Counted from the first letter of the stretch, positions 1 through 64,000 are shown. The stretch is DNA of 64,000 nucleotides from an uncultured Chloroflexia bacterium (GCA_963728205.1 CAVSIV010000006.1:32001-96000); one strand, 5' to 3'. Translations and numbers: made by a program. Notes: generated by a model from the sequence alone, not told the origin.

Positions 1-562
1 GCGCGGCCACGCGCTCCAGCGCGGCGGCGTCGTTTGAGCCCAGCACGATGCGATCCGGCGCCATGAAGTCGCGGACCGCGCTCCCCTCGCGCAGAAACTC
101 GGGGTTGGAGACGACGGCGATCGTGGAGGCGCCGGAGCGCCGCGCCATCCCCTCCACGAGCTCCGCCGTGCCGATCGGCACCGTGCTCTTGTTCACGATC
201 ACCGCGCCGGACCGCAGGTGCGGCGCCAGCTCGGCGACCGCGTCGCGCACCGCGTGCAGGTCGGCGGCGCCGCGTCGCGACGACGGCGTGTTCACCGCGA
301 TGAATACGACGTCGGCACGAAGCGTGCCGTCGCCGTCCGCCGCGTCCGCGTAGTCCCCGTGGAAGCTGAGCCGCCCGGACGCGAGGCCGGAGCGAATGAG
401 CGCGTCGAGGCCCGGCTCGAACACCGGCGACTGCCCTGCCTGCAGCATCGCCACGCGCTCCGCGTCGATGTCGATGCCGTGAACCCGGTATCCCATCTCG
501 GCGAAGCACGTGGCCGTCACGAGGCCGACGTAGCCGCACCCAATCACCGCGAGATCAGTCAC
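1..562 (-). CDS. ugd: UDP-glucose/GDP-mannose 6-dehydrogenase (N-terminal part, runs off window)
   Basis: Hand translation from GTG at 562: MTDLAVIGCGYVGLVTATCFAEMGYRVHGIDID (GxGYVG Rossmann motif), later KSTVPIGT and SNPEFLREG. GTGA overlap with the stop of the upstream gene. Not in ORF track. Confidence 0.93.
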   Translation of the reverse strand, partial: MTDLAVIGCGYVGLVTATCFAEMGYRVHGIDIDAERVAMLQAGQSPVFEPGLDALIRSGLASGRLSFHGDYADAADGDGTLRADVVFIAVNTPSSRRGAADLHAVRDAVAELAPHLRSGAVIVNKSTVPIGTAELVEGMARRSGASTIAVVSNPEFLREGSAVRDFMAPDRIVLGSNDAAALERVAA

Positions 563-1503
563 GACGCAATGCCTTTCCGTTCCGCGCCGGCAGCGGCGTC
601 GGGCGTGCTGCGGAAGTCTGTCGACGCGCGGTCGACGACCCGTTGACGAGGGGTAGCGGGCGAGTCCGCGCCGCCGCTCGGCGCGCGCACTCGCTGCCAT
701 GCCGAGGCCGGCAGGAGACGGGCGAGCGCGGGCGCGTCGCGCAGCAGGTAGCGCCGCCACAGGCGGCCGGGCTCCTGCGCGAACCGGAACGCCCACTCGA
801 GCCCCGCCCGTTGCACGACGCGGGGCGCGCGCACGCGGCGCGACGAGAAGAAGTCGAGCGTCCCGCCGACGCCAATCCAGATCGCCGACGGGGCGACGTC
901 GAACCACGTCGTCATCACGCGCTCCTGGCGTGGCGATCCGAGCGCGACCAGCACGAGGTCTGGATCCGCGTCCGTGATCGCCTGCCGGTCGCCGGCTTCC
1001 TCCTCGGGCGTCAGCGCGCGGTACGGCGGGCACGCCGCGAGGACCACGCGGACGCCGGGATAGGTGGACTCGACACGCTCCCGCGCGGCCGCGGCGTTCT
1101 CGGGGTCGGATCCGTAGAACGCGACGCGCAGGCCGCCGCGCTCCGCGCTGCGGCCGAACAGCTCGCCCACGAGGTCGACGCCGGTGACGCGGCGCACGCG
1201 ACGCGCACCGGCGAGCCGCGCCAGCAGCACGACGGGCCACCCGTCCGCCGTGACCAGGGAGGCCTGCTGGAGATTCGTGAGCAGCTGTCCGTCCGTGCGC
1301 GCGCTCGCGAGGAAGTCGAGGTTCGCGGTCGCGACGCGGACGCCGGCGCCGCCATCCAGCGCGTCGAAGCACCGTGCGACGGCCGCCTCCATGTCGCCGT
1401 CGAAGATCGGGATGCCCCCCACGCGGCACGCCGGCGGGGCGGTCGCCGATCCGGCGGCCGCGGTGAGCCACGTGGTGTCCGCGGCACTCGCTGCCCTCTG
1501 CAT
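559..1503 (-). CDS. WecB/TagA/CpsF family glycosyltransferase
   Basis: TANLD, ADGWPVV, RVTGVDL, VALGSPRQE, GVGGTLDF, RAP, GLEWAFRFAQEPGRLWRRY motifs. Start taken at ATG 1503 (uncertain). Confidence 0.9.
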   Translation of the reverse strand: MQRAASAADTTWLTAAAGSATAPPACRVGGIPIFDGDMEAAVARCFDALDGGAGVRVATANLDFLASARTDGQLLTNLQQASLVTADGWPVVLLARLAGARRVRRVTGVDLVGELFGRSAERGGLRVAFYGSDPENAAAARERVESTYPGVRVVLAACPPYRALTPEEEAGDRQAITDADPDLVLVALGSPRQERVMTTWFDVAPSAIWIGVGGTLDFFSSRRVRAPRVVQRAGLEWAFRFAQEPGRLWRRYLLRDAPALARLLPASAWQRVRAPSGGADSPATPRQRVVDRASTDFRSTPDAAAGAERKGIAS

Positions 1504-1743
1504 GACGTCACGCCTCCGCGCCGCCCTCGCCCGCCCGACGTGGCGTCGGGGGTGGCGGAGCGCCACGCGGCCGAATGTGCGGGCGGCACGTCGATCGGCC
1601 GTTGACGCGCGGTGCCGGCAGCACGAGATCGGGCGAGCGAGCTCCGCGCCGTGCCGGCGCGGGGCAGGTTCGCGGCGGCGCGCGGCGCGCCCGCTCGGGC
1701 GTTCGCGGCGCACCGCCCGCGCGCGCCGCGGTCCTGACCAACG

Positions 1744-1775
1744 CTGCACCGTTGCTCGATCCCCGCGTCCCTAGG
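1744..1775 (+). promoter_or_regulatory. Shared bipartite motif, copy upstream of the epimerase
   Basis: CTGCACCGTTGCT...CCCTAGG; CTAG begins 27 nt after motif start; similar to copies at 3591, 12755, 15979, 18925, 22627. Confidence 0.4.
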
Positions 1776-1844
1776 CTCGTTTGTCTCGCTTGCACCGGGC
1801 GCGCGGAGTCGAACCGCTGCGCCCGTCATCAACGGAGGTTCACG

Positions 1845-2780
1845 GTGCGGGTGCTGGTGACGGGCTCATCGGGGATGGTCGGGAGCGCGCTCTGCGAGCG
1901 GCTCGGCGCGCAGGGCGACGTCGCGCTCTGCGTCGACCGCGCGCCGAATGCGTGGAATCCCGATCTCGAAGCGCGCACGCTCAAGGTCGACCTGCTCGAC
2001 GAGCCGCGCACGTGGCCGCTGCCGCGCAGCGGCGTCGACGTGGTCGTCCACTGCGCGGCGAACGCCCGCGTCCACGACCTCGTCGTGCGGCCGGAGCTGG
2101 CGCTGGAGAACGTCGTCACCGTGGCGCACGCGCTCGAGTACGCGCGACAGGTCGGCGCGGCCTTCGTGTTCACGTCGAGCCGCGAGGTCTACGGGAACCA
2201 GGGCCGCGGCGTGTACCGCGAGGAAGACGTCCGGAACGACGCGATCGAGAGCCCGTACGCGGCGTCCAAGCTCGGCGGCGAGCACCTCGTCTTCTCGTAC
2301 CGGAAGGTCTACGGGCTGCCGGTCGTCGTCGTTCGCCTGTCGAACGTGTACGGGCGGAACGACATGACCGACCGCTTCGTGCCCACCGCGATCCGCCGGG
2401 CGCTGTCCGGCGAACCGCTCCCGATCTACGGAGCGCGAAAGCGGCTCGACTTCACCTACCTGGACGACACCGTGTCGGGCATCGTCGGCGTAATCGGCCG
2501 CGTGCAGGAGTTGAGCGGCGAGGTGCTGAACATCGCGAGCGGGCGCGGCTACACGCTCGTGGAGACGGCGCAGCGCATCGGCGAGCTGCTCGGACGGCCG
2601 CTCACGCTGCTGGCGGCCGAGAGCCGCCCGGGTGAGGTCGTCGACTTCCAGGCCGACATCACGAAGGCGCGGCGCGAGCTCGGCTACGAGCCGCGCACGA
2701 CGCTCGAAGACGGGCTGTCCCGGGCGGTCGCGTGGTACCGCACGCGCCTCCCGGTGCAGGCCGGCGCGGCGGCGCGCTAG
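1845..2780 (+). CDS. NAD-dependent epimerase/dehydratase (extended SDR)
   Basis: VLVTGSSGMVG, HCAA, TSSREVYG, YAASK, NVYG. GGAGG RBS before GTG 1845. Confidence 0.92.
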   Translation: MRVLVTGSSGMVGSALCERLGAQGDVALCVDRAPNAWNPDLEARTLKVDLLDEPRTWPLPRSGVDVVVHCAANARVHDLVVRPELALENVVTVAHALEYARQVGAAFVFTSSREVYGNQGRGVYREEDVRNDAIESPYAASKLGGEHLVFSYRKVYGLPVVVVRLSNVYGRNDMTDRFVPTAIRRALSGEPLPIYGARKRLDFTYLDDTVSGIVGVIGRVQELSGEVLNIASGRGYTLVETAQRIGELLGRPLTLLAAESRPGEVVDFQADITKARRELGYEPRTTLEDGLSRAVAWYRTRLPVQAGAAAR

Positions 2781-2907
2781 GGCGCGCGTCGCCGCGCCGG
2801 CGCGTCGGCTTCGCGGCCTTCACGCGACCCACCGCCACGTCCGCGCTCCCTCGCCGAGGGCCGCCGGCTCCACGCACATGAAGAAACATGAAGAAGGGGA
2901 ATGCCCA

Positions 2908-3510
2908 GTGACCCAGCGCGGATTCGTCATCTGGCTCAGCGGCCTCTCCGGCGCGGGAAAGTCCACGATCGCCACGGCGCTCGCCCGGCGCCTCGACGAC
3001 GCGGCGCTGCCGGTCGAGGTGCTCGACGGGGACGACGTCCGTCGGGTGCTCTCGAGCGGCCTCGGCTTCACGCGCGAAGACCGCGACACCAACGTGCTCC
3101 GCATCGGGTTCGTGGCCCAGCTGCTCGCGCGCAACGGCGTCGCGGTCATCGTCGCCGCGATCTCCCCGTACGCCGCGACGCGCGAGAAGGTGCGTGCCTG
3201 GTTCGACGAGTTCATCGAGGTCCACGTCGACTGCTCGCTCGACGAGCTGGTCCGTCGCGACACGAAGGGGCTCTACCGGCGCGCGCTCGCGGGGGCGCTC
3301 GAGCACTTCACCGGGATCTCGGATCCGTACGAGGCGCCGGCGCAGCCGGACGTGCGTGTCGACACCGAGCATTGGACGGTCGACGAGTGCGTCGACGCGG
3401 TCGCGGCCGTGCTCCAGCGCCGCGAGCTCCTCGGAGGACCCGCGGAGCGCCCGGCGCCGGCGCGAGCGCTGGTTGCCGACGGAATCGCCAGCGGCAGCAC
3501 GGCGCGCTGA
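2908..3510 (+). CDS. cysC: Adenylyl-sulfate (APS) kinase
   Basis: IWLSGLSGAGKST, LDGDDVR, LGFTREDRDTN, AISPY, RDTKGLY, FTGISDPYEAP. Alternative start ATG 2878. Confidence 0.95.
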   Translation: MTQRGFVIWLSGLSGAGKSTIATALARRLDDAALPVEVLDGDDVRRVLSSGLGFTREDRDTNVLRIGFVAQLLARNGVAVIVAAISPYAATREKVRAWFDEFIEVHVDCSLDELVRRDTKGLYRRALAGALEHFTGISDPYEAPAQPDVRVDTEHWTVDECVDAVAAVLQRRELLGGPAERPAPARALVADGIASGSTAR

Positions 3511-3590
3511 TGCCGCCGCGGGGTGCGACGCGGCTCCGCGAAGGTCCGCGTGAGCAGTGGTCGTGTGTTGGTCGTCACCCGCTGCCGTCA

Positions 3591-3620
3591 CTCAACCAGC
3601 GCTCAACGGTGTCTGCCTAG
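3591..3620 (+). promoter_or_regulatory. Shared bipartite motif, copy upstream of the Wzz-like gene
   Basis: CTCAACCAGCGCT-N12-CCTAG; same spacing as the copy at 15979. Confidence 0.45.
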
Positions 3621-3676
3621 TGTGCCGGCGGGCTGGGGCTCCGGCATCAGCGGCCGACAGCGAAGGAGAGTCGAGC

Positions 3677-4774
3677 ATGATTCCCAGGAAACCGATCGAA
3701 TGGACGTTCCGGCGTCTACCCCTGCTGATCGTGCTCATCATCGTGCCGCCGATCCTCGTGGCAACGGTGCTCGAGCGGGCACCCGCGTCCTACCAGTCCT
3801 CAGCCAGCGTCATCGTGGCCGACCCGTCGCTGGTCACGGGGCCCGGCCCGACGGCGAGTAATCGCTTCGCCACCGCGGCGGAGGCGCAGTCGCAGGCGCT
3901 GCAGGCGCTGCTCACCACGCGGACGTTCGTCGACCAGATCGCGATCGCCGCGCGCCTCGTCCCGTCGGAGACCACGAACGGGACGACGGTGATCGCGCCG
4001 ACGGTCTCGCAGGCGGCCCTCAAGACCGTCCGTGACGAGGTCCGGAGCGACCTGTCGGTGTCGGTCAACGGGGCCAACGTGCTCGGGATCGCTGCCCAGA
4101 GCACGAGCCCGGTGGTTGCGCAGCGTCTCGTCTCGGCCGCCGTGGCCGCCTACCAGGCGAACGTCGCGGCGCAGGCGGAGCGCCAGCGCACGATCAGTCA
4201 GCAGTTCTACACGGACCGGCTCGCGATCGTGCAGCAGCAGGCGGACGCCGCGGTCGCAGAGCTGGACGCCTACCGCACCGCGCACCCGGTGCCGGCCGAC
4301 GCGCGCCCGGGGACCATCCCGGCGGACCCCAACCTGCAGGCGCTCCAGAGCCACGCGGACGTGATGACGGCGCAGGTCCAGGGCGTGCTGCAGGCGATGG
4401 GTCAGCTGGACGTCGACTCGGCGTCCGCGCAGCAGCAGCTGGCGGCGGCGTTCGCGGTGGCCGACGAGCCGCTGGTGCCGACCGAGCCGCTGCGACCGTC
4501 GCTCATGCACCGGCTGGGCTACCCGCTCGCGGCCGCCGTCGGCGGAATGCTGCTCGCGGCCGCGTACATCTACCTGAAGTACCAGTCGGACCACACCATC
4601 CGCTCGAGCGAGGACCTGGTCCCACTGGGCGTGCCCCTGCTCGGCTACGTGCCGCACGTGAACGTGCGGCAACACCAGCGGCTGCACCGGCGACTGCGGT
4701 GGCCCCGCAAGGGCTTTGCGCGAGGGCTGGCCGCGTCCATCCACGGTGACCTGAACACGGAGAGTGTCCTATGA
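3677..4774 (+). CDS. Polysaccharide chain-length determinant / co-polymerase (Wzz/GumC-like)
   Basis: N-terminal TM helix, YQSSASVIV, coiled-coil Q/A-rich periplasmic region, second TM, C-terminal DHTIRSSEDL..LGVPLLGYVP. AAGGAG RBS. Confidence 0.82.
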   Translation: MIPRKPIEWTFRRLPLLIVLIIVPPILVATVLERAPASYQSSASVIVADPSLVTGPGPTASNRFATAAEAQSQALQALLTTRTFVDQIAIAARLVPSETTNGTTVIAPTVSQAALKTVRDEVRSDLSVSVNGANVLGIAAQSTSPVVAQRLVSAAVAAYQANVAAQAERQRTISQQFYTDRLAIVQQQADAAVAELDAYRTAHPVPADARPGTIPADPNLQALQSHADVMTAQVQGVLQAMGQLDVDSASAQQQLAAAFAVADEPLVPTEPLRPSLMHRLGYPLAAAVGGMLLAAAYIYLKYQSDHTIRSSEDLVPLGVPLLGYVPHVNVRQHQRLHRRLRWPRKGFARGLAASIHGDLNTESVL

Positions 4775-5511
4775 CCCGCCTCGCGATCACCGGCTGGGCC
4801 CGCACCGGCGACAAGGCCGCGGCAATCGACCGCCCGTTCCCGCTCGCACGAGATCCGCAGGCGCGCACGCGCGCGGTGCTCGAGGACGCCGTGCGCACCG
4901 CGCTCCACATGGGCGGCATCGGGCTCACCTCGGACGACGAGAGCGCCCCGCGGACGCAGGTGATCGGCATCACCGCCCCGCACGGCCAGGAGGGCAAGAC
5001 CACCATCGCCGCGGCGGTGAGCGGCACGCTCGTGAAGCACGAGGGCCGCGGCGTCGTCCTCGTCGACGCCGACACGCACACGAACGCCATCGCCCGCGAG
5101 TACGGGCTGGCGGGCCACCTCGGCCTCACGGACTTCCTGGCGGGAGAGACGAGCCTGGCCGGCGTCACCTGCGCCTCGCCCTCGCGGCGGCTGAGCATCA
5201 TCCCGGCCGGCACCCAGCCGATGCCGCCGGTGTCGTACGCCCAGCTCTCGGCGCTCATCGCGCAGCTCCGCGCGTCGCACGACTACGTGATCGTCGACCT
5301 TCCCGGCGCGCTCCGCTCGACCACCGCACCGCCGCTGGCACGGCTGTGCGACGGCGTGATGGTCGTCGTGCGCTCCGGCGCCACGACGACGCTGGACCTC
5401 GACCGCGCGCTGCAGCGGCTGCGGGACGCGCACGTGCTGGGGGTGATCGTGAACCGCTGGCGCACGCGCATCCCGCGGTTCGTCGAGCAGGCGCTCGACC
5501 TGGGGATGTAG
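4771..5511 (+). CDS. CpsD/CapB-family tyrosine-protein kinase (Wzc cytoplasmic part)
   Basis: Walker A GQEGKTT, VLVDAD, GLTDFL, YVIVDLP, CDGVMVVVR, LGVIVNR. ATGA-coupled to the Wzz-like gene. Confidence 0.88.
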   Translation: MTRLAITGWARTGDKAAAIDRPFPLARDPQARTRAVLEDAVRTALHMGGIGLTSDDESAPRTQVIGITAPHGQEGKTTIAAAVSGTLVKHEGRGVVLVDADTHTNAIAREYGLAGHLGLTDFLAGETSLAGVTCASPSRRLSIIPAGTQPMPPVSYAQLSALIAQLRASHDYVIVDLPGALRSTTAPPLARLCDGVMVVVRSGATTTLDLDRALQRLRDAHVLGVIVNRWRTRIPRFVEQALDLGM

Positions 5512-5521
5512 GGGGCGCGTG

Positions 5522-5665
5522 ATGACCGTCGTACTGGCGGCCGTGGTGCTCGCGGCGCTCCTGAGCGTTCGGCGCGTGCAGCGGCGCGTCCCCTCCGAAT
5601 CGCTGATCGCCTTCATCGGCGTCGCCGTGATCCTCACGGGACTGCTGTTCACCGGTCGCCTGTAG
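5522..5665 (+). CDS. Small 47-aa two-helix membrane protein (not in ORF track)
   Basis: MTVVLAAVVLAALLSVRRVQRRVPSESLIAFIGVAVILTGLLFTGRL*; fills the gap between operon genes, high GC3, GGGGG upstream. Confidence 0.55.
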   Translation: MTVVLAAVVLAALLSVRRVQRRVPSESLIAFIGVAVILTGLLFTGRL

Positions 5666-5680
5666 CCCTGGCGGTACGCC

Positions 5681-7213
5681 GTGTTCGAGACGATGACCCG
5701 CGACAGCCGACTCGAGATCCCGGGACTCGCCGTGGTGGTCGAGCTCGTCGGTGCCGCGCTGGCGGCCACGACGTTCGCGGCCGCCACGGTGCTGTTCGGG
5801 TACCACGCGCTCCTGGTCCTCAGCTACATGCTGCTGGTGCTCGGGGTGGTGCTCTACCCGCGCGCGCTCGCCGTCGTGCTGCTCGTCCTGATGATCGTGA
5901 TCGAGCCCGCGGCCTACGACTTCACGGCGCCGATCAGCAACCTCCTGTACAGCACGGACAACCTGCGGTTCCTCCCGCTCACGATGACACCGCTCGAGGC
6001 GCTGCTGCTCCTCCTCGCGCTGTCGCTGATCATCCGCGCGGCGCCGCGCCTCCCGGTCCGACTGCCCGCGCTCGTGTGGGCGGCGCCGGTCGTGTTCGCC
6101 ATGGGGATCGCGTATGGCGTCCTCCGGCACCACGGCGCCGTGAACAACGCGTACGAAGAGGCGCGCGGGCCGGTCTTCGCCTTCCTCGGCTTCTTCATCG
6201 TGCTGCGCATGCGCGACCTGAACACGGCGGTCGTGCGGCGCGCGCTGCTGGTCGCCAGCAGCGGCCTCGCCATCCTGCTGCTGGCGCGCTACGTCGTATA
6301 CCAGCGCCTCGGCGGATCCACGGACGTCGCGCAGCAGTTCCAGTACGCGCACGAGGACGTGATCTTCCTCGGGATCGGATTCGCCGTCGCCGGGGTCCTG
6401 CTGCTCCGGACGGGCACGTCGTCGCGCACGCGCACCTGGCTCCTCCTGCACGAGGCGCTCGTGCTCGCGGCCACGGCCGCCAGCGGGCGGCGCGCGGGCA
6501 CCCTCGTGATGGCCGTGATCTCCCTGGTCCTGCTCTGGATGCTGCTGCCCAAGCGGCCCGTGCTGATCACCGCGATCACCGGCCTCACCATCGTCTTCGG
6601 CGGCCTGTACCTCGGCGCCTACTGGCACCAGGACTACGGGGCCGTTGCGCAGCCCGCCCGCGCGATCCGCTCGCAGATCGCGCCCAACGCCCGCGACAAC
6701 TCGTCGGACACCTATCGCCTCGTCGAGCTCTACGACGTCACTAAGACGCTCCGCCTCAACACCGTGTTCGGCGTCGGCTTCGGGCGGCCGTTCATCGCGT
6801 TCCAGCCGCTGCCATCGCTGTCGTGGTGGTCGCTGCAGTACTACACGCCGCACTCGAACATCCTCTGGCCCTGGCTGAAGACCGGCATCATCGGGATGTC
6901 CGTCCTGCTCGGAATCTGGGTGCTCGCCCTGCGGCGCTGCCTGACCGCCGCGCGCGACGCGCCGGCCCTGGCGCCGGTCCCGCTCGTCCCGCTCGTGGTC
7001 GCCGCCTCGCTGGTCGCCTTCCTCACGTTCAGCTCCGTCGACCTGCTCTTCGTCGGGTCGCGCAGCATGGTGCCGTTCGGCATGACCGTCGCGACCGCGT
7101 TCCTCCTGTGCGACGCACCGACCGCGCCCACCGAGGACGAGCAGGCCGCCGCGGGCGAGCGCGCCGTCTCGACGCGGCGGGCCCGCGCCGGGATGGGACG
7201 GTCGCGGCCGTGA
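5681..7213 (+). CDS. O-antigen ligase / Wzy polymerase-family membrane protein
   Basis: About 12 hydrophobic segments, SGRRAG, loop with conserved R then FGVGFG and PHSNILWPWLKTGIIG (HN-like motif). Confidence 0.85.
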   Translation: MFETMTRDSRLEIPGLAVVVELVGAALAATTFAAATVLFGYHALLVLSYMLLVLGVVLYPRALAVVLLVLMIVIEPAAYDFTAPISNLLYSTDNLRFLPLTMTPLEALLLLLALSLIIRAAPRLPVRLPALVWAAPVVFAMGIAYGVLRHHGAVNNAYEEARGPVFAFLGFFIVLRMRDLNTAVVRRALLVASSGLAILLLARYVVYQRLGGSTDVAQQFQYAHEDVIFLGIGFAVAGVLLLRTGTSSRTRTWLLLHEALVLAATAASGRRAGTLVMAVISLVLLWMLLPKRPVLITAITGLTIVFGGLYLGAYWHQDYGAVAQPARAIRSQIAPNARDNSSDTYRLVELYDVTKTLRLNTVFGVGFGRPFIAFQPLPSLSWWSLQYYTPHSNILWPWLKTGIIGMSVLLGIWVLALRRCLTAARDAPALAPVPLVPLVVAASLVAFLTFSSVDLLFVGSRSMVPFGMTVATAFLLCDAPTAPTEDEQAAAGERAVSTRRARAGMGRSRP

Positions 7214-7818
7214 GCGCGCCACAGGTGGCACCCGCTCCCGGCGCCGCCGGTGAAGCGCTGAGCTTCGTCCGCCGCCGCGGCTGGCGCGCCCTGCTCTCGG
7301 CCGGCGTCCAGCACGCACGCGCCCGCTGGGCGCTGCGCGCGGCCACGCACGTCGGGACCGCGCGGCTGCAGGGCCGGGCGCACGTCTCCAACGCCGGCGA
7401 GCTGATCGTCGAGGACCGCGTCCGCCTCGCCGGCGGGGCCGTGCGGCTCGACCTCACCTGCCACCGAGGGGCGCGACTGCGCATCGGGGAGGGCACGTTC
7501 ATCAACTACGGCAGCGACATCTCCGCCACGACGCGCGTCGACATCGGCCGCCACTGCGACATCGGCCAGTACGCGATCATCATCGACAACGACTACCACG
7601 CGGCCGACGACCACACGCGGCGCGGCCCCGGGCGGCCCGTGGTGCTCGAAGACGACGTGTGGCTGGGCGCGCGCGTGACCGTGCTGCCCGGCGCGCACAT
7701 CGGCCGCGGCGCCGTCATCGGCGCCCACTCCGTCGTCCGCGGCGACATCCCGCCCCACACGCTCGCGGCCGGCGTCCCCGCCCGGGTCATTCGCAGGCTG
7801 GAGTCCGCCGATGCGTGA
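7210..7818 (+). CDS. Hexapeptide-repeat sugar O-acetyltransferase
   Basis: IGEGTFIN, DNDYH, VVLEDDVWLGARVTVLPGAHIGRGAVIGAHSVV..DIP..AGVPARVIR. GTGA overlap. Confidence 0.92.
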   Translation: MSAPQVAPAPGAAGEALSFVRRRGWRALLSAGVQHARARWALRAATHVGTARLQGRAHVSNAGELIVEDRVRLAGGAVRLDLTCHRGARLRIGEGTFINYGSDISATTRVDIGRHCDIGQYAIIIDNDYHAADDHTRRGPGRPVVLEDDVWLGARVTVLPGAHIGRGAVIGAHSVVRGDIPPHTLAAGVPARVIRRLESADA

Positions 7819-8839
7819 CGTCGACGTCGTGATCGCGACCCGCAACCGCCCGCAGCCGCTCGAACGCTGCCTCACCGCGCTGACGCGCCAGGCGTACCGC
7901 GACTTCGGCGTGATCGTCGTCGACGACGCGTCGGACGAGCCGGTCGCGGACCACCTGCCACGCGACCTGCGCGATGCGCTCACGCCCACCGTCCTGCGGC
8001 AGGAGCGGCGCGCGGGGCCGGGCGCTGCCCGCAACGCCGGCGTCGCCGAGAGCGGCGCGCGCTACATCGTCTTCGTCGACGACGACGTGTGCGCCCAACC
8101 CGAGCTCGTCGCCCGCCACGTGGCTGCGCTCGCCGCGGGCGATGGCGAGCGGCGCGCGGCGATCGGTCCGCTCGCCATGCCGCCGGACTGGCGTCCCACC
8201 CCGTGGAATCTCTGGGAGGCGCGCACCGTCGACGTCGAGTACGGGCGGATGCTGCGCGGCGAGTACCGCCCCACGTGGCGCCAGTTCCATACCGGAAACG
8301 CCTCGCTCGTCCGCGCCGACTTCGAGGCGGTCGGCGGATTCGACGAGCGGTTCGACCGCGCGGAGGACATCGAGCTCGCGCTGCGGCTGCGCCAGCACGG
8401 CGTCGAGTTCGTCTTCGACCCGCTGGCGATCGGCTGGCACTACGCCCACCGCTCGCTCGCGGCGTGGCGCAACGTCGCTCGCAGCTACGCACGCACCGAC
8501 GTGATGCTCTCGGAGCTGCACCCCGAGCTCGGCTGGCTCCACGCCATCGGGCGCGAACGCGCCCGCCGCCATCCCGCGCTGCTGCTCGCCCGGCGCGCGT
8601 TCGAGCGACGCGCGCTGCGCCCGCTCGTGACCGCTGGAGCGACCGGCGCCGCCCGGGTCCTGCACGCGGCGCGCGCTCGGCGCCTCGCGATGTACGGACT
8701 GAGCCTCGCCTACGACCTGGAGTACTCGGACGCACTGCGGCACGAGGTGCGGGCGGCATGCCCCGTCGCCGGCGGCACGCCGTGGGGCGCCGCGTCGCGA
8801 CGGGACGCACCGCATCGAAGGAGACAGGCCGATGCCTAG
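7811..8839 (+). CDS. Glycosyltransferase family 2
   Basis: VVIATRNR, VVDDAS, ARNAG, FVDDD, GGFDERF, EDIELALRL. Confidence 0.92.
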   Translation: MRDVDVVIATRNRPQPLERCLTALTRQAYRDFGVIVVDDASDEPVADHLPRDLRDALTPTVLRQERRAGPGAARNAGVAESGARYIVFVDDDVCAQPELVARHVAALAAGDGERRAAIGPLAMPPDWRPTPWNLWEARTVDVEYGRMLRGEYRPTWRQFHTGNASLVRADFEAVGGFDERFDRAEDIELALRLRQHGVEFVFDPLAIGWHYAHRSLAAWRNVARSYARTDVMLSELHPELGWLHAIGRERARRHPALLLARRAFERRALRPLVTAGATGAARVLHAARARRLAMYGLSLAYDLEYSDALRHEVRAACPVAGGTPWGAASRRDAPHRRRQADA

Positions 8840-9890
8840 CACGCCGACCGCGGTCCGCGCGGCGATCTGCATCGAGGAGACGCTCGGGCACCGCACGCAC
8901 GGTCAGAACCTCGAGCGCTCCTTTCAGCTCGCTCGGATGAACGTCGACTTCCACCGCATCGAGTACCCGCTGGTGCCGGACGAGGTGCCATGGGCGGCGC
9001 GTGCCAGCGTGTCGGCGCTCCGCCGGCTGCGCGCGGCTCCGCGCTACGGCGTCACGATGTTTCACACGCAAACCACCGCGCTGCTCGCGCCCGAGGCCAC
9101 GCGCGGCGAGCCGTTCGTCATCAGCATGGACGCGACGCCGACGCAGATGGACGCGATGGGCGAGTGGTACAACCACCCGCGGCAGCCGGGGATCGTGGAG
9201 CGGGCGAAGCGCGGCCTCTACCGCCGCGTCCTGCGCCAGGCCGCCGGCGTCGTGACCTGGTCGCGCTGGACCGCGGACTCGGCGGAGCGCGACTACGGCA
9301 TCGCCGCCGATCGCATCACGGTGCTGCACCCCGGCGCCCCCGACGCGTACTTCGCGCTGCCGCGCCGCGCGTGCCGGCGGTCGGGGCCCGTGCGCATCCT
9401 CTTCGTCGGCGGCGACTTCGCGCGCAAGGGCGGGCCGGCGCTGATCGAGGCGTTCCGGCCGCTCGCGGATCGCGCCGAGCTCACGGTCATCACGCAGGAG
9501 CCGCTCCCGCCCGAACCCGGCCTCCGCGTCGTCAACGGCGTGATCCCGGGGAGCGACGAGCTGCTCCGCGCCTACGCCGACGCCAATCTCTTCTGCCTGC
9601 CCACACTCGGCGACTGCACGGCGGTCGTGCTCGGCGAGGCGATGGCCGCCGGGCTCCCGGTGGTCACGACCGCGATCGCGTCGAACCCGGAGTGGGTCCC
9701 GCCCGAGGCGGGCATCCTCGTCGCGCCGGGCGACGGCGCCGCGCTGCACGAGGCGCTGCGCACGCTCGTCGACGACGGCGCGCTGCGCGAGCGCATGAGC
9801 GTCGCGGCGCGCACGCACGCCGCGGCGGGCATGCACGCCGAGCGCAACGCCGTGCGCCTCGCGCAGCTGCTGGCGCAGGTCGCATCGTGA
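8832..9890 (+). CDS. Glycosyltransferase family 4
   Basis: ILFVGGDFARKGG, ANLFCLPT, EAMAAGLPVVTT, GILV. Confidence 0.9.
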   Translation: MPSTPTAVRAAICIEETLGHRTHGQNLERSFQLARMNVDFHRIEYPLVPDEVPWAARASVSALRRLRAAPRYGVTMFHTQTTALLAPEATRGEPFVISMDATPTQMDAMGEWYNHPRQPGIVERAKRGLYRRVLRQAAGVVTWSRWTADSAERDYGIAADRITVLHPGAPDAYFALPRRACRRSGPVRILFVGGDFARKGGPALIEAFRPLADRAELTVITQEPLPPEPGLRVVNGVIPGSDELLRAYADANLFCLPTLGDCTAVVLGEAMAAGLPVVTTAIASNPEWVPPEAGILVAPGDGAALHEALRTLVDDGALRERMSVAARTHAAAGMHAERNAVRLAQLLAQVAS

Positions 9891-11098
9891 ACGCGGACTG
9901 GCTGGGCGGCCTGCCCGCGCGCCCGCCGATGACGTGGCTGTGCGTCAGCGCGACCGCGCAGGAGACCGCGCAGCTGCGCGCGGCGGGTCCCCGCCGCGAC
10001 TTCCTCGAGCTGCAGCGCGAAACCGAAGGCACGCTCCTGTTCCGCAACGGCACGCCGCGCGGCGGCGGCTGGCGCGGACGCCTGCTCGGGCCGCACGTGG
10101 GACAGGCCTGGCGCGCCGCGCGGCTCGTGCTCGACGGCGACGTCGCGTTCGCGGACGGCGAGCACGTCGGCCTGCCGCTGCTCGCGTTCCTGCGCCTGAA
10201 CAGGCGGCATCCGCGGCGCGTCGTCATGCTCGGGCACCTGCCGGGACGTCCGTGGAAGCGGCGTCTCTTCGCCATGCTGACGGCAGGCGGCGGCGGCGTC
10301 GGGGCGGGCGGCGAGGGCGTGCTCGTCGTGCACAGCGTCGCCCAGGCCGACCGCCTGCGCGGCCTGATGGGACCGCGCTGGCGGCTCGCGCTGCTGCCGT
10401 ACCAGGTCGACGCCGACTACTGGCGCAGCCGCTCCGCGCCGACGGAGGATCCGCCGCTGATCGTCGCCGCCGGCAGCGAGCACCGCGACTATGCCACGCT
10501 GCTGCAGGCGGTGGACGGACTCCCGGCGCGGGTGGTGATCGCCGCGGGGAGCCACTGGGCACGCCGGTCGGCCGCGCACGGCAGCCTCCCCGCGAACGTC
10601 GAGTGGATCGAGCGAACGCTTCCGTTCCGCGAATTGCGCGACCTCTACGAGCGGTCGTCAGTCGTGGTCGTGCCGCTGCAGGACGTGCCCAACCAGTCCG
10701 GGGTCACCACGATCCTCGAGGGCATGAGCATGGCGCGCGCGGTCGTGGTCTCGGCGACGGCGGGACAGCGCGAGATCGTGCGCGGCCCGATCGTCGGCAC
10801 GGGCGACGACCTCGACGGACCCGCCGACCCCGAGCGCGGGCCGCAGGTGCTGCTGCCCGGCGCACCGGACGAGGCGACCACGGGCTGCTACGTGCCGCCC
10901 GGGGACGTCCCCGCGCTGCGCGCCGCGCTCGAACGACTGCTCGCGGACCGCGCACGCTGCACGGCGCTCGGCGAAGCCGCGCGCGCCGCGGTCGAGCGCC
11001 ACTTCACGATCGAGGCCTTCACCGCGCGCCTCGCCGCGACGCTCCTCGGTCCGCCGACGGTGGCGACGGCGGGCGCCCCCGCCGAAGCGCAGCCGTGA
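9887..11098 (+). CDS. Glycosyltransferase family 4-like
   Basis: RDYATL, VVVVPL, SGVTTILEGMSMARAVV, TGCYVPPGDVPALRAAL. GTG start overlapping the previous stop. Confidence 0.85.
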   Translation: MNADWLGGLPARPPMTWLCVSATAQETAQLRAAGPRRDFLELQRETEGTLLFRNGTPRGGGWRGRLLGPHVGQAWRAARLVLDGDVAFADGEHVGLPLLAFLRLNRRHPRRVVMLGHLPGRPWKRRLFAMLTAGGGGVGAGGEGVLVVHSVAQADRLRGLMGPRWRLALLPYQVDADYWRSRSAPTEDPPLIVAAGSEHRDYATLLQAVDGLPARVVIAAGSHWARRSAAHGSLPANVEWIERTLPFRELRDLYERSSVVVVPLQDVPNQSGVTTILEGMSMARAVVVSATAGQREIVRGPIVGTGDDLDGPADPERGPQVLLPGAPDEATTGCYVPPGDVPALRAALERLLADRARCTALGEAARAAVERHFTIEAFTARLAATLLGPPTVATAGAPAEAQP

Positions 11099-12264
11099 GC
11101 GCGCTCGGCGTCCTCGTGATCACGCTGGCGCTCCCCGGCCTCGTCGCCGGCACGTGGTGGACGCTGCTCAACCTGGTGGCGCTGCGGCGCCCGCGGCGGG
11201 CGCTCGCCGCCCCGCGCGTGCCGCGCCCGCTGCGCCCGCCGCGGCTCGCCGTCCTCGTGCCCGCGCACGACGAGGAAGCCGCGCTGCCGGCCTGCCTCGC
11301 GAGCCTCGCGGCCGCCGCGTTCGTGCCGCGTCCCGAGGTCGTCGTGATCGCCGACAACTGCAGCGATCGCACCGCCGCGGTTGCCCGCGCCGCCGGCGTG
11401 TCGGTGCTCGTGCGCGACGACCCGCGCCGCGGCAAGGGCTACGCGCTCGAGTTCGCGGTCGAGGCGCTCGCCGCGCGACGGCGCCCGCCCGACGCGGTCC
11501 TGTTCATCGACGCGGACTCGACGGTCTCGCGCGACATCTACACCGCGATCGCGGCCCGCCTCGCCGGCGGCGCCCGCGCGGTCCAGGTCTACTACGAGGC
11601 GGAGCGGGGAACGACGAGCCTGAGCGGGCTGCGACGGCTCGCGTTCATGCTCCTGCACTGGTCGCGGCCGCTCGGCGCGCGGCGCCTCGGGCTCGGCACC
11701 GCGATCCGGGGCAACGGGATGGCGCTGGCGTTCGACGCTGCGCGCGGCGGGCTCGGCGCCCACGGGATCGCCGAAGACGCCGCGATGACGCTCGCGCTCG
11801 CGCGGCGCGGCGACGCTGTCGCGTTCGAGCCGTCCGCGTGGGTGCGCGGCATGATGGCCGCGCGCTATCGCGGCGCCCGCACGCAGGATCGCCGCTGGGA
11901 GGCGGGCCGGCTCGCGCTGGCACCGCGCGCGCTCGCGATCGCGGCCGGCCAGCTCGCGCGCGGGCGAGCCGCCAGTGCCGCAAGCGCGCTCGAGGTCGCC
12001 GTCCCGCCGCTGAGCCTGCTCGTCGCGAGCACGCTGGTCGCGCTCGCGCTCGCGGCCGCGACAGGCGCCGGCCGGGGTTGGGCGCTCGCCGGCGCGGCCG
12101 CGGTGGCGACGTATGTCGTCACGGGGCTGGCCGCCGCGCGGCCGCCGATGCGGGACCTGCTCGCGCTGCGCGACGCGCCGCGCTTCCTGTTCCACAAGCT
12201 CACGGTCTACGCGAGCCTCGCGGTGGGCCGAGCGCCGCGCACCTGGCAGCGGACGGAGCGCTGA
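11095..12264 (+). CDS. Membrane-associated glycosyltransferase family 2 (processive/cellulose-synthase-like)
   Basis: VPAHDEE, ADNCSD, GKGYAL, IDAD, GNGM, AED, QDRRW (QxxRW motif), C-terminal TM helices. Confidence 0.88.
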   Translation: MSALGVLVITLALPGLVAGTWWTLLNLVALRRPRRALAAPRVPRPLRPPRLAVLVPAHDEEAALPACLASLAAAAFVPRPEVVVIADNCSDRTAAVARAAGVSVLVRDDPRRGKGYALEFAVEALAARRRPPDAVLFIDADSTVSRDIYTAIAARLAGGARAVQVYYEAERGTTSLSGLRRLAFMLLHWSRPLGARRLGLGTAIRGNGMALAFDAARGGLGAHGIAEDAAMTLALARRGDAVAFEPSAWVRGMMAARYRGARTQDRRWEAGRLALAPRALAIAAGQLARGRAASAASALEVAVPPLSLLVASTLVALALAAATGAGRGWALAGAAAVATYVVTGLAAARPPMRDLLALRDAPRFLFHKLTVYASLAVGRAPRTWQRTER

Positions 12265-12754
12265 CGTGAGAGGCTGCCGCGGCACCGAGCGCAGGAGCAG
12301 GCGCGCCATGAGCGCGCCCGCGCCGGCGTGGCGGCGCGGCGGCCACCGCGGCGCGCCCGGCGGCTGCCGCCGCGAGCCGCGAGCGCGCTAGCCCGCCGCA
12401 CTGCGTCGTTTCGCCGGCGGGCCGGGCCGTCACCTCCGCCCGCGCAGATGCACCCCCTCGCCCTCGCCGACGACCCGGCCGCGTTGACACGCCAGCCACC
12501 GCACACGGCGGCTTCGGCGACATCGGCCGGCGGACACCACAGGTATCGATCCGACTCTGCTGCGCGGGGCAGCCCCGGCGGACCTGTGCAGATCTGCATG
12601 CGCGATGCCTGAACCCATCACGCAATGTCTGCCATCGGACATGCCATAAATCTTCGCGCATGTCTTCTCGGAGACATGTCACGCTTCGTGACTGAATCGC
12701 GGTCGAAATTCACCTGACACTTTTTTGTGCTTTCTTCTCGCGACCATTTTGTGC

Positions 12755-12784
12755 CTCATAGATTGCCGGCAGACCGAACACTAC
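12755..12784 (+). promoter_or_regulatory. Degenerate copy of the shared motif in the AT-rich region upstream of the GH5-like gene
   Basis: CTCATAGATTGCC...CTAC with 26-nt offset. Confidence 0.3.
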
Positions 12785-12953
12785 GCTCCGGCCCGCCGTT
12801 CTAGTTCCGACTTGGCGGGGTTGTGTGCTCGTGCTCTCGGACGGTGGGGCGGCAGGGCCTGCATCGCCGCCCAGAGACGTGGACGGGCCGGGGGGCGTTC
12901 CCCAGGCGATCTCGGCGCGTCACGCCTGAGCACCCACGGTGGAAAGGACTTAC

Positions 12954-15710
12954 ATGAACCGGGCTGCCAGAATCGCGCGCATCGCTGCGCCAATCTTCGC
13001 CGCACTCGTCATGGCGGCCTGCGCCCAGGCACACGCCGCACCCACCGCGCAGCCATACCTCGCGACCTTCGACGGAACCCCGTCGGCGCCACTCCCCTTC
13101 GATGCTCCCGGGTTCGACATCTTCAAGCACTCGCGCGACGTCAGCACGTGGAATACGCCGGAGACCATCCTCGGCGCCCACGGGCCGGACTGCGGGAAGC
13201 CCAACGTCGCGGACCTGAACGGCGGCGGCGGACCCGGCGTGCATCCGATCACCACGTATGACGGGCTCGTCTACCAGTGCAGCAACCACGTCATGACCGC
13301 GATGATGGCCGGCGGGTACGGCGCGATCTACCTCACGCCCGACCACCTGCTCGACTTCTCGGGCGGTAGCGCGACTTTCTCGATCGACGTGTCGACGTTG
13401 CGCACCTCGAACCGCGACTGGATCGACTTCTGGTTCAGCCCGTACAGCGGCAACATGGTGTTCCCCTTCGGCACGTTCCTCACCACGGACGGGCAGGGCG
13501 TGCCGCTCGACAACGTGAACGTAGCGATGCCGGTCGACGCACAGCGCTCGGGCCTCTTCACGGCGACGGAGACGGTCAACGGACAGTCGACCACGCTGCC
13601 GATGCACGACAACCGGTCGTGGACCTCGGTGCTGACCGAGTCCTGGATGCAGCGGCAGACGATCCAGGTCGAGCTGAGCCGCACGCACATCAAGGTCTCC
13701 ATGCCTGCGTTCGGCCTCGTCTGGGTCGACGCCGACTTCGCCACGCCGCTGCCGTTCGACCAGGCCGTCGTGCAGTTCGGGCATCACTCGTACAACCCGC
13801 AGAAGGCTGACTCGTGCGGGACCAACTGCGAGCCCGACACGTGGCACTGGGACAACGTGTCCCTCTCCCCGGCCGTGCCGTTCACGATGATCAAGGGCGA
13901 CCAGCGGCAGGTGGTCGAGGTCGGCCCGTCGCAGTCGAACGATTACTGCATCCCGTCGTGCCCGGGCAACGCCGTCGTGCACTTCGCGAGCCCGGCTCCG
14001 GCCGGCGCGATGTTGCGCTTCGCGGGCGTCGGGCAGATCGAGTTCAGTACGGACGGCTCGACGTGGACCACGCCGACGGTGGTGCCGGGCACTGCGCAGG
14101 GCGCGCATCCGGAGCACGACAGCTCATACTTCACGCCGATCCCCGCGGGGACGACCCAGGTCGAGTTCCGATTCGCGCAGGGCGCGATCGCCGACCAGCG
14201 CGTCGAGGACATCTCGATCTGGTCGCAGTCGACGCCGTCCGGGCGGACGATCGGTGCGACGGGCCCGGCCGTGCCGCCCGCGACGGCGCCGGCGACGGCG
14301 GTGCCGACGCCGCAGCCCACGGCCATGCCCGCCTCGACCCCGACATCGGTGCCGATCTCCGCCGCCGGCTCGCCGCCGGCGTCTCCGTCGGGAGGCGATT
14401 CCTCACCGGCGACGCCGACCACGTTCAGCAGCACCGCGCGCATGCAGATGGTGGTCTGGAGCGGGAGCACGACCGATCAGCTGGTGTCGGCCGCATCGGC
14501 CGCCGGCGTCACCGCGACGGAGTTCGTGAGCGGGCAGCCGGTCACGCTCGTGCCGGGCGCGCCGACCTTCGTCAACGCTGCCTTCGTGGCTGCGTTCCCG
14601 TCGAACCGCGTGCCGGCCGGCACGATCCTGATCCTGCAGCCGATGTCGGCGTCGATGTCCGGCTCGCCGGCGGCCACCCCGGTGGCGGGCGCGCCGCCGA
14701 CGCCGGCCCCGACCGCGAACCCAACCCCGAAGGCGACACCGACGGCCGCACCGTCGCCGACGCCCGCACCGACGCGATCGGCGGGACGGGGGGCGTCGAC
14801 GCTGCTGTCGTGGCAGGGCCGCCAGTGGGATGCCGCGGGGGTCAACGTCCCCTGGCTCCAGTACGGTTGCGACTTCGGCTGCGCCGCGAAGGGCGGCGTG
14901 AGCCGCGCGGATGACACGGCCGCCCTCGACAGCGCCTTCGCACAGGCGGCCGGCGCGGGTGTCCACGTCGTCCGCTGGTGGATGCTGCCGGGCGACCCGT
15001 GGCAGATCAGCCGGGCGTCCGACGGCACGCCGACGGGCATCAACCCCGCGATCTACACGGACATCGACGCGGCGCTCGCGCTCGCGCGGAAGCATGACCT
15101 CTACTACGACTTCGTCCTCTTCTCGGCGCCCGATGCCCTCCCGCAGAGCTGGTTCACCGATCCGAGCCAGCGGGCGGCGCTCGCGAGCGTGCTGGGTCAG
15201 CTGTTCGCCCACTACGCGAACGAGCCCCGGATCATGTCGTGGGAAATCTTCAACGAGCCCGAGTGGGACTACTGGAACAAGGGGTACGCGAAGCAGCCGA
15301 TCATCGACCTGACGCAGGCCATCGTGCAGTCGGTCCACGCGAACTCGCACGCCATGGCGACGGTCGGGTCCGCGATGGTCGACGGGCTGCCGGACTGGGT
15401 CGGCGTTGGTCTCGATTACTACCAGGTCCACTGGTACGACTACATGTCGTCGGGCACCTGGTGCGCGATGTGCTCGAGCACCCAGATGCTGCAGCAGCAG
15501 TACGGGATCGACAGGCCGGTCGTGGTGGGTGAGTTCTACGCCGGACCCGACGTCGATGCGTTGCAGCGGCTGCAGGACTTCGCCTCGAAGGGCTACGCCG
15601 GGGCGTGGGCGTGGTCGCTGTTCCCGGACCACACGTCGGACCACATGGCTGTGGATTTGAACGCGTACCGGCAGTTCACGAGCAGCCAGTCGAACATCGG
15701 ACCGCAGTAG
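12954..15710 (+). CDS. Secreted multidomain protein: unknown N-terminal beta-rich domain, Pro/Thr linkers, C-terminal clan GH-A (GH5-like, possibly mannanase) catalytic domain
   Basis: Signal peptide (LVMAAC or AHA site), P/T/S linkers, GVNVPW, VVRWW, WEIFNEPEW (acid/base), QVHWY, VVVGEF (nucleophile), GAWAWS. AAGGA RBS before ATG 12954. Confidence 0.8.
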   Translation: MNRAARIARIAAPIFAALVMAACAQAHAAPTAQPYLATFDGTPSAPLPFDAPGFDIFKHSRDVSTWNTPETILGAHGPDCGKPNVADLNGGGGPGVHPITTYDGLVYQCSNHVMTAMMAGGYGAIYLTPDHLLDFSGGSATFSIDVSTLRTSNRDWIDFWFSPYSGNMVFPFGTFLTTDGQGVPLDNVNVAMPVDAQRSGLFTATETVNGQSTTLPMHDNRSWTSVLTESWMQRQTIQVELSRTHIKVSMPAFGLVWVDADFATPLPFDQAVVQFGHHSYNPQKADSCGTNCEPDTWHWDNVSLSPAVPFTMIKGDQRQVVEVGPSQSNDYCIPSCPGNAVVHFASPAPAGAMLRFAGVGQIEFSTDGSTWTTPTVVPGTAQGAHPEHDSSYFTPIPAGTTQVEFRFAQGAIADQRVEDISIWSQSTPSGRTIGATGPAVPPATAPATAVPTPQPTAMPASTPTSVPISAAGSPPASPSGGDSSPATPTTFSSTARMQMVVWSGSTTDQLVSAASAAGVTATEFVSGQPVTLVPGAPTFVNAAFVAAFPSNRVPAGTILILQPMSASMSGSPAATPVAGAPPTPAPTANPTPKATPTAAPSPTPAPTRSAGRGASTLLSWQGRQWDAAGVNVPWLQYGCDFGCAAKGGVSRADDTAALDSAFAQAAGAGVHVVRWWMLPGDPWQISRASDGTPTGINPAIYTDIDAALALARKHDLYYDFVLFSAPDALPQSWFTDPSQRAALASVLGQLFAHYANEPRIMSWEIFNEPEWDYWNKGYAKQPIIDLTQAIVQSVHANSHAMATVGSAMVDGLPDWVGVGLDYYQVHWYDYMSSGTWCAMCSSTQMLQQQYGIDRPVVVGEFYAGPDVDALQRLQDFASKGYAGAWAWSLFPDHTSDHMAVDLNAYRQFTSSQSNIGPQ

Positions 15711-15786
15711 GGACGTCCGCGCCCGCCGCCCGTTCGTGGCCGCGAGCCGCGAATGGGCGGCGGGCACTCCCCCGGGTCCCGCCGCG

Positions 15787-15899
15787 GCCGCACCGCCGAC
15801 CGCGCGCCCATCGCCGCACCGCCGCCCGCGCGCCCATCGCCGCACCGCCGCCCGCGCGCCCATCGCCGCACCGCCGACCGCGCGCCCATCGCCGCACCG
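15787..15899. repeat. Tandem repeat, 4.3 x 26 bp
   Basis: Unit GCCGCACCGCCG(A/C)CCGCGCGCCCATC at 15787, 15813, 15839, 15865, plus a partial unit; no spacers. Confidence 0.9.
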
Positions 15900-15978
15900 G
15901 CCATCGCCCGCCGCAGCGTCCGCGCCGCCGCCCCCGTCGCGCACCGGTGCTGAATGCCATCGCCCGGCGACTCTATTG

Positions 15979-16009
15979 CTCAACCTTTGCTGTCACCCCC
16001 GGCCCTAGG
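15979..16009 (+). promoter_or_regulatory. Shared bipartite motif, copy upstream of the lasso operon
   Basis: CTCAACCTTTGCT-N12-CCTAGG, ending about 40 nt before the B1 start. Confidence 0.45.
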
Positions 16010-16047
16010 TTTCGGCCGTATCCACCCGCGCGAGCGAGGAGACAGCC

Positions 16048-16339
16048 GTGACGCAAGCCAACGAGATCGATGTGCTCGCGACCCGCCTGCCCGGCGAGCA
16101 CGTGGTCGCGAGCGCCGTCGGCGACGTGATGGTGCTGCTCGACCTGCGTTCCGGCACCTACCACACGCTGAACGACCTCGGAACCCTGATCTGGGGCGCA
16201 CTCGAGCGCGGCGCGAACGTCGGCGTCATCGTCGACGAGATTCTGCGCCGCCTACGACGTCCGTCGAGACGAGGCGCTCGTGGACGCGCAGCGGTTCCTG
16301 GCCGAGATCGACGCGGCCGGTCTGGTGCGCCGTCCGTGA
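16048..16339 (+). CDS. Lasso peptide B1 protein (PqqD-family RiPP recognition element), apparent +1 frameshift at ~16241
   Basis: VGDVMVLLDLRSGTYHTLNDLGTLIWGAL is typical PqqD/RRE. Removing one T at 16241 gives EICAAYDVRRDEALVDAQRFLAEIDAAGLVRRP*, the canonical RRE C-terminus, ending at TGA 16339 overlapping the B2 GTG. GAGGAG RBS. Confidence 0.88.
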
Positions 16340-16785
16340 CGCAACCCAGGTGGACCGCGGCGCAGGACACCCTGGTGGCCGTGGCATGGCTCGCGCAGAC
16401 GACCGTGCTCTTCCGCCTCCGCGGCAGGAAGGCCGTCGCGGCGGCGACGAAGCGGGCCATGAACGTCCGCCCCAGCTCGCAGGCCGAGATCGCCGCGCGC
16501 AAGGCGACGGCCTGGCGCGTCCACCGCGCGGTGCTCCGGGCGAAACGCGCCTGGCCGATGGAGGCGCGGTGCCTGCAGACCGCCCTGACGATGCAGGCCG
16601 TGCTCCGGCACCACGGACTGGACGCGCCCGTGCGCGTCGGCGTCCGCGCCGCGGACGGTGAGCTGCTCGCGCACGCGTGGGTGGAGCTCGACGAGCGCTT
16701 CCGGCTCGACGACAGCGCCGCGCGCCCCGACTTCCAGCTGCTCGTCGCTCGCCGCCCCGCCGCGAGCGCCTCCGAGAGGGCCTAG
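16336..16785 (+). CDS. Lasso peptide B2 leader peptidase (transglutaminase-like)
   Basis: ARCLQTAL (catalytic Cys), VRVGVR, LAHAWVE (His), following Asp; GTGA overlap with corrected B1. Confidence 0.92.
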   Translation: MTQPRWTAAQDTLVAVAWLAQTTVLFRLRGRKAVAAATKRAMNVRPSSQAEIAARKATAWRVHRAVLRAKRAWPMEARCLQTALTMQAVLRHHGLDAPVRVGVRAADGELLAHAWVELDERFRLDDSAARPDFQLLVARRPAASASERA

Positions 16786-16789
16786 TGCG

Positions 16790-18739
16790 ATGAGCGGCGT
16801 GATGGCCCTGCTCTCGCTCGACGGGCGTCCGCTCTCCGAGGAGCGCGCGCACGCCATGGCGACGGCGATTGCGCACCGCGGCGACGGCGATCCGCGCCTC
16901 TGGCTCGGCCAGGCGGCGACCGCCGGAATCGCCCTCGGGCAGGCCCATCGCCCCACGACGCCCGAGGCCGAGCGCGAGGTGCTGCCCGGCAGCAGCCGGC
17001 ACGGCCAGGATCCGGGTCGCTTCTGGATCGCCTGGGACGGCCGCATCGACAACCGCGATGAGCTCGCCCGGCGCCTCGGGGTCGAAAGCGCGGAGGCGCA
17101 CGACTGGACGGACGCCGACTACGTCCTCGGCGCATACGCACGCTGGGGCAGCGATTGCGCCCCACAGCTCCTCGGCGACTGGGCCATCGTGATCTGGGAC
17201 GGCCTCCACCGCCGGCTCTTCTGCGCGACCGATCCCTCCGGCTCCCGCCAGCTCTACTACCGGGAAGCGTCCGGCATGCTCGCCGTGGGCTCGGAACCGC
17301 TGCAACTCTTCGCCGGGGACGGCGTACCCGCCATCCACCACGAGTACGCGCTGCGCTTCCTCGCGCAGGCCTACCTCGACCCGGCCGAGACCGAGTACGC
17401 CGGCGTGCGCAACCTTCCGGGCGGCACGGCACTGACGGTCGAGTGCGGGCGCCTCGCCACCCACACCTTCTGGCGCTACCCGCGCATCACGCCCCGCCGC
17501 TACCGCCGGCCGGAGGAGTACGTCGACGAGTTCGCGGACACGCTGGCCCGCGCCACCGCTGCGCGGCTGCGCTCGAACCGGCCGCTCGGCGTGTTTCTCA
17601 GCGGCGGGCTCGACTCCTCCTACGTCGCCGCCGTGGCGGCGCAGCAGGGCGCGAACCTCGTCGCGATCAGCAGCTACGCACCGGGCACCGCCTGGGACGA
17701 GCGCGGCTACCAGCTGCAGGTCGTCGAGCACACCGGCATCGCCTACCGCGCGGTCGACATCAGCGACTGCTGGGCCCTCACCCAGCGTTACCTGCCCGTC
17801 GAGACGTTCGACAGCATCCACCACCCGGGACAGTCCGCAATGGTCGTGCGCCTCGGGCGCGCGGCCGCGGACGAGGGCGTCGGCGTCACCCTCGGCGGCG
17901 ACGGCGCGGACGCATGGATGGGCGGGGCATCGACCTACATCGCCGACGCCGTCGTGCGCGCGCGTCCCGGCGAAGCACTCCGGCTCGCGCGCCTCGCCGC
18001 CGGCGCCCGTTCCGCTTCTACGCCGCGCACGCTCGCGCGTCACGCCGCGGCCGGCCTGCTGCCGCCCGCGTGGGTGCGCGCGGTGCGGCGCGCCCGCGGC
18101 CACGACCGCCTCCCGGACGCCCGGCCCGCCATCGTCGAGCCCGCGCGCCTGCGCGCTCCGCACCTCCCCGACGCCGGCACGGCGTGGTCCCCCCGCGCGG
18201 TGCGCCGCCGCGAGTGGGACGCGTGGCGCTGGCAGGGTCCGCAGCACGCGCCCTGGCGGGAACGCCACGCCCTCAGCCCGTACGGCGTCGAGCACCGCGC
18301 GCCCTTCCATGACCTGCGCGTCGTCGAGCTCATGGCGTCGACGCCCGACTGGGTCAAGCGCTTCCGCGGCCGCACGAAGGACGTGCTCCGCGAAGCCGAA
18401 TACCGCGTGCTGCCGCGGGCGATCCCCGATCGGCGGGACAAGGCGCCGTACGACGAGCTCTGGCTCCGCGGCGTGCACGACCGCGAACGCCAGCGCGTCG
18501 CCGACGCGCTGGACGCGGTCACGCGCCTCCCCGGCGTGCGCGCCGACGCGGCGCGCGAGGAGGTTGAGCGGTATCTGGACGCGGCGCACGCCGGGACGCG
18601 TCCCGCCTGGAGGCTGGTCAGCGCCGGCCTCTGGCTTCAATTCGTGGACACCCTGCGTTCGGTTCGGTCCAGTTCGAACGCAGTTGAAACAGGCAGGGTC
18701 GGCTCGCCGGCCCCCGCACCGAAAGAGGGCATCTCATGA
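16790..18739 (+). CDS. Lasso peptide cyclase C (asparagine-synthetase-like)
   Basis: Starts MSG (no catalytic Cys1), GRIDNRDEL, LSGGLDSS ATP pyrophosphatase motif, DER, GDGAD, RAPFHDLRVVE, K..LR, RRDK. Lies between B2 and the precursor. Confidence 0.92.
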   Translation: MSGVMALLSLDGRPLSEERAHAMATAIAHRGDGDPRLWLGQAATAGIALGQAHRPTTPEAEREVLPGSSRHGQDPGRFWIAWDGRIDNRDELARRLGVESAEAHDWTDADYVLGAYARWGSDCAPQLLGDWAIVIWDGLHRRLFCATDPSGSRQLYYREASGMLAVGSEPLQLFAGDGVPAIHHEYALRFLAQAYLDPAETEYAGVRNLPGGTALTVECGRLATHTFWRYPRITPRRYRRPEEYVDEFADTLARATAARLRSNRPLGVFLSGGLDSSYVAAVAAQQGANLVAISSYAPGTAWDERGYQLQVVEHTGIAYRAVDISDCWALTQRYLPVETFDSIHHPGQSAMVVRLGRAAADEGVGVTLGGDGADAWMGGASTYIADAVVRARPGEALRLARLAAGARSASTPRTLARHAAAGLLPPAWVRAVRRARGHDRLPDARPAIVEPARLRAPHLPDAGTAWSPRAVRRREWDAWRWQGPQHAPWRERHALSPYGVEHRAPFHDLRVVELMASTPDWVKRFRGRTKDVLREAEYRVLPRAIPDRRDKAPYDELWLRGVHDRERQRVADALDAVTRLPGVRADAAREEVERYLDAAHAGTRPAWRLVSAGLWLQFVDTLRSVRSSSNAVETGRVGSPAPAPKEGIS

Positions 18740-18864
18740 AGAAGACTTACGAGCGCCCGGCGCTGACGACCCGTGGCGACATCCGCGCCATCACCCAGGG
18801 CTCGGGCGCCCTCGGCTTCGATGGCTTTGACAGCACGTGGCTTCAGACGGACGCGGTCTCCTAG
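18736..18864 (+). CDS. Lasso peptide precursor A (42 aa; not in ORF track)
   Basis: MKKTYERPALTTRGDIRAITQ|GSGALGFDGFDSTWLQTDAVS*. YxxPxL leader motif, Gly, Thr at -2, core Gly1 and Asp8, C-terminal Ser. AGAGGG RBS; ATGA overlap with cyclase stop. Confidence 0.93.
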   Translation: MKKTYERPALTTRGDIRAITQGSGALGFDGFDSTWLQTDAVS

Positions 18865-18924
18865 GAGCGCGTTCCTGAGCTAGCGCGGCGCGCGGGTGTT
18901 GGACCGACAACTCGCGCGCGGCAC

Positions 18925-18954
18925 GTCAGTCGCAGGGTGTCTGTCTGTTCCTAG
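18925..18954 (+). promoter_or_regulatory. Degenerate shared motif upstream of the lasso kinase
   Basis: GTCAGTC...CCTAG with 26-nt offset; also shares GGTGTCTG with the 3591 copy. Confidence 0.25.
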
Positions 18955-19031
18955 AGAGGGCGGCGCGGCGGCCGCGTCGCCCTCTCCGTCAGTGATGCAC
19001 ATACGGACGCGACGGTGAGAGGACGGGCCCG

Positions 19032-20060
19032 ATGGCGACGCGAGCACTGCCCCCGCCCGCAAGCGCGTCGCCGCGCCGCGCGGGCGACCGCTACCACGCG
19101 CTCGGCGGCATCGTCGACTCCGACTTCCCGCTCGCTGATCTCGAGCCCGCCCGCGACGCGCCCGCCCTGGCGCCGGCGGCGGTCGTGCGGCGCCACGAGG
19201 GCACGTTCCCTCCGCTCGGCGCGCTCGTGCGCGAGGTGTGCGCCGCCGACGGGCGGCCGCTCCTTCGGCAGCACTCCTCGCCGGCCGGTCTGCAGATGGA
19301 CGTCGCCGGCGTCGGCCGCTTCTGGATCGACCCCGCAGGCATGAACGTGCGCTACCGCCTGGAACGCGGCGCTGCGGCGCTGGACGTCGAGAGCTACCTC
19401 CTCGGCCCGGTGCTGACGGTCGCGGCACAGATGCGCGGCGAGATGATCTTCCACGCCGGCGCGTTCCTGCTGGACGAGGCAGCCGTCGCCTTCACCGCGC
19501 CCTCCGGGGGCGGGAAGTCGACGCTGGCCGCGAGCGTCGCGCACGCGGGCTACCCCCTCCTCTCGGACGACGTGCTCCCGGTGCGCGAGGAACGCGACGC
19601 GCCGATGGCCTCCCCCTACCTCCCGAAGCTGAAGCTGCGCGACGACTCGCTCGCGATGCTGGGCGAGGCGCCGGAGCGGTTCGCGCGCACGCTCACGTTC
19701 CACGACAAGCGGCGCGTCCGCGTCGAAGCGGACGGGCTCGGCCGTCTCGCGACGCGGCCGGTGCCGCTGCGCGCCTTTTACCGGCTGGCGCCGCACCGGC
19801 GCGACGAGCGCGCCGCGACGGTCGACATCCAGCCGCTCGACCCGGCGCAGGCCTGCCTCGTGCTCCACTCCTCCGTCTACACGCCGGAGCTGCTCGCCGG
19901 CGCACGCGCCGGGCGCACGCTCGCCGCCGCCGCGCGGCTGGCGGCTGCCGTCCCCGTGCGGGTGATCTCCTACTACCGCAGCTACGAGCACCTGGCCGCC
20001 GTGCGCGACGCGCTGATCGCCGACGCGCGGTCACTGCTCGCCGAAGGAGCCGCGCGATGA
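19032..20060 (+). CDS. HPr-kinase-like lasso peptide kinase (PadeK/ThcoK-type)
   Basis: FHAGAF, Walker A APSGGGKSTLAA, LLSDDVL; first gene downstream of a precursor ending in Ser. Confidence 0.85.
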   Translation: MATRALPPPASASPRRAGDRYHALGGIVDSDFPLADLEPARDAPALAPAAVVRRHEGTFPPLGALVREVCAADGRPLLRQHSSPAGLQMDVAGVGRFWIDPAGMNVRYRLERGAAALDVESYLLGPVLTVAAQMRGEMIFHAGAFLLDEAAVAFTAPSGGGKSTLAASVAHAGYPLLSDDVLPVREERDAPMASPYLPKLKLRDDSLAMLGEAPERFARTLTFHDKRRVRVEADGLGRLATRPVPLRAFYRLAPHRRDERAATVDIQPLDPAQACLVLHSSVYTPELLAGARAGRTLAAAARLAAAVPVRVISYYRSYEHLAAVRDALIADARSLLAEGAAR

Positions 20061-21076
20061 CGCCTCCGCTGGTGTGCGTCGAAGGGCTGCATCGCGAGTT
20101 CCAGGGACCGCTCGACTGGCGGCGGCTCGCCCGCCTCCGCTGGGAGCGCCGCGGCGAGGCCGCGCCGCTGCGCGGCGTGACCTTCTCGGTCGACGCCGGC
20201 GAATGGCTCGCGATCATCGGCGGCAACGGCGCCGGGAAGACGACCGTCCTCAAGGTCATCGCCGGTCTGCTGCTGCCGAGTTCGGGCCGCGTCGTCGTCG
20301 ACGGGATCGACGTCGTGCGGCACCCGCGGCGCGTGCAGGCGATGGTCGGCTACGCGCTCGCGGACGAGCGTTCGTTCTTCTGGCGCCTCAACCTGCTCGA
20401 CAACCTCGAGTTCTTCGCGACGCTGGTCGGCGTGCCCCGCCGCGAGCGGCGCGCGCGCAGCGAGCACCTGCTGGAGCGACTCGACCTCGCAGCGCACGCC
20501 GAGCGGCCGTTCGCAGCGCTCTCGACGGGCATGAAGCAGCGCCTCACCATCGCGCGCGCGCTGCTCGGTCGCCCGCGGGTGCTGCTGCTCGACGAGCCGA
20601 CCCGGAGCCTCGACGGCGAGCACGCCCGCCAGGTCTGGTCGGTCGTGCGCGACGAGATGCAGGCGACCGGCGGATCCGTGCTGCTCGTGACGCACCAGCT
20701 GGAGGACGCCGTGTCCCAGTGTCACCGGGTCGCGACGCTCCACGACGGCGTGATCGCCCTGGAGTCGACCGCCGACCAGCTGCGCGAGCGCGCGTCCGGG
20801 TCACACGGCCTGATCATCGCCGTGCGCGACCTGCCTCGCCCCATGCTCGCCCGCCTGCGCGACTTCGAGGGTGTGCGCGACATCCGCGTCGCGTCGGAGA
20901 ACGCCGGAGAGCAGGTCCTCGAGGTGTGGACCCGGAACGGGGACCTCCCGCTGGCCGGGTTCATCGGCGAGCTCACCAGCAGCGGCGCCAGCATCGCATC
21001 GCTTCAGCAGGGCATCCCGCTCCAGGCCGTCCTCGAACAACTGCAGGCCGGCGTCCCGCAGGAGGTGCCCGCATGA
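20057..21076 (+). CDS. ABC-2 type exporter ATP-binding subunit
   Basis: GGNGAGKTT, LSTGMKQR, LLLDEPT, VTH; C-terminal extension; ATGA-coupled. Confidence 0.93.
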   Translation: MTPPLVCVEGLHREFQGPLDWRRLARLRWERRGEAAPLRGVTFSVDAGEWLAIIGGNGAGKTTVLKVIAGLLLPSSGRVVVDGIDVVRHPRRVQAMVGYALADERSFFWRLNLLDNLEFFATLVGVPRRERRARSEHLLERLDLAAHAERPFAALSTGMKQRLTIARALLGRPRVLLLDEPTRSLDGEHARQVWSVVRDEMQATGGSVLLVTHQLEDAVSQCHRVATLHDGVIALESTADQLRERASGSHGLIIAVRDLPRPMLARLRDFEGVRDIRVASENAGEQVLEVWTRNGDLPLAGFIGELTSSGASIASLQQGIPLQAVLEQLQAGVPQEVPA

Positions 21077-21870
21077 GCATGGCCATGGCCTTCGTCCGGC
21101 GCGACCTCCGGGTGGCGTGGAGCTATCGCTTCAACTTCTTCCTCCAGCACCTCAGCGTGCTGGGCACTCTCGTCACGATGCGCTTCATGGCCGACGTCGT
21201 CGGGTCGAGCAGCGCGTCGCTCGCCCCGTACGGCAGCGACTACTTCTCGTTCGCGCTGATCGGGATGGCGATCCAGCTCATGGCGTTGCCGGCGGCCACC
21301 ACGTTCCGGGACGCCGTGCGCAACGCGCAGCTGACGGGCACCTTCGAGGCGATGCTGGCGACGCGCGGACACCCGGCGCTGATGATCCTCTCGTCCGGGA
21401 TCTACGCGCTCGGCATGATGCTCGTGCGGCTCATCGTGATCGTGCTCGTCGTCGGGATCGTGCTCGGGGCGCACCTGCGGCTCGAGAACCTCGCCGAGGT
21501 CATCCTCGTGCTGGCGATGACGATGGGCGCGTTCTCCGCGTTCGGCCTGCTGTCGACCGCGTTCACGATCGCGACGAAGCAGACCGAGCCGTTCACGATG
21601 CTCATCCTCTCGCTGTCCGGGGTCGTGAGCGGCGTGCTCTACCCGACCAGCGTCCTGCCGCACTGGCTGGCGGCGGTCGCCCCGTTCCTGCCGATGACCC
21701 ACGCGCTCGAGCTCACGCGCGGACTCTTCATCCAGGGGGCGAGTGTCGGCTCGCTCGCCGGCAGCTTCATCGCACTCGCCGCGTTCACCCTGCTGCTTCC
21801 CATCAGCGTGGTCGTGCTGATGGTCGCGGTCACGTGGGCGAAGCGAACGGGCTCGCTCGCGCACTACTAG
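21073..21870 (+). CDS. ABC-2 type exporter permease
   Basis: RRDLRVAWSY, GTFEAML, SGVLYPTSVLPHWL, P.THALELTR; six TM segments. Confidence 0.92.
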   Translation: MSMAMAFVRRDLRVAWSYRFNFFLQHLSVLGTLVTMRFMADVVGSSSASLAPYGSDYFSFALIGMAIQLMALPAATTFRDAVRNAQLTGTFEAMLATRGHPALMILSSGIYALGMMLVRLIVIVLVVGIVLGAHLRLENLAEVILVLAMTMGAFSAFGLLSTAFTIATKQTEPFTMLILSLSGVVSGVLYPTSVLPHWLAAVAPFLPMTHALELTRGLFIQGASVGSLAGSFIALAAFTLLLPISVVVLMVAVTWAKRTGSLAHY

Positions 21871-22122
21871 CCACCGGCCGCCCGGCCCATCCCCGCCCGC
21901 GCGGTGCCGTGCGCCGCGCGGCGCCCCCGCGCGCGACGTCGCCCGCGTGCGCCTCTCTGCCCGCCCGCCTCGATCCCCCCGGTCTCCGCGCACTCCCGGC
22001 GTTCCGGACGCGCGCGCGAATGAGGGTCCCCCCGGGGCCATAGCAGGGTTTTCCCCGACGCCGGCCACCCCACCGATAGCGCTCAATCGCCACGGCGGGC
22101 TCACGGCAAAGGACGGAACCCC

Positions 22123-22533
22123 ATGCGCGACACCTATACCCTCGTACTCGGCCCGGCGAGCGCCGCCGACACGACACGAGAGATCGTTGAACACATCCGG
22201 GCGCGCGGCATGAACGCGTGGTCGGAATCGCTCGAGGACACGCCGCCGAACACGGCGGCCATGGCCTGGGCAGACGCCGTCGTCCTCGTCGACCCGACGC
22301 CGGATGCGACGCTCGCACACGCACCGATCTCCTGGCAGCGCAAGCCGCGCATCCTCGTCGCCGGGGCGTGGTTGGAGGGCACGTCTCGCGCAGGCCTCCT
22401 CGACGACGGATTCGATCAGGTGCTGTCATCGGAGTCGAGCCCGCTGATCATCGCGGCGCACGCCGAACGGCTGCTCAATCGTGGCATGATGTCTACCGAC
22501 CTTCGGAAGGGCCCCCTGGCGCCCGAGCGTTGA
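22123..22533 (+). CDS. Hypothetical protein, possible degenerate stand-alone receiver domain
   Basis: Alpha/beta pattern with DAVVLVD and GLLDDGFDQVL..IIAAHAERLLNR resembling a receiver C-terminus; AAGGA upstream. Confidence 0.55.
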   Translation: MRDTYTLVLGPASAADTTREIVEHIRARGMNAWSESLEDTPPNTAAMAWADAVVLVDPTPDATLAHAPISWQRKPRILVAGAWLEGTSRAGLLDDGFDQVLSSESSPLIIAAHAERLLNRGMMSTDLRKGPLAPER

Positions 22534-22626
22534 CGGGTAGACGCGGGCGGGGGTGTGGAGGTCTCCGTCGCGCGCGGGTGGTCGCCGGGCGCACGGCATG
22601 GTTCGACCTGGCGGTTCCAACGAGAG

Positions 22627-22656
22627 CGCAGCCCTTGCTCGACATTCTCGATCTAC
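22627..22656 (+). promoter_or_regulatory. Shared bipartite motif upstream of the response regulator
   Basis: CGCAGCCCTTGCTCGA...CTAC with 26-nt offset; TTGCTCGA also present in the 1744 copy. Confidence 0.35.
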
Positions 22657-22736
22657 AAGGAGAGCCGTCCCCCGGCTCGCTGGGTGATACCCCGCGAGGC
22701 GGCCCGCCGCGTCGACCAGTAGATCGTTCAGGGCTC

Positions 22737-23504
22737 ATGCTTGTCGTGCTCGGTACCGCGGATCCCGCAGTGAACCTCTCGATCGCTCGCGATCTCGCGC
22801 AGATCGGTTTCGCGGTGATCGGCGCTTCGACCGCCGCCGAGACGATCCGCAGCGCGTTCGACGCGCAGCCGGATGCGGTCATCGTCGACCTGCAGCTGGC
22901 GGAGGTCTCGGCGATCGAGCTGATCCGCACCCTGCGCGCGGGCGTCGACATCCTGATCCTGGCCATGGGCAACGTCAGCGGGCCGGCGGAAGTGGTCGCG
23001 ATCCTCGAGGCCGGGGCGGACGACGTCGTCCCGTACGCGATCGAGCAGGTCGAGCTCGGCGCGCGGCTTCGCGCCGGGCTGCGCCGTCGCACGCGGGCGC
23101 ATACCGAGGTGGAGACCGCTTCGCTGGTCACGACCGGCGACCTCGTGATCGACCGGACCATGCGGAGCGTGACCAAGGGCGGCGAACCCGTCCACCTGAC
23201 CCGCACCGAATACCGGCTGCTCGACGCGCTGGCGTCGCGCGTCGGCCAGGTGGCCCCGCACGGCTTCCTCGCGACGATGCTGTCGAGCTCCGATACGACG
23301 GGCAGCCTTCACTCGCTCCGGCTGTACATCAACTACCTGCGCAAGAAGCTCGAGGACGACCCCGGGGAGCCGGAGTACCTCATCACCGAATGGGGCATCG
23401 GATACCGGCTCGCCGCGCGACCGGCGGCGCGGATCCCCGCCAACGAGGCGGCGCCGCCCGAAGCCGACGAGACGAACGAGCCCGGGCCCGAACCGGACGG
23501 GTAA
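22737..23504 (+). CDS. OmpR/KdpE-type response regulator with atypical receiver
   Basis: PDAVIVDLQL, LEAGADD, winged helix VHLTRTEYRLL, LRLYINYLRKKLEDDP..P.YLITEWGIGYR. Confidence 0.88.
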   Translation: MLVVLGTADPAVNLSIARDLAQIGFAVIGASTAAETIRSAFDAQPDAVIVDLQLAEVSAIELIRTLRAGVDILILAMGNVSGPAEVVAILEAGADDVVPYAIEQVELGARLRAGLRRRTRAHTEVETASLVTTGDLVIDRTMRSVTKGGEPVHLTRTEYRLLDALASRVGQVAPHGFLATMLSSSDTTGSLHSLRLYINYLRKKLEDDPGEPEYLITEWGIGYRLAARPAARIPANEAAPPEADETNEPGPEPDG

Positions 23505-23515
23505 GGCCAGACCGC

Positions 23516-25030
23516 CTAGATCTGACCGCGTCCCGTCTCCGCTACTGCCCCCGCGCGCCGCGGTGCGCTCGCCCGTTCCGTCGCAAGCGGCAGCCATACC
23601 GTGAACGTCGTGCCCACGCCGGGCCGCGAGTCCACCGTGATCGTGCCGTCGAGCTCGGCGACCAGTTCGCGCGTCGCCACGAGCCCCAGTCCGTAGCCCT
23701 GCGTCGCGGTCTTCGTCGTGAAGAACGGCTCGAACACGCGGTCGCGGATCTCGGGCGACATGCCCGTGCCGGTGTCACGCACCACGATCTCGACGCCGGG
23801 CGCCGCGTGCTCCACGGCGGCGCCGACCATCCGCACCGACAGATCGACGTGGCCGCGCGCGGTCCCCGGGTCGGCCGACTCAATGAGCGACTCGAGCACG
23901 GCATCGCGCGCGTTCGTCAGCAGGTTGGTGCAGATGCGATGAACGTCGCCGGACCCCGCGGCCACGGGGAGCGGTGCGGGCGGCAGATCGAGTTGCAGGC
24001 GGATCCGCCGGTCGAGCCCCTCCTTCGTCGCGTCGACGGCGTCGCTCACAACCGCTCGGATGTCCGGGGTGAGCGACGCGGGGCGCTGCGCGCGGTCGAC
24101 GGCGGCGCGCGCGAACTCGATCAGCTCGCGCGAGAGGCCGGCGGCTCGCGTCGTCGCGCGGATCGCGCGGCCGAGGTGCTCCGGTTCGCCCGCATCCTCC
24201 ATCGCCATGTCGAGCGAGACGCCGATCACCGAGAGCAGGTTGTTGAAGTCGTGCGCCACGCCCGCCGCGAGCGTGCTCACCGCCTCCAGCCGCTCGGCGC
24301 GTGCCCGCGACGCCTCCGCGTCGCGCCGGGCACTGAGGTCGTGCCCGATCAGCAGGACGCTGTCGTCGCCGAGCGCGATCAGGTCGCAGTACACCGGGAC
24401 GACCGTGCCGTCGCCGCAGCGCACCTCGCGCTCGACCTGCGCCGCGCCGACGCCCACCGCGCGGTCGACTGTGCCCTTCGACGACGGGTCGACGTCGGCG
24501 ATGAAGTCGCGGAAGTGTCGGCCGAGGATCTGCTCGCGGGGGTACTTGAAGAACTCGCAACCGGCGTCGTTGACGTAGCTGTAGATGCCGTCGCCGTCGA
24601 TGATGCCAATCGGGTCGCTGGCCGCCGAGAGCGCGCGGCGGAAGCGGGCGTCGCTCTCGCGGCGGGCCTCCGCGGCGCGGCGATAGCGCAGGATGATGGG
24701 GCGAAGCGCCGCGGCCATGCCCGCCAGCGTGACGGCGCCGAGCAGCAGCGACACCTGGACGGTGCCCGGCAGCGCCGCATGGCCGGCTCGCGCGTACTGG
24801 ATCGCCGCGAAGGTGCGCTCGGCCGCCGACAGCGCGAGCGCGAGGCCGACGATCAGCCACACGCGGGCCTCGCCGCGCGCGGCGCCCCGCGAGAGGTCGA
24901 ACGCCGCCCACGCCGCGACCGCGAGGGCAGCCACCGAGATGGCGACGGCCGCTCCACCCAGACTGCCCACGAGAGCCCCCGCCTCACCCGACAGCGCGAC
25001 GCCTCGTCCCAGTATGACGAATGCATTCAA
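23516..25030 (-). CDS. Membrane PAS-domain sensor histidine kinase
   Basis: Three TM helices, PAS (YVNDAGCEFFKY), H-box GVAHDFNNLL, N-box NLLTNARDA, DTGTGM, FEPFFTTK, GLGL. TTG start uncertain. Confidence 0.92.
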   Translation of the reverse strand: MNAFVILGRGVALSGEAGALVGSLGGAAVAISVAALAVAAWAAFDLSRGAARGEARVWLIVGLALALSAAERTFAAIQYARAGHAALPGTVQVSLLLGAVTLAGMAAALRPIILRYRRAAEARRESDARFRRALSAASDPIGIIDGDGIYSYVNDAGCEFFKYPREQILGRHFRDFIADVDPSSKGTVDRAVGVGAAQVEREVRCGDGTVVPVYCDLIALGDDSVLLIGHDLSARRDAEASRARAERLEAVSTLAAGVAHDFNNLLSVIGVSLDMAMEDAGEPEHLGRAIRATTRAAGLSRELIEFARAAVDRAQRPASLTPDIRAVVSDAVDATKEGLDRRIRLQLDLPPAPLPVAAGSGDVHRICTNLLTNARDAVLESLIESADPGTARGHVDLSVRMVGAAVEHAAPGVEIVVRDTGTGMSPEIRDRVFEPFFTTKTATQGYGLGLVATRELVAELDGTITVDSRPGVGTTFTVWLPLATERASAPRRAGAVAETGRGQI

Positions 25031-25072
25031 CGCGCGGCGGGCCGTCGCGAGCGCTTCGGGTGGCGAGGCTGT

Positions 25073-26050
25073 CTACGCGAGCGCGTACCGCGGCGGCCGC
25101 ACCCACTCCTCGCCGGCGGGGTTCTCCTGCGCTCGAATCTCGCGACGTCGCTGCGCCGCCTCGAGGCGCTGCGCGCGGCGGATCACTAGGTCGCGCTCGC
25201 GCTGGTGCTCGACGTCGCGGGACGATGCCGCCGCGCGCCGCCGCCGCGGCTTGCCGGGCTCCACCTCGATGCGCTCCTCGTCGGCCAGCTGCTTGAGGTG
25301 GCTCCGCACGTTGTTCTCGGCGGCGCGGCGCAGCCGCGGGTTGATGTCGGGGTAGAGCTTGAGCATGAGGTCCCAGCTCGTGACCGGCTTGCCCTCCGCG
25401 AGCGCGTCGAGGATTTGACGCTCGCGCATGTTGCGATGGTCGACGTACATCTGCAGCCGCTCGCGCGGGTCGTTCACGATCTTGCCGTGGCCCGGGCAGA
25501 TCACCTTGAGGTTCGGCAGCGCGAGCAGCCGCTCCAGGCTGCGCCGGTACTCCGCGAGATCCCACACGGTCGTCGTCGACGAACCGAGCAGCGTGTCGCC
25601 GGTGAACAGCACGCCCTCGCGCTCGAGATAGAAGCACAGCGAGTCGACGCTGTGGCCGGGCGTCGCCATCACCTGCAGGCGCACCCCCTTGCCGAGGTCG
25701 ATCACATCGCCGTCGGCCAGCTGGTTGACCTGGCGCGGGATGCGGCCGGTGAGCAGGCGCCGGCCGCCCTCGGGAATCGCAACCTCGGCGCCGAGGAAGC
25801 GCTGCGCCCACTTCAGGTTCCCCGAGTGATCGGAGTGGTGGTGCGTGATCGCCGCCACGCCGATCTCCGCGTGCTCGGTGGCGGCGAGGTAGCCGCGCAG
25901 GAACCAGCGGTAGCGGTCGATGGCCTCACCGGAGTCGATGGTGAGCGACTGCCCGCCCTTCGGCCCGACCAGGTAGATCGAGGTGAAATCGGGATGCATG
26001 GGGTTCTCGTCGGGCACCATGGCGGCGCGGACGGAGCGGCTGATCTGCAT
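25073..26050 (-). CDS. Metallo-beta-lactamase-fold hydrolase (LACTB2-like, C-terminal winged helix)
   Basis: THHHSDHSG, TPGHS, LFTGDTLLG, CPGHG, HRNMRERQI, V.SHLKQL. Confidence 0.9.
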   Translation of the reverse strand: MQISRSVRAAMVPDENPMHPDFTSIYLVGPKGGQSLTIDSGEAIDRYRWFLRGYLAATEHAEIGVAAITHHHSDHSGNLKWAQRFLGAEVAIPEGGRRLLTGRIPRQVNQLADGDVIDLGKGVRLQVMATPGHSVDSLCFYLEREGVLFTGDTLLGSSTTTVWDLAEYRRSLERLLALPNLKVICPGHGKIVNDPRERLQMYVDHRNMRERQILDALAEGKPVTSWDLMLKLYPDINPRLRRAAENNVRSHLKQLADEERIEVEPGKPRRRRAAASSRDVEHQRERDLVIRRAQRLEAAQRRREIRAQENPAGEEWVRPPRYALA

Positions 26051-26342
26051 GGCGGCCTCGCGTTCCGGTCGGTTCCGCGGCGCGGGGCGCCGGGTCCGCC
26101 GCAGCATACCCGCCCGGTGGGCGCGGCCGTCGGCGGCGAGCGCGGCCGCCCCGGGAATCCGCTCAGCGCGCCCGACCCGCCCCCAGCATCTCCACCGACT
26201 TCGCGATGCGGCGCGCCCGCGTCTCCAGCGTCTTCGCGGCTTCCACGTTCAGCACGTGCCAGCGACGGTTCGTATACGCGAGCCCGTCGAAGAACCGCTG
26301 CTCCTCGGGCGCGGCGCGGAGCGCGGCGGCGAAGTCGAACGT

Positions 26343-28046
26343 TTACGCCACCGACACCAGCACGCTGTGGTAGCCCGTCGCGCCGTTCGGCGCGGGCGCG
26401 TGCGGCTCCGCGACCTGCAGGTTCCCGTCGCCGTCCGTCGCCCGAACCGCGATCAGGTAGTCGCCCGGCGTCGCATCCCATGCATAGACCCACTGCCGCC
26501 AGCTCGATTGCGTGAGCGCCTCGCCGAGGCGCGCCTCGCGCCACTCGCCGGAGTCCGCCGGCGCGCCCGGGTGCGTGATGCGCACCTCGACCTTGCTGAT
26601 GCTGCGGATGCCGCCCCACGCCACGCCGGCGACGGGCACGGGCCCCGCCCTCACCCCGCGGCCGTTCTGCGGAACGTCGATGCGCGACTGCGTCTTGATC
26701 GGTCCCTGCTTCGACCAGCCGCGCGGGATCCAGTACGCATCGAAGGCCTCGAGCGTCGTGAGCTCGATCTCCTTCAGCCACTTCGTCGCCGACACGTAAC
26801 CGTAGAGGCCCGGCACGATCAGCCGCGCCGGGAAGCCGTGCTTCGCCGGCAGCGGCTCGCCGTTCATCCCAACCGCGACCATCGACGGCCGGCCGTCGAG
26901 CGCGACCGCCGTCGGGAAGCCGACCGTGAAGCCGTCGACCGACCGGCCCACGACCTGCGAAGCGCCCGCCTGCACGCCCGCTTTCTTCAGGATCTCGGCG
27001 AGCGACACCCCGAGCCACACCGCGTTGCCGGCGAGGTTGCCGCCGACCTCGTTCGACACGCACACAAGCGTCGCCGACTGCTCGATCGACGTCATGTGCA
27101 GCAGGTCGTCGAAGGTGAGCGTGTAGGGATGGTCGACCATGCCCTTGATGCTCAGCGTCCACGTCGACGCGTCGATCTGCGGGATCACGAGCGCGGTGTC
27201 GATGCGATAGAAGCTGGCGTTCGGCGTGACGAGCGCGGAGATGCCGTCGACCTGCGCGGGATTGGAGGGGACGGGGCCGGGAGGCGTCGCCGCCGACGTC
27301 GCGGAGGCCGCCGGCGCGGTGGTCGCGACCGGCGTCGAAGTGGCGACGGCGCCCGCGCTGCTCGCCGGCTGCGCGGTCGCAAGCGGCGTCGGCGTATTGC
27401 GCACGGTGGGCAGCACGATGGTGCGGCGCTGAGCCTCGACGTCGACGGCCGGGCCGAACGCGTTGCGCCCGACGACGCCGGCCAGCGCGGCCGCGCCGCC
27501 GGCGCCCGCGGCGAGCGCGAAGAAGCGGCGGCGATCGCCGGCACCTGTACGCGGCATCACCGCGCGCGCCTCGGCCGCGTCGCCCGAGCCCGCGGGCGGG
27601 GTGGGCTCGCTCGCCGGTGCCGTCGGCGCGACGTCGAGCAGCACGCGCAGCGCGACCCAGCCCGCGAGCGCGCCGACGCCCGCGTCGAGGAACGCGATCA
27701 CGGTCGCGGTCAGCGGGTCGCGCGCGCCGGCCAGCGCGCCGGCGAGCCCGAAGCCGGCGAACGCGGCGACGCCTACCCAGCGCCGGCGCCCCGCCGCCGG
27801 GCCGAGCGCCGCGCCGAGCGCCAGCGACACCGCGACCACGCTCCACAGCACCGTCGGCTTGTCGTGTGTGCCGAGCGCCTCGATCGCACGCTTCACGACG
27901 GGCCCGGGCGTGTAGTCGACGATCGCCCGGCCGACCTCGACGATCAGCGACGCGTTCGTGATCCCCGCCATGAGCTCGACCGCGCCCAGCGCGACCGCGG
28001 CGGCCAGCAGGCCGGCGAGGGCGTCGTAGCGGCGAATGCGGGTCAT
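26343..28046 (-). CDS. Membrane-anchored molybdopterin oxidoreductase (sulfite oxidase family)
   Basis: N-terminal TMs, internal DRRRFF, TPNASFYRID, LVCVSN, GNAVWLGV, HGFPARLIVPGLYGYVSATKWL, WRQW. Confidence 0.9.
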   Translation of the reverse strand: MTRIRRYDALAGLLAAAVALGAVELMAGITNASLIVEVGRAIVDYTPGPVVKRAIEALGTHDKPTVLWSVVAVSLALGAALGPAAGRRRWVGVAAFAGFGLAGALAGARDPLTATVIAFLDAGVGALAGWVALRVLLDVAPTAPASEPTPPAGSGDAAEARAVMPRTGAGDRRRFFALAAGAGGAAALAGVVGRNAFGPAVDVEAQRRTIVLPTVRNTPTPLATAQPASSAGAVATSTPVATTAPAASATSAATPPGPVPSNPAQVDGISALVTPNASFYRIDTALVIPQIDASTWTLSIKGMVDHPYTLTFDDLLHMTSIEQSATLVCVSNEVGGNLAGNAVWLGVSLAEILKKAGVQAGASQVVGRSVDGFTVGFPTAVALDGRPSMVAVGMNGEPLPAKHGFPARLIVPGLYGYVSATKWLKEIELTTLEAFDAYWIPRGWSKQGPIKTQSRIDVPQNGRGVRAGPVPVAGVAWGGIRSISKVEVRITHPGAPADSGEWREARLGEALTQSSWRQWVYAWDATPGDYLIAVRATDGDGNLQVAEPHAPAPNGATGYHSVLVSVA

Positions 28047-28156
28047 GGCGGTTCCCTCCGGTGCGGGCGACACGCGCCCGCCCGGATCGATTGGACTGCA
28101 TTCTGGACACCGCAGGGATTACAAACCTGTCGGAGCGACAGGCGAGTCGCCCGGGC

Positions 28157-29287
28157 CTAGGGAGCGGGCGTCGCGCCGGCGAAGCGCGGCACGATCTGCT
28201 CCGTGAACAGGCCGAGCGACCGCGACGCCTCGTCGTGCGTGAGGTCGCCCCACTGGAACGATCCGACGAAGTAGTTGGCGCCGCTCTCCTCGACGTAGCG
28301 CTCCACGTACCGGCCCACGCTCTCGACGGTGCCGACGAGCAGCGCCTCGGCGTCGATGGCCTGCTCCGGGGTGATGCGCATCGTGAGCACGCTGTTCGGC
28401 CGCGAAGCCGGCTGCGCCGCCGTCTGCTGCTGCCGGAACCACGCCGATTCACGGACGACCGCGTTGAAGGCGCCGGCCGCGCCGTCGCGGGCGTCCTCGC
28501 CGCTCGGCGACGGCTTCGCGAAGTGCGAGAGGTACGAGTGGTACGCGGCGATGCCGCGCTCGCGGGCCTCGTCCTCGCTTCCGCAGATCAGGATGCGCCG
28601 CGTGCCGCCGTACAGCGGGTCGGCGGGACGGTGGACGTTCGGCGCGTCGTCGGCGCGCGCCGTCTCCCACATCTCGCGGTAGAGCTTCGTGACCGTCGCG
28701 ATCTGCGCGATCGAGCCGTTTGCGATGAAGTTCGCCGCCCGGCGCGCCGCGCTCTCCGGGCCGCCCGCCCACCACAGCGGCGGGTGCGGGACCTGGCTCG
28801 GCCGCAGCGCCATCCAGAGATCCTGCACGTCGAGGAACTTCCCGTGGTACGTGAGGTACTCCGACTGCAGCCCGGTGCGCAGGATGTCGAGCGTCTCCTC
28901 GAAGCGCTCGGCGTTGTCGTCCGGGTTCTCGCCCCACATCGCCAGCTCGGTCCCGCCGCCGGTGCCCGGGCCGACACCCAGGTCGAGGCGGCCGTCCGAG
29001 AGCTGGTCGACCATGCACACCTCCTCAATCAGGCGGATCGGATGGTGCAGGGGCAGCACGAAGACGAGCGGCCCGAAGCGCAGCCGGCGCGTGCGCTGCG
29101 CGGCCGACGCGAGGAAGACCGACTGGTTCGGCGCGATACACAGCGGCGAGTGGTGGTGCTGCGCGACGTGGTACGAGTAGATGCCGCCGGCGTCGGCCCG
29201 CTCCATCAGCCGCAGGCGGTCCTCGTACTGGCGCGCGAGGTCCACGTCGGTGCGCCGCTCGATGTGATCGAAGATGCCGAACTTCAT
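28157..29287 (-). CDS. Luciferase-like (LLM) flavin-dependent oxidoreductase
   Basis: MKFGIF, AQHH, HPIRLIEE, DQLSDGRLDLGVG, RFEE, QVPHPPLW. Confidence 0.92.
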   Translation of the reverse strand: MKFGIFDHIERRTDVDLARQYEDRLRLMERADAGGIYSYHVAQHHHSPLCIAPNQSVFLASAAQRTRRLRFGPLVFVLPLHHPIRLIEEVCMVDQLSDGRLDLGVGPGTGGGTELAMWGENPDDNAERFEETLDILRTGLQSEYLTYHGKFLDVQDLWMALRPSQVPHPPLWWAGGPESAARRAANFIANGSIAQIATVTKLYREMWETARADDAPNVHRPADPLYGGTRRILICGSEDEARERGIAAYHSYLSHFAKPSPSGEDARDGAAGAFNAVVRESAWFRQQQTAAQPASRPNSVLTMRITPEQAIDAEALLVGTVESVGRYVERYVEESGANYFVGSFQWGDLTHDEASRSLGLFTEQIVPRFAGATPAP

Positions 29288-29349
29288 GGCGCCCCCCCTG
29301 CGCTGCCGCCCTGTGGCGCGCGGAGATTACGACGGGGCGAGGCGCCGCG

Positions 29350-30643
29350 TCAGCGCGCGGGCGCGGCCGGGAGCGCGCGGACCGCTCGCCGCAGTGGCGC
29401 CGCGAGGTCACCGCGCCGCGCCACCTCCACGCGGTCGAGCCCGAGCCACCCGCGCATCAGGTCGAGCTCCGCCGCCAGCGCCGGCGCCACGCGGCGCGCG
29501 TCCTCGCCGGGCTCCACGTAGGCACCGGGGACCGCGAGCACGCCGCGCTCGCGGTCGGCCTTCAGGTCGCAGCGGGCGACCAGCGTGTCGCCGAGCAGGA
29601 ACGGCAGCACGTAGTAGCCGTACACGCGCTTCGGCGCCGGCGTGTACAGCTCGATCGTGTAGCGCATGCCGAACAGGCGATCGAGACGCGCGCGGTCCCA
29701 GACGAGCGAGTCGAAGGGCGCGACGAGCGCGCGGGCGTCGACGGCGCGCGGCACGCGCGCGCCCGGATGCAGGTACGCCGGCTCCGACCACCCCTCGACG
29801 CGGGCAGGCAGGAGCCGGCCCGCGTCGACGAGCTCCGCGACCAGTCGCTTCACCACCGGCTGCGCGCGACGGACGGCCGTGCCTTTCGGCCGCTCCCATT
29901 CGGTGCCACGCGGGCGGTCCTCCCACCACGGGCCGGGCGGCGAGCGGTCCTGCCAGTCGTCGACCTTGAAGTAGTACGCGATGTCCTTGAGCGTCCCCAC
30001 CCCGTACGCCCGGGCGCCGAGACAGAATCAGCGCCTTCATCGCCTCCTCGCGCGCCGGGGCGGGCGCGTCGAGCGCGGCGCGCGGGATCACGCGGTCGGC
30101 GACGTCGTAGAGGCGCTCGAAGCCGCGGCGGCCGGCGATCGCCAGGAGGCCGGCGTTGTAGAGGAACTCCAGCGCCGCCTTGCCGTCGCCCCAGCCCCAC
30201 CAGTTGCCCGAGCGGCGGCCCGGCTCGGAGAGCCCGGCGGCGGCGAGCGGACCGCGGTCCGCGACTTCGTCGTAGACGCGGGCGACGTAGGCGCCGCGTG
30301 GCGAGCGCATGTACGCGCGGGCGTGCTCGTCGCGCATCCGGTAGCGGACGAGCGGGTAGAGCGCGACCGGCATCAGCGACGCGGCGTGCCCCCAGTACTC
30401 GAAGAGCTCGCGGCGGCGGTAGGCCAGGACGTCGAGGGCGTCCGCGCGATACGGGCCGAGCCGCGCGAACGCGGGGACGTAGTGCGCGCGCGTGACGACG
30501 TTCACCGAGTCGATCTGGAACGCGTGGAGCCGCGCCGCGAGCGCGCGGACGTGTCGCAGCGAGGGCGCCGCCGGGCGCCGTCCGAACCCCTGCGACGCGA
30601 CGGCCAGGCGTCGCGCCTCCGGCAGCGAGAGCGTGATCGTCAT
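29350..30643 (-). CDS. YcaQ/AlkZ-like crosslink-repair DNA glycosylase (winged-helix HTH_42), apparent +1 frameshift at ~30026
   Basis: N-half (EARRLAVASQG, QIDSVNVV.RAHY, FEYWGHAAS, RRGFERLYD) is in one frame; C-half (APFDSLVWDRAR, Y.IELYTPAPKRVYGYYVLPFL) is in another. Deleting one base at 30026 joins them (LICLGARAYGVGTLKD). Confidence 0.85.
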
Positions 30644-30800
30644 CGCGGTCCCCCCGGGCCGACCGCAGACTACCCCGGCCACGAGCGTCGCACGGAGCGC
30701 GCGCCGGGCGGCCGCCGCGACGCGGCAGCTCACCCCCCTTTACGTTGGCGATAAGGTAAGGGTCCTTTACCCGGTTCGGCCTGTGGCGAGGAGCGGCTCA

Positions 30801-32171
30801 ATGGCGCGCACCGACGTGCAAGTGCTGCCGCCCGAGCCCGGGACCTCGCCGGAGGAGCCCGAGCCGCAGTCCGGGCTGCTGCGCTACCTCCCGCGCACGT
30901 TCGACGGGCTGCGCTTCGGCCCCTTCCGCTGGTATCTCGGCGCGCTGATCTTCTGGAACGCGGCGATGAGCATGCAGATGCTCACCCGCGGCTACCTCGC
31001 CTTCGAGATCACCGGGTCGTTCGCGTCGCTCGGCGTGATCGGGATCGCCAGCGCGGTGCCGATGCTGTTCCTGTCGCCGTTCGGCGGCGTGCTCGCGGAC
31101 CGCATGCCGCGACGCGTGGTGCTGCAGATCGGCCAGGGGTTCGGGCTCGTGATCGCGCTCGCCGTCGCGATGCTGATCTTCGCCGGGCGCCTGACCTTCG
31201 AGGCGCTGTTCATCGCGTCGATCGGGCAGGGCACGATGATGGCGCTGGTCATGCCGTCGCGGCAGGCGTACCTGCCGGAGGTCGTCGGGCTGCGCCGGCT
31301 GATGAACGCGATCCCGCTGCAGTCCGCGAGCATGAACCTCATGCAGATCCTCGCGCCCGCGGCCGGGGGGTTCGCGATCGACTGGATCGGCGCCGGCGCC
31401 GTGTACGTGGCGATGGCGGTGATGTACGCCGCCTCGATGCTGACGCTGTTCGCGGTGCGCTCGCTGAGCGCCGAGGAGTTCGACGCCGCCGCCGCCGAGC
31501 AGGCGGCGAACACCGGCCGGCGCAGCCGGGTGCGCTCGCGCTCGCGGGGTGGCGACGGCACGACGCGCGGCAGCGCGTTCGGCGACCTCGCGAGCGGGCT
31601 GCGCTACCTCTTCCGCAACCCCGTGCTGCTGAGCGTGCTCGCCTTCACGCTGCTCGGGTCGGTGCTCGGGATGCCGATTCGGCGCCTGCTGCCGGGCTAC
31701 GTCGCCTACGTATTCAGCAGCACCGGCACCGCACTCGGCGTGATGCAGGTGGCGATGGGCGTGGGCGCCCTCGCGGGCGCGCTCGTGCTCGCGACGCTGC
31801 GGCTCGACCGCCACCGCGGACTGATCTTCGCGGGCAGCGCGCTGCTGATGGGCGTGTCGCTGCTGCTGTTCTCGATGACCGGCGTCTTCTGGTTGGCCTG
31901 GATCGCGCTGCTCGTCGTCGGCGTCGGAACCACCGGGCGCCAGGCGCTGAGCCAGATGCTCATGCAGGACTACGTCGAGGACGAGTACCGCGGCCGCGTG
32001 ATGTCGATCTACATGATGCAGATCAGCCTGATGAACATCGGCACCTTCTTCGTGAGCCTGTACATGGACTGGCTGGGCCCGCGGTTCGCCATCGGGTCGC
32101 TCGGCGTGGGCCTGATCGTGGCGACGGTCGCCTACGTCGCCTTCGTCCCGCGCTTCCGACGGCTCGCCTGA
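30801..32171 (+). CDS. MFS transporter (DHA3/EntS-like)
   Basis: GGVLADRMPRR, PSRQAYLPEVVG, EYRGRVMSIY; 12 TM. Confidence 0.9.
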   Translation: MARTDVQVLPPEPGTSPEEPEPQSGLLRYLPRTFDGLRFGPFRWYLGALIFWNAAMSMQMLTRGYLAFEITGSFASLGVIGIASAVPMLFLSPFGGVLADRMPRRVVLQIGQGFGLVIALAVAMLIFAGRLTFEALFIASIGQGTMMALVMPSRQAYLPEVVGLRRLMNAIPLQSASMNLMQILAPAAGGFAIDWIGAGAVYVAMAVMYAASMLTLFAVRSLSAEEFDAAAAEQAANTGRRSRVRSRSRGGDGTTRGSAFGDLASGLRYLFRNPVLLSVLAFTLLGSVLGMPIRRLLPGYVAYVFSSTGTALGVMQVAMGVGALAGALVLATLRLDRHRGLIFAGSALLMGVSLLLFSMTGVFWLAWIALLVVGVGTTGRQALSQMLMQDYVEDEYRGRVMSIYMMQISLMNIGTFFVSLYMDWLGPRFAIGSLGVGLIVATVAYVAFVPRFRRLA

Positions 32172-32210
32172 CGCTTGCGGAAGCGGGCGCACGGTAGACT
32201 CCCGCGCGGC

Positions 32211-32460
32211 ATGCGCGACCTCCACGGCGCCGTCGCCTCGCTGACGTTGCACGAGCTCGCGTGGGGCGCGACGCTGGCCGCCGTCGCGGAGGTACGCCGC
32301 GTGCCGCGTGGGGCGCGACGTGCCTCGTCCGCGTGAACGCCACCGACGACGCGCTGCGCGGTGCGGCCGACGGTTCGCCGTGGAGGCGCTCGAGCACGTC
32401 ACGATCGACCGCTTCGGGACGCCGAAGCAGGCATGGGAGTGTCGCGCGCGGGCGTGCTGA
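32211..32460 (+). pseudogene. Degraded class I SAM-dependent methyltransferase remnant
   Basis: Three frames give VASLTLH...TLAAVAEVRRV, LVRVNATDD and FAVEALEHVTIDRFGTPKQAWECRAR*, resembling a methyltransferase C-half; no intact ORF. Confidence 0.5.
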
Positions 32461-32480
32461 GCGCGCGGACTGGAGGCGAC

Positions 32481-33188
32481 ATGAGCTTCGACCCGACCGT
32501 TCGCGAGGCCCTCGAGGGCATCTCGACCGCGACCCTGACGACCGTGCTGCTCAAGCACGGCCTGCGCCGCACGTGGATGCGCGGGACGGCGCCGCTCGCC
32601 GAGGGCCAGGCGCGCGTGGTCGGGCCGGCGTTCACGATGCGCTTCGTCCCGGCGCGCGAGGACCTCGCGACGCCGGAGTCGTGGAAGTCGCCGCGCTCGA
32701 CGCGCGCCGCGATCGAGGAGATGCCGCCCGGCTGTGTCGCGGTGATCGATGCGATGGGGATCACCGACGCGGGGGTCTTCGGCGACATCCTCTGTAGCCG
32801 CATGCGGCAGCGCGGCGTGGCCGGCCTCGTGACCGACGGCGTGGTGCGCGACGGTGCCGGCGTGTTCGCGAGCGGTCTCTCCGTGTGGTGCAGCGGCGTG
32901 GCAGCGCCGCCGTCGGTGGCCGGGCTGACGTTCGTCGGCTGGCAGGAGCCGATCGGCTGCGGCGGGGTGGCCGTGTTCCCCGGCGACGTGGTGGTGGCCG
33001 ACGGCGACGGCGCCGTCGTGATCCCGGCGGCCGAGCTCGACGCGGTCGTCGCGGAGGCGGTCGAGCAGGAGCGTCTCGAGGCGTGGATCATGCGGCAGGT
33101 CGAGGCGGGCGCCGCGCTGCCGGGCCTGTACCCGCCGAACGCGGAGACGCAGGCGCGGTACGAGGCCGAGACGCGCGAGGGGGAATAG
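32481..33188 (+). CDS. RraA-family / HMG-CHA aldolase-like protein
   Basis: STATLTT, VGPAFTMRF.PAREDL, AGVFGDIL, GLVTDGVVRD, GGVAVFPGDVVVADGDGAVVIP. GGAGG RBS. Confidence 0.88.
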   Translation: MSFDPTVREALEGISTATLTTVLLKHGLRRTWMRGTAPLAEGQARVVGPAFTMRFVPAREDLATPESWKSPRSTRAAIEEMPPGCVAVIDAMGITDAGVFGDILCSRMRQRGVAGLVTDGVVRDGAGVFASGLSVWCSGVAAPPSVAGLTFVGWQEPIGCGGVAVFPGDVVVADGDGAVVIPAAELDAVVAEAVEQERLEAWIMRQVEAGAALPGLYPPNAETQARYEAETREGE

Positions 33189-33386
33189 TCGCCTCGCGCC
33201 GCGGCGAGCCGGGGACGCCGGGCCGCGGTTGCCGGCCGCGGTACGGGTGGGGAGACATCGCGCCGGAGGATGTCCGCGCGGCGGTCCAAGCGTGAGGGCG
33301 ACGGAGCGGTTGAACGGAAACGGCAACAGCGGGCTCACGCCCCCTGCTCGCCGCGGGCGCGCGGCACGCGCGCCGCGGTGCCGCCG

Positions 33387-34787
33387 CTAGCGCGGCAGCC
33401 AGGCCGGCTCGTGCGTGCCGTGCGCGACGGGCGGGAGGTCCCACCGCGGCTCCGTCTCGGACATCGATAGCGCGGGCTTGAGATACGTGAGGTGGCCGAA
33501 GTCCGGCGAGTCCAGCTCGCCGAGGAACGGCGTCACGTCACCGGCGTCGCCGGCGCGCGGGTCGAGGTCGTCGCCGAGGCGCTGGTACCACATGCATGTC
33601 TGGCTCAGCGACACCTGCACGTGCCACGAGCCGCCCTCGACTGCCCGGCGCGCGAGCGCGGTCATCGCGCCGTAGGCCGCGAAGTATCCCGTCGAGTAGT
33701 CGTTGACGGCGGCCGGCGAGAGGCGCGGGGCGGACTCGCGCGCGCTGCCCTCGCGGAACGACATGCCGGTCGCGGCCTGCCCGAGCTGCTCCCAGCCCGG
33801 CCGCTGCGCCCACGGGCCGACCTGCCCGTAGCAATTCTCCGAGACGTAGACGATGCCCGGCCGCAGCGCGGCAACCTGCTCGGGCGCGAGGCCGCGCTTC
33901 GCGAGCGCGCCGAAGCGGTAGCCCTGCGAGAAGACGTCGGCGCCGCGGATCAGCTCGCGCATCGCGTCCGCCTGCACGGGGTCGCGCAGGTCGAGCGACG
34001 CCTGCCGCTTGCCGATGCCCGTCTCGACGTCGAACAGCGCGCTCGCCGGGAGGTGGGGCGCGGTGACGTGGAGGACGTCGGCGCCGTGCTCGGCGAGCGT
34101 CTTTGCGCAGGTCGGACCCGCGAGCACGCGGGTGACGTCGACGACGCGGATGCCGGACGTCGGACGGTCGCCGGCCGGCGGCGGCTCGGGCGGCGCCTCG
34201 CCGATCTTCGTGATCTTCACGACGGGCCAGTCGGCGAGCGCGCGGCCCTGCGGGTGCGCGGCCCATTCCTGCTTCGTTCGCACGACGCCGCCGCACACGC
34301 CGCGGCGGATGAAGGCGTCCTCGAGCTCGAAGGCGTCGCGGCCGGCGACGGCGGCGGCGACGTCGTCCTCCGACGCCGACTCATCGAGCCCGAGCTCCTC
34401 GAGGATCTGCGGCGAGTCGTTGAACGAGCCGTGGAGCTGCACGTAGCGGCCGTCGCGCGCGGGGACAATCCCGCCGACGCGCGGGCCGCCGCGGGCCCGC
34501 TCCATCGAGGGCTCGCGCGTCGGGTCGGCGAACGTGAGCTGCGTGTACGAGCGCAGCGCCGCGGCGGCGTGGCGGGCGTCGACGCGGAGCACCTGCGTGC
34601 GGCCCGTGCGCACGCGCCAGAGCGCGTTCGCGGCGACGCCGGTGAGCAGCCGCGCGACGGCGGCGCCCTCGCCGAGGTGGTGCGGCGACGGGAGGATGGG
34701 GTCCGCGCCGGCGATCTCGAAATCGAGATCCGGCGGCAGCTGGAGTCCGCCCAGCCGGACGGCCTGCTCGATCGCGCTGCGTTCCAT
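33387..34787 (-). CDS. CoA-transferase family III (CaiB/BaiF), permuted two-domain type
   Basis: SGIRVVDVTRVLAGPT, LAEHGADV, GKRQASLDL, ADVFSQGYR, GPWAQRPGWE, NDYSTG. Confidence 0.9.
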   Translation of the reverse strand: MERSAIEQAVRLGGLQLPPDLDFEIAGADPILPSPHHLGEGAAVARLLTGVAANALWRVRTGRTQVLRVDARHAAAALRSYTQLTFADPTREPSMERARGGPRVGGIVPARDGRYVQLHGSFNDSPQILEELGLDESASEDDVAAAVAGRDAFELEDAFIRRGVCGGVVRTKQEWAAHPQGRALADWPVVKITKIGEAPPEPPPAGDRPTSGIRVVDVTRVLAGPTCAKTLAEHGADVLHVTAPHLPASALFDVETGIGKRQASLDLRDPVQADAMRELIRGADVFSQGYRFGALAKRGLAPEQVAALRPGIVYVSENCYGQVGPWAQRPGWEQLGQAATGMSFREGSARESAPRLSPAAVNDYSTGYFAAYGAMTALARRAVEGGSWHVQVSLSQTCMWYQRLGDDLDPRAGDAGDVTPFLGELDSPDFGHLTYLKPALSMSETEPRWDLPPVAHGTHEPAWLPR

Positions 34788-34876
34788 GCGGGGCTCCCTC
34801 CGTCGGCGGCGGCGTGCGCGGCGGAGCATACCGCCCGGGCAGTGCGGCCGACCGCGCGGCCCGCGAGAATGGCGGC

Positions 34877-35119
34877 ATGGCGGGCGAGCACGCGTCGGCG
34901 GCGGACGAGATGGTGGCGGCGCTGATCGCGCGCTACCGGCAGGCGCAGGCCGAGATGCGGCGACTGTCGGTGCCGGACGACCATGGAGCCGGCGAGCGCA
35001 CGGCGCGGCTGTCCGGGCTCGGCGCGTGGGAGATCGAGGCGGAGCGCGTGCGCCGCGAGATCGAGCGGCTCACCGGCGCGCCGTGGCCCCCCGGCTCCCA
35101 GGCGCGCGGGCAGGCTTGA
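34877..35119 (+). CDS. Small hypothetical helical protein (80 aa)
   Basis: Coding-like GC3, amphipathic helices (LIARYRQAQAEMRRL; WEIEAERVRREIERLTG); fills an intergenic gap. Confidence 0.55.
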   Translation: MAGEHASAADEMVAALIARYRQAQAEMRRLSVPDDHGAGERTARLSGLGAWEIEAERVRREIERLTGAPWPPGSQARGQA

Positions 35120-35178
35120 ATTGAGGCCTGCCGTGTCGACATGCCCCGGTGGGGCGCCGTGAAGGCATGAACGTCACC

Positions 35179-35318
35179 CAAAGCGGCGGCAGATATGCCG
35201 CCGACAGGACGCGGACGCAGTCCGCGGCTGGCGCCGCGCTTCTGTCGGCGGCATATCTGCCGCCGCTTTGACTTCCGATGCGGCCCGAAGCCCTTCGACA
35301 GGCTCAGGACGGGCTCTG
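35179..35318. repeat. REPIN/MITE-like palindromic element, copy 1
   Basis: Perfect 29-bp inverted arms CAAAGCGGCGGCAGATATGCCGCCGACAG (35179-35207 / 35242-35270) plus right flank containing CCCTTCGACAGGCTCAGGAC; near-identical core at 56748-56838. Confidence 0.85.
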
Positions 35319-35339
35319 ACGCGCGCCGGGGGACGGGCT

Positions 35340-35549
35340 TCAGCCGCCGGCGCCGTCCTCCCATGCGATCGCCTGGCGCGGGCAGAGGCGGATCGCACGC
35401 TCCACCTGCTCGACCAGCACGTCCGGCACCTCGTCCATGAGCACGTGGCTCTGATCGTCGTCGCCCAGCTCGAAGACCTCGGGTGCGTTGTTTACGCAGC
35501 GGCCGTGGCCCTCGCAGGCGAGCGGGTCGACGCGAACGCGACGCGGCAT
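35340..35549 (-). CDS. Ferredoxin (3Fe-4S, P450 partner type)
   Basis: CEGHGRC..APEVF and CPRQAI; directly downstream of the P450. Confidence 0.92.
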   Translation of the reverse strand: MPRRVRVDPLACEGHGRCVNNAPEVFELGDDDQSHVLMDEVPDVLVEQVERAIRLCPRQAIAWEDGAGG

Positions 35550-35559
35550 GGCGGGCCTC

Positions 35560-36870
35560 CTACTTCGAGGGCGTATACGCGACGGGCAGGTGCTTGATGC
35601 CGCCGATGAAGTTCGACCGCAGTCGCTCCGCCGGGCCCGCCAGCTCGATGCGCGGGTAGCGGCGGAACAGCTCCTCGAACATCACGCGGATCTCCTTGCG
35701 CGCGAAGCCCGAGCCCAGGCAGAAGTGCTCGCCGATGCCGAACGCGAGGTGGTCGTTGGGCGAGCGCGTGATGTCGAAGCGGTACGGGTCGGCGAAGACG
35801 TCCTCGTCGCGGTTCACCGACGGGTACCACATGATCACCTTCTCGCCGGCGGCGACCTTCTGGCCGCGGATCTCGACGTCGGCCGTCGCCTCGCGCGCCA
35901 TGTGCGTGACCGGCGAAGTCCAGCGCAGGATCTCCTCGACGGCCGAGTCGATGAGCGACATGTCGGCCTGCAGGCGGGCGCGCTCGTCGGGGTGCTCGCA
36001 CAGCGCGATCAGGCCGCCCGAGATCGCGTTGCGGGTCGTCTCGTTGCCGGCGACGACCAGCAGGAAGCAGAACTCGAGGATCTCCATCTCGGTCAGCTTC
36101 ACGCCGTCGATCTCGGACTGCAGCAGGATGCTCACGAGGTCGTCGGTGCGCGGGTGCTGGCGGCGGTCCTCGAGCTGCTCGCGGAAGTAGCCGATCATCC
36201 GCATCATGCCGGCCATGTTCGTGGCCTGCGCGGCCTGGCCCGTGCCCACGGCGGCCTCGTCGACGGCGCCGGACTTCGCGGCCGCGGCCTGGTACTCGGG
36301 ATCGCCCGAGCCGAGGATCGAGTTCGTCAGCTCGAACATCAGCGGCCAGACCTCGCGGTCGAGCCCCATCATGCCGCAGATCACCGCGAGCGGGAGCTGG
36401 CTCGAGACCTCGAGCACGAAGTCGCCGTCGGTCTTGCCGTCGAGGCGGTCGAGGATCTCGTTCGTGATCTCGCGGATCTTCGGCTCCATCGCGTTCACGG
36501 CGCGCGGGGTGAAGCCCTTGTTCACGAGGCGGCGCATCTGCACGTGGCGCGGCGGATCCATCGTGATGATCGACGCGCCGGCGACGCCGACCTCCTGCTG
36601 GAAGATGCGGTTCTGCTCCTCGTTGACGTGGCGCGGGCCGGAGCCGGCGATGCCGTGCGAGGAGATGAACAGCTCGGGGTGGCGCGAGACGTAGAGCACG
36701 TCCTCCGCCTTGGTCAGCGACCAGAACCCGTTGAACTGCTCGGTGCCGGGGTTCCAGTGCACGGGCGCGTCGCGGCGCAGGAGGCGGAAGGCCTCGTGGG
36801 CCTCGTTGCGCTCGAAGAGGGTCGGATCGGCGAGGTTGATGCCGTGCGGCAGTTCGGTCGAGGCGACCAT
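35560..36870 (-). CDS. Cytochrome P450 (CYP124/125/142-like)
   Basis: MDPPRH, AGNETTRN, EEILRW, NRDEDVF, HLAFGIGEHFCLG. GGAGG RBS before ATG 36870. Confidence 0.95.
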   Translation of the reverse strand: MVASTELPHGINLADPTLFERNEAHEAFRLLRRDAPVHWNPGTEQFNGFWSLTKAEDVLYVSRHPELFISSHGIAGSGPRHVNEEQNRIFQQEVGVAGASIITMDPPRHVQMRRLVNKGFTPRAVNAMEPKIREITNEILDRLDGKTDGDFVLEVSSQLPLAVICGMMGLDREVWPLMFELTNSILGSGDPEYQAAAAKSGAVDEAAVGTGQAAQATNMAGMMRMIGYFREQLEDRRQHPRTDDLVSILLQSEIDGVKLTEMEILEFCFLLVVAGNETTRNAISGGLIALCEHPDERARLQADMSLIDSAVEEILRWTSPVTHMAREATADVEIRGQKVAAGEKVIMWYPSVNRDEDVFADPYRFDITRSPNDHLAFGIGEHFCLGSGFARKEIRVMFEELFRRYPRIELAGPAERLRSNFIGGIKHLPVAYTPSK

Positions 36871-37203
36871 GCGGAACCTCCTGGGACGACGGTGGTGGGC
36901 TGGGCTCGGGGTGAGATGCGTACAGAGTGTACGGGAGAGGGCGCAGCGTAGTGAGGGCCCAATCGGGTCGTCAACGGGGTCGGCGCGGGGTTCGCGCGGG
37001 GTGCGGCGGCGCGGGCACCCACGCCGAGGCGCCGATGACGCCGCCTCCGGTCGGCGGCATGTCTGCCGCCGCTGCGGTTCGCGCGGCGAGAGAGCATCGG
37101 CGCGCCTAGCGGATGCGATCCGACCCGGCGGCGCACACGGCCGTCGGCTCGTACGCTGACGCACCGGCAGCCCGGGCGAGATGAGAGAGCACAGGGGGAT
37201 TCG

Positions 37204-38538
37204 GTGACCGCAGGCGCATCCGCACGCTCGCCGCTCGCGGCGCGGCTCCTGCCGCGCGGACCGTTCTACGGCTGGTACGTCGCGATCGCGTGTTCGGTCG
37301 TGATGTTCGTCGGCGCGGCCGTCGGGTACTACGGGCTCGCGGTCTACCTGCGGCCGCTGCAGCAGGAGCACGGCTGGTCGAACGCCGCGGTCAGCGGTGC
37401 GACCAGCACCTACTTCATCGTCTCCGGCATCTCCGGCGCGTTCTTCGGCCCGTACATCGACCGCCACGGCCTGCGGCTGATGGTCCCCGGCTTCGTGATC
37501 ATGACCATCGCCGCGGCACTCGTCGGCTTCGTGCAGGAGGTCTGGCAGCTCTACGCCGTCTACGCGCTGCTCGCGCTCGCGTTCGGCATGTCGGCCACGG
37601 TCATCGTGAACGCGATCATGACGCGCTGGTTCGTGCGGCTGCGCGCGCGGGCGATGGCCATCTCGTCGACCGGCATCTCGGTCGGCGGCGTCGTGCTCAC
37701 GCCGCTGGTCAGCCACCTCGTCGACGTCGGCGGCATGCGCCTTGCGACCCCGACGATGGCGGCGCTCGTGCTCGTGGTGTCGCTGCCGATCATCTTCTTC
37801 GTGCTCGTCTTCGACCCGCGCGAGATGGGGCTGCGGCCGGACGGCCTCGCGCCGGGCGCCGCTGCGCCGCCCCCGCGCGTCGGGCTCAGCGAGGCGGCGC
37901 AGCGGCGCGCGTGGCGCCTCGCCGAGGCGATGCGCACCGTCTCGTTCTGGGGCGTGAACGTCGCGTTCGTGCTCGTGCTGCTCGCGCAGACCGGGTTCGT
38001 CATCCACCAGATCTCGTTCCTCGAGGTGCGACTCGGGTCGCGCGACACGGCCGCGCTGGCGCTCTCGACGACGGCGTTCGGGAGCATCGTCGCGCGGCTC
38101 GTGGTCGGCTACTTCGCCGACGCGGTCGACAAGCGCTGGCTCACGGCGGGGCTGTTCGTCGTGCAGGCGACGGCGGTGCTGCTCGTGCTGCATACCGAGA
38201 ACGCGGCGTTGACGTATCTGCTGGTGCTCGTGTTCGGGTTCACCATCGGCAACGTCTACATGATGCAGTCGCTGCTCGTCGGCGAGATCTTCGGGATGGT
38301 CTCGTTCGGCGCGGTGTTCGGCGTGGTCGCGATGTCGGCGCAGGTCGGCTCCGGTGTCGGGCCGTTCGTCGTGGGCTGGCTGCACGACCGCACCGGCGGC
38401 TACACGACGCCGTTCACGATCACCGCCGGCCTGACCTACGCGGCGGCGCTGGCGGTGCTGTTCGCGCGGCCGGTGCCGGCGCCGGGCGAGCCGGTCGCGG
38501 CGGCCGGGCCCACGGCCGAGCGCGCCGCCACGCGCTGA
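37204..38538 (+). CDS. MFS transporter (OFA/MCT-like)
   Basis: FYGWYV, GPYIDRHG, RWFVRLRARAM, GWLHDRTGGY; 12 TM. Confidence 0.9.
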   Translation: MTAGASARSPLAARLLPRGPFYGWYVAIACSVVMFVGAAVGYYGLAVYLRPLQQEHGWSNAAVSGATSTYFIVSGISGAFFGPYIDRHGLRLMVPGFVIMTIAAALVGFVQEVWQLYAVYALLALAFGMSATVIVNAIMTRWFVRLRARAMAISSTGISVGGVVLTPLVSHLVDVGGMRLATPTMAALVLVVSLPIIFFVLVFDPREMGLRPDGLAPGAAAPPPRVGLSEAAQRRAWRLAEAMRTVSFWGVNVAFVLVLLAQTGFVIHQISFLEVRLGSRDTAALALSTTAFGSIVARLVVGYFADAVDKRWLTAGLFVVQATAVLLVLHTENAALTYLLVLVFGFTIGNVYMMQSLLVGEIFGMVSFGAVFGVVAMSAQVGSGVGPFVVGWLHDRTGGYTTPFTITAGLTYAAALAVLFARPVPAPGEPVAAAGPTAERAATR

Positions 38539-38562
38539 GGCCCAGCGAGCGCGGGCGACCGG

Positions 38563-40134
38563 CTACACGGGTTCCACGAGCAGCTCGTCCCCCGGCTGCG
38601 CGACGGGAGCGGCCGGCCCGGCTGCCGCCCCCTGCGCCGGCTCGAGCGTCCGGAAGCGCGCCTGCAGCGCCTCGGTCGCCGCGCGATCGTTCACGGTGAA
38701 CCACGCGATCGCGAACGGGAGGAAGAGCAGCACGACGCACACGAGGAACGCGTCGTGGTACCCGGCGACGGCCGCGCGGAGCGCGAGCTGCGACGCCGGG
38801 AGCGTCGCGTGCGAGGCGGTGAGCGCGGCCTGGTGCGCGGCCGTGCGGCTGATCATCAGCGTGATGATGAACGCCACGCCGAACGACCCCGCGACCTGTC
38901 GCAGCGTGCTGTAGATCGACGACGCCGCGCCCTGCTTCGCGCTCTCGAGCGGCCCGTACATCGTGGTCTGGACCGCGACGATCGAGAACGCGAACGGGAT
39001 GCCGCGCAGCGTGAGCAGCGCCGTGATCACGAGCGGCGGCGTGTCGAGCGTGATCCAGACGAACGGCACGAGCGTGAGCGCCGCGAGGCCGAAGCCGGCA
39101 AGCAGCATGCGGCGGGGGCCGATGCGCGGGAACAGCCGGCTGGCGAACGGGAGCGACGCCGCCATGCCCAGCGTGCTCGGCGCCTGGATTAGCCCGGCCT
39201 GCAGCGGCGAGTAGCCGTGCAGCTCCTGCAGGAAGAGCGTGAGCAGCAGCGCGAAGCCGCCGAACGCGCCGAACGCCGGCGCCATCATGACGTTCGACGA
39301 CGCGAACAGCTGGCGCGTGAAGAGGCGCAGGTCGAGCACGGGGTGCGGCGTCGTCAGCTCGACCGCGGTGAAGGCGGCGAGGAGCGCGAGGCCGGCGCCG
39401 CCGAAGAGCAGGACGTTGCGCGCGCCCCAGCCGGCCTCGCCCGCCATCGAGAGCGCGTAGAGGAGGCTCGCGGTGCCGAGGCTGCCGGTGAGGAGGCCGG
39501 GGACGTCGAAGCGGCCCTGCGCGTAGTCCTCGCGGTGTTCCCGCAGCAGCCACGCACCGGCGACGAGCCCGAGCACGCCGGCCGGCAGGTTCACGTAGAA
39601 GATCCAGCGCCAGCTCACGTACTCGGTGAGGTACCCGCCCAGCACGGGGCCGAAGGTCGGCGCGAGCACCATGGGGATCGACATGATCGCCGACGCCTTG
39701 GCGCGCTCCACGCCCGGGAACTCGCGCGAGAGCATCGCGGTGCCGACCGGCGTCATCATGCCGCCGCCGACGCCCTGCAGCAGGCGGAACGCGACGAGCT
39801 CCTGGAGCGACCGCGCCTGCCCGCAGGCGCCCGACGCGAGCACGAAGAGGCTCATCGCGAGCAGATAGGTGCGCTTCGTGCCGAAGCGGTCGGAGAGGAA
39901 CCCGGCCGCCGGGATGAAAACCGCGAGGCTCAGCAGGTAGCCGGTGACCGTCCACTCGACGGCCGCCGTGCTCGCGTGGAAGTCGCGGCTCAGGCTGGGC
40001 AGCGCCACGTTCACGACGGTGCTGTCCATCATGTCCATGAACAGCCCGAACACGAAGACGCCGGCGACCAGGTACTTGTAGGGCAGCGCTCCGACCCGGC
40101 GGAGCGCCCCGCGCACCAGAGTGACCAGGGGCAT
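38563..40134 (-). CDS. DHA2 (EmrB/QacA) MFS efflux transporter
   Basis: MDSTVVNVALP, WTVTGY, LSDRFGTKR, FRLLQGVGGG, GPVLGG, WRWIFYVNLP; 14 TM. Start may be 40167. Confidence 0.93.
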   Translation of the reverse strand: MPLVTLVRGALRRVGALPYKYLVAGVFVFGLFMDMMDSTVVNVALPSLSRDFHASTAAVEWTVTGYLLSLAVFIPAAGFLSDRFGTKRTYLLAMSLFVLASGACGQARSLQELVAFRLLQGVGGGMMTPVGTAMLSREFPGVERAKASAIMSIPMVLAPTFGPVLGGYLTEYVSWRWIFYVNLPAGVLGLVAGAWLLREHREDYAQGRFDVPGLLTGSLGTASLLYALSMAGEAGWGARNVLLFGGAGLALLAAFTAVELTTPHPVLDLRLFTRQLFASSNVMMAPAFGAFGGFALLLTLFLQELHGYSPLQAGLIQAPSTLGMAASLPFASRLFPRIGPRRMLLAGFGLAALTLVPFVWITLDTPPLVITALLTLRGIPFAFSIVAVQTTMYGPLESAKQGAASSIYSTLRQVAGSFGVAFIITLMISRTAAHQAALTASHATLPASQLALRAAVAGYHDAFLVCVVLLFLPFAIAWFTVNDRAATEALQARFRTLEPAQGAAAGPAAPVAQPGDELLVEPV

Positions 40135-40485
40135 GCACGACCTCGATTGCCGCATCACGCCGGCCACGGCTCACGATCGCGAACCGCGGTCCGGGGCCGG
40201 CGAGCGCACACGCGCGCGGCGATCCGGGGTCCGGCGGCGTGGTGGGGTGGAGCGATAGTATTCGCAGGCCGGATAGTCCGCTAGTACCGTACTAGATCGG
40301 CCACGGCAGGTGCGGCGGTTCGGCGCATCGCCACGAAGAGCGCCCCTCGCCCGTTGGCGCCGGCACTGATGCGCCCGATCGTGACTGTCCGGTAGCGCCG
40401 TACTATCATCGCAGCGCGATGCGCGCTCCGTGACGCCCGTCCGTCGCGCCGCTGGTCCGTCCACCGGTGACCGCGCGGAGGCATC

Positions 40486-41892
40486 ATGGCTTCGAGCACC
40501 CGCATCCCACCGACCCCCGAGCCGCGTCGTGCGCGCGGCCCCGTCCACCGCCGCGCCGCGCGCGCGCTCGCCGGCGCCGGCCACCAGACCTTCGAGTCGC
40601 TCGTCGTACGCGACTTCCGCATCCTCTGGTTCGGCTTCATGGGCTCGTGGATGGCGATGCAGTTCCAGCAGGTGGCGCGCGGCTACCTCGCGTACCGCCT
40701 CACTGGCAACGCGCTCTCCCTGGGCCTCGTGACGCTCGCGATGGGCCTGCCGCGCATCGTCCTCTCGCCGGTCGGCGGCGCGCTCGCCGACCGCTTCGCG
40801 AAACGGACCGTGCTGCTGTGGACGCAGGCCGCGCTGGGCCTCTTCGCCCTCTGCGCGGCCGTGATGGTGGCCACCGGCGCGATGACGCTGCAGTGGCTGA
40901 TGGTGTTCGGCCTGCTGCAGGGCACCGCGTTCTCGATCAACATGCCGGCGCGCCAGGCGTACCTGCCGCAAGTCGTCGGCAAGGGCCCGGCGCTGGCGAA
41001 CGCGATCGCGCTCAACAACGCCGGCATGAACTTCAGCCGCGTCGTCGGCCCGGCGATCGCCGGCGTGCTGATCGCGACGCGGTTCGTCGGCGTCGCGGGC
41101 GTCTACTTCGTGTTCGCCGCCTGCTACCTCTGGGTGTGGTGGTCGATCTACCGCGTGGAGAACCGCGGCGAGTCGATGATGGCGCGGCGCAGCATGGGCC
41201 GCAGCCTGGGCGACGGCTTCGCATACGTCGCGCGCCGGCCCGCGCTCATCGCGCTGATGAGCCTCGGCTTCGTGCCCCTCGCCATCGGCATGCCGTACAT
41301 CAACCTCATGCCGGCGGTCGCGCTCGGCGACCTGCACATCGGGGCGACCGGCCTCGGGCTGCTGCTCACCATGTCCGGGATCGGCGCGCTGACCGGGACG
41401 CTCCTGATGGCCTACTTTGCCGCGTACCCGCGAAAGGGCGCGCTGCAGATCGCGCTCGGCATCCTGTTCGGCGTGGCGCTCTTCGGGTTCGCCTTCTTCG
41501 TGCGGCGCGGCGAGATCCTCTTCGCGCTGCCCTTCCTCTTCGCGAGCGGGATGTGCGGCGACGCCTACATGGCGCTGAACAGCACGCTGATCATGCTCGC
41601 GACCGACGAGGCGGTGTACGGGCGCGTGATGGGCGTCTACATGGTCGCGCAGTCGATCCGGCCGATCACCGTGCTGCCGATCAGCGCGCTGGCCGACGCC
41701 ATCTCGACGCCGGTGACGCTGATGGGCGCCGGCGCAACGGTGTCCGCGTTCGTGACCGGGGTGCTCGTGCTGTTCCCCGGCTACCGGCGCATCGGCGTGG
41801 CGTCGTCGCCGCTCGCGACGGCGCCGGCAGCGCCGTCGGCGCAGGCGGAGCCCGGCGACGAGGCGGAAGGCGCCGTCGCGGCCGCGGGCTAG
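40486..41892 (+). CDS. MFS transporter (DHA3-like, paralog of 30801-32171)
   Basis: GGALADRFAKR, PARQAYLPQVVG, NAIALN, GRVMGVY. GGAGG RBS. Confidence 0.9.
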   Translation: MASSTRIPPTPEPRRARGPVHRRAARALAGAGHQTFESLVVRDFRILWFGFMGSWMAMQFQQVARGYLAYRLTGNALSLGLVTLAMGLPRIVLSPVGGALADRFAKRTVLLWTQAALGLFALCAAVMVATGAMTLQWLMVFGLLQGTAFSINMPARQAYLPQVVGKGPALANAIALNNAGMNFSRVVGPAIAGVLIATRFVGVAGVYFVFAACYLWVWWSIYRVENRGESMMARRSMGRSLGDGFAYVARRPALIALMSLGFVPLAIGMPYINLMPAVALGDLHIGATGLGLLLTMSGIGALTGTLLMAYFAAYPRKGALQIALGILFGVALFGFAFFVRRGEILFALPFLFASGMCGDAYMALNSTLIMLATDEAVYGRVMGVYMVAQSIRPITVLPISALADAISTPVTLMGAGATVSAFVTGVLVLFPGYRRIGVASSPLATAPAAPSAQAEPGDEAEGAVAAAG

Positions 41893-41926
41893 GCGGCGCG
41901 GCCCCGCCGGTCGCGGACACGAGCCG

Positions 41927-42436
41927 TCAGGCGCGGGGCGGGACTTCCGTCAGCCGCCCCTCGTGGTCGGCGAAGTCCCACGCATCGATGAGCGGCGGCT
42001 CGACCCCGAGCGCGGTGAGCGCCGTGCACACCTGGCTGCGGTGGTCCGACCCGTGGTGGAGCGCCTGCGCCAGGCGGATGCCCACCGGCGCGTGCGTCTC
42101 GGACCCGTCCTCGCGGCGTCGCACCACGACGTGGTCCGGGTCCGGGTTTCGCTCGAGGTACGACGACCAGGCGCTGCCGCATCGCTCCATCGCCGCGCGC
42201 AGCGCCGAGAGGTCCATCGCGTCGGAGTCGATCAGCGGCGTCGCGCCCTCGGTCAGCGCGAACAGGTAGCCCGCGTCGCCGCCGACGAGGTGGCGCAGCG
42301 TGTCGAGGATCGAGCCGTAGGTCCCCGGGACCGGGGTCGCGAGCCGATCCGCGTCGAGCACGGAGCAGGCGTCAATCAGGCGGCACGTGGCCCAGACGTG
42401 GTGGGCAAAGGCGTCGGCCATCAACGGTCGCGGCAT
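41927..42436 (-). CDS. DinB-family protein
   Basis: HHVWAT, GSILDTLRHL, HHGSDHRSQV metal-binding His motif. Confidence 0.88.
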   Translation of the reverse strand: MPRPLMADAFAHHVWATCRLIDACSVLDADRLATPVPGTYGSILDTLRHLVGGDAGYLFALTEGATPLIDSDAMDLSALRAAMERCGSAWSSYLERNPDPDHVVVRRREDGSETHAPVGIRLAQALHHGSDHRSQVCTALTALGVEPPLIDAWDFADHEGRLTEVPPRA

Positions 42437-42525
42437 GCGCAGGATGGTAGCAGCGCGGCCGCCGGCGCCGCCGCCTGCCGGCCGGGCGCGCGCCGAACGT
42501 TCGCGCGCGGCGCCGGCGCGCCGGG

Positions 42526-43539
42526 CTAGCCGCGAACGCGCCGCCACTTGCGCAGGCTGACCATCTCGCGGGCCGGCGTCATGCGGCTGCCGACCTCCAC
42601 GTACGACACCTCCGCGACGTACACGTCGCCGCGCGAGTCGACCGCGATGCTGTGCGGCCAGAGGAACTGCTCCGGCGCCTCGCCCGGCAGCGGCGCGCCG
42701 ATGCGCTTCACCAGCTTGCCCTCGAGCGTGTAGATCGAGACGCGGTGGCCGAGGTTCGGCACGCCGAGCTGCACCGGCGGCGGACCCTGTTCCGCGACGT
42801 ACAGACGGTCGTCGTCGCCCCGCCCGCGCGCGACCGCCACCGCGTGGTGCACGCCCCACATCCGCACGAACTCGCCGTCGACGGTGAAGACCTGCACGCG
42901 ATGGTTCTCGCGGTCGCACACGATCACGTGGCGGTCGTCCACCATCGCGATGTTGTGCGGCAGGCTGAACTCGCCCGGGTCCGCACCGGGCGAGCCCCAC
43001 GACAGGATGTGGTTGCCCTCGCGGTCGTAGCGGTGCACGCGCGAGTTGCCGTAGCCGTCACTGATGAAGATGTCGCCGTTGGCGGGGGAGACCGCGACGT
43101 CGGTCGGTCGGTTGAACGGATCGCCGCCCTGCTTCTCGGCCGGCGTGCCGGTGCCGATCGTCATCAGCGTGTTCCCGGCGCGGTCGGCTTTCGTCATCGT
43201 GTGCGTGTGCACGTCGACGAGCCAGAGGTTGTCGTCCGGGTCGACGCGCACGGAGTGCGGCCACTGGAAGCGCACGCCCTCCCACACGAGCCGCGTTACG
43301 CCGTACGGGTCGCGGATCTCGTGCATGCCGGCGTGCGGCGTCTCGTTGCCCCAGTGGTCGACGAGGTTGCCGTCGCGGTCGAAGACGAGCATCGGCATGT
43401 TGCCGCGATTGAACACGTAGACGCGATCCTCGGAGTCGACGGCGACGGAGGTGGCCTCGCGCAGCCACAAGCCGTGCGGGACCTTCGCCCAGCCCGGGAC
43501 GGGCTCGTACTGCGTGTCGGCGGTGACAGGTGACGGCAT
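42526..43539 (-). CDS. NHL-repeat beta-propeller (peptidyl-alpha-hydroxyglycine lyase-like)
   Basis: VAVDSEDRVYVFNR, FNRPTDVA, ISDGYGNSRV, FSLPHNIA, DRENHRVQVF, PHSIAVDSRGDVYVAEV. Confidence 0.9.
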   Translation of the reverse strand: MPSPVTADTQYEPVPGWAKVPHGLWLREATSVAVDSEDRVYVFNRGNMPMLVFDRDGNLVDHWGNETPHAGMHEIRDPYGVTRLVWEGVRFQWPHSVRVDPDDNLWLVDVHTHTMTKADRAGNTLMTIGTGTPAEKQGGDPFNRPTDVAVSPANGDIFISDGYGNSRVHRYDREGNHILSWGSPGADPGEFSLPHNIAMVDDRHVIVCDRENHRVQVFTVDGEFVRMWGVHHAVAVARGRGDDDRLYVAEQGPPPVQLGVPNLGHRVSIYTLEGKLVKRIGAPLPGEAPEQFLWPHSIAVDSRGDVYVAEVSYVEVGSRMTPAREMVSLRKWRRVRG

Positions 43540-43619
43540 GACGGGCTCCCCTCGTCGCTTGCCGGCAGCGTAGCGCGCCCCGCGCGACGGCGGAGGAGGC
43601 GGCCGCCGGCGGGACACCA

Positions 43620-43848
43620 CCGCGCCGACGGCGCGCCGACGGAGCCCGCGCCGCGGCGTCAGCCCGGCGCGCGGCGGAGGAGGATCTCGCCCGCGACGGC
43701 GCGAGCCGTCACGGGCGCGAGCGCGGACCCACATCCTCCTCCGCGCCGACCGCGCGCCGACGGAGCCCGCGCCGCGGCGTCAGCCCGGCGCGCGGCGGAG
43801 GAGGATCTCGCCCGCGACGGCGCGAGCCGTCACGGGCGCGAGCGCGGA
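43620..43848. repeat. Direct repeat, 2 x 108 bp (period 121)
   Basis: 43620-43727 and 43741-43848 are identical but for one base; separated by CCCACATCCTCCT. Confidence 0.9.
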
Positions 43849-43850
43849 GA

Positions 43851-44351
43851 TTATCTGTAGTTCCCGAACTTCGGCTCGAAGCCCCAGTCCTCGCCGCGCA
43901 CCGCGCGGATCACCGCCTGGAGGTCGTCGCGATTCGGCGCCGAGACGCGCACGGCGTCGCCCTGGATCTGCGGCTGCACGCCCTTGAGCTTCTGATCGCG
44001 GATGAACTTCGCGATCCGCCGAGCACTGTCGGAGTCGATCCCCTGCACCAGCGTGACGACCTGCCGCACCGTGTCGCCGGCCGCGCGCACCACCTCGCCA
44101 CGCCGCATGTTCTGCACCGGCACGTCACGCGCGACGAGGCGCCCGACGAGCACGTCCCAGACGGCGTTCAGCTTGTACTCGTCGGTGGTGTGCAGGGTGA
44201 GCGTGCCGGCCGCGCGGTCGAAGTCGATCTCGACGAGCACGCCCTTGAAGTCGTAGCGGCCGGTGATCTCCTTGCGCGCCTGGTTCAGCGCGTTGTCGAC
44301 CTCCTGCAGGTCGGCGCCAGTCGTGATGTCGAACGACTCGGTCTTCGGCAT
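43851..44351 (-). CDS. yajQ: YajQ family nucleotide (c-di-GMP)-binding protein
   Basis: SFDI, QEVDNALNQARKEI..RYDFKG, QGID, QIQGDAVRVS..RDDLQ, FGNYR. Confidence 0.95.
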   Translation of the reverse strand: MPKTESFDITTGADLQEVDNALNQARKEITGRYDFKGVLVEIDFDRAAGTLTLHTTDEYKLNAVWDVLVGRLVARDVPVQNMRRGEVVRAAGDTVRQVVTLVQGIDSDSARRIAKFIRDQKLKGVQPQIQGDAVRVSAPNRDDLQAVIRAVRGEDWGFEPKFGNYR

Positions 44352-44405
44352 GAGCGGCTCCTCTTCACCCGTCGGGGCGCGATCGTGCCGCGTCGCGCCG
44401 CTCTT

Positions 44406-44500
44406 GGCGAGCGGCAGGCGTTCCCGCCTGCCGACTTCGGTACGCGAAACCGCTCGGCCGGACCCACAGAGTCGGCAGGCGGGAACGCCTGCCGCTCGCC
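44406..44500. repeat. REPIN-like palindrome, 31-bp perfect inverted arms
   Basis: GGCGAGCGGCAGGCGTTCCCGCCTGCCGACT (44406-44436) and its reverse complement (44470-44500); each arm is itself a hairpin. Confidence 0.88.
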
Positions 44501-44621
44501 CGACCGGTTGGCGAAGCGGCCGCGGGGCCGAGCGCGACGGCCGTGACGCGCGCTCGATTGCGTCCTAGCCTGCTGCCGTCACGACATCCCGCGCCCCGCG
44601 ACCTGCAAACGGAGCCGCCGC

Positions 44622-46542
44622 ATGGCCATCCACCGCGCCACCGAGCCGATCACCGCGAGCGACGACGACCTGCGCGCCGCCCTGCTCGACGCGCACCTCC
44701 CCGCGCTGCTCCCCGCGCTCGCGCAGGCCACCGGCGACACGTCGCTGCTACGCGACGACCTCCGCCCGCTGATGCACGCGCCGGCGCTCCCACAGGGCGG
44801 CCTCACGCCCGAGCAGCAGGAGGCGGCGCGAGCGGTCGCGCTCCCGGCGCTGCAGGCGCTGCGCGATCACCCCGGCGCGCTCTCGCCGATCGCCGACAAG
44901 GCCGGCCTCGCCGGCCTCATGGCGTGGATGACCGGCGGTCCCGCCGACGGCGAGTACCTGCCGCTGCTGCTCGAGGAGCTCGCCCCGTTCGACGAGGACC
45001 CGCGCGCGCCGCAGTGGCGCAAGGACCCGGCGGTGCCGTTCACCGTCGGCATCGTCGGCGCCGGCATGTCGGGCATCGTCGCCGGCCGTGCGCCTGCAGC
45101 AGGCCGGCATCCCGTTCGTGATCTTCGAGAAGAACGCCGACTTCGGCGGCACCTGGCTCGAGAACACCTACCCGGGCGCCCGCGTCGACGTCTCGAACGC
45201 CTTCTACAGCTACTCGTTCGCGCAGCGCGTCGACTGGCCGAAGCACTTCTCGCCGCAGTCGGTGCTGCTCGACTACTTCCGCGACGTCGCCGACGAGTAC
45301 GGCCTGCGCCCGCACGTGCGCTTCGACACCGAGGTGGTGTCGGCCGAGTTCAGCGACGCCACGGCGTCGTGGACGCTGCGCGTGCGCGGAGCGGACGGCG
45401 CAGCGGAGAGCGTGGAGGTGCAGGCGCTGATCAGCGCCGTCGGCCAGCTCAACCGCCCGAAGCTGCCCGACATCACGGGCATGGGGAGCTTCGAGGGCCC
45501 GTCGTTCCACTCGGCGCGCTGGGACCACGACGTCGACGTGAAGGGCAAGCGCGTCGCGGTCATCGGCACCGGCGCGAGCGCCGCGCAGTTCATCCCCGCG
45601 ATCGCCGACGACGTCGCGGACCTGACCGTCTTCCAGCGCACGCCGAACTGGCTGGCCTGGGTGCCGCAGTACCGCGACGACGTGCCGTCCGGCCAGCGCT
45701 GGCTCTTCGCGCACGTCCCGCACTACGCGCACTGGTACCGCTTCTGGCTCTTCTTCGCGACGGTCGAGGGCCTGCTCCCGGCCGCGCGCGTCGACCCGGA
45801 GTGGTCGGGCTCGAAGGAGGCCGTCAGCAAGGCGAACGACGAGCTGCGCGCGCTGATGACGCAGAACCTGCAGCGCCAGTTCGCCGACCGACCGGACCTG
45901 CTCGAGCAGGTGCAGCCGACCTACCCGCCGGCCGCGAAGCGGATCATCCTCGACGACGGCTCGTGGGCGCGCACGCTGAAGCGCGAGCACGTCCATCTCG
46001 TCACCGACCCGATCCGGGAGATCACCCCGCACGGCGTGGTCACCGACGACGGCACCGAGCACCGCGCCGACGTGATCATCTTCGGGACGGGCTTCCAGGC
46101 GTCGCACTTCCTGACGCCGATGAAGATCGTGGGCCGCCACGGCGTCGAGCTGCACGAGCAGTGGGACGGCGACGCCCGCGCCTACATGGGCATCACGGTG
46201 CCGAACTTCCCGAACTTCTTCATGCTCTACGGCCCGAACACGAACATCGTGGTGAACGGCTCGATCATCTACTTCTCGGAGTGCGAGGTGGAGTACATCC
46301 TCGGCTGCCTGCGCGTGTTGCTCGAAGGCAAGCACCGCACGATGGAGTGCCGGCGCGAGGTGCACGACGCCTACAACGAGCGCATCGACGCCGCGAACCG
46401 GCTGATGGCATGGGGCGTGGCCGAGGTGAACACCTGGTACCGCAACGAGAAGGGCCGCTCGGCGCAGAACTGGCCGTTCTCGCTGCTCGACTACTGGCGG
46501 CAGACGAAGGAGCCCGACCCCGCGGACTACGAGTTCGCGTAA
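44622..46542 (+). CDS. Baeyer-Villiger flavin monooxygenase (4-hydroxyacetophenone monooxygenase-like), apparent +1 frameshift at ~45086
   Basis: N-terminal extension and GAGMSG in frame 44622; GGTWLENTYPGARVD, FHSARWD, GTGASA, GTGF in frame 45088. Removing one C at 45086-7 gives IVAGVRLQQAG. Confidence 0.88.
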
Positions 46543-46867
46543 GCCCGGCACGCCAATACTTTCTGACACTTCTGGTGCGTTTCCTCACCCTCGTGTATGT
46601 TCCCGACCGCGTTCGTGGTTCGTCTGCGACGCGCATCTTCGGCAGCCTCCGGCAAACATGGGTCGATGTCACCATGCAGCGGTGACAAGTCGCGCGATGC
46701 CTTCTGCGCTCACCCGCAGAAGCTCTCGTGTTCGCGATCATGACGCCGGATTGTCCGAGATCGCGGCCAGGTTCCGACCAGGTTCACCGTAGACGCATGG
46801 GGGGAGGGGGCGCGCCTTCCGCCAGCGACCGAGTGCGCGCGCGAAGTGCGAATGCGAGTGCCCCCAC

Positions 46868-49123
46868 ATGCAGGCTCGAGTCCGAATGTTTCGACCGGGA
46901 GGCGGACGACTCCTCCTCGGCGCGGCCGTTGCGCTGATTGCCTTCGCGGCGTTGTCCCTGACGGCGCTCGCGTACTCGACCGCTCCGGACTACACCGCGT
47001 CCGACTTCGCGACGGGATTCCCGGGGGGGCCGGTCGGCCCCGTCGGCCTCGCCTTTGACTCCACCGGCAACCTCTGGGTCCAGGACCAGCCGAGCGGCGG
47101 CCTCTACCGCATCCCGCAGTCCGTGGTCGCGAGCGGTGTCGCCGGCGCGGTGGCTCCGTATCTCGTGGGCTATGTGCCGTACAGCCCGACCGGCCTGGCC
47201 TTCGACAAGGCCGGGCACCTCTGGGTCGCACAGCAGGCCGGCATGGTCTCCGAGCTGGACACCACGCCCGGCCATGAGGGCACGATCCTGCAGACCGTCT
47301 TCGGCGTGACCGGCGCCACCGGGATCGCGACGGATCCGCTCACCGGGAACCTGTTCGTCACCTGGCCCGGCGGCGGCCCGATCCGCGTGATCGATCCCAC
47401 CACCAGCCCGGCCTCGATCGTGGGCCTGGTATCGATCAACAGCATCGATGGCATCACCTTCGGCCCGGACGGCACGCTGTACCTCGCGCAGTACGGCGCC
47501 GCCGTGCTCAGCGCGGCGCGCACCCCGGGCAACGGCGTCGGGCCCGCGTCGATCGTGACCGCCCTGCCGCTCTCTGACGGCATCGCCGTCGCGGCGAACA
47601 CGCACAACCTGGCGCACCCTGCCTACCTCTTCGCGAACCGCAACAACGGCGTCATCACGAAGATCGAGCTGGGATCGCCGGTCACGACCACCGATGTCTT
47701 CGCGGGCGGCAGCCGCGGCGACTTCTCGACGGTGGGCCCGGACGGCTGCCTCTACGCCACTCAGAGCAACAGCATCGTCAAGCTGACGAACGCCGACGGC
47801 ACCTGCTCGCTCGCGCCGGTCACCCCGGCCGACGTCACGTCGCTGTCCTACACGGGCGACACCGCGGTGCAGTTCGGCGACACGGCTCACCTGTCGGCGA
47901 CGCTCTACGACGTCTCGACATCCGCCGCGCCGCCCGCCGGCCAGCCGATCACGTTCACGCTCGACAACGGCGGCGGCAGCTGCGCCGGCACGACGGATGC
48001 ATCGGGCGCGGCCTCCTGTGACGTCAGCGGCCTCGCGCTCGGCTCGTACACGGTGACGGCCGCGTTCTCCGCCACCCCGACGCTCGCCGGGGCGGTCGAC
48101 ACGGCGACGCTCGCCGTGAGCGAACCGCCGCCGACGATCACGCTGCAGTCGATCACCCCGGCGCCGAACGGCGCCGGCTGGAACAACACGAGCCCGGTCA
48201 CCGTGACCTGGACGTGCACGAACTCGCAGACGGCGACCGTCTCCGTCGTCCTCACGAGCGACGGCGCCAACCAGTCCGCCATCGGCACCTGCATCAGCGA
48301 CGGCGATCCGTCCCTGACGGCGTCCGACACGCAACTGGTCAGCATCGACACCATGGCACCGGCCGTGACGGCGACGGCTTCCGTCGCGCCGAACGGCGCC
48401 GGCTGGAACAACACCCCCGTGACGGTCACCGTTACGGCGGCCGCCGACGGCGGCTCGTCGATCACCTGCGACGCTCCCGTGGTCGTCTCGACCGACGGCG
48501 CCGGACAGGTGGCGAGCGGCACGTGCACCGACGCCGCCGGCAACACCGGCAGCGCGTCGATCACGCTCAACATCGACACGACGGCGCCGACGCTCACCCC
48601 GTCGGTGACCCCGAACCCCGTCGAGCTGAACGGCGCGGCCACGGCCGACGCCGGCGCGGCCGACGCGACCAGCGGCATCGACACCTCGTCCTGCGACCCG
48701 GTCGTGACGGCGTCCGTCGGCTCGTACACGGTGGACTGCACGGCGACCGACGTGGCCGGCAACACCGCGACCGCCACGGCGTCCTACGACGTGGGGTATG
48801 CGGTCTGCGCCTCGGAGTCGGGCCCGAGCAAGCAGACCGGGAGCACCATCCCGGCCAAGATCAGCCTCTGTGACGCCAGCGGCGTGAACGTGTCGTCGCC
48901 GGCGATCACGGTCACGGCGGTGGGGCTCAGCCCGGCCGGCACGCTGGACGACTCCGGCCACGCCAACCCGGGCGACGTCTTCCGTCCGGTCGACTCCGGC
49001 TACATCTTCAACCTGAGCACGAAGGGCCTGGCGCCGGGCGACTACACCCTCGACTTCACGGTCGCGGGCGACCCGACGGTCCACCACTACGCCTTCACGG
49101 TTCAGGACCACGGCAAGCACTAG
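46868..49123 (+). CDS. Secreted surface protein: NHL/Vgb-like beta-propeller, Cys-containing Ig-like repeats, C-terminal PxKF-like domain
   Basis: Signal peptide, GLAFDSTGNLWV / GLAFDKAGHLWV / DGITFGPDGTLY repeats, 2x PNGAGWNNT, TD.AGN..IDTTAP, TIPAKISLCDASG..YIFNLSTKGL. Start may be 46886. Confidence 0.75.
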   Translation: MQARVRMFRPGGGRLLLGAAVALIAFAALSLTALAYSTAPDYTASDFATGFPGGPVGPVGLAFDSTGNLWVQDQPSGGLYRIPQSVVASGVAGAVAPYLVGYVPYSPTGLAFDKAGHLWVAQQAGMVSELDTTPGHEGTILQTVFGVTGATGIATDPLTGNLFVTWPGGGPIRVIDPTTSPASIVGLVSINSIDGITFGPDGTLYLAQYGAAVLSAARTPGNGVGPASIVTALPLSDGIAVAANTHNLAHPAYLFANRNNGVITKIELGSPVTTTDVFAGGSRGDFSTVGPDGCLYATQSNSIVKLTNADGTCSLAPVTPADVTSLSYTGDTAVQFGDTAHLSATLYDVSTSAAPPAGQPITFTLDNGGGSCAGTTDASGAASCDVSGLALGSYTVTAAFSATPTLAGAVDTATLAVSEPPPTITLQSITPAPNGAGWNNTSPVTVTWTCTNSQTATVSVVLTSDGANQSAIGTCISDGDPSLTASDTQLVSIDTMAPAVTATASVAPNGAGWNNTPVTVTVTAAADGGSSITCDAPVVVSTDGAGQVASGTCTDAAGNTGSASITLNIDTTAPTLTPSVTPNPVELNGAATADAGAADATSGIDTSSCDPVVTASVGSYTVDCTATDVAGNTATATASYDVGYAVCASESGPSKQTGSTIPAKISLCDASGVNVSSPAITVTAVGLSPAGTLDDSGHANPGDVFRPVDSGYIFNLSTKGLAPGDYTLDFTVAGDPTVHHYAFTVQDHGKH

Positions 49124-49150
49124 CCGCGGCGGGCAGCGAAGGATCTCCCG

Positions 49151-49182
49151 GAGGGGCCGGGACGGATCGTCCCGGCCCCTTC
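49151..49182. terminator. GC hairpin between convergent genes
   Basis: AGGGGCCGGGACG-GAT-CGTCCCGGCCCCT stem just after the 49123 stop; weak U-tract. Confidence 0.5.
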
Positions 49183-49184
49183 CT

Positions 49185-49309
49185 GTAGGGCGCGCGGCAG
49201 GCTTCTGGCCTGCCGTGAGCGTGCGTGCCTCTCGCGGATTGAGGTGGCCGCCTCCCGTCGGAGGAGGAACCTGCGAGCGCGGCAGGCCTGACGCCTGCCG
49301 CGCACCTAC
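49185..49309. repeat. GTAG-type REP doublet (REPIN)
   Basis: GTAGGGCGCGCGGCAGGCTTCTGGCCTGCCG ... CGCGGCAGGCCTGACGCCTGCCGCGCACCTAC: two inverted GTAG+hairpin units. Confidence 0.8.
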
Positions 49310-50403
49310 AGCACCGCGGCGGCGTCCCAGTCCTGGATCGCCGCGGCGCAGCGGTCCGTCATCGCGCGCGCGAGCGCGACGCCGCGCTCGTTCGACAGGT
49401 CGCCCAGGCCGCCGCCCATCACCGGGTACACGAGGCAGAACGCCAGCGTCGCGCGGTAGTCCTCGATGAACTGGTCGTGCGAGTAGTCCTCGACGCCGCC
49501 GGCGCGCAGGGTGTCGTAGTAGAGGTCCATCAGCTCGCGCTCGTGGGCGCGACGCAGGTCGACGTCCATGCTCTGGCTCGTGAAGTACCCCAGGTCGTAC
49601 GTGCCAACCGTCTGCACCGCGATCTGCCAGTCGACGGCCGTGAACGGAGGGGCGCCGGGGGCGGCGCCGAAGAAGAGGTTGTCGAGCCGCCAGTCGCCGT
49701 GACAGATCGTCGCCGGGCCGGCGCTCATGCGGTCGAGCAGCGCGCTCGTCTCCCGCGTCAGCCGCTCGGCCAGCGGCGCGATCCCCGCGGGCAGCGCATC
49801 GCCGAAGCGCTCCATGTAGGACGGCAGCGCCATCGGGTACAGCGACAGGCCGGCCTTGTTGATCTCGGAGTCGCCCTTCGGGATCCAGTCCAGCTCGGGC
49901 AGCCGCGGGTGGTTCCACCACTGCGCGTGGTGCTGCGCCAGCGACTCCACGAGCAGACGCGACTCCGCGAGCGTGGCGCCGGCCAGCTGGTCGCCGAGGC
50001 GGTGCGTCGCCAGGTCCTCGAGCAGCAGGACGAAGTTGCCGGTCGCCGGGTCGAAGCGCGCGACGTAGGCCCGCGCGGTCGGCAGCGCGACCTCGTGAGC
50101 GAACTCATCGTAGAAGCGGACCTCCCGCTCGTAGAACTTGAACGCGGTCGCCATCTGGCGGGTCTGCTCGCTCGCGCTGGGGAGCTTCGCGATCACGGAC
50201 GCGGGCGCCGTGGGCGGCGCGCCGTCGTAGGTCGGGCGGAGGCGGAAGAGCTGGCAGAGCACGCCGATGCCCTGCCCGACCGTCTCGCGCGCGACCGTCG
50301 TGACGCGCCCGTCGCCGAGCACGCCGGCGTCGCGCAGCGCCGCGGTGAGCCACTCCGCCGTGAGGTCGTCGGCCGTCGCGGGGATGGGAAGCGTCGTGGT
50401 CAT
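49306..50403 (-). CDS. Aminoglycoside/choline kinase-like phosphotransferase (EcKinase/DUF1679)
   Basis: SVIAKLP, YEREVRFY, LLLEDL, CHGDWRLDNLFF, VDWQ, YDLGYF. GGAGG RBS. Confidence 0.88.
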   Translation of the reverse strand: MTTTLPIPATADDLTAEWLTAALRDAGVLGDGRVTTVARETVGQGIGVLCQLFRLRPTYDGAPPTAPASVIAKLPSASEQTRQMATAFKFYEREVRFYDEFAHEVALPTARAYVARFDPATGNFVLLLEDLATHRLGDQLAGATLAESRLLVESLAQHHAQWWNHPRLPELDWIPKGDSEINKAGLSLYPMALPSYMERFGDALPAGIAPLAERLTRETSALLDRMSAGPATICHGDWRLDNLFFGAAPGAPPFTAVDWQIAVQTVGTYDLGYFTSQSMDVDLRRAHERELMDLYYDTLRAGGVEDYSHDQFIEDYRATLAFCLVYPVMGGGLGDLSNERGVALARAMTDRCAAAIQDWDAAAVL

Positions 50404-50567
50404 GGTGGCCCTCCTGTGGTCGGTGATGACCGCGGCGCGGTCGCGCCGCGCACCGGTGCGGCGAAAGCGGGCCGGAGGATAACAGAACGAATGGCGCCCC
50501 TTGCGCACCCGCGGTCCGTGCTCGCAGCGGGGTACCCTCGAACGCGCGAACGGTGCGAGGAGGCACG

Positions 50568-50996
50568 ATGACGAACTACATCCCGAGTCCGACCGGCTGG
50601 GTAGCCGACCAGGTGAAGCGCATCGAGGAGAGTGGCGGCGCCGAGGGGACCGAGCTGCGCGGCATGCCCGTCGTGCTCGTGACGATGCGCGGCGCGAAGA
50701 CCGGCGCGATCCGCAAGGTGCCGCTGATGCGCGTGCAGTGCGACGGCAAGTACGTGCTCGTCGGCTCGAAGGGCGGCGCGCCCGAGAACCCGCTGTGGGT
50801 GGCGAACCTGCGCGCGAACCCCGACGTCAGCGTCCGCGACGGCCGCGACGTGATCGAGGGCCGCGTGCGGCTCGTCGCCGACCCCGACGAGCGGCAGCGC
50901 TGCTGGGACGCGGCGGTCGCCGCCTTCCCCGACTACGCGAGCTACCAGCAGAAGACGGAGCGCCAGATCCCGGTGTTCGTCGTCGAGCCGAAGTAA
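50568..50996 (+). CDS. Deazaflavin (F420)-dependent nitroreductase (Ddn family)
   Basis: GAKTGAIRKVPLM, SKGGAPENPLWVANLRANP, YASYQQKTERQIPVF. GAGGAGG RBS. Confidence 0.93.
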   Translation: MTNYIPSPTGWVADQVKRIEESGGAEGTELRGMPVVLVTMRGAKTGAIRKVPLMRVQCDGKYVLVGSKGGAPENPLWVANLRANPDVSVRDGRDVIEGRVRLVADPDERQRCWDAAVAAFPDYASYQQKTERQIPVFVVEPK

Positions 50997-51052
50997 CCGC
51001 CCCGGCGAGCGTCGCCACCGCTATTCTTCCGCGGCGAAAGGAACCGCCCCGC

Positions 51053-51316
51053 ATGACCGACGCCCGGACCACGGCCCGGATCTCCGTCCGGCTCGTGCTC
51101 TTCGCCGACCTGCGCCGGCTGCTCCCCGCCGGCCACGACGGCCCGCTCACGTTCACCCTCGCGCCCGGCGCCATGGTCGCCGACCTGCTCGCCGCTGCCG
51201 GTGTGCCCGACGACGAGGACATCACGATCGGCCGCAACGGCGACCAGGTCGCACGCGACACCCCGCTCGCCGATGGCGACGAGGTCGTGCTCTTCAGCCC
51301 GATGGAAGGTGGCTAG
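51053..51316 (+). CDS. MoaD/ThiS-family sulfur carrier
   Basis: LFADLR, NG, LADGDEVVLFSPMEGG* (C-terminal GG); directly upstream of AOR. Confidence 0.9.
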   Translation: MTDARTTARISVRLVLFADLRRLLPAGHDGPLTFTLAPGAMVADLLAAAGVPDDEDITIGRNGDQVARDTPLADGDEVVLFSPMEGG

Positions 51317-51320
51317 CCGC

Positions 51321-53114
51321 ATGGACCGCTTCGGCTACTGGAACAAGATCCTGCACGTCGACCTCACCGCGCGGATGACCACCATCGAGGAGCCGGGCGA
51401 CGCCTTCTACCGCCGCTACGGCGGCGGCCGCGGCTTCATCGCGCACTACCTGCTCCGGGACGTCCCCGCCGGCGCCGACCCGCTTGGCCCGCAGAACGTG
51501 CTCGTCTTCGCGCCGGGCGTGCTCACCGGCGCGCCGGTGCCCGGCGCGGGCCGCCACAGCGTCGGCGCGAAGTCGCCGCTCAACGACGGCTTCGGCGAGG
51601 CGGAGGCCGGCGGCTTCTGGGGCGCGGAGCTGAAGCGCGCCGGGTGGGACGCGATCGTCGTCCGCGGCGTCTCGCCGCAGCCGGTCTACCTCTGGATCAA
51701 CGAGGGCGACGTCGAGATCCGCGACGCCGGCCACCTCTGGGGCAAGATCACCGGCGACGTCGAGGAGGCCGTCCGCGCGGAGCTCGGCGACCCGCGCGTG
51801 CGCGTCGCGCAGATCGGCCCGGCCGGCGAGCACCTCGTCCGCTTCGCCAACATCGCCAACGACCTCAACGAGTTCGCCGGCCGCACCGGGCTCGGCGCCG
51901 TGATGGGGTCGAAGCGGTTAAAGGCGATTGCCGTGCGCGGGAAGACGCCCGTGCCGCTCGCCGACCAGCCCGCGCTGCTCAAGGTGTCGAAGTGGGTGAG
52001 CGCGACCGTCGACGACGTGCACCGCGGCTTCCACGAATACGGCACCGGCGGTGCGATGCAGGGCAAGAGCCTCGCCGGCGGCATGCCGACGCTGAACTAC
52101 CGCATGGGCGAGTTCGACGACATCGACAAGGTCGACGCGGTGGCGGTGAAGGAGCAGGTCGGCATCGAGATGGGCGCGTGCTACGCGTGCTCGGTGCGCT
52201 GCAAGAAGGTCGTGCAGATCGAGCAGCGGCAGGAGGACGCCGGCGTCACCCGCAAGGGCAAGCCGATCGCGTTCGACCCGCAGGGCCGCTACCGCGTCGA
52301 CCCGAAGTACGGCGGGCCCGAGTACGAGTCGCTGGCGTCGCTCGGGCCGAACCTCGGGGTCAATGACATCGTGGCCGTGTGCAAGTCGAACGAGGTGTGC
52401 AACTACCTCGGCATGGACACCATCTCGGCGGGCGCGACCATCGCCTGGGCGATGGAGTGCTACGAGAAGGGCGTGATCACCGTCGAGGACACCGACGGCA
52501 TGAAGCTGCAGTTCAGCGACGGCGACGCGGTCGTGCAGATGCTGCAGCTGATCGCGAACCGCGACGGCTTCGGCGACGTCCTCGCCGAGGGCTCGGAGCG
52601 CGCCGCCGCGCGGCTCGGCCTCGGCTCCGACGCCTTCCTCACCACGGTGAAGGGCATGGAGATGGCGATGCACGACCCGCGCCACATGGCGCCGATGCAG
52701 GCCAGCTACCTGCTCGCGCCGACGGGCGGCGATCACATGCGCCAGACCGGCGACAAGAACGGGCTGCGCAACCAGGTCGGCATGTGCCACTTCCTCGCCT
52801 ACGACGAGGCGCAGACCGCGGACATCCTGAACGCGGTGACGGGCTGGGGCGTGACGCAGGAGGAGATGGTGACGATGGCGCACCGCGGCCTCACGCTCGC
52901 GCGCCTCTTCAACATGCGCGAAGGCAAGACGCGCGCCGACGACCGCCTGCCGGCGCGCTTCTCGGAGGACCTGCCGAAGCACAAGGGTCTGACGCGCGAG
53001 CACCTCGAGCAGGTGGTGACCGACTACTACGTCGAGCAGGGCTGGGACCCCGACACGGGCCGGCCGACCGCCGATACGATCCGCGCGCTGGGGCTGGAGG
53101 CCGACGCGGTCTAG
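51321..53114 (+). CDS. aor: Aldehyde:ferredoxin oxidoreductase (tungsten AOR family)
   Basis: KILHVDL, GGRG, AKSPL, IGPAGE, GRTGLGAVMGSKRLKAI, CYACSVRC, GPEYE, GMDTIS, VKGME, DDRLP.RF, YY..GWD. Confidence 0.92.
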   Translation: MDRFGYWNKILHVDLTARMTTIEEPGDAFYRRYGGGRGFIAHYLLRDVPAGADPLGPQNVLVFAPGVLTGAPVPGAGRHSVGAKSPLNDGFGEAEAGGFWGAELKRAGWDAIVVRGVSPQPVYLWINEGDVEIRDAGHLWGKITGDVEEAVRAELGDPRVRVAQIGPAGEHLVRFANIANDLNEFAGRTGLGAVMGSKRLKAIAVRGKTPVPLADQPALLKVSKWVSATVDDVHRGFHEYGTGGAMQGKSLAGGMPTLNYRMGEFDDIDKVDAVAVKEQVGIEMGACYACSVRCKKVVQIEQRQEDAGVTRKGKPIAFDPQGRYRVDPKYGGPEYESLASLGPNLGVNDIVAVCKSNEVCNYLGMDTISAGATIAWAMECYEKGVITVEDTDGMKLQFSDGDAVVQMLQLIANRDGFGDVLAEGSERAAARLGLGSDAFLTTVKGMEMAMHDPRHMAPMQASYLLAPTGGDHMRQTGDKNGLRNQVGMCHFLAYDEAQTADILNAVTGWGVTQEEMVTMAHRGLTLARLFNMREGKTRADDRLPARFSEDLPKHKGLTREHLEQVVTDYYVEQGWDPDTGRPTADTIRALGLEADAV

Positions 53115-53130
53115 CGCCCGTTCGCCCGTG

Positions 53131-53280
53131 GTCAAGCGGCGGCAGCATGCCGCCGATGCCAGCGCGGCCCGCGACCGCGACCGGGTCGGCGGCATGCTGC
53201 CGCCGCTTGACGCGGCCGATCACGGCCGCCGCAAGGGCGCAACCCACAGCGGCGCGCGCGATATCTGCCGCCGCTGTGGG
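53131..53280. repeat. Palindromic element related to the 35179/56748 family
   Basis: 26-bp inverted arms GTCAAGCGGCGGCAGCATGCCGCCGA (53131-53156 / 53186-53211), then CCCACAGCGGCG..ATATCTGCCGCCGCTGTGGG hairpin. Confidence 0.8.
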
Positions 53281-53311
53281 CGGAAGAACGCACTCGACGA
53301 AGGAGTCCCCC

Positions 53312-54178
53312 ATGCCCGCTCGCACCACCGTCGGCGTCACCGGGAAGCGCGTCCTCGCCGTCTACGGCCACCCCGACGACGAGGGCCAGGTCACCGGCAC
53401 GCTCGCCGCGTTCATCGCCGAGGGCAACGCCGTCACGCTCGTCTGCGCGACGCGCGGCGAGGTCGGCGAGATCAGCGACCCGGCGCTGTCGACGCCCGAC
53501 ACGCTCTGGTACACACGCGAGTTGGAGCTGCGCGCGGCGATGGCGCAGATCGGCCTCGCCGACGTGCGCTTCCTCGGCTTCCGCGACAGCGGCATGGCCG
53601 GCACGCCCGAGAACGACGACCCCCGCTGCTTCCACCGGCAGCCGGCGGAAACCGTGGTCCCGGCGCTCGTCGCGATCATGCGCGAGGTGCGTCCGCACTT
53701 CGTCTTCACGTGGCAGGAGGATGGCGGCTACGGCCACCCCGACCACATCGCGGCGCACCGCCACACGCTGGCGGCGTACGACGCGAGCGGGAACCCGGAG
53801 GCGTACCTCGAGGCCGGCGCGGCGTGGGCGCCCGAGCGCCTCTACTGGGGCGCGCGGATGATGGGCGGCTTCGCGCGCATCCGGCTCGAGATGGAGCGCC
53901 GCGGCCTGCTTCCCGAGCCGATCGACGACGAGACCCGCAAGCGCTTCGAGGAGATGCTGAAGCGCCCCGACCCGCCGGTCAGCGTCGTCGTCGACTGCGC
54001 GCCGTACGTGGAGGCGAAGCGCCGGGCGTCGTCGATGCACCGCAGCCAGTTCGGCGAGAACAGCATGTTCGCGCGCATCCCCGAGGACCTGCGCGCCGAG
54101 TTCTACGGCCAGGAGCGGTTCTTCCAGGCGCGCCCCGAGGGCGCGCCAGCGGGCGAGCCGGCGACGAACTTCGCGTAA
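53312..54178 (+). CDS. PIG-L family deacetylase (MshB/Mca-like)
   Basis: GHPDDE, CATRGEVGEI, FRDSGM, GGYGHPDH, HRSQ. AAGGAG RBS. Confidence 0.92.
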   Translation: MPARTTVGVTGKRVLAVYGHPDDEGQVTGTLAAFIAEGNAVTLVCATRGEVGEISDPALSTPDTLWYTRELELRAAMAQIGLADVRFLGFRDSGMAGTPENDDPRCFHRQPAETVVPALVAIMREVRPHFVFTWQEDGGYGHPDHIAAHRHTLAAYDASGNPEAYLEAGAAWAPERLYWGARMMGGFARIRLEMERRGLLPEPIDDETRKRFEEMLKRPDPPVSVVVDCAPYVEAKRRASSMHRSQFGENSMFARIPEDLRAEFYGQERFFQARPEGAPAGEPATNFA

Positions 54179-54222
54179 CCCGGCGCGCGGCAGGCTTCAC
54201 GCCTGCCGTGTTCCCGACCCCC

Positions 54223-55296
54223 TCACGCGCCCCGCGTGCCGCCAGCGCGCCGCGGTCCCAGCGCCGCCGTCACCGCCGGCATCACCTCGCGCGCGATCCG
54301 CTCCATGTAGCTCGGCCCCGCCTGCTCGCCCGGCGGCGGCGGATTCGGGACCGGGTGCGGCACCACGATGTCGAAGTCGATGCCGAGCGACAGCAAGGCC
54401 GTGAGCTGCTCCGCCACCTGCACCGTCGTGCCGCGCAGGCAGAACGCGTCGGCGACGGCCGATGGGAGGAAGTCGACGATGCGCCCCGACTCCACGAGAT
54501 CCGGGTGGTGGTGGAAGTCCGGGTGCACGCGCGGCTGCAGCTCGTGCACGTCCGGGCCGTCCCACCCGAGCCCGGCGGTCGCGAAGAGGTGCGGCGAGTA
54601 CTCGAAGTAGCCCGCCGCCATCGACTTCCCGATCAGCAGCGCTCGCCCGGGATCGTCGTCGAGCACCGTGTGGAGGACGAGTCCGAGGCGCACGTCCTCG
54701 GGCGGGCGACCGGCGTCGGAGGCGCCGGCGCGCACGGCGTCGACCGCGGCGCGCAACACCGCGGGGTGGGTGCCGGCGCGGATGAAGACGCCGTCGGCGA
54801 CGGCGCCGGCGGCGCGCAGCATGCGCGGTCCCGCCGCGGCCACCCACACGGGGACCGGCCGCGCGTGCGGCAGCCTCGCCGGGCCCTCGGCGCCCACCTC
54901 CACCGGCTCGCCCCGCAGGAGCGCGCGGATGGTGCGCGTCGCCGCCGCGAGGGTCGCGACCCGCGCCGGGCGCAGGCCGGCGAGCCGCACCGCGGTGTCG
55001 CCGATGCCGAGCCCGAGGAACGCACGCCCCTCCGCGACGGCATCGACGGTCGCGATCGACGACGCCGTCACCGTGGGGTGGCGCGTGACGGGGTTCGCCA
55101 GGAGCGGCCCGAGCCGGATGTGCGACGTCGCCCGCGCGGCGAAGGCGAGCAGGATGTACGTGTCGTGACGCCGCAGCTGGGAGTCGGGAACGAACGCGTA
55201 GTCCCAGCCGAGCCGCTCCGCCCGGGCGACGTCGGCCGCGAAGCGGTCGGGCGTGGCGAAGTCGAAGCGATTGAGGCCGAAGGCGGGGGCGGTCAT
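54223..55296 (-). CDS. LLM-class oxidoreductase (Mer-like, possibly F420-dependent)
   Basis: PDSQ, LGPLLANPVTRHPTVTAS, GRAFLGLGIGD, PVWVAAAGPRML..AG.VADG. Confidence 0.9.
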   Translation of the reverse strand: MTAPAFGLNRFDFATPDRFAADVARAERLGWDYAFVPDSQLRRHDTYILLAFAARATSHIRLGPLLANPVTRHPTVTASSIATVDAVAEGRAFLGLGIGDTAVRLAGLRPARVATLAAATRTIRALLRGEPVEVGAEGPARLPHARPVPVWVAAAGPRMLRAAGAVADGVFIRAGTHPAVLRAAVDAVRAGASDAGRPPEDVRLGLVLHTVLDDDPGRALLIGKSMAAGYFEYSPHLFATAGLGWDGPDVHELQPRVHPDFHHHPDLVESGRIVDFLPSAVADAFCLRGTTVQVAEQLTALLSLGIDFDIVVPHPVPNPPPPGEQAGPSYMERIAREVMPAVTAALGPRRAGGTRGA

Positions 55297-55377
55297 GACG
55301 GGAAGCGTAAGCGCGGGGCGGCGCGACGTGCGTTATCTTCCCCGCGCGGGTGATTCGACGCAGCGCAGGAGGGGACC

Positions 55378-56661
55378 ATGAGCGGACCGCTCGAGGGCGT
55401 CCGGGTGCTCGAGTTCACGCAGATCATCGCGGGGCCGTTCGGCTGCCAGCACCTCGCGGACATGGGCGCCGACGTCCTCAAGATCGAACCGCCGGGCGGC
55501 GAGCCCTGGCGGCTCTACGCGCAGTTCGTGCCGTTCGAGTCGAAGACGTTCCAGTCGCTCAATCGCGGCAAGCGGTCGCTCGCCATCGACCTCGCCAGCC
55601 CCGACGCGCAGGCCATCATCCACCGACTCGTTGAGCGCATGGACGTCGTCGTCATCAACTACCGGCCCGACGTGGCGGCGCGGCTGCGCATCGACTACGA
55701 CACCCTGAGCGCGATCAAGCCCGACCTCGTCTACGTCGACAGCACGGCCTTCGGCCGGCGCGGTCCGTGGGCGAACAAGCCCGGCTACGACATCGTCGCG
55801 CAGGGCGTGTCGGGGCTGACCGCGAGCGGCGCCCGCTTCGACGAGCGCGGCGTGCCGATGCTGCCGTCGATCGGCGTGCCGACCGCGGACATCACCACGG
55901 GCTACGCGATCGCCATGGGCGTGTGCGCGGCGCTCTTCTACCGGTCGCAGACGGGGAAGGGGCAGCTCGTGCAGACGTCGCTGCTCGCGAACTCGCTGGC
56001 AAGCCAGGGCGGCACGTTCATGTCGCTGCCGCCGGCGGACGGGGCGCTGCGCACGCCGTTCCTCGATCACCTGCACGAGGCCCGCGCGCGCGGCGCGGGC
56101 TACACGGAGATCTCCGACTACCACCGCAAGCTGCAGCTCGGCCGCACGATCGGCAACATCTACTACCGCAACTACCTCACACAGGACGGCGCGCTGGCGG
56201 TCGGCTGCCTGTCGGCGTCGCTGCGCGCGAAGATGCGCGCCGCCCTCGGGATCGAGTGGGACCCGCGCGACGACGACCCCGAGTACGACCCGACCAACCC
56301 CGAGACGATCGCGTTCGCCGAGCAGCTGGTGGAGCACGTCGAGGCGATGTTCCGCGGGGCGTCGACGGCCGCGTGGGTGGAGCGCCTGGAGACGGCGGGC
56401 GTGCCCGTCGGGGAGATCGTCTTCACGGAGGAGCTCGACGTGCACCCGCAGATCGTCGAGAACGAGTACGTGATCGAGCTGAACCACGAGCTGACCGGCC
56501 CGCAGACGATGGTCGCGCCGGTGCTGCAGATGAGTGTGTCGCCGCCGCGTCCGAGCGGCGCGTCGCCGGTGCTCGGCCGCCACAACGACGAGGTGCTGTC
56601 GGAGATCGGCCTGGACGCCGCGGAGATCGCACGGCTGCGCGAGGCCGGGACGATCCGGTAG
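55378..56661 (+). CDS. CoA-transferase family III (CaiB/BaiF)
   Basis: PLEGVRVLE, AGPF, LADMGADVLKIEPP.GE, NRGKRS, NYRP, PGYD, AD..TG, LG.HNDEVL. Confidence 0.93.
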   Translation: MSGPLEGVRVLEFTQIIAGPFGCQHLADMGADVLKIEPPGGEPWRLYAQFVPFESKTFQSLNRGKRSLAIDLASPDAQAIIHRLVERMDVVVINYRPDVAARLRIDYDTLSAIKPDLVYVDSTAFGRRGPWANKPGYDIVAQGVSGLTASGARFDERGVPMLPSIGVPTADITTGYAIAMGVCAALFYRSQTGKGQLVQTSLLANSLASQGGTFMSLPPADGALRTPFLDHLHEARARGAGYTEISDYHRKLQLGRTIGNIYYRNYLTQDGALAVGCLSASLRAKMRAALGIEWDPRDDDPEYDPTNPETIAFAEQLVEHVEAMFRGASTAAWVERLETAGVPVGEIVFTEELDVHPQIVENEYVIELNHELTGPQTMVAPVLQMSVSPPRPSGASPVLGRHNDEVLSEIGLDAAEIARLREAGTIR

Positions 56662-56966
56662 GCGCGGCAGGCGTCAGGCCCGCCGTGGACCAGCGCGCGG
56701 CGGAGCCTGTCCTGAGCCTCCAAGGGCTTCGGGGCTCGTCGGGAAGTCAAAGCGGCGGCAGATATGCCGCCGACAGGAGCGCGGACGCAGTCCGCGGCTG
56801 GCGCCGCGCTTCTGTCGGCGGCATATCTGCCGCCGCTTCGCACGACGCCCCACCCCTGCATGCTGACTGCCGTGGATCGCCGCGCGGCAGGCCGCGTGAG
56901 GTGGCGACCTCCTTGCTGCGGAGTCGCGGCTGCACACGGCAGGCCTGCAGCCTGCCGCGCGCCCGC
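56658..56966. repeat. Composite repeat cluster: GTAG REP, palindromic element copy 2, degenerate REP doublet
   Basis: GTAGGCGCGGCAGGCGTCAGGCCCGCCG (56658); inverted flank plus core of the 35179 element (56701-56838); CGCGCGGCAGGC..GTGAGGTGGCGACCTCC..CGGCAGGCCTGCAGCCTGCCGCGCG (56881-56966). Confidence 0.8.
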
Positions 56967-57012
56967 TGGTATCGTGGATCGCGTACCCCACCCGCCCACG
57001 GAGGAGCGCCCC

Positions 57013-58002
57013 ATGCCCGCCGTCACCGTCGACGACCTCCTGACGCTGCCCCGCGTCGCCGAGCCCGCGCCCGAGACGCTCGAGCGCGGCGTGCGCTCGG
57101 TCACGACCGCGCCCCAGGGCTACGAAGGCGAGGGCTTCCCCGTCCGCCGCGCCTTCCAGGGCGTCGACCTGAAGGATCTCGACCCGTTCATCCACCTCGA
57201 TCAGATGGGCGAGGTCGAGTACGCGCCGGGCGAGCCGAAGGGCACGCCGTGGCACCCGCACCGCGGCTTCGAGACCGTCACCTACATGATCGACGGCACG
57301 TTCGAGCACCAGGACTCGAACGGCGGCGGCGGCGTGATCACGAACGGCGACACGCAGTGGATGACCGCCGGCGGCGGCATCCTGCACATCGAGAAACCGC
57401 CCGAGGCGCTCGTCACGTCGGGCGGGCTCTTCCACGGGTTCCAGCTCTGGGTGAACCTGCCGGCCGCCGACAAGCTGATGCCGCCGCGCTACCAGGACCT
57501 GCGCTCGAGCGACGTCGCGCTGCTCACGTCGTCGGACGGCGGCGCGCTGATCCGCCTGATCGCCGGCAACCTCGACGGCCACCGCGGCCCCGGCATCACC
57601 CACACGCCGATCACGATGATCCACGCGACGCTCTACGCGGGCACGCGGCTGCATCTCCCGTGGCGCGAGGAGTTCAACGCGCTCGCCTACGTGCTCAACG
57701 GCCGCGGCCGCTTCGGCCCAGAGCGGCGCCCCGCCGAGATGGGCCAGCTCGTGCTCTTCGGCCCGGGCGGCGCGCTCACCGCCGAGGCCGACCGCGAGCA
57801 GGAGAGCCGCAGCCCAAACCTCGACCTGCTCATCCTCGGCGGCCGGCCGATCGGCGAGCCGGTCGCCTGGTACGGCCCCTTCGTGATGAACACGCGCGAG
57901 GAGCTCGTGAAGGCGTTCGAGGATTACCGCGCCGGCCGGCTCGGCGTGATCCCGGCGTCGGCCTTCGAGGCGCACGGCGCCGTCGGCGGCACGACCGAGT
58001 AG
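57013..58002 (+). CDS. Pirin family protein
   Basis: EGEGFPVRR, DPFIHLD, HPHRGFETVTY, HQDS, QWMTAG.GILHIE, FQLWVNLP, YGPFVMNT. GAGGAG RBS. Confidence 0.95.
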   Translation: MPAVTVDDLLTLPRVAEPAPETLERGVRSVTTAPQGYEGEGFPVRRAFQGVDLKDLDPFIHLDQMGEVEYAPGEPKGTPWHPHRGFETVTYMIDGTFEHQDSNGGGGVITNGDTQWMTAGGGILHIEKPPEALVTSGGLFHGFQLWVNLPAADKLMPPRYQDLRSSDVALLTSSDGGALIRLIAGNLDGHRGPGITHTPITMIHATLYAGTRLHLPWREEFNALAYVLNGRGRFGPERRPAEMGQLVLFGPGGALTAEADREQESRSPNLDLLILGGRPIGEPVAWYGPFVMNTREELVKAFEDYRAGRLGVIPASAFEAHGAVGGTTE

Positions 58003-58059
58003 GGCGCGCGGCGGGCAAGCCGCGCGTCGCCGTCCGCCGCCGTCGCCGAGTCCGGACAG

Positions 58060-58239
58060 CCGCCGGCCGCAACGCAGGCCGATGCCGCCGACACCGTCCT
58101 CGCCGAGTTCCGCCAGGCGAGGCAGCGCTACTACGCCATCGACCTCGGCATCTTCCAGTACACGATCGACGACACCGTCGCGACGGACGGCACGAACCTC
58201 AGGCGCACCATGACAGCGATGCACCTCGAGACCGCCTGA
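58060..58239 (+). pseudogene. Startless 3' gene fragment
   Basis: Open frame with strong GC3 bias: DAADTVLAEFRQARQRYYAIDLGIFQYTIDDTVATDGTNLRRTMTAMHLETA*; no start codon between the pirin TAG and this segment. Confidence 0.4.
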
Positions 58240-58356
58240 CCCGAGCCCGCGCAGACCGTGACATCCGTACCGGTGCGAACCGGATCGCCGGACCTACCGT
58301 CCACGCGAGGGACGCGCCATCCTCGATGCACGCTCACCGCACCGAGGAGGCACCTC

Positions 58357-58404
58357 ATGCTCGCCCCCGTCGTCATCCCACCCGCGGAGCGTCCGCGATG
58401 GTGA
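58357..58404 (+). CDS. Putative 15-aa leader/coupling peptide
   Basis: GAGGAGG 6 nt before ATG; MLAPVVIPPAERPRW*; stop overlaps the ABC ATPase start region. Confidence 0.4.
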   Translation: MLAPVVIPPAERPRW

Positions 58405-59348
58405 CCGCCTCGACCCCGACCCGCGCCGGCGCGCCGGCGCTCGCGCTGACCGGGCTCGCCAAGCACTTCGGCCACATACGCGCCGTCGACGGCGTCGACC
58501 TCGAAGTCGCGCGCGGCGAGACCGTCGCGCTGCTCGGCCCGAACGGCGCCGGCAAGACGACGACGATCAGCGTCGCGCTCGGCGCGCTGGACGCCGACGG
58601 CGGCGAGGCGCGCCTGTTCGGCCGGCCGCCGCGCGAGGCGGTCGCCGCCGGGCAGGTCGGTGCGATGCTGCAGGAAGGCGGCCTGCCGACCGGCGTCACG
58701 GTCGCCGAGCTCGTCGACTTCGCGCGCGCGCTCTACCCGCACTCGCTGTCGCGCGCGGAGACGCTCGCCACCGCCGGCCTCACCGGCCTGGAGGGGCACC
58801 GCGTCGACCGCCTGTCGGGCGGGCAGACGCAGCGCCTGCGCTTCGCGTTCGCGCTCGCCGGGAGCCCCGACCTGCTGGTGCTCGACGAGCCGACCGCGGC
58901 GATGGACGTGGAGTCGCGCCGCGCGTTCTGGGCGAGCATGCACGAGTACGCCGCCGGCGGCCGCACCGTCCTCTTCTCGACGCACTACCTCGAGGAGGCC
59001 GACGCCCATGCCGACCGCATCGTCGTGATCGCGCGCGGGCGGGTGGTTGCCGACGGGTCCGCGAGCGAGATCAAGCGGTCGGCGGGCACGCGCGTGGTCG
59101 CGTTCGACCTGGCCGGCTCGTCGGCCGAGGGACTGGAGCGGCTTCCCGGCGTGGCGTCCGTGGAGCGGCAGGCCGACCGCGTGACGCTGCGCACGACGGA
59201 CGCCGACCAGACCGCCGCCGCGCTGATCCTGGCGCGGGGCGCGGTGCGCAACCTGGAAGTGACCGGCGGGGGGCTCGAAGAGGCGTTCCTCTCCCTCACC
59301 CGCGAGCCGGCCGACGCCGATCCCGCCCCGACGGGAGGCGTTCGATGA
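58398..59348 (+). CDS. ABC-2 exporter ATP-binding subunit (YvfR-like)
   Basis: GPNGAGKTT, LSGGQTQR, LDEPTAAMDVESRRAFW, STHYLEEAD. Confidence 0.93.
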   Translation: MVTASTPTRAGAPALALTGLAKHFGHIRAVDGVDLEVARGETVALLGPNGAGKTTTISVALGALDADGGEARLFGRPPREAVAAGQVGAMLQEGGLPTGVTVAELVDFARALYPHSLSRAETLATAGLTGLEGHRVDRLSGGQTQRLRFAFALAGSPDLLVLDEPTAAMDVESRRAFWASMHEYAAGGRTVLFSTHYLEEADAHADRIVVIARGRVVADGSASEIKRSAGTRVVAFDLAGSSAEGLERLPGVASVERQADRVTLRTTDADQTAAALILARGAVRNLEVTGGGLEEAFLSLTREPADADPAPTGGVR

Positions 59349-60091
59349 TCCCGTACCTGAAGCTCGAGATGCGACGGATGGTCCGAGACCGCCGGTTCGT
59401 CATCTTCACCGTCGTCATGCCCGTCGTGTATTACCTGCTCTTCGCGCACCAAGCGAGCGGCAACGCGACGGGCGCGGCGCTCACGCCGCAGGGGCTCCCG
59501 CTGGCCGTGTCGTTCATGGTCGGCATGGCCGGGTTCGGCGCGCTCGCCGGGGTGCTGCTGTCGGGCGGCGGCGTCGCGGCGGACCGCACATCGGGCTGGC
59601 TGCGCCAGCTGCGCGTGACGCCGGTGCCGACGCTCGGCGTCGTCGCCGGGCGCGTGGGGGCCGGCACGCTGCTGTCGCTGCCGGGCATCCTCGCGGTGTT
59701 CGTCGTCGCCGCGACGGACCAGCACGTGCACCTCGCCGCCACGGAGTGGGTCGGCATCGCGGCGGTGCTGTGGCTCGGGCTGCTGCCGTTCGCGCCGCTC
59801 GGGCTCGCCGTCGGCTACCTCTCGACGCCGCAGTCGTCGGGGCCGACGCTCGGCTTCCTGCTCTTCGGGCTGTCGCTGCTCGGCGGCATGTGGTTCTCGC
59901 CCCAGCAGCTGCCGTCCGGGCTGCAGACGCTGGCGACGGTGCTGCCGACGAGCCACTACGCCGAGCTGGCGTGGCACGTCGCGGCAGGACGCTGGCCGGC
60001 GCCCGGCGACGTCGCGGTGCTCGCCGCGTGGCTCGCGGTGTTCGGCGCGGCCGCGACGCTCGCCTACCGGCGCGCGGTGATGACGCGCTGA
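59345..60091 (+). CDS. ABC-2 exporter permease (YvfS-like)
   Basis: YLKLEMRR, DR.SGWLRQLRVTP, LGGMWF, LPT; six TM; ATGA-coupled. Confidence 0.92.
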   Translation: MIPYLKLEMRRMVRDRRFVIFTVVMPVVYYLLFAHQASGNATGAALTPQGLPLAVSFMVGMAGFGALAGVLLSGGGVAADRTSGWLRQLRVTPVPTLGVVAGRVGAGTLLSLPGILAVFVVAATDQHVHLAATEWVGIAAVLWLGLLPFAPLGLAVGYLSTPQSSGPTLGFLLFGLSLLGGMWFSPQQLPSGLQTLATVLPTSHYAELAWHVAAGRWPAPGDVAVLAAWLAVFGAAATLAYRRAVMTR

Positions 60092-60242
60092 CCCTCCGCG
60101 CCGGGACGCGCGACCAGGGCCGGCGCGAACGCGCTCCGCGGCGGCGTACGACCCGGCCGCGCGAGGGACATCGGCGACACGTCTACCGCCGCCGGAGTCG
60201 CACGACTGCTCAACAGCCCCGCGCCGGCCGCGACCGCGCCGC

Positions 60243-60599
60243 CTATTGCCCCGCGCGGTAGAGCAGCCAGCCCGCGACGATCGGCGGCGCGAAGAGCATC
60301 AGCGCCGCGACGACGATCGCCGACGCCGACAGGTTCGCCAGCGCGAACACGAGCCATCCCGCGAACAGCGCGACGCCCGCAGCCATGAGCACCAGCCCCG
60401 TGACGTACGGGTAGCGCCACGCGGCGGCGAGCAGCACGAGCAGCACCGCCGCCTCGGGCACGTGCTGGAGCCCGCTCCAGTCACCGCCCGCGGTCTCGCC
60501 GATTGCGAACAGCAGCAGGATCGCGATCGGCACCAGCAGCAGCGCGATCGCCGCGATCTTCAGTCGTTCCGAGCCGCGTGGGCGCAGGGTCAGCGTCAT
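60243..60599 (-). CDS. Small four-helix membrane protein, unknown function
   Basis: FAIGETAGGDWSGLQH, AWRYP..TG; four hydrophobic segments; GGAGG before ATG 60599. Confidence 0.7.
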   Translation of the reverse strand: MTLTLRPRGSERLKIAAIALLLVPIAILLLFAIGETAGGDWSGLQHVPEAAVLLVLLAAAWRYPYVTGLVLMAAGVALFAGWLVFALANLSASAIVVAALMLFAPPIVAGWLLYRAGQ

Positions 60600-60710
60600 C
60601 GCGCACCTCCGCATCGAGGGCTTCGCCTCGATCCTGTGCGTGAACGAAGGCGGCGGGCAGAGGCGATGCGCACCCGTGATACGGGACGTTCGTTCGGCGG
60701 CGGCGGCGCC

Positions 60711-61553
60711 CTAGCCCAGCGGCACCCGCGCCGTCGACAGCATGCTGCGCACGCGCACCGGCAGCGCCTCGGGGCCGCCCGTGCGCCGGGCGAAGGCGTC
60801 GAGGATGGCCTCGCGCTCGGGGACAAACCGCGCGGGCAGCGGCATCCCCTCGGGGTCGACGAAGCCGTGCCGCTGCGCGGCGGCCATCGCGCGCAGGATC
60901 AGGCCGGCGAACGACTCGGGGTCACGGTCGTCATCGAACGCGGGCAGGAAGACCTCGGGCAGCCGCCACTCGCACGCCAGGTGCCGCGCCAGGTCGAGGT
61001 GGGAGCCACCGATCGCGAGCCGCTCGCCCTCCCACAGCAGCAGAGCGTCGGCCTGCGCGCGCTCAAGGCCGCGCAGCGCGAGGTCGGGCTGGTCGTCGCG
61101 CAGCACACGCAGGGCCGCGCAGCGGATGAAGCACGCGGCGAACGCCTCGTCCTCGTGGCGGCCGAGCTTCTCGGTCAGCACGCCGGCGAGCGTCGAGCAG
61201 ATGAACGCCCACTCCCAGAAGTCGTGCGTCTGCGGGTGCACGTGCGCCCGCCCGATCACGTCCGAGATCGCGTTGCCGGCGGTCTGGCAGTGGATGGCGC
61301 GGAAGCCGTAGAAGTCGATCACGTCGCGCGCCGTCAGCGGCTCGTGCTCGGGGCGCGCGAGCGCCGACTCCGCGAAGCCCGTCCTGATGCGCTCCGCGAG
61401 CGAGGCATCGCGGCGCACGAGCCGCGCGAGCTCCTGCCGCGCGAACGGATCAGCGCCGTGCAGCGAGAGCAGCGGGGCGAGCCCGCGGCTGCGGAAGCCG
61501 GACGCGATGCCGGCGAAGAGCTCATCGAGGCGATCGGAGGCGGGTGCGGTCAT
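60711..61553 (-). CDS. HDOD-domain protein (degenerate)
   Basis: LARLVRRDASLAERI, VIDFYGF, FWEW, EAFAA, ERLAIGGSHLDLARHLACEWRLPE match the HDOD pattern. Confidence 0.75.
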   Translation of the reverse strand: MTAPASDRLDELFAGIASGFRSRGLAPLLSLHGADPFARQELARLVRRDASLAERIRTGFAESALARPEHEPLTARDVIDFYGFRAIHCQTAGNAISDVIGRAHVHPQTHDFWEWAFICSTLAGVLTEKLGRHEDEAFAACFIRCAALRVLRDDQPDLALRGLERAQADALLLWEGERLAIGGSHLDLARHLACEWRLPEVFLPAFDDDRDPESFAGLILRAMAAAQRHGFVDPEGMPLPARFVPEREAILDAFARRTGGPEALPVRVRSMLSTARVPLG

Positions 61554-61821
61554 GGCGAATCCAGGTCGGGCGCGCGCCGGTCATCACGATCATCGACCCC
61601 GCCGGCCTCCGCGCGCAGCGCTGCATGTCCGCCGCCGGACAGATCGATCCGCGGACGCGAGCGTCGACACCGCCTCCGCCCGGCGCCCGGGGACCTCATC
61701 GCACGACGTCCGACCGGGGCACGACGAAAGCGCCGGCGGCGGTCCCCGCCGCCGCCATGCCTTGACGCCTTCCGGACGCGCGACGTATGCACACGCGCGC
61801 ACCGTCCCACAGGAGGTACCC

Positions 61822-62370
61822 ATGAAACGCGCTCTCATCGCCGCAGTGTTCGTCGCGCTCCTCGCGGGCGGCGCCATCCCTGCCGTCGCCGCGGGCGGGC
61901 AGAGCAGCCACGGGATCGACAACCCCGCGGGCAACCCGCTCTACGTGATCATCGAGCAGGTCTGGGATGGCAATCCCGCGCACGCGGCGTCCTGGACCGT
62001 GTGGGGCCCGCGCTACGCGCCGGAGCTCGGCAGCGGCCCCATCCTCGCGTCGTGCCCCGCCGGCGGCGCGCCGTCGTCGTGCATCGACATGTCCGGATTC
62101 AGCTTCGTGCTGAAGGGGAACACGATGCAGCTCGATGAGACGTACGTGCCCGGCGTCGATGCGACGCCGCAGACACACCACGTCGTCCTGCACGACGTGG
62201 ACGGCGACGGCGTCTACACCGGGTCGCTGAGCGCCGAGCGGTACGTCTACGTCGGATCGAACCCGTCCGGCACGCTGTACCACGACCGCATCGACTACCA
62301 GGTCACCGTCACGGACGGCGCGGTCACCGCGTACCGCTACCTCGAGTACGAGCACAAGAAGGTGAAGTAG
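61822..62370 (+). CDS. Secreted hypothetical protein
   Basis: AGGAGG RBS, MKR..signal peptide ending AVA, Cys pair, DVDGDG motif. Confidence 0.75.
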   Translation: MKRALIAAVFVALLAGGAIPAVAAGGQSSHGIDNPAGNPLYVIIEQVWDGNPAHAASWTVWGPRYAPELGSGPILASCPAGGAPSSCIDMSGFSFVLKGNTMQLDETYVPGVDATPQTHHVVLHDVDGDGVYTGSLSAERYVYVGSNPSGTLYHDRIDYQVTVTDGAVTAYRYLEYEHKKVK

Positions 62371-62413
62371 CCCGGCGAGCCGGCTTCCGCAGGTCGCGCC
62401 TGATCGCCGCCCG

Positions 62414-64000
62414 TCACCCCGACGGCCGGCGACGCCGCGCAACCCAGAGCCCGCCGGCAATCGACACGAGCACCGCGGCCAGGACGACGGTCGCCCCGAC
62501 GAACACCCCCACGCGGCGCGTCGCCCGGCGGGCGACCCCGGGCGACGCCGGCGTCCCGCTCGCGCCCGCACGCGCCGTCGCGCTCGCCGCGGTTGCCGAC
62601 ACCGCGGGCGGCGTCGGCGGCGCGACCGACGCCTGCGCGGGCGGCGTCGGCGGCGCGCTCGGCTGCGCGCCGACGCCGCAGACCGCGCCGTCCTGCGGCA
62701 CCGCCAGCGTCAGCAGGTACGCGTCGACCACCGTGTCGACGCACGCGTTCTCCCCGTAGGCGGTGTGGCCGTCGCCGTCGCGCGTGAGCAGCACGCCCGA
62801 CGGCAGCGCCGCCCGCGCGCCGAGCGCCCACGAGAATGGCGTCGCGGGGTCGCGGGTCGTACCGACGACGAGGATCGGCGGGGCGCCCTGCGGGTGCACG
62901 CGCGGCAGCGGCTCGGGCGCGACCGGCCATACCGCGCACAGCACGCCCTCGCTCGCCAGCGCACCGCCGAACGTGGGCCACTTCGCCGAGAGCGCCAGCG
63001 CGAGGTCGATGTAGGAGCCGCGGTCGCGCGGGTAGGCGTAATCGAGGCAGTTCACCGCCGCGTTCATCTCCATCTCGTTCGAGTAGCCGTTCGGGCCGCG
63101 GCCGAGGTAGTCGTCGGTGAGCCGCACGAGCGCGGTGCCGTCGTCCTTGAGGGCATGGCTGAGCGCGGTCGCGAGCGTCGGCCAGGTCTCCGGCCGGTAG
63201 AGCGCGGTGACGACGCCGAGCAGCACCTCGCCGGGCCCGGCCGGGCGGTCGGCGCCGGGCGCGGGGATCGGCTGCTGACGCGCGGCGGCGAGCACGCGCG
63301 GAATCGCGTCGCGCGGGTCGGCGCCGCCGAACGCCAGCGGGCAGCCGCTCTCCTGCGTGCACTGTGCGAGGAACCGGTTCAGCTCCTGCTCGAAGCCGGC
63401 GGCCTGGCCCGCGGAGAACTCGTCGGGCGTGAGGCCGACGTCGACCGGCCCGTCGAGCACGATCGCCCGCACGCGATCGGGGTACGCGTTCGCGTAGAGC
63501 TGGCCGAGCACGGTGCCGTAGGAGAAGCCGACGTAGGTGAGCTTCGCCTCACCGAGCGCCTGGCGGATGCGCTCCATGTCGCGCGTCACGTCCATCGAGC
63601 CGAGGTGCGGGAGGAGGTCGGGGTACTGCTGAGCGCAGTCGTCGGCGAAGGCCCGGCTCACCGCGAAGACCTCATCCCACGCGGCGCTCGTCTGCGGATC
63701 CGGGTCGGCTGCGACGAGCTGCTGCAGCGTGCGGTGGCACACGAGTGCCGGCGTGCTGCCGCCGATGCCACGCGGGTCGAACCCGACGATGTCGAAGCGC
63801 GCGCGGATCTCGGCGGGCAGCGACCGCGCCCACGCCCGCGCGAAGTTCACGCCGGACGCGCCGGGCCCCCCCGGGTCGGTGAGGATGGAGCCGATGCGCT
63901 GCGCGGGGTCGGTCGCGGGGAGGCGGATCAGGGCGATGTGGACCTGCGCGCCGTCGGGCTTGCCATAGTCGAGCGGCGCGTCGAGTGTGCCGCACTCGAA
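62414..64000 (-). CDS. Alpha/beta hydrolase (TAP/tripeptidyl-peptidase, S33-like) with C-terminal membrane anchor; start outside window
   Basis: PGGPGASG, GFDPRG, GFSYGT nucleophile elbow, VLDG, DPATP, GHTAY, Pro/Ala linker, TM helix then RRRR. Confidence 0.9.
   Translation of the reverse strand, partial: FECGTLDAPLDYGKPDGAQVHIALIRLPATDPAQRIGSILTDPGGPGASGVNFARAWARSLPAEIRARFDIVGFDPRGIGGSTPALVCHRTLQQLVAADPDPQTSAAWDEVFAVSRAFADDCAQQYPDLLPHLGSMDVTRDMERIRQALGEAKLTYVGFSYGTVLGQLYANAYPDRVRAIVLDGPVDVGLTPDEFSAGQAAGFEQELNRFLAQCTQESGCPLAFGGADPRDAIPRVLAAARQQPIPAPGADRPAGPGEVLLGVVTALYRPETWPTLATALSHALKDDGTALVRLTDDYLGRGPNGYSNEMEMNAAVNCLDYAYPRDRGSYIDLALALSAKWPTFGGALASEGVLCAVWPVAPEPLPRVHPQGAPPILVVGTTRDPATPFSWALGARAALPSGVLLTRDGDGHTAYGENACVDTVVDAYLLTLAVPQDGAVCGVGAQPSAPPTPPAQASVAPPTPPAVSATAASATARAGASGTPASPGVARRATRRVGVFVGATVVLAAVLVSIAGGLWVARRRRPSG

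Follow-up and report, generated by a model that had tools for sequence, protein, structure and literature searches.

A probable class II lasso-peptide operon of the kinase-bearing type, with an undescribed core, in a high-G+C soil bacterium

The window, the whole 64,000-nucleotide stretch of DNA that was analysed, carries a lasso-peptide gene set on its forward strand at 16048-21870, and each of the parts named in an earlier sequence-only reading lies where that reading had placed it (Table 1). The genes are arranged in the order B1-B2-C-A-K-D1-D2. Neighbouring genes overlap by 4 nt at four junctions (GTGA at B1/B2; ATGA at C/A, K/D1 and D1/D2), which bears out the earlier description of a mostly translationally coupled set, while B2/C and A/K are separated by gaps of 4 nt and 167 nt, respectively. 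The same gene order recurs in three relatives whose records are titled "MAG: Dehalococcoidia bacterium", with protein identities of 44-57%; for the permease D2, identity to the permeases of the relatives' clusters is 45-52%. The gene identities, their order and the family matches uphold its reading as a lasso-peptide cluster in which B1 and B2 are split; C, K and A each score below their curated NCBIfam cut-offs.

Table 1. Features of the lasso-peptide locus, in window coordinates.
Feature	Position	Strand	Basis
26-nt tandem repeat, 5.5 copies	15787..15930		89% matches, score 214
B1, PqqD-like RRE, putative leader binder	16048..16339	+	Pfam PqqD; NCBIfam lasso_PqqD_Strm
B2, transglutaminase-like Cys/His leader peptidase (predicted), 149 aa	16336..16785	+	Pfam Transglut_core3, 68.2 bits; NCBIfam lasso_biosyn_B2, 61.7 bits
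C, asparagine-synthetase-like lasso cyclase (predicted), 649 aa	16790..18739	+	Pfam Asn_synthase, 137 bits; PP-loop SGGLDSS
A, 42-aa lasso precursor, leader MKKTYERPALTTRGDIRAITQ, core GSGALGFDGFDSTWLQTDAVS	18736..18864	+	Leader motif
A-K spacer, two G+C-rich stem-loops (~18884-18920, ~18955-18986)	18865..19031	+	Fold energy
K, HPr-kinase-like kinase, 342 aa, predicted precursor kinase	19032..20060	+	NCBIfam HprK_rel_A, E 3.3e-11, below cut-off
D1, ABC exporter ATPase, DrrA-like, 339 aa	20057..21076	+	Pfam ABC_tran, 108.5 bits; NCBIfam drrA, 191 bits, below cut-off
D2, ABC-2 permease, 265 aa	21073..21870	+	Pfam ABC2_membrane, 40.8 bits

The tandem repeat lies within the 338-nt gap upstream of B1, likely the promoter region, and its 26-nt unit was not found elsewhere in the genome at up to three mismatches. 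The spacer between A and K folds with a minimum free energy of -92.5 kcal/mol (z -2.45; 3 of 200 shuffles equally stable), and its stem-loops, coming just after A, may act as hairpins that stabilise or attenuate the transcript. Searches for T-tract terminators at the gene ends and for a sigma-70-like promoter found none, and no Rfam family matched within the window.

Lasso precursors are known from the RODEO literature to carry a YxxPxL leader motif with Thr at position -2. The leader encoded by A, YERPALTTRGDIRAITQ, fits the pattern YxxPxLx3Gx5Tx with its Thr at -2; the gene starts with the ATG that overlaps the stop codon of C, downstream of an AAGAGGG Shine-Dalgarno sequence. With the NCBIfam models lasso_cyano and lasso_leader_L3, A scored 31 bits (cut-off 33) and 18.9 bits (cut-off 19), respectively. 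When the 4.1-Mb genome was scanned in all six frames for ORFs combining this leader motif with an acidic residue at core positions 7-9 and a tail of 10-35 aa, A was the sole ORF returned. The importance of the leader motif is stated in PMC10368454. Eight positions (M1, K3, Y5, P8, G14, D15, T20 and D29) are invariant in all four aligned precursors, and the conserved spacing of these sequences agrees with the leader/core boundary proposed earlier, after Thr(-2)-Gln(-1).

The core begins with Gly1, and the earlier choice of Asp8 as ring residue holds: it is the sole acidic residue at positions 7-9, and the Asp column is invariant in 4/4 sequences. Having no Cys, the core belongs by definition to class II, as had been proposed, and its recomputed monoisotopic mass after cyclisation (2111.9436 Da) reproduces the hand-calculated value of about 2111.94 Da. 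Assignment of F10, W14 and L15 as candidate plug residues amounts to guesses. The precursor tail reads ...DAVS, such that the C-terminal residue is Ser21 of the core. The 42-aa protein is listed in a public collection of proteins, where it is unnamed and credited to this contig; the core matched nothing among 5.8 billion proteins or in the literature searched, in keeping with the first impression of an undescribed peptide. A variant contig from one metagenome run, X2, differs within the A ORF by two synonymous changes and one Leu-to-Ile change.

B2 starts with a GTG that overlaps the stop codon of B1, and its score with lasso_biosyn_B2 exceeds the cut-off of 33; C79 and H113, the latter in AHAWVE, do not vary among the three sequences aligned. 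At 16725, a contig of run X2 (depth 2) lacks one base of a CCCC run, a deletion that would fuse B2 to C; it was rejected, as the frame in the window keeps the C-terminal ERA common to the relatives. AsnB begins MCG, its Cys being the nucleophile. The cyclase C begins MSGV, with Ser in place of this Cys, as do both of the relatives compared, and it shares 46% identity with the cyclases of relatives that have the same gene order. Among the NCBIfam models, lass_lactam_cya scored best (256 bits; cut-off 525), followed by asn_synth_AEB (189 bits) and AsnB PRK09431 (83 bits; cut-off 499), all below their cut-offs. Sequence searches of solved structures with C and B2 gave no match beyond general Asn-synthetase-type enzymes.

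K had no match in the copy of Pfam that was searched, and a profile search against the PDB recovered HprK with an E value of 0.011 over the P-loop. PF07475 is assigned to homologues of K among the public proteins. The AF2 model (pLDDT 93.1) has a fold of the HprK/PEPCK type, PEPCK and HprK/P folds being retrieved with Foldseek (TMt 0.60-0.61 to HprK/P). Residues H141, G159, G161, K162, S163, D179 and D180 are conserved. These can be compared with the motif H...G..G.GKS...DD (H-G-G-G-K-S-D-D) given for BsfK and the known lasso kinases in PMC10368454: K keeps seven of the eight positions, the first Gly (G163 of BsfK) being replaced by Ala156, as it is by Ala in two close relatives. PMC8498205 names the C-terminal Ser of the linear precursor as the residue that characterised lasso kinases phosphorylate, and says that such precursors otherwise share little. 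A C-terminal Ser is present in all four readable precursors, namely that of the window and those next to the nearest kinase homologues (G020, G004 and G163); the fourth close relative, L016, stands outside this count, having frame changes of its own in C and A and an unreadable precursor end. Ser is likewise the last residue of three additional peptides encoded on two metagenome contigs, and two farther-removed precursors linked to a kinase have Gly or Glu in last place. No precursor was identified at a Sphingomonadaceae locus (L018), and a metagenome scan with the kinase alignment yielded six loci, all distant.

By analogy with the characterised lasso kinases, and because the C-terminal Ser is conserved, K should act on this residue to give a product bearing one or more phosphates. 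With a product expected to be phosphorylated, looking solely for 2111.94 Da could therefore overlook it; the computed masses are 2111.94 Da for the unmodified peptide, 2191.91 Da for the singly phosphorylated form and 2271.88 Da for the doubly phosphorylated one. The target mass first put forward, when K had been assigned no role, is thus right for the cyclised core but is not that of the sole expected product, which with the kinase would include a species of about 2191.91 Da.

In each of the three close Dehalococcoidia MAG relatives, a nucleotidyltransferase gene (NTP_transf_5) directly follows the exporter, whereas none stands next to D2 in the window cluster. The cluster had been described as complete; B1, B2, C, A, K and D1/D2 are indeed present, but when set against this family its completeness is doubtful. 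The only nucleotidyltransferase homologue of the genome is encoded about 23 kb upstream (C6:23578-24639), beside a second PqqD gene, and the two sit in a sulfated-polysaccharide island with a sulfotransferase, CysD and an APS kinase. It could be imagined, as an unlikely scenario, that the pathway is split, the nucleotidyltransferase having moved about 23 kb away beside an RRE of its own and still serving the phosphorylated precursor in trans, whose phospho-Ser would receive a sugar, a nucleotide or perhaps sulfate chemistry. A complex prediction for the distal PqqD and the precursor gave 0.54, compared to 0.45 for the control, and is counted neither for nor against their binding. Were the pathway split in this manner, the lasso peptide would be decorated by enzymes recruited via a separate, dedicated RRE.

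The target of the kinase might also be sought in the ring. A working lasso pathway in which K modifies Ser2 would follow the precedent of BsfK, which acts on Ser3 according to PMC10368454, and GSG or Ser-rich core N-termini do occur in the window, G004, L016, G020 and G163. The position of the N-terminal Ser varies among these, however (S2, S1/S3 or S3/S4), while the C-terminal Ser recurs throughout the readable precursors; moreover, PMC10368454 has the BsfA precursor ending in Asp and BsfK less than 21% identical to the kinases specific for a C-terminal Ser. Modification of Ser2 is hence improbable, and phosphorylation of the C-terminal Ser is retained as the expected reaction.

The remaining gene, B1, starts with a GTG behind a GAGGAG Shine-Dalgarno sequence and is put one base out of frame by an extra T in the assembly at 16241/16242. 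As assembled, B1 matches Pfam PqqD with 31.1 bits over positions 2-42 of the 67 in the profile. Read without the extra T, it encodes 96 aa ending at the TGA at 16337-16339 and matches with 59 bits over positions 2-67 of 67, the full RRE domain being recovered only in that reading; the read-through protein aligns with those of four relatives gap-free at the break. Contigs without one T at 16241 were found in two soil-metagenome runs from two studies, one of them otherwise identical over 151 nt; these contigs are short and shallow (depth 2-3), and the runs are of DNA, labelled "soil metagenome", and hold 6-7% of the sampled words. At 12 of 16 other loci, all picked as suspected frame changes such that the fraction is not a genome error rate, a single Pfam family is split over frames with abutting profile coordinates, including rpoB, dnaE, carB and the H+-pyrophosphatase; at two further loci of the 16, consecutive domains of one protein lie in different frames. 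A systematic, methylation-linked miscall at GATC, which the intact form would read at the break, was considered as the source of the extra T and rejected, as GATC is not depleted (O/E 0.98) and GATTC is not enriched (0.96).

The frame break reported earlier thus stands in the assembled sequence, but because of the runs lacking the T, the restored PqqD domain and the other split genes of the assembly, it is best read as an assembly error and not as a lesion of the organism. With frameshift errors in several genes, essential ones included, any call of a broken gene in this genome therefore needs read-level support. A dead relic would require the contrary, namely that the frameshift is real, that the RRE lacks its last helix and the precursor goes unprocessed, and that loss of the nucleotidyltransferase is part of the same decay. 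The extra T, the truncated PqqD match and the absence of a gene present in all three relatives' clusters fit such a history, yet the intact form occurs in two independent runs, rpoB and dnaE are broken in this assembly too and cannot be so in the organism, the remaining cluster genes align full-length and in a single frame with those of the relatives, and the variant precursor allele carries two synonymous changes and a single conservative one. Decay of the cluster is accordingly judged very unlikely. That C is an ordinary asparagine synthetase and A a chance frame is hardly credible: C does fall under the cut-off of every curated model and open frames are plentiful in DNA of 73% G+C, but C favours the lasso cyclase model and lacks the AsnB nucleophile, and A, which alone in the genome matches the motif, is placed between C and K and conserved with the same neighbours in relatives.

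Judged from sequence, the locus is most likely a class II lasso-peptide operon of the phosphorylated type, that with a kinase gene, in an uncultured soil bacterium of high G+C, its B1 frameshift an assembly error and the cluster probably intact. In the course proposed for it, the 42-aa precursor would be made first and bound by B1 through its YxxPxL leader, whereupon B2 would cleave after Thr(-2)-Gln(-1). C would then adenylate the side chain of Asp8 and join it to the amine of Gly1, the link closing a ring of eight residues with the 13-residue tail threaded through it, and D1/D2 would export the product. Making the peptide would call for B1 without the extra T and for the kinase in the construct, with a watch kept for a species of +80 Da. 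The literature searched, including passages of PMC4289311, yielded no characterised lasso peptide from Dehalococcoidia-class bacteria; the locus contributes an undescribed core, and with its relatives a small family of lasso clusters that carry a kinase, from soil bacteria probably of this class.

The core sequence is new, and the type of cluster, a lasso peptide with phosphate on its last Ser, is already known. Of the curated models, the cyanobacterial-type families NF033528 (lasso_cyano) and NF033535 (lass_lactam_cya) are the best for the precursor and the cyclase, respectively, both below cut-off (31 vs. 33 and 256 vs. 525 bits). Two solved lasso RREs align with the read-through B1, one of them from Thermobaculum terrenum, a Chloroflexota-affiliated bacterium. 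This one, TbiB1 (PDB 5v1u), aligns over residues 17-86 with an E value of 1.9e-10, the segment IVDeICAaYdV spanning the break, and the other, TfuB1 (6jx3), with an E value of 7e-4. As described in PMC8498205 and PMC10368454, the paeninodin-type systems of Firmicutes and Proteobacteria (PadeK, ThcoK, SyanK) have in common with the window cluster the split B1/B2, the cyclase, the ABC exporter, an HPr-kinase homologue within the cluster, a precursor ending in Ser, and the His, P-loop GxGKS and DD of the kinase; K has Ala in place of the first Gly of the published motif. They differ in phylum, the relatives of the window being titled Dehalococcoidia MAGs, and in gene order, A lying mid-cluster in the window; the window core is unrelated to anything found, and the nearest named Paenibacillus homologue found matched with an E value of 2.7e-10 over 31% of the query. 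The phospho-glycosylated pseudomycoidin and Bsf systems, in the same two sources, pair K with N in the way that K is paired with NTP_transf_5 in the three relatives, whereas the window cluster itself is without an N gene. Finally, BsfK targets Ser3 of a peptide whose leader has Ile at -2, unlike the window precursor with its Thr(-2) leader and C-terminal Ser.

Seven genes lie within positions 16048-21870, every one on the plus strand of a window with 73% G+C. The sequence-only reading had described them as mostly translationally coupled, and overlaps were found accordingly at B1/B2 (the TGA of B1 overlaps the GTG start of B2), C/A, K/D1 and D1/D2. The spacer of 167 nt between A and K carries two strong hairpins 3' of A (z -2.45, folding versus shuffles). 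In B2, the peptidase, the Cys and the His of AHAWVE are kept in all three aligned sequences. The cyclase C proved to be, as had been described, an SGGLDSS protein without Cys1; a possible grouping with AsnB, raised there as a check, is answered by the NCBIfam scores, which rank the lasso cyclase model (256 bits) over generic asparagine synthase (189) and AsnB (83), all three falling under their respective cut-offs.

Features of the lasso-peptide locus and its flanks (window coordinates)
Feature	Position	Strand	Remarks
923-aa ORF	12939-15710		Upstream of a 338-nt gap; no Pfam match at E 1e-3
26-nt tandem repeat	15787-15930		GCCGCACCGCCGACCGCGCGCCCATC; 5.5 copies, 89% matches
B1 (RRE)	16048 (GTG) to TGA 16337-16339, one base out of frame	+	PqqD; GAGGAG ribosome-binding site precedes start
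B2 (peptidase)	16336-16785	+	NCBIfam lasso B2 model, 61.7 bits (cut-off 33, passed)
C (cyclase)	16790-18739	+	Starts MSGV; SGGLDSS; top model lasso cyclase
A (precursor)	18736-18864	+	ATGA overlap with C stop; AAGAGGG site upstream
K (kinase)	19032-20060	+	NCBIfam HprK-related kinase A, E 3.3e-11 (under cut-off)
D1 (ABC-2 exporter)	20057-21076	+	ATGA overlap with K
D2 (ABC-2 exporter)	21073-21870	+	ATGA overlap with D1
Downstream of exporter	22123-25030		136-aa ORF, OmpR-type response regulator, PAS histidine kinase

The proposal that the 42-aa ORF A encodes the precursor was upheld. Its leader, YERPALTTRGDIRAITQ, matches the YxxPxLx3Gx5Tx spacing, and Asp8 is the sole acidic residue among positions 7-9 of the core, GSGALGFDGFDSTWLQTDAVS. 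A six-frame scan of the 4.1-Mb genome for this leader pattern, an acidic residue at core 7-9 and a tail of 10-35 residues returned one ORF, A itself, and two NCBIfam lasso precursor models match it barely under cut-off (31 bits versus 33; 18.9 versus 19). M1, K3, Y5, P8, G14, D15, T20 and the ring Asp do not vary when the precursor is aligned with those of three relatives. The whole ORF is also spanned by a low-depth contig from a soil-metagenome run (X2), whose differences include three inside the ORF: two synonymous and one Leu-to-Ile at core position 5. Recomputation gave 2111.9436 Da for the cyclised core, agreeing with the hand-calculated value of about 2111.94 Da, 2191.9099 Da for the singly and 2271.8763 Da for the doubly phosphorylated form. 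In keeping with the earlier remark that the core was not recognised as a described peptide, the precursor matches itself alone among 5.8 billion clustered proteins, and an 8-residue piece of the core does not occur in the literature searched. No lasso cluster is tabulated for Chloroflexi in the available portion of one paper (PMC4289311), and the literature pairing lasso peptides with Chloroflexi or Chloroflexota looks like genome-mining surveys.

The B1 frameshift reported earlier is present in the assembly; as a lesion of the organism it is improbable. As assembled, the B1 frame continues for 245 codons, reaching into B2, and its PqqD match ends at residue 68, position 42 of 67 in the Pfam profile; the remaining PqqD part, YDVRRDEALVDAQRFLAEIDAAGLVRRP and then a stop codon, is encoded in a frame shifted by one base. 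Contigs from two soil-metagenome runs of two studies omit one letter at 16241: this is the sole difference from the window in the X1 contig (16228-16379, depth 3), and is accompanied by three others in that from X2 (16190-16341, depth 2). Read without the extra T, B1 continues as ...IVDEICAAYDV..., its PqqD score climbs to 59 bits, covering the full profile, as against 31.1 as assembled, and it aligns across the break to TbiB1, a solved lasso RRE (E 1.9e-10), and gap-free at the break to four relatives. Because the metagenome contigs omit the base, the read-through restores PqqD and the assembly is error-prone, the frameshift is, on comparison of these sequences, almost certainly an assembly artefact. 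A methylation-linked cause of the extra T was tested and rejected.

A codon-phase scan of the genome, unable to detect a gene as short as B1, found no stop near 32 of 166 same-strand phase changes, and these were flagged. Sixteen of the 32 were examined, picked as suspicious, such that the fractions found do not represent a genome-wide rate. At 12 of these 16, the match to a single Pfam family breaks off in one frame and resumes in another at adjoining profile coordinates, as with RNA_pol_Rpb2_6, split over three frames (profile 2-98, 94-225 and 201-313), and with dnaE (DNA polymerase III alpha subunit), CarB, H+-pyrophosphatase, NuoL-like, FliP and LeuA-like genes; at two, consecutive domains of one protein lie in different frames, and at the last two nothing was seen. 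The breaks in rpoB and dnaE cannot be genuine. Judged by these profile alignments, the assembly has single-base frame errors in several genes, essential ones included, and pseudogene calls anywhere in this genome require read support. Separately, one X2 contig (depth 2) lacks one C of the CCCC run at 16725-16728, a deletion that would make B2 and the cyclase one continuous frame; it was not accepted as the correct form, because the B2 C-terminus conserved among relatives backs the window's frame.

K, described as HPr-kinase-like, has no match in the local Pfam copy. A three-sequence profile matches solved HPr kinases across the P-loop (E 0.011), and at least 171 proteins among 8000 scored candidates from a large protein collection match K at E <= 1e-5; among them are Gloeobacter and Paenibacillus proteins that bear the name HPr kinase. 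From 33 sequences, AlphaFold2 produced a model (mean pLDDT 93.1) that Foldseek grouped with PEP carboxykinases (E 1.8e-6) as well as HprK/P (target-normalised TM-score 0.60-0.61). These two folds are related. The lasso kinase motif H148-G163-G166-G168-K169-S170-D186-D187 (PMC10368454, in part) recurs at identical spacing in seven of eight positions, as H141, A156, G159, G161, K162, S163, D179 and D180; the first Gly is Ala in all three close kinase sequences, K included.

According to the available text of PMC8498205, proteobacterial lasso kinase homologues attach several phosphates, and phosphorylated lasso precursors have little in common beyond a C-terminal Ser. The window precursor ends in Ser (Ser21), as do those of three other genomes with a related kinase (G020, ...GPEAS; G004, ...PGGGS; G163, ...DLTFS) and three peptides from two metagenome contigs; Gly or Glu is the last residue of two precursors adjoining more distant kinases. 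The comparison leaves out L016, a related locus in a Dehalococcoidia MAG, whose precursor end is unreadable because frame changes of that MAG affect the cyclase and apparently the precursor as well (L016:3786-5940). One metagenome contig with a distant K homologue carries two tandem lasso-like precursors (L023:2853-3215), each ending Ser-Ser, one with a His-rich core. K is predicted to phosphorylate the C-terminal Ser. That the lasso pathway works with the kinase acting instead on the ring serine, Ser2, as BsfK does on Ser3 (PMC10368454, in part), seems improbable; it is retained as an alternative, since core N-termini with Ser2 or rich in Ser recur in the window and its relatives.

Cyclase matches at E <= 1e-20 were found in 9 of the 40 nearest other genomes (10 of 41 with the window's own), the best two being 46% identical to C, and the order B1-B2-C-A-K-D1-D2 is common to the window, both of these relatives and L016. 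Twelve of 401 genomes of a class sample, the window's own included, match the kinase alignment at E <= 1e-10; the kinase trait is therefore sparse within the class. Upstream of B1, the gap holds the tandem repeat, not found elsewhere in the genome, and is preceded by the 923-aa ORF, which shows strong coding bias (GC3 0.93), a signal-like N-terminus and linkers rich in Pro, Thr and Ala. Downstream, the 136-aa ORF has no family match, and the OmpR-type regulator (receiver plus Trans_reg_C) converges with the PAS histidine kinase on the opposite strand; the relatives' clusters have different flanks, in which these genes are not conserved.

The cluster had been called complete. Its seven genes stand, without the nucleotidyltransferase that relatives carry after D2: the gene there matches Pfam NTP_transf_5 in G020 (E 8e-45) and L016 (E 6e-43), and G004 has the same conserved stretch, confirmed as its single homologue. 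The sole NTP_transf_5 match in the window's genome lies on the same contig about 23 kb upstream of B1 (C6:23578-24639) and shares 41-44% identity with its in-cluster counterparts in the relatives, similar to other cluster proteins; each relative likewise has one copy only. It adjoins a second, intact PqqD-like gene (52.8 bits; the pair at C6:22848-24708, L021:8848-10708), followed by a DUF998 membrane protein gene; G020 and G004 have no PqqD gene beyond cluster B1. The pair sits within a sulfated-polysaccharide island encoding CysD, a sulfotransferase, APS kinase, a flippase, a Wzy-like protein and glycosyltransferases. The island extends over window 1575-12264 and the upstream region L021, with three glycosyltransferases, an epimerase and a chain-length ATPase-like protein also seen. 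Pairing of kinase and nucleotidyltransferase is known from pseudomycoidin and the Bsf cluster (PMC8498205 and PMC10368454, in part). Whereas the window has no NTP_transf_5 gene after D2, the in-cluster kinase and nucleotidyltransferase of G020, L016 and G004 represent this same pairing. The kinase-bearing lasso cluster is a type already described, and the window cluster is therefore a further member of that type.
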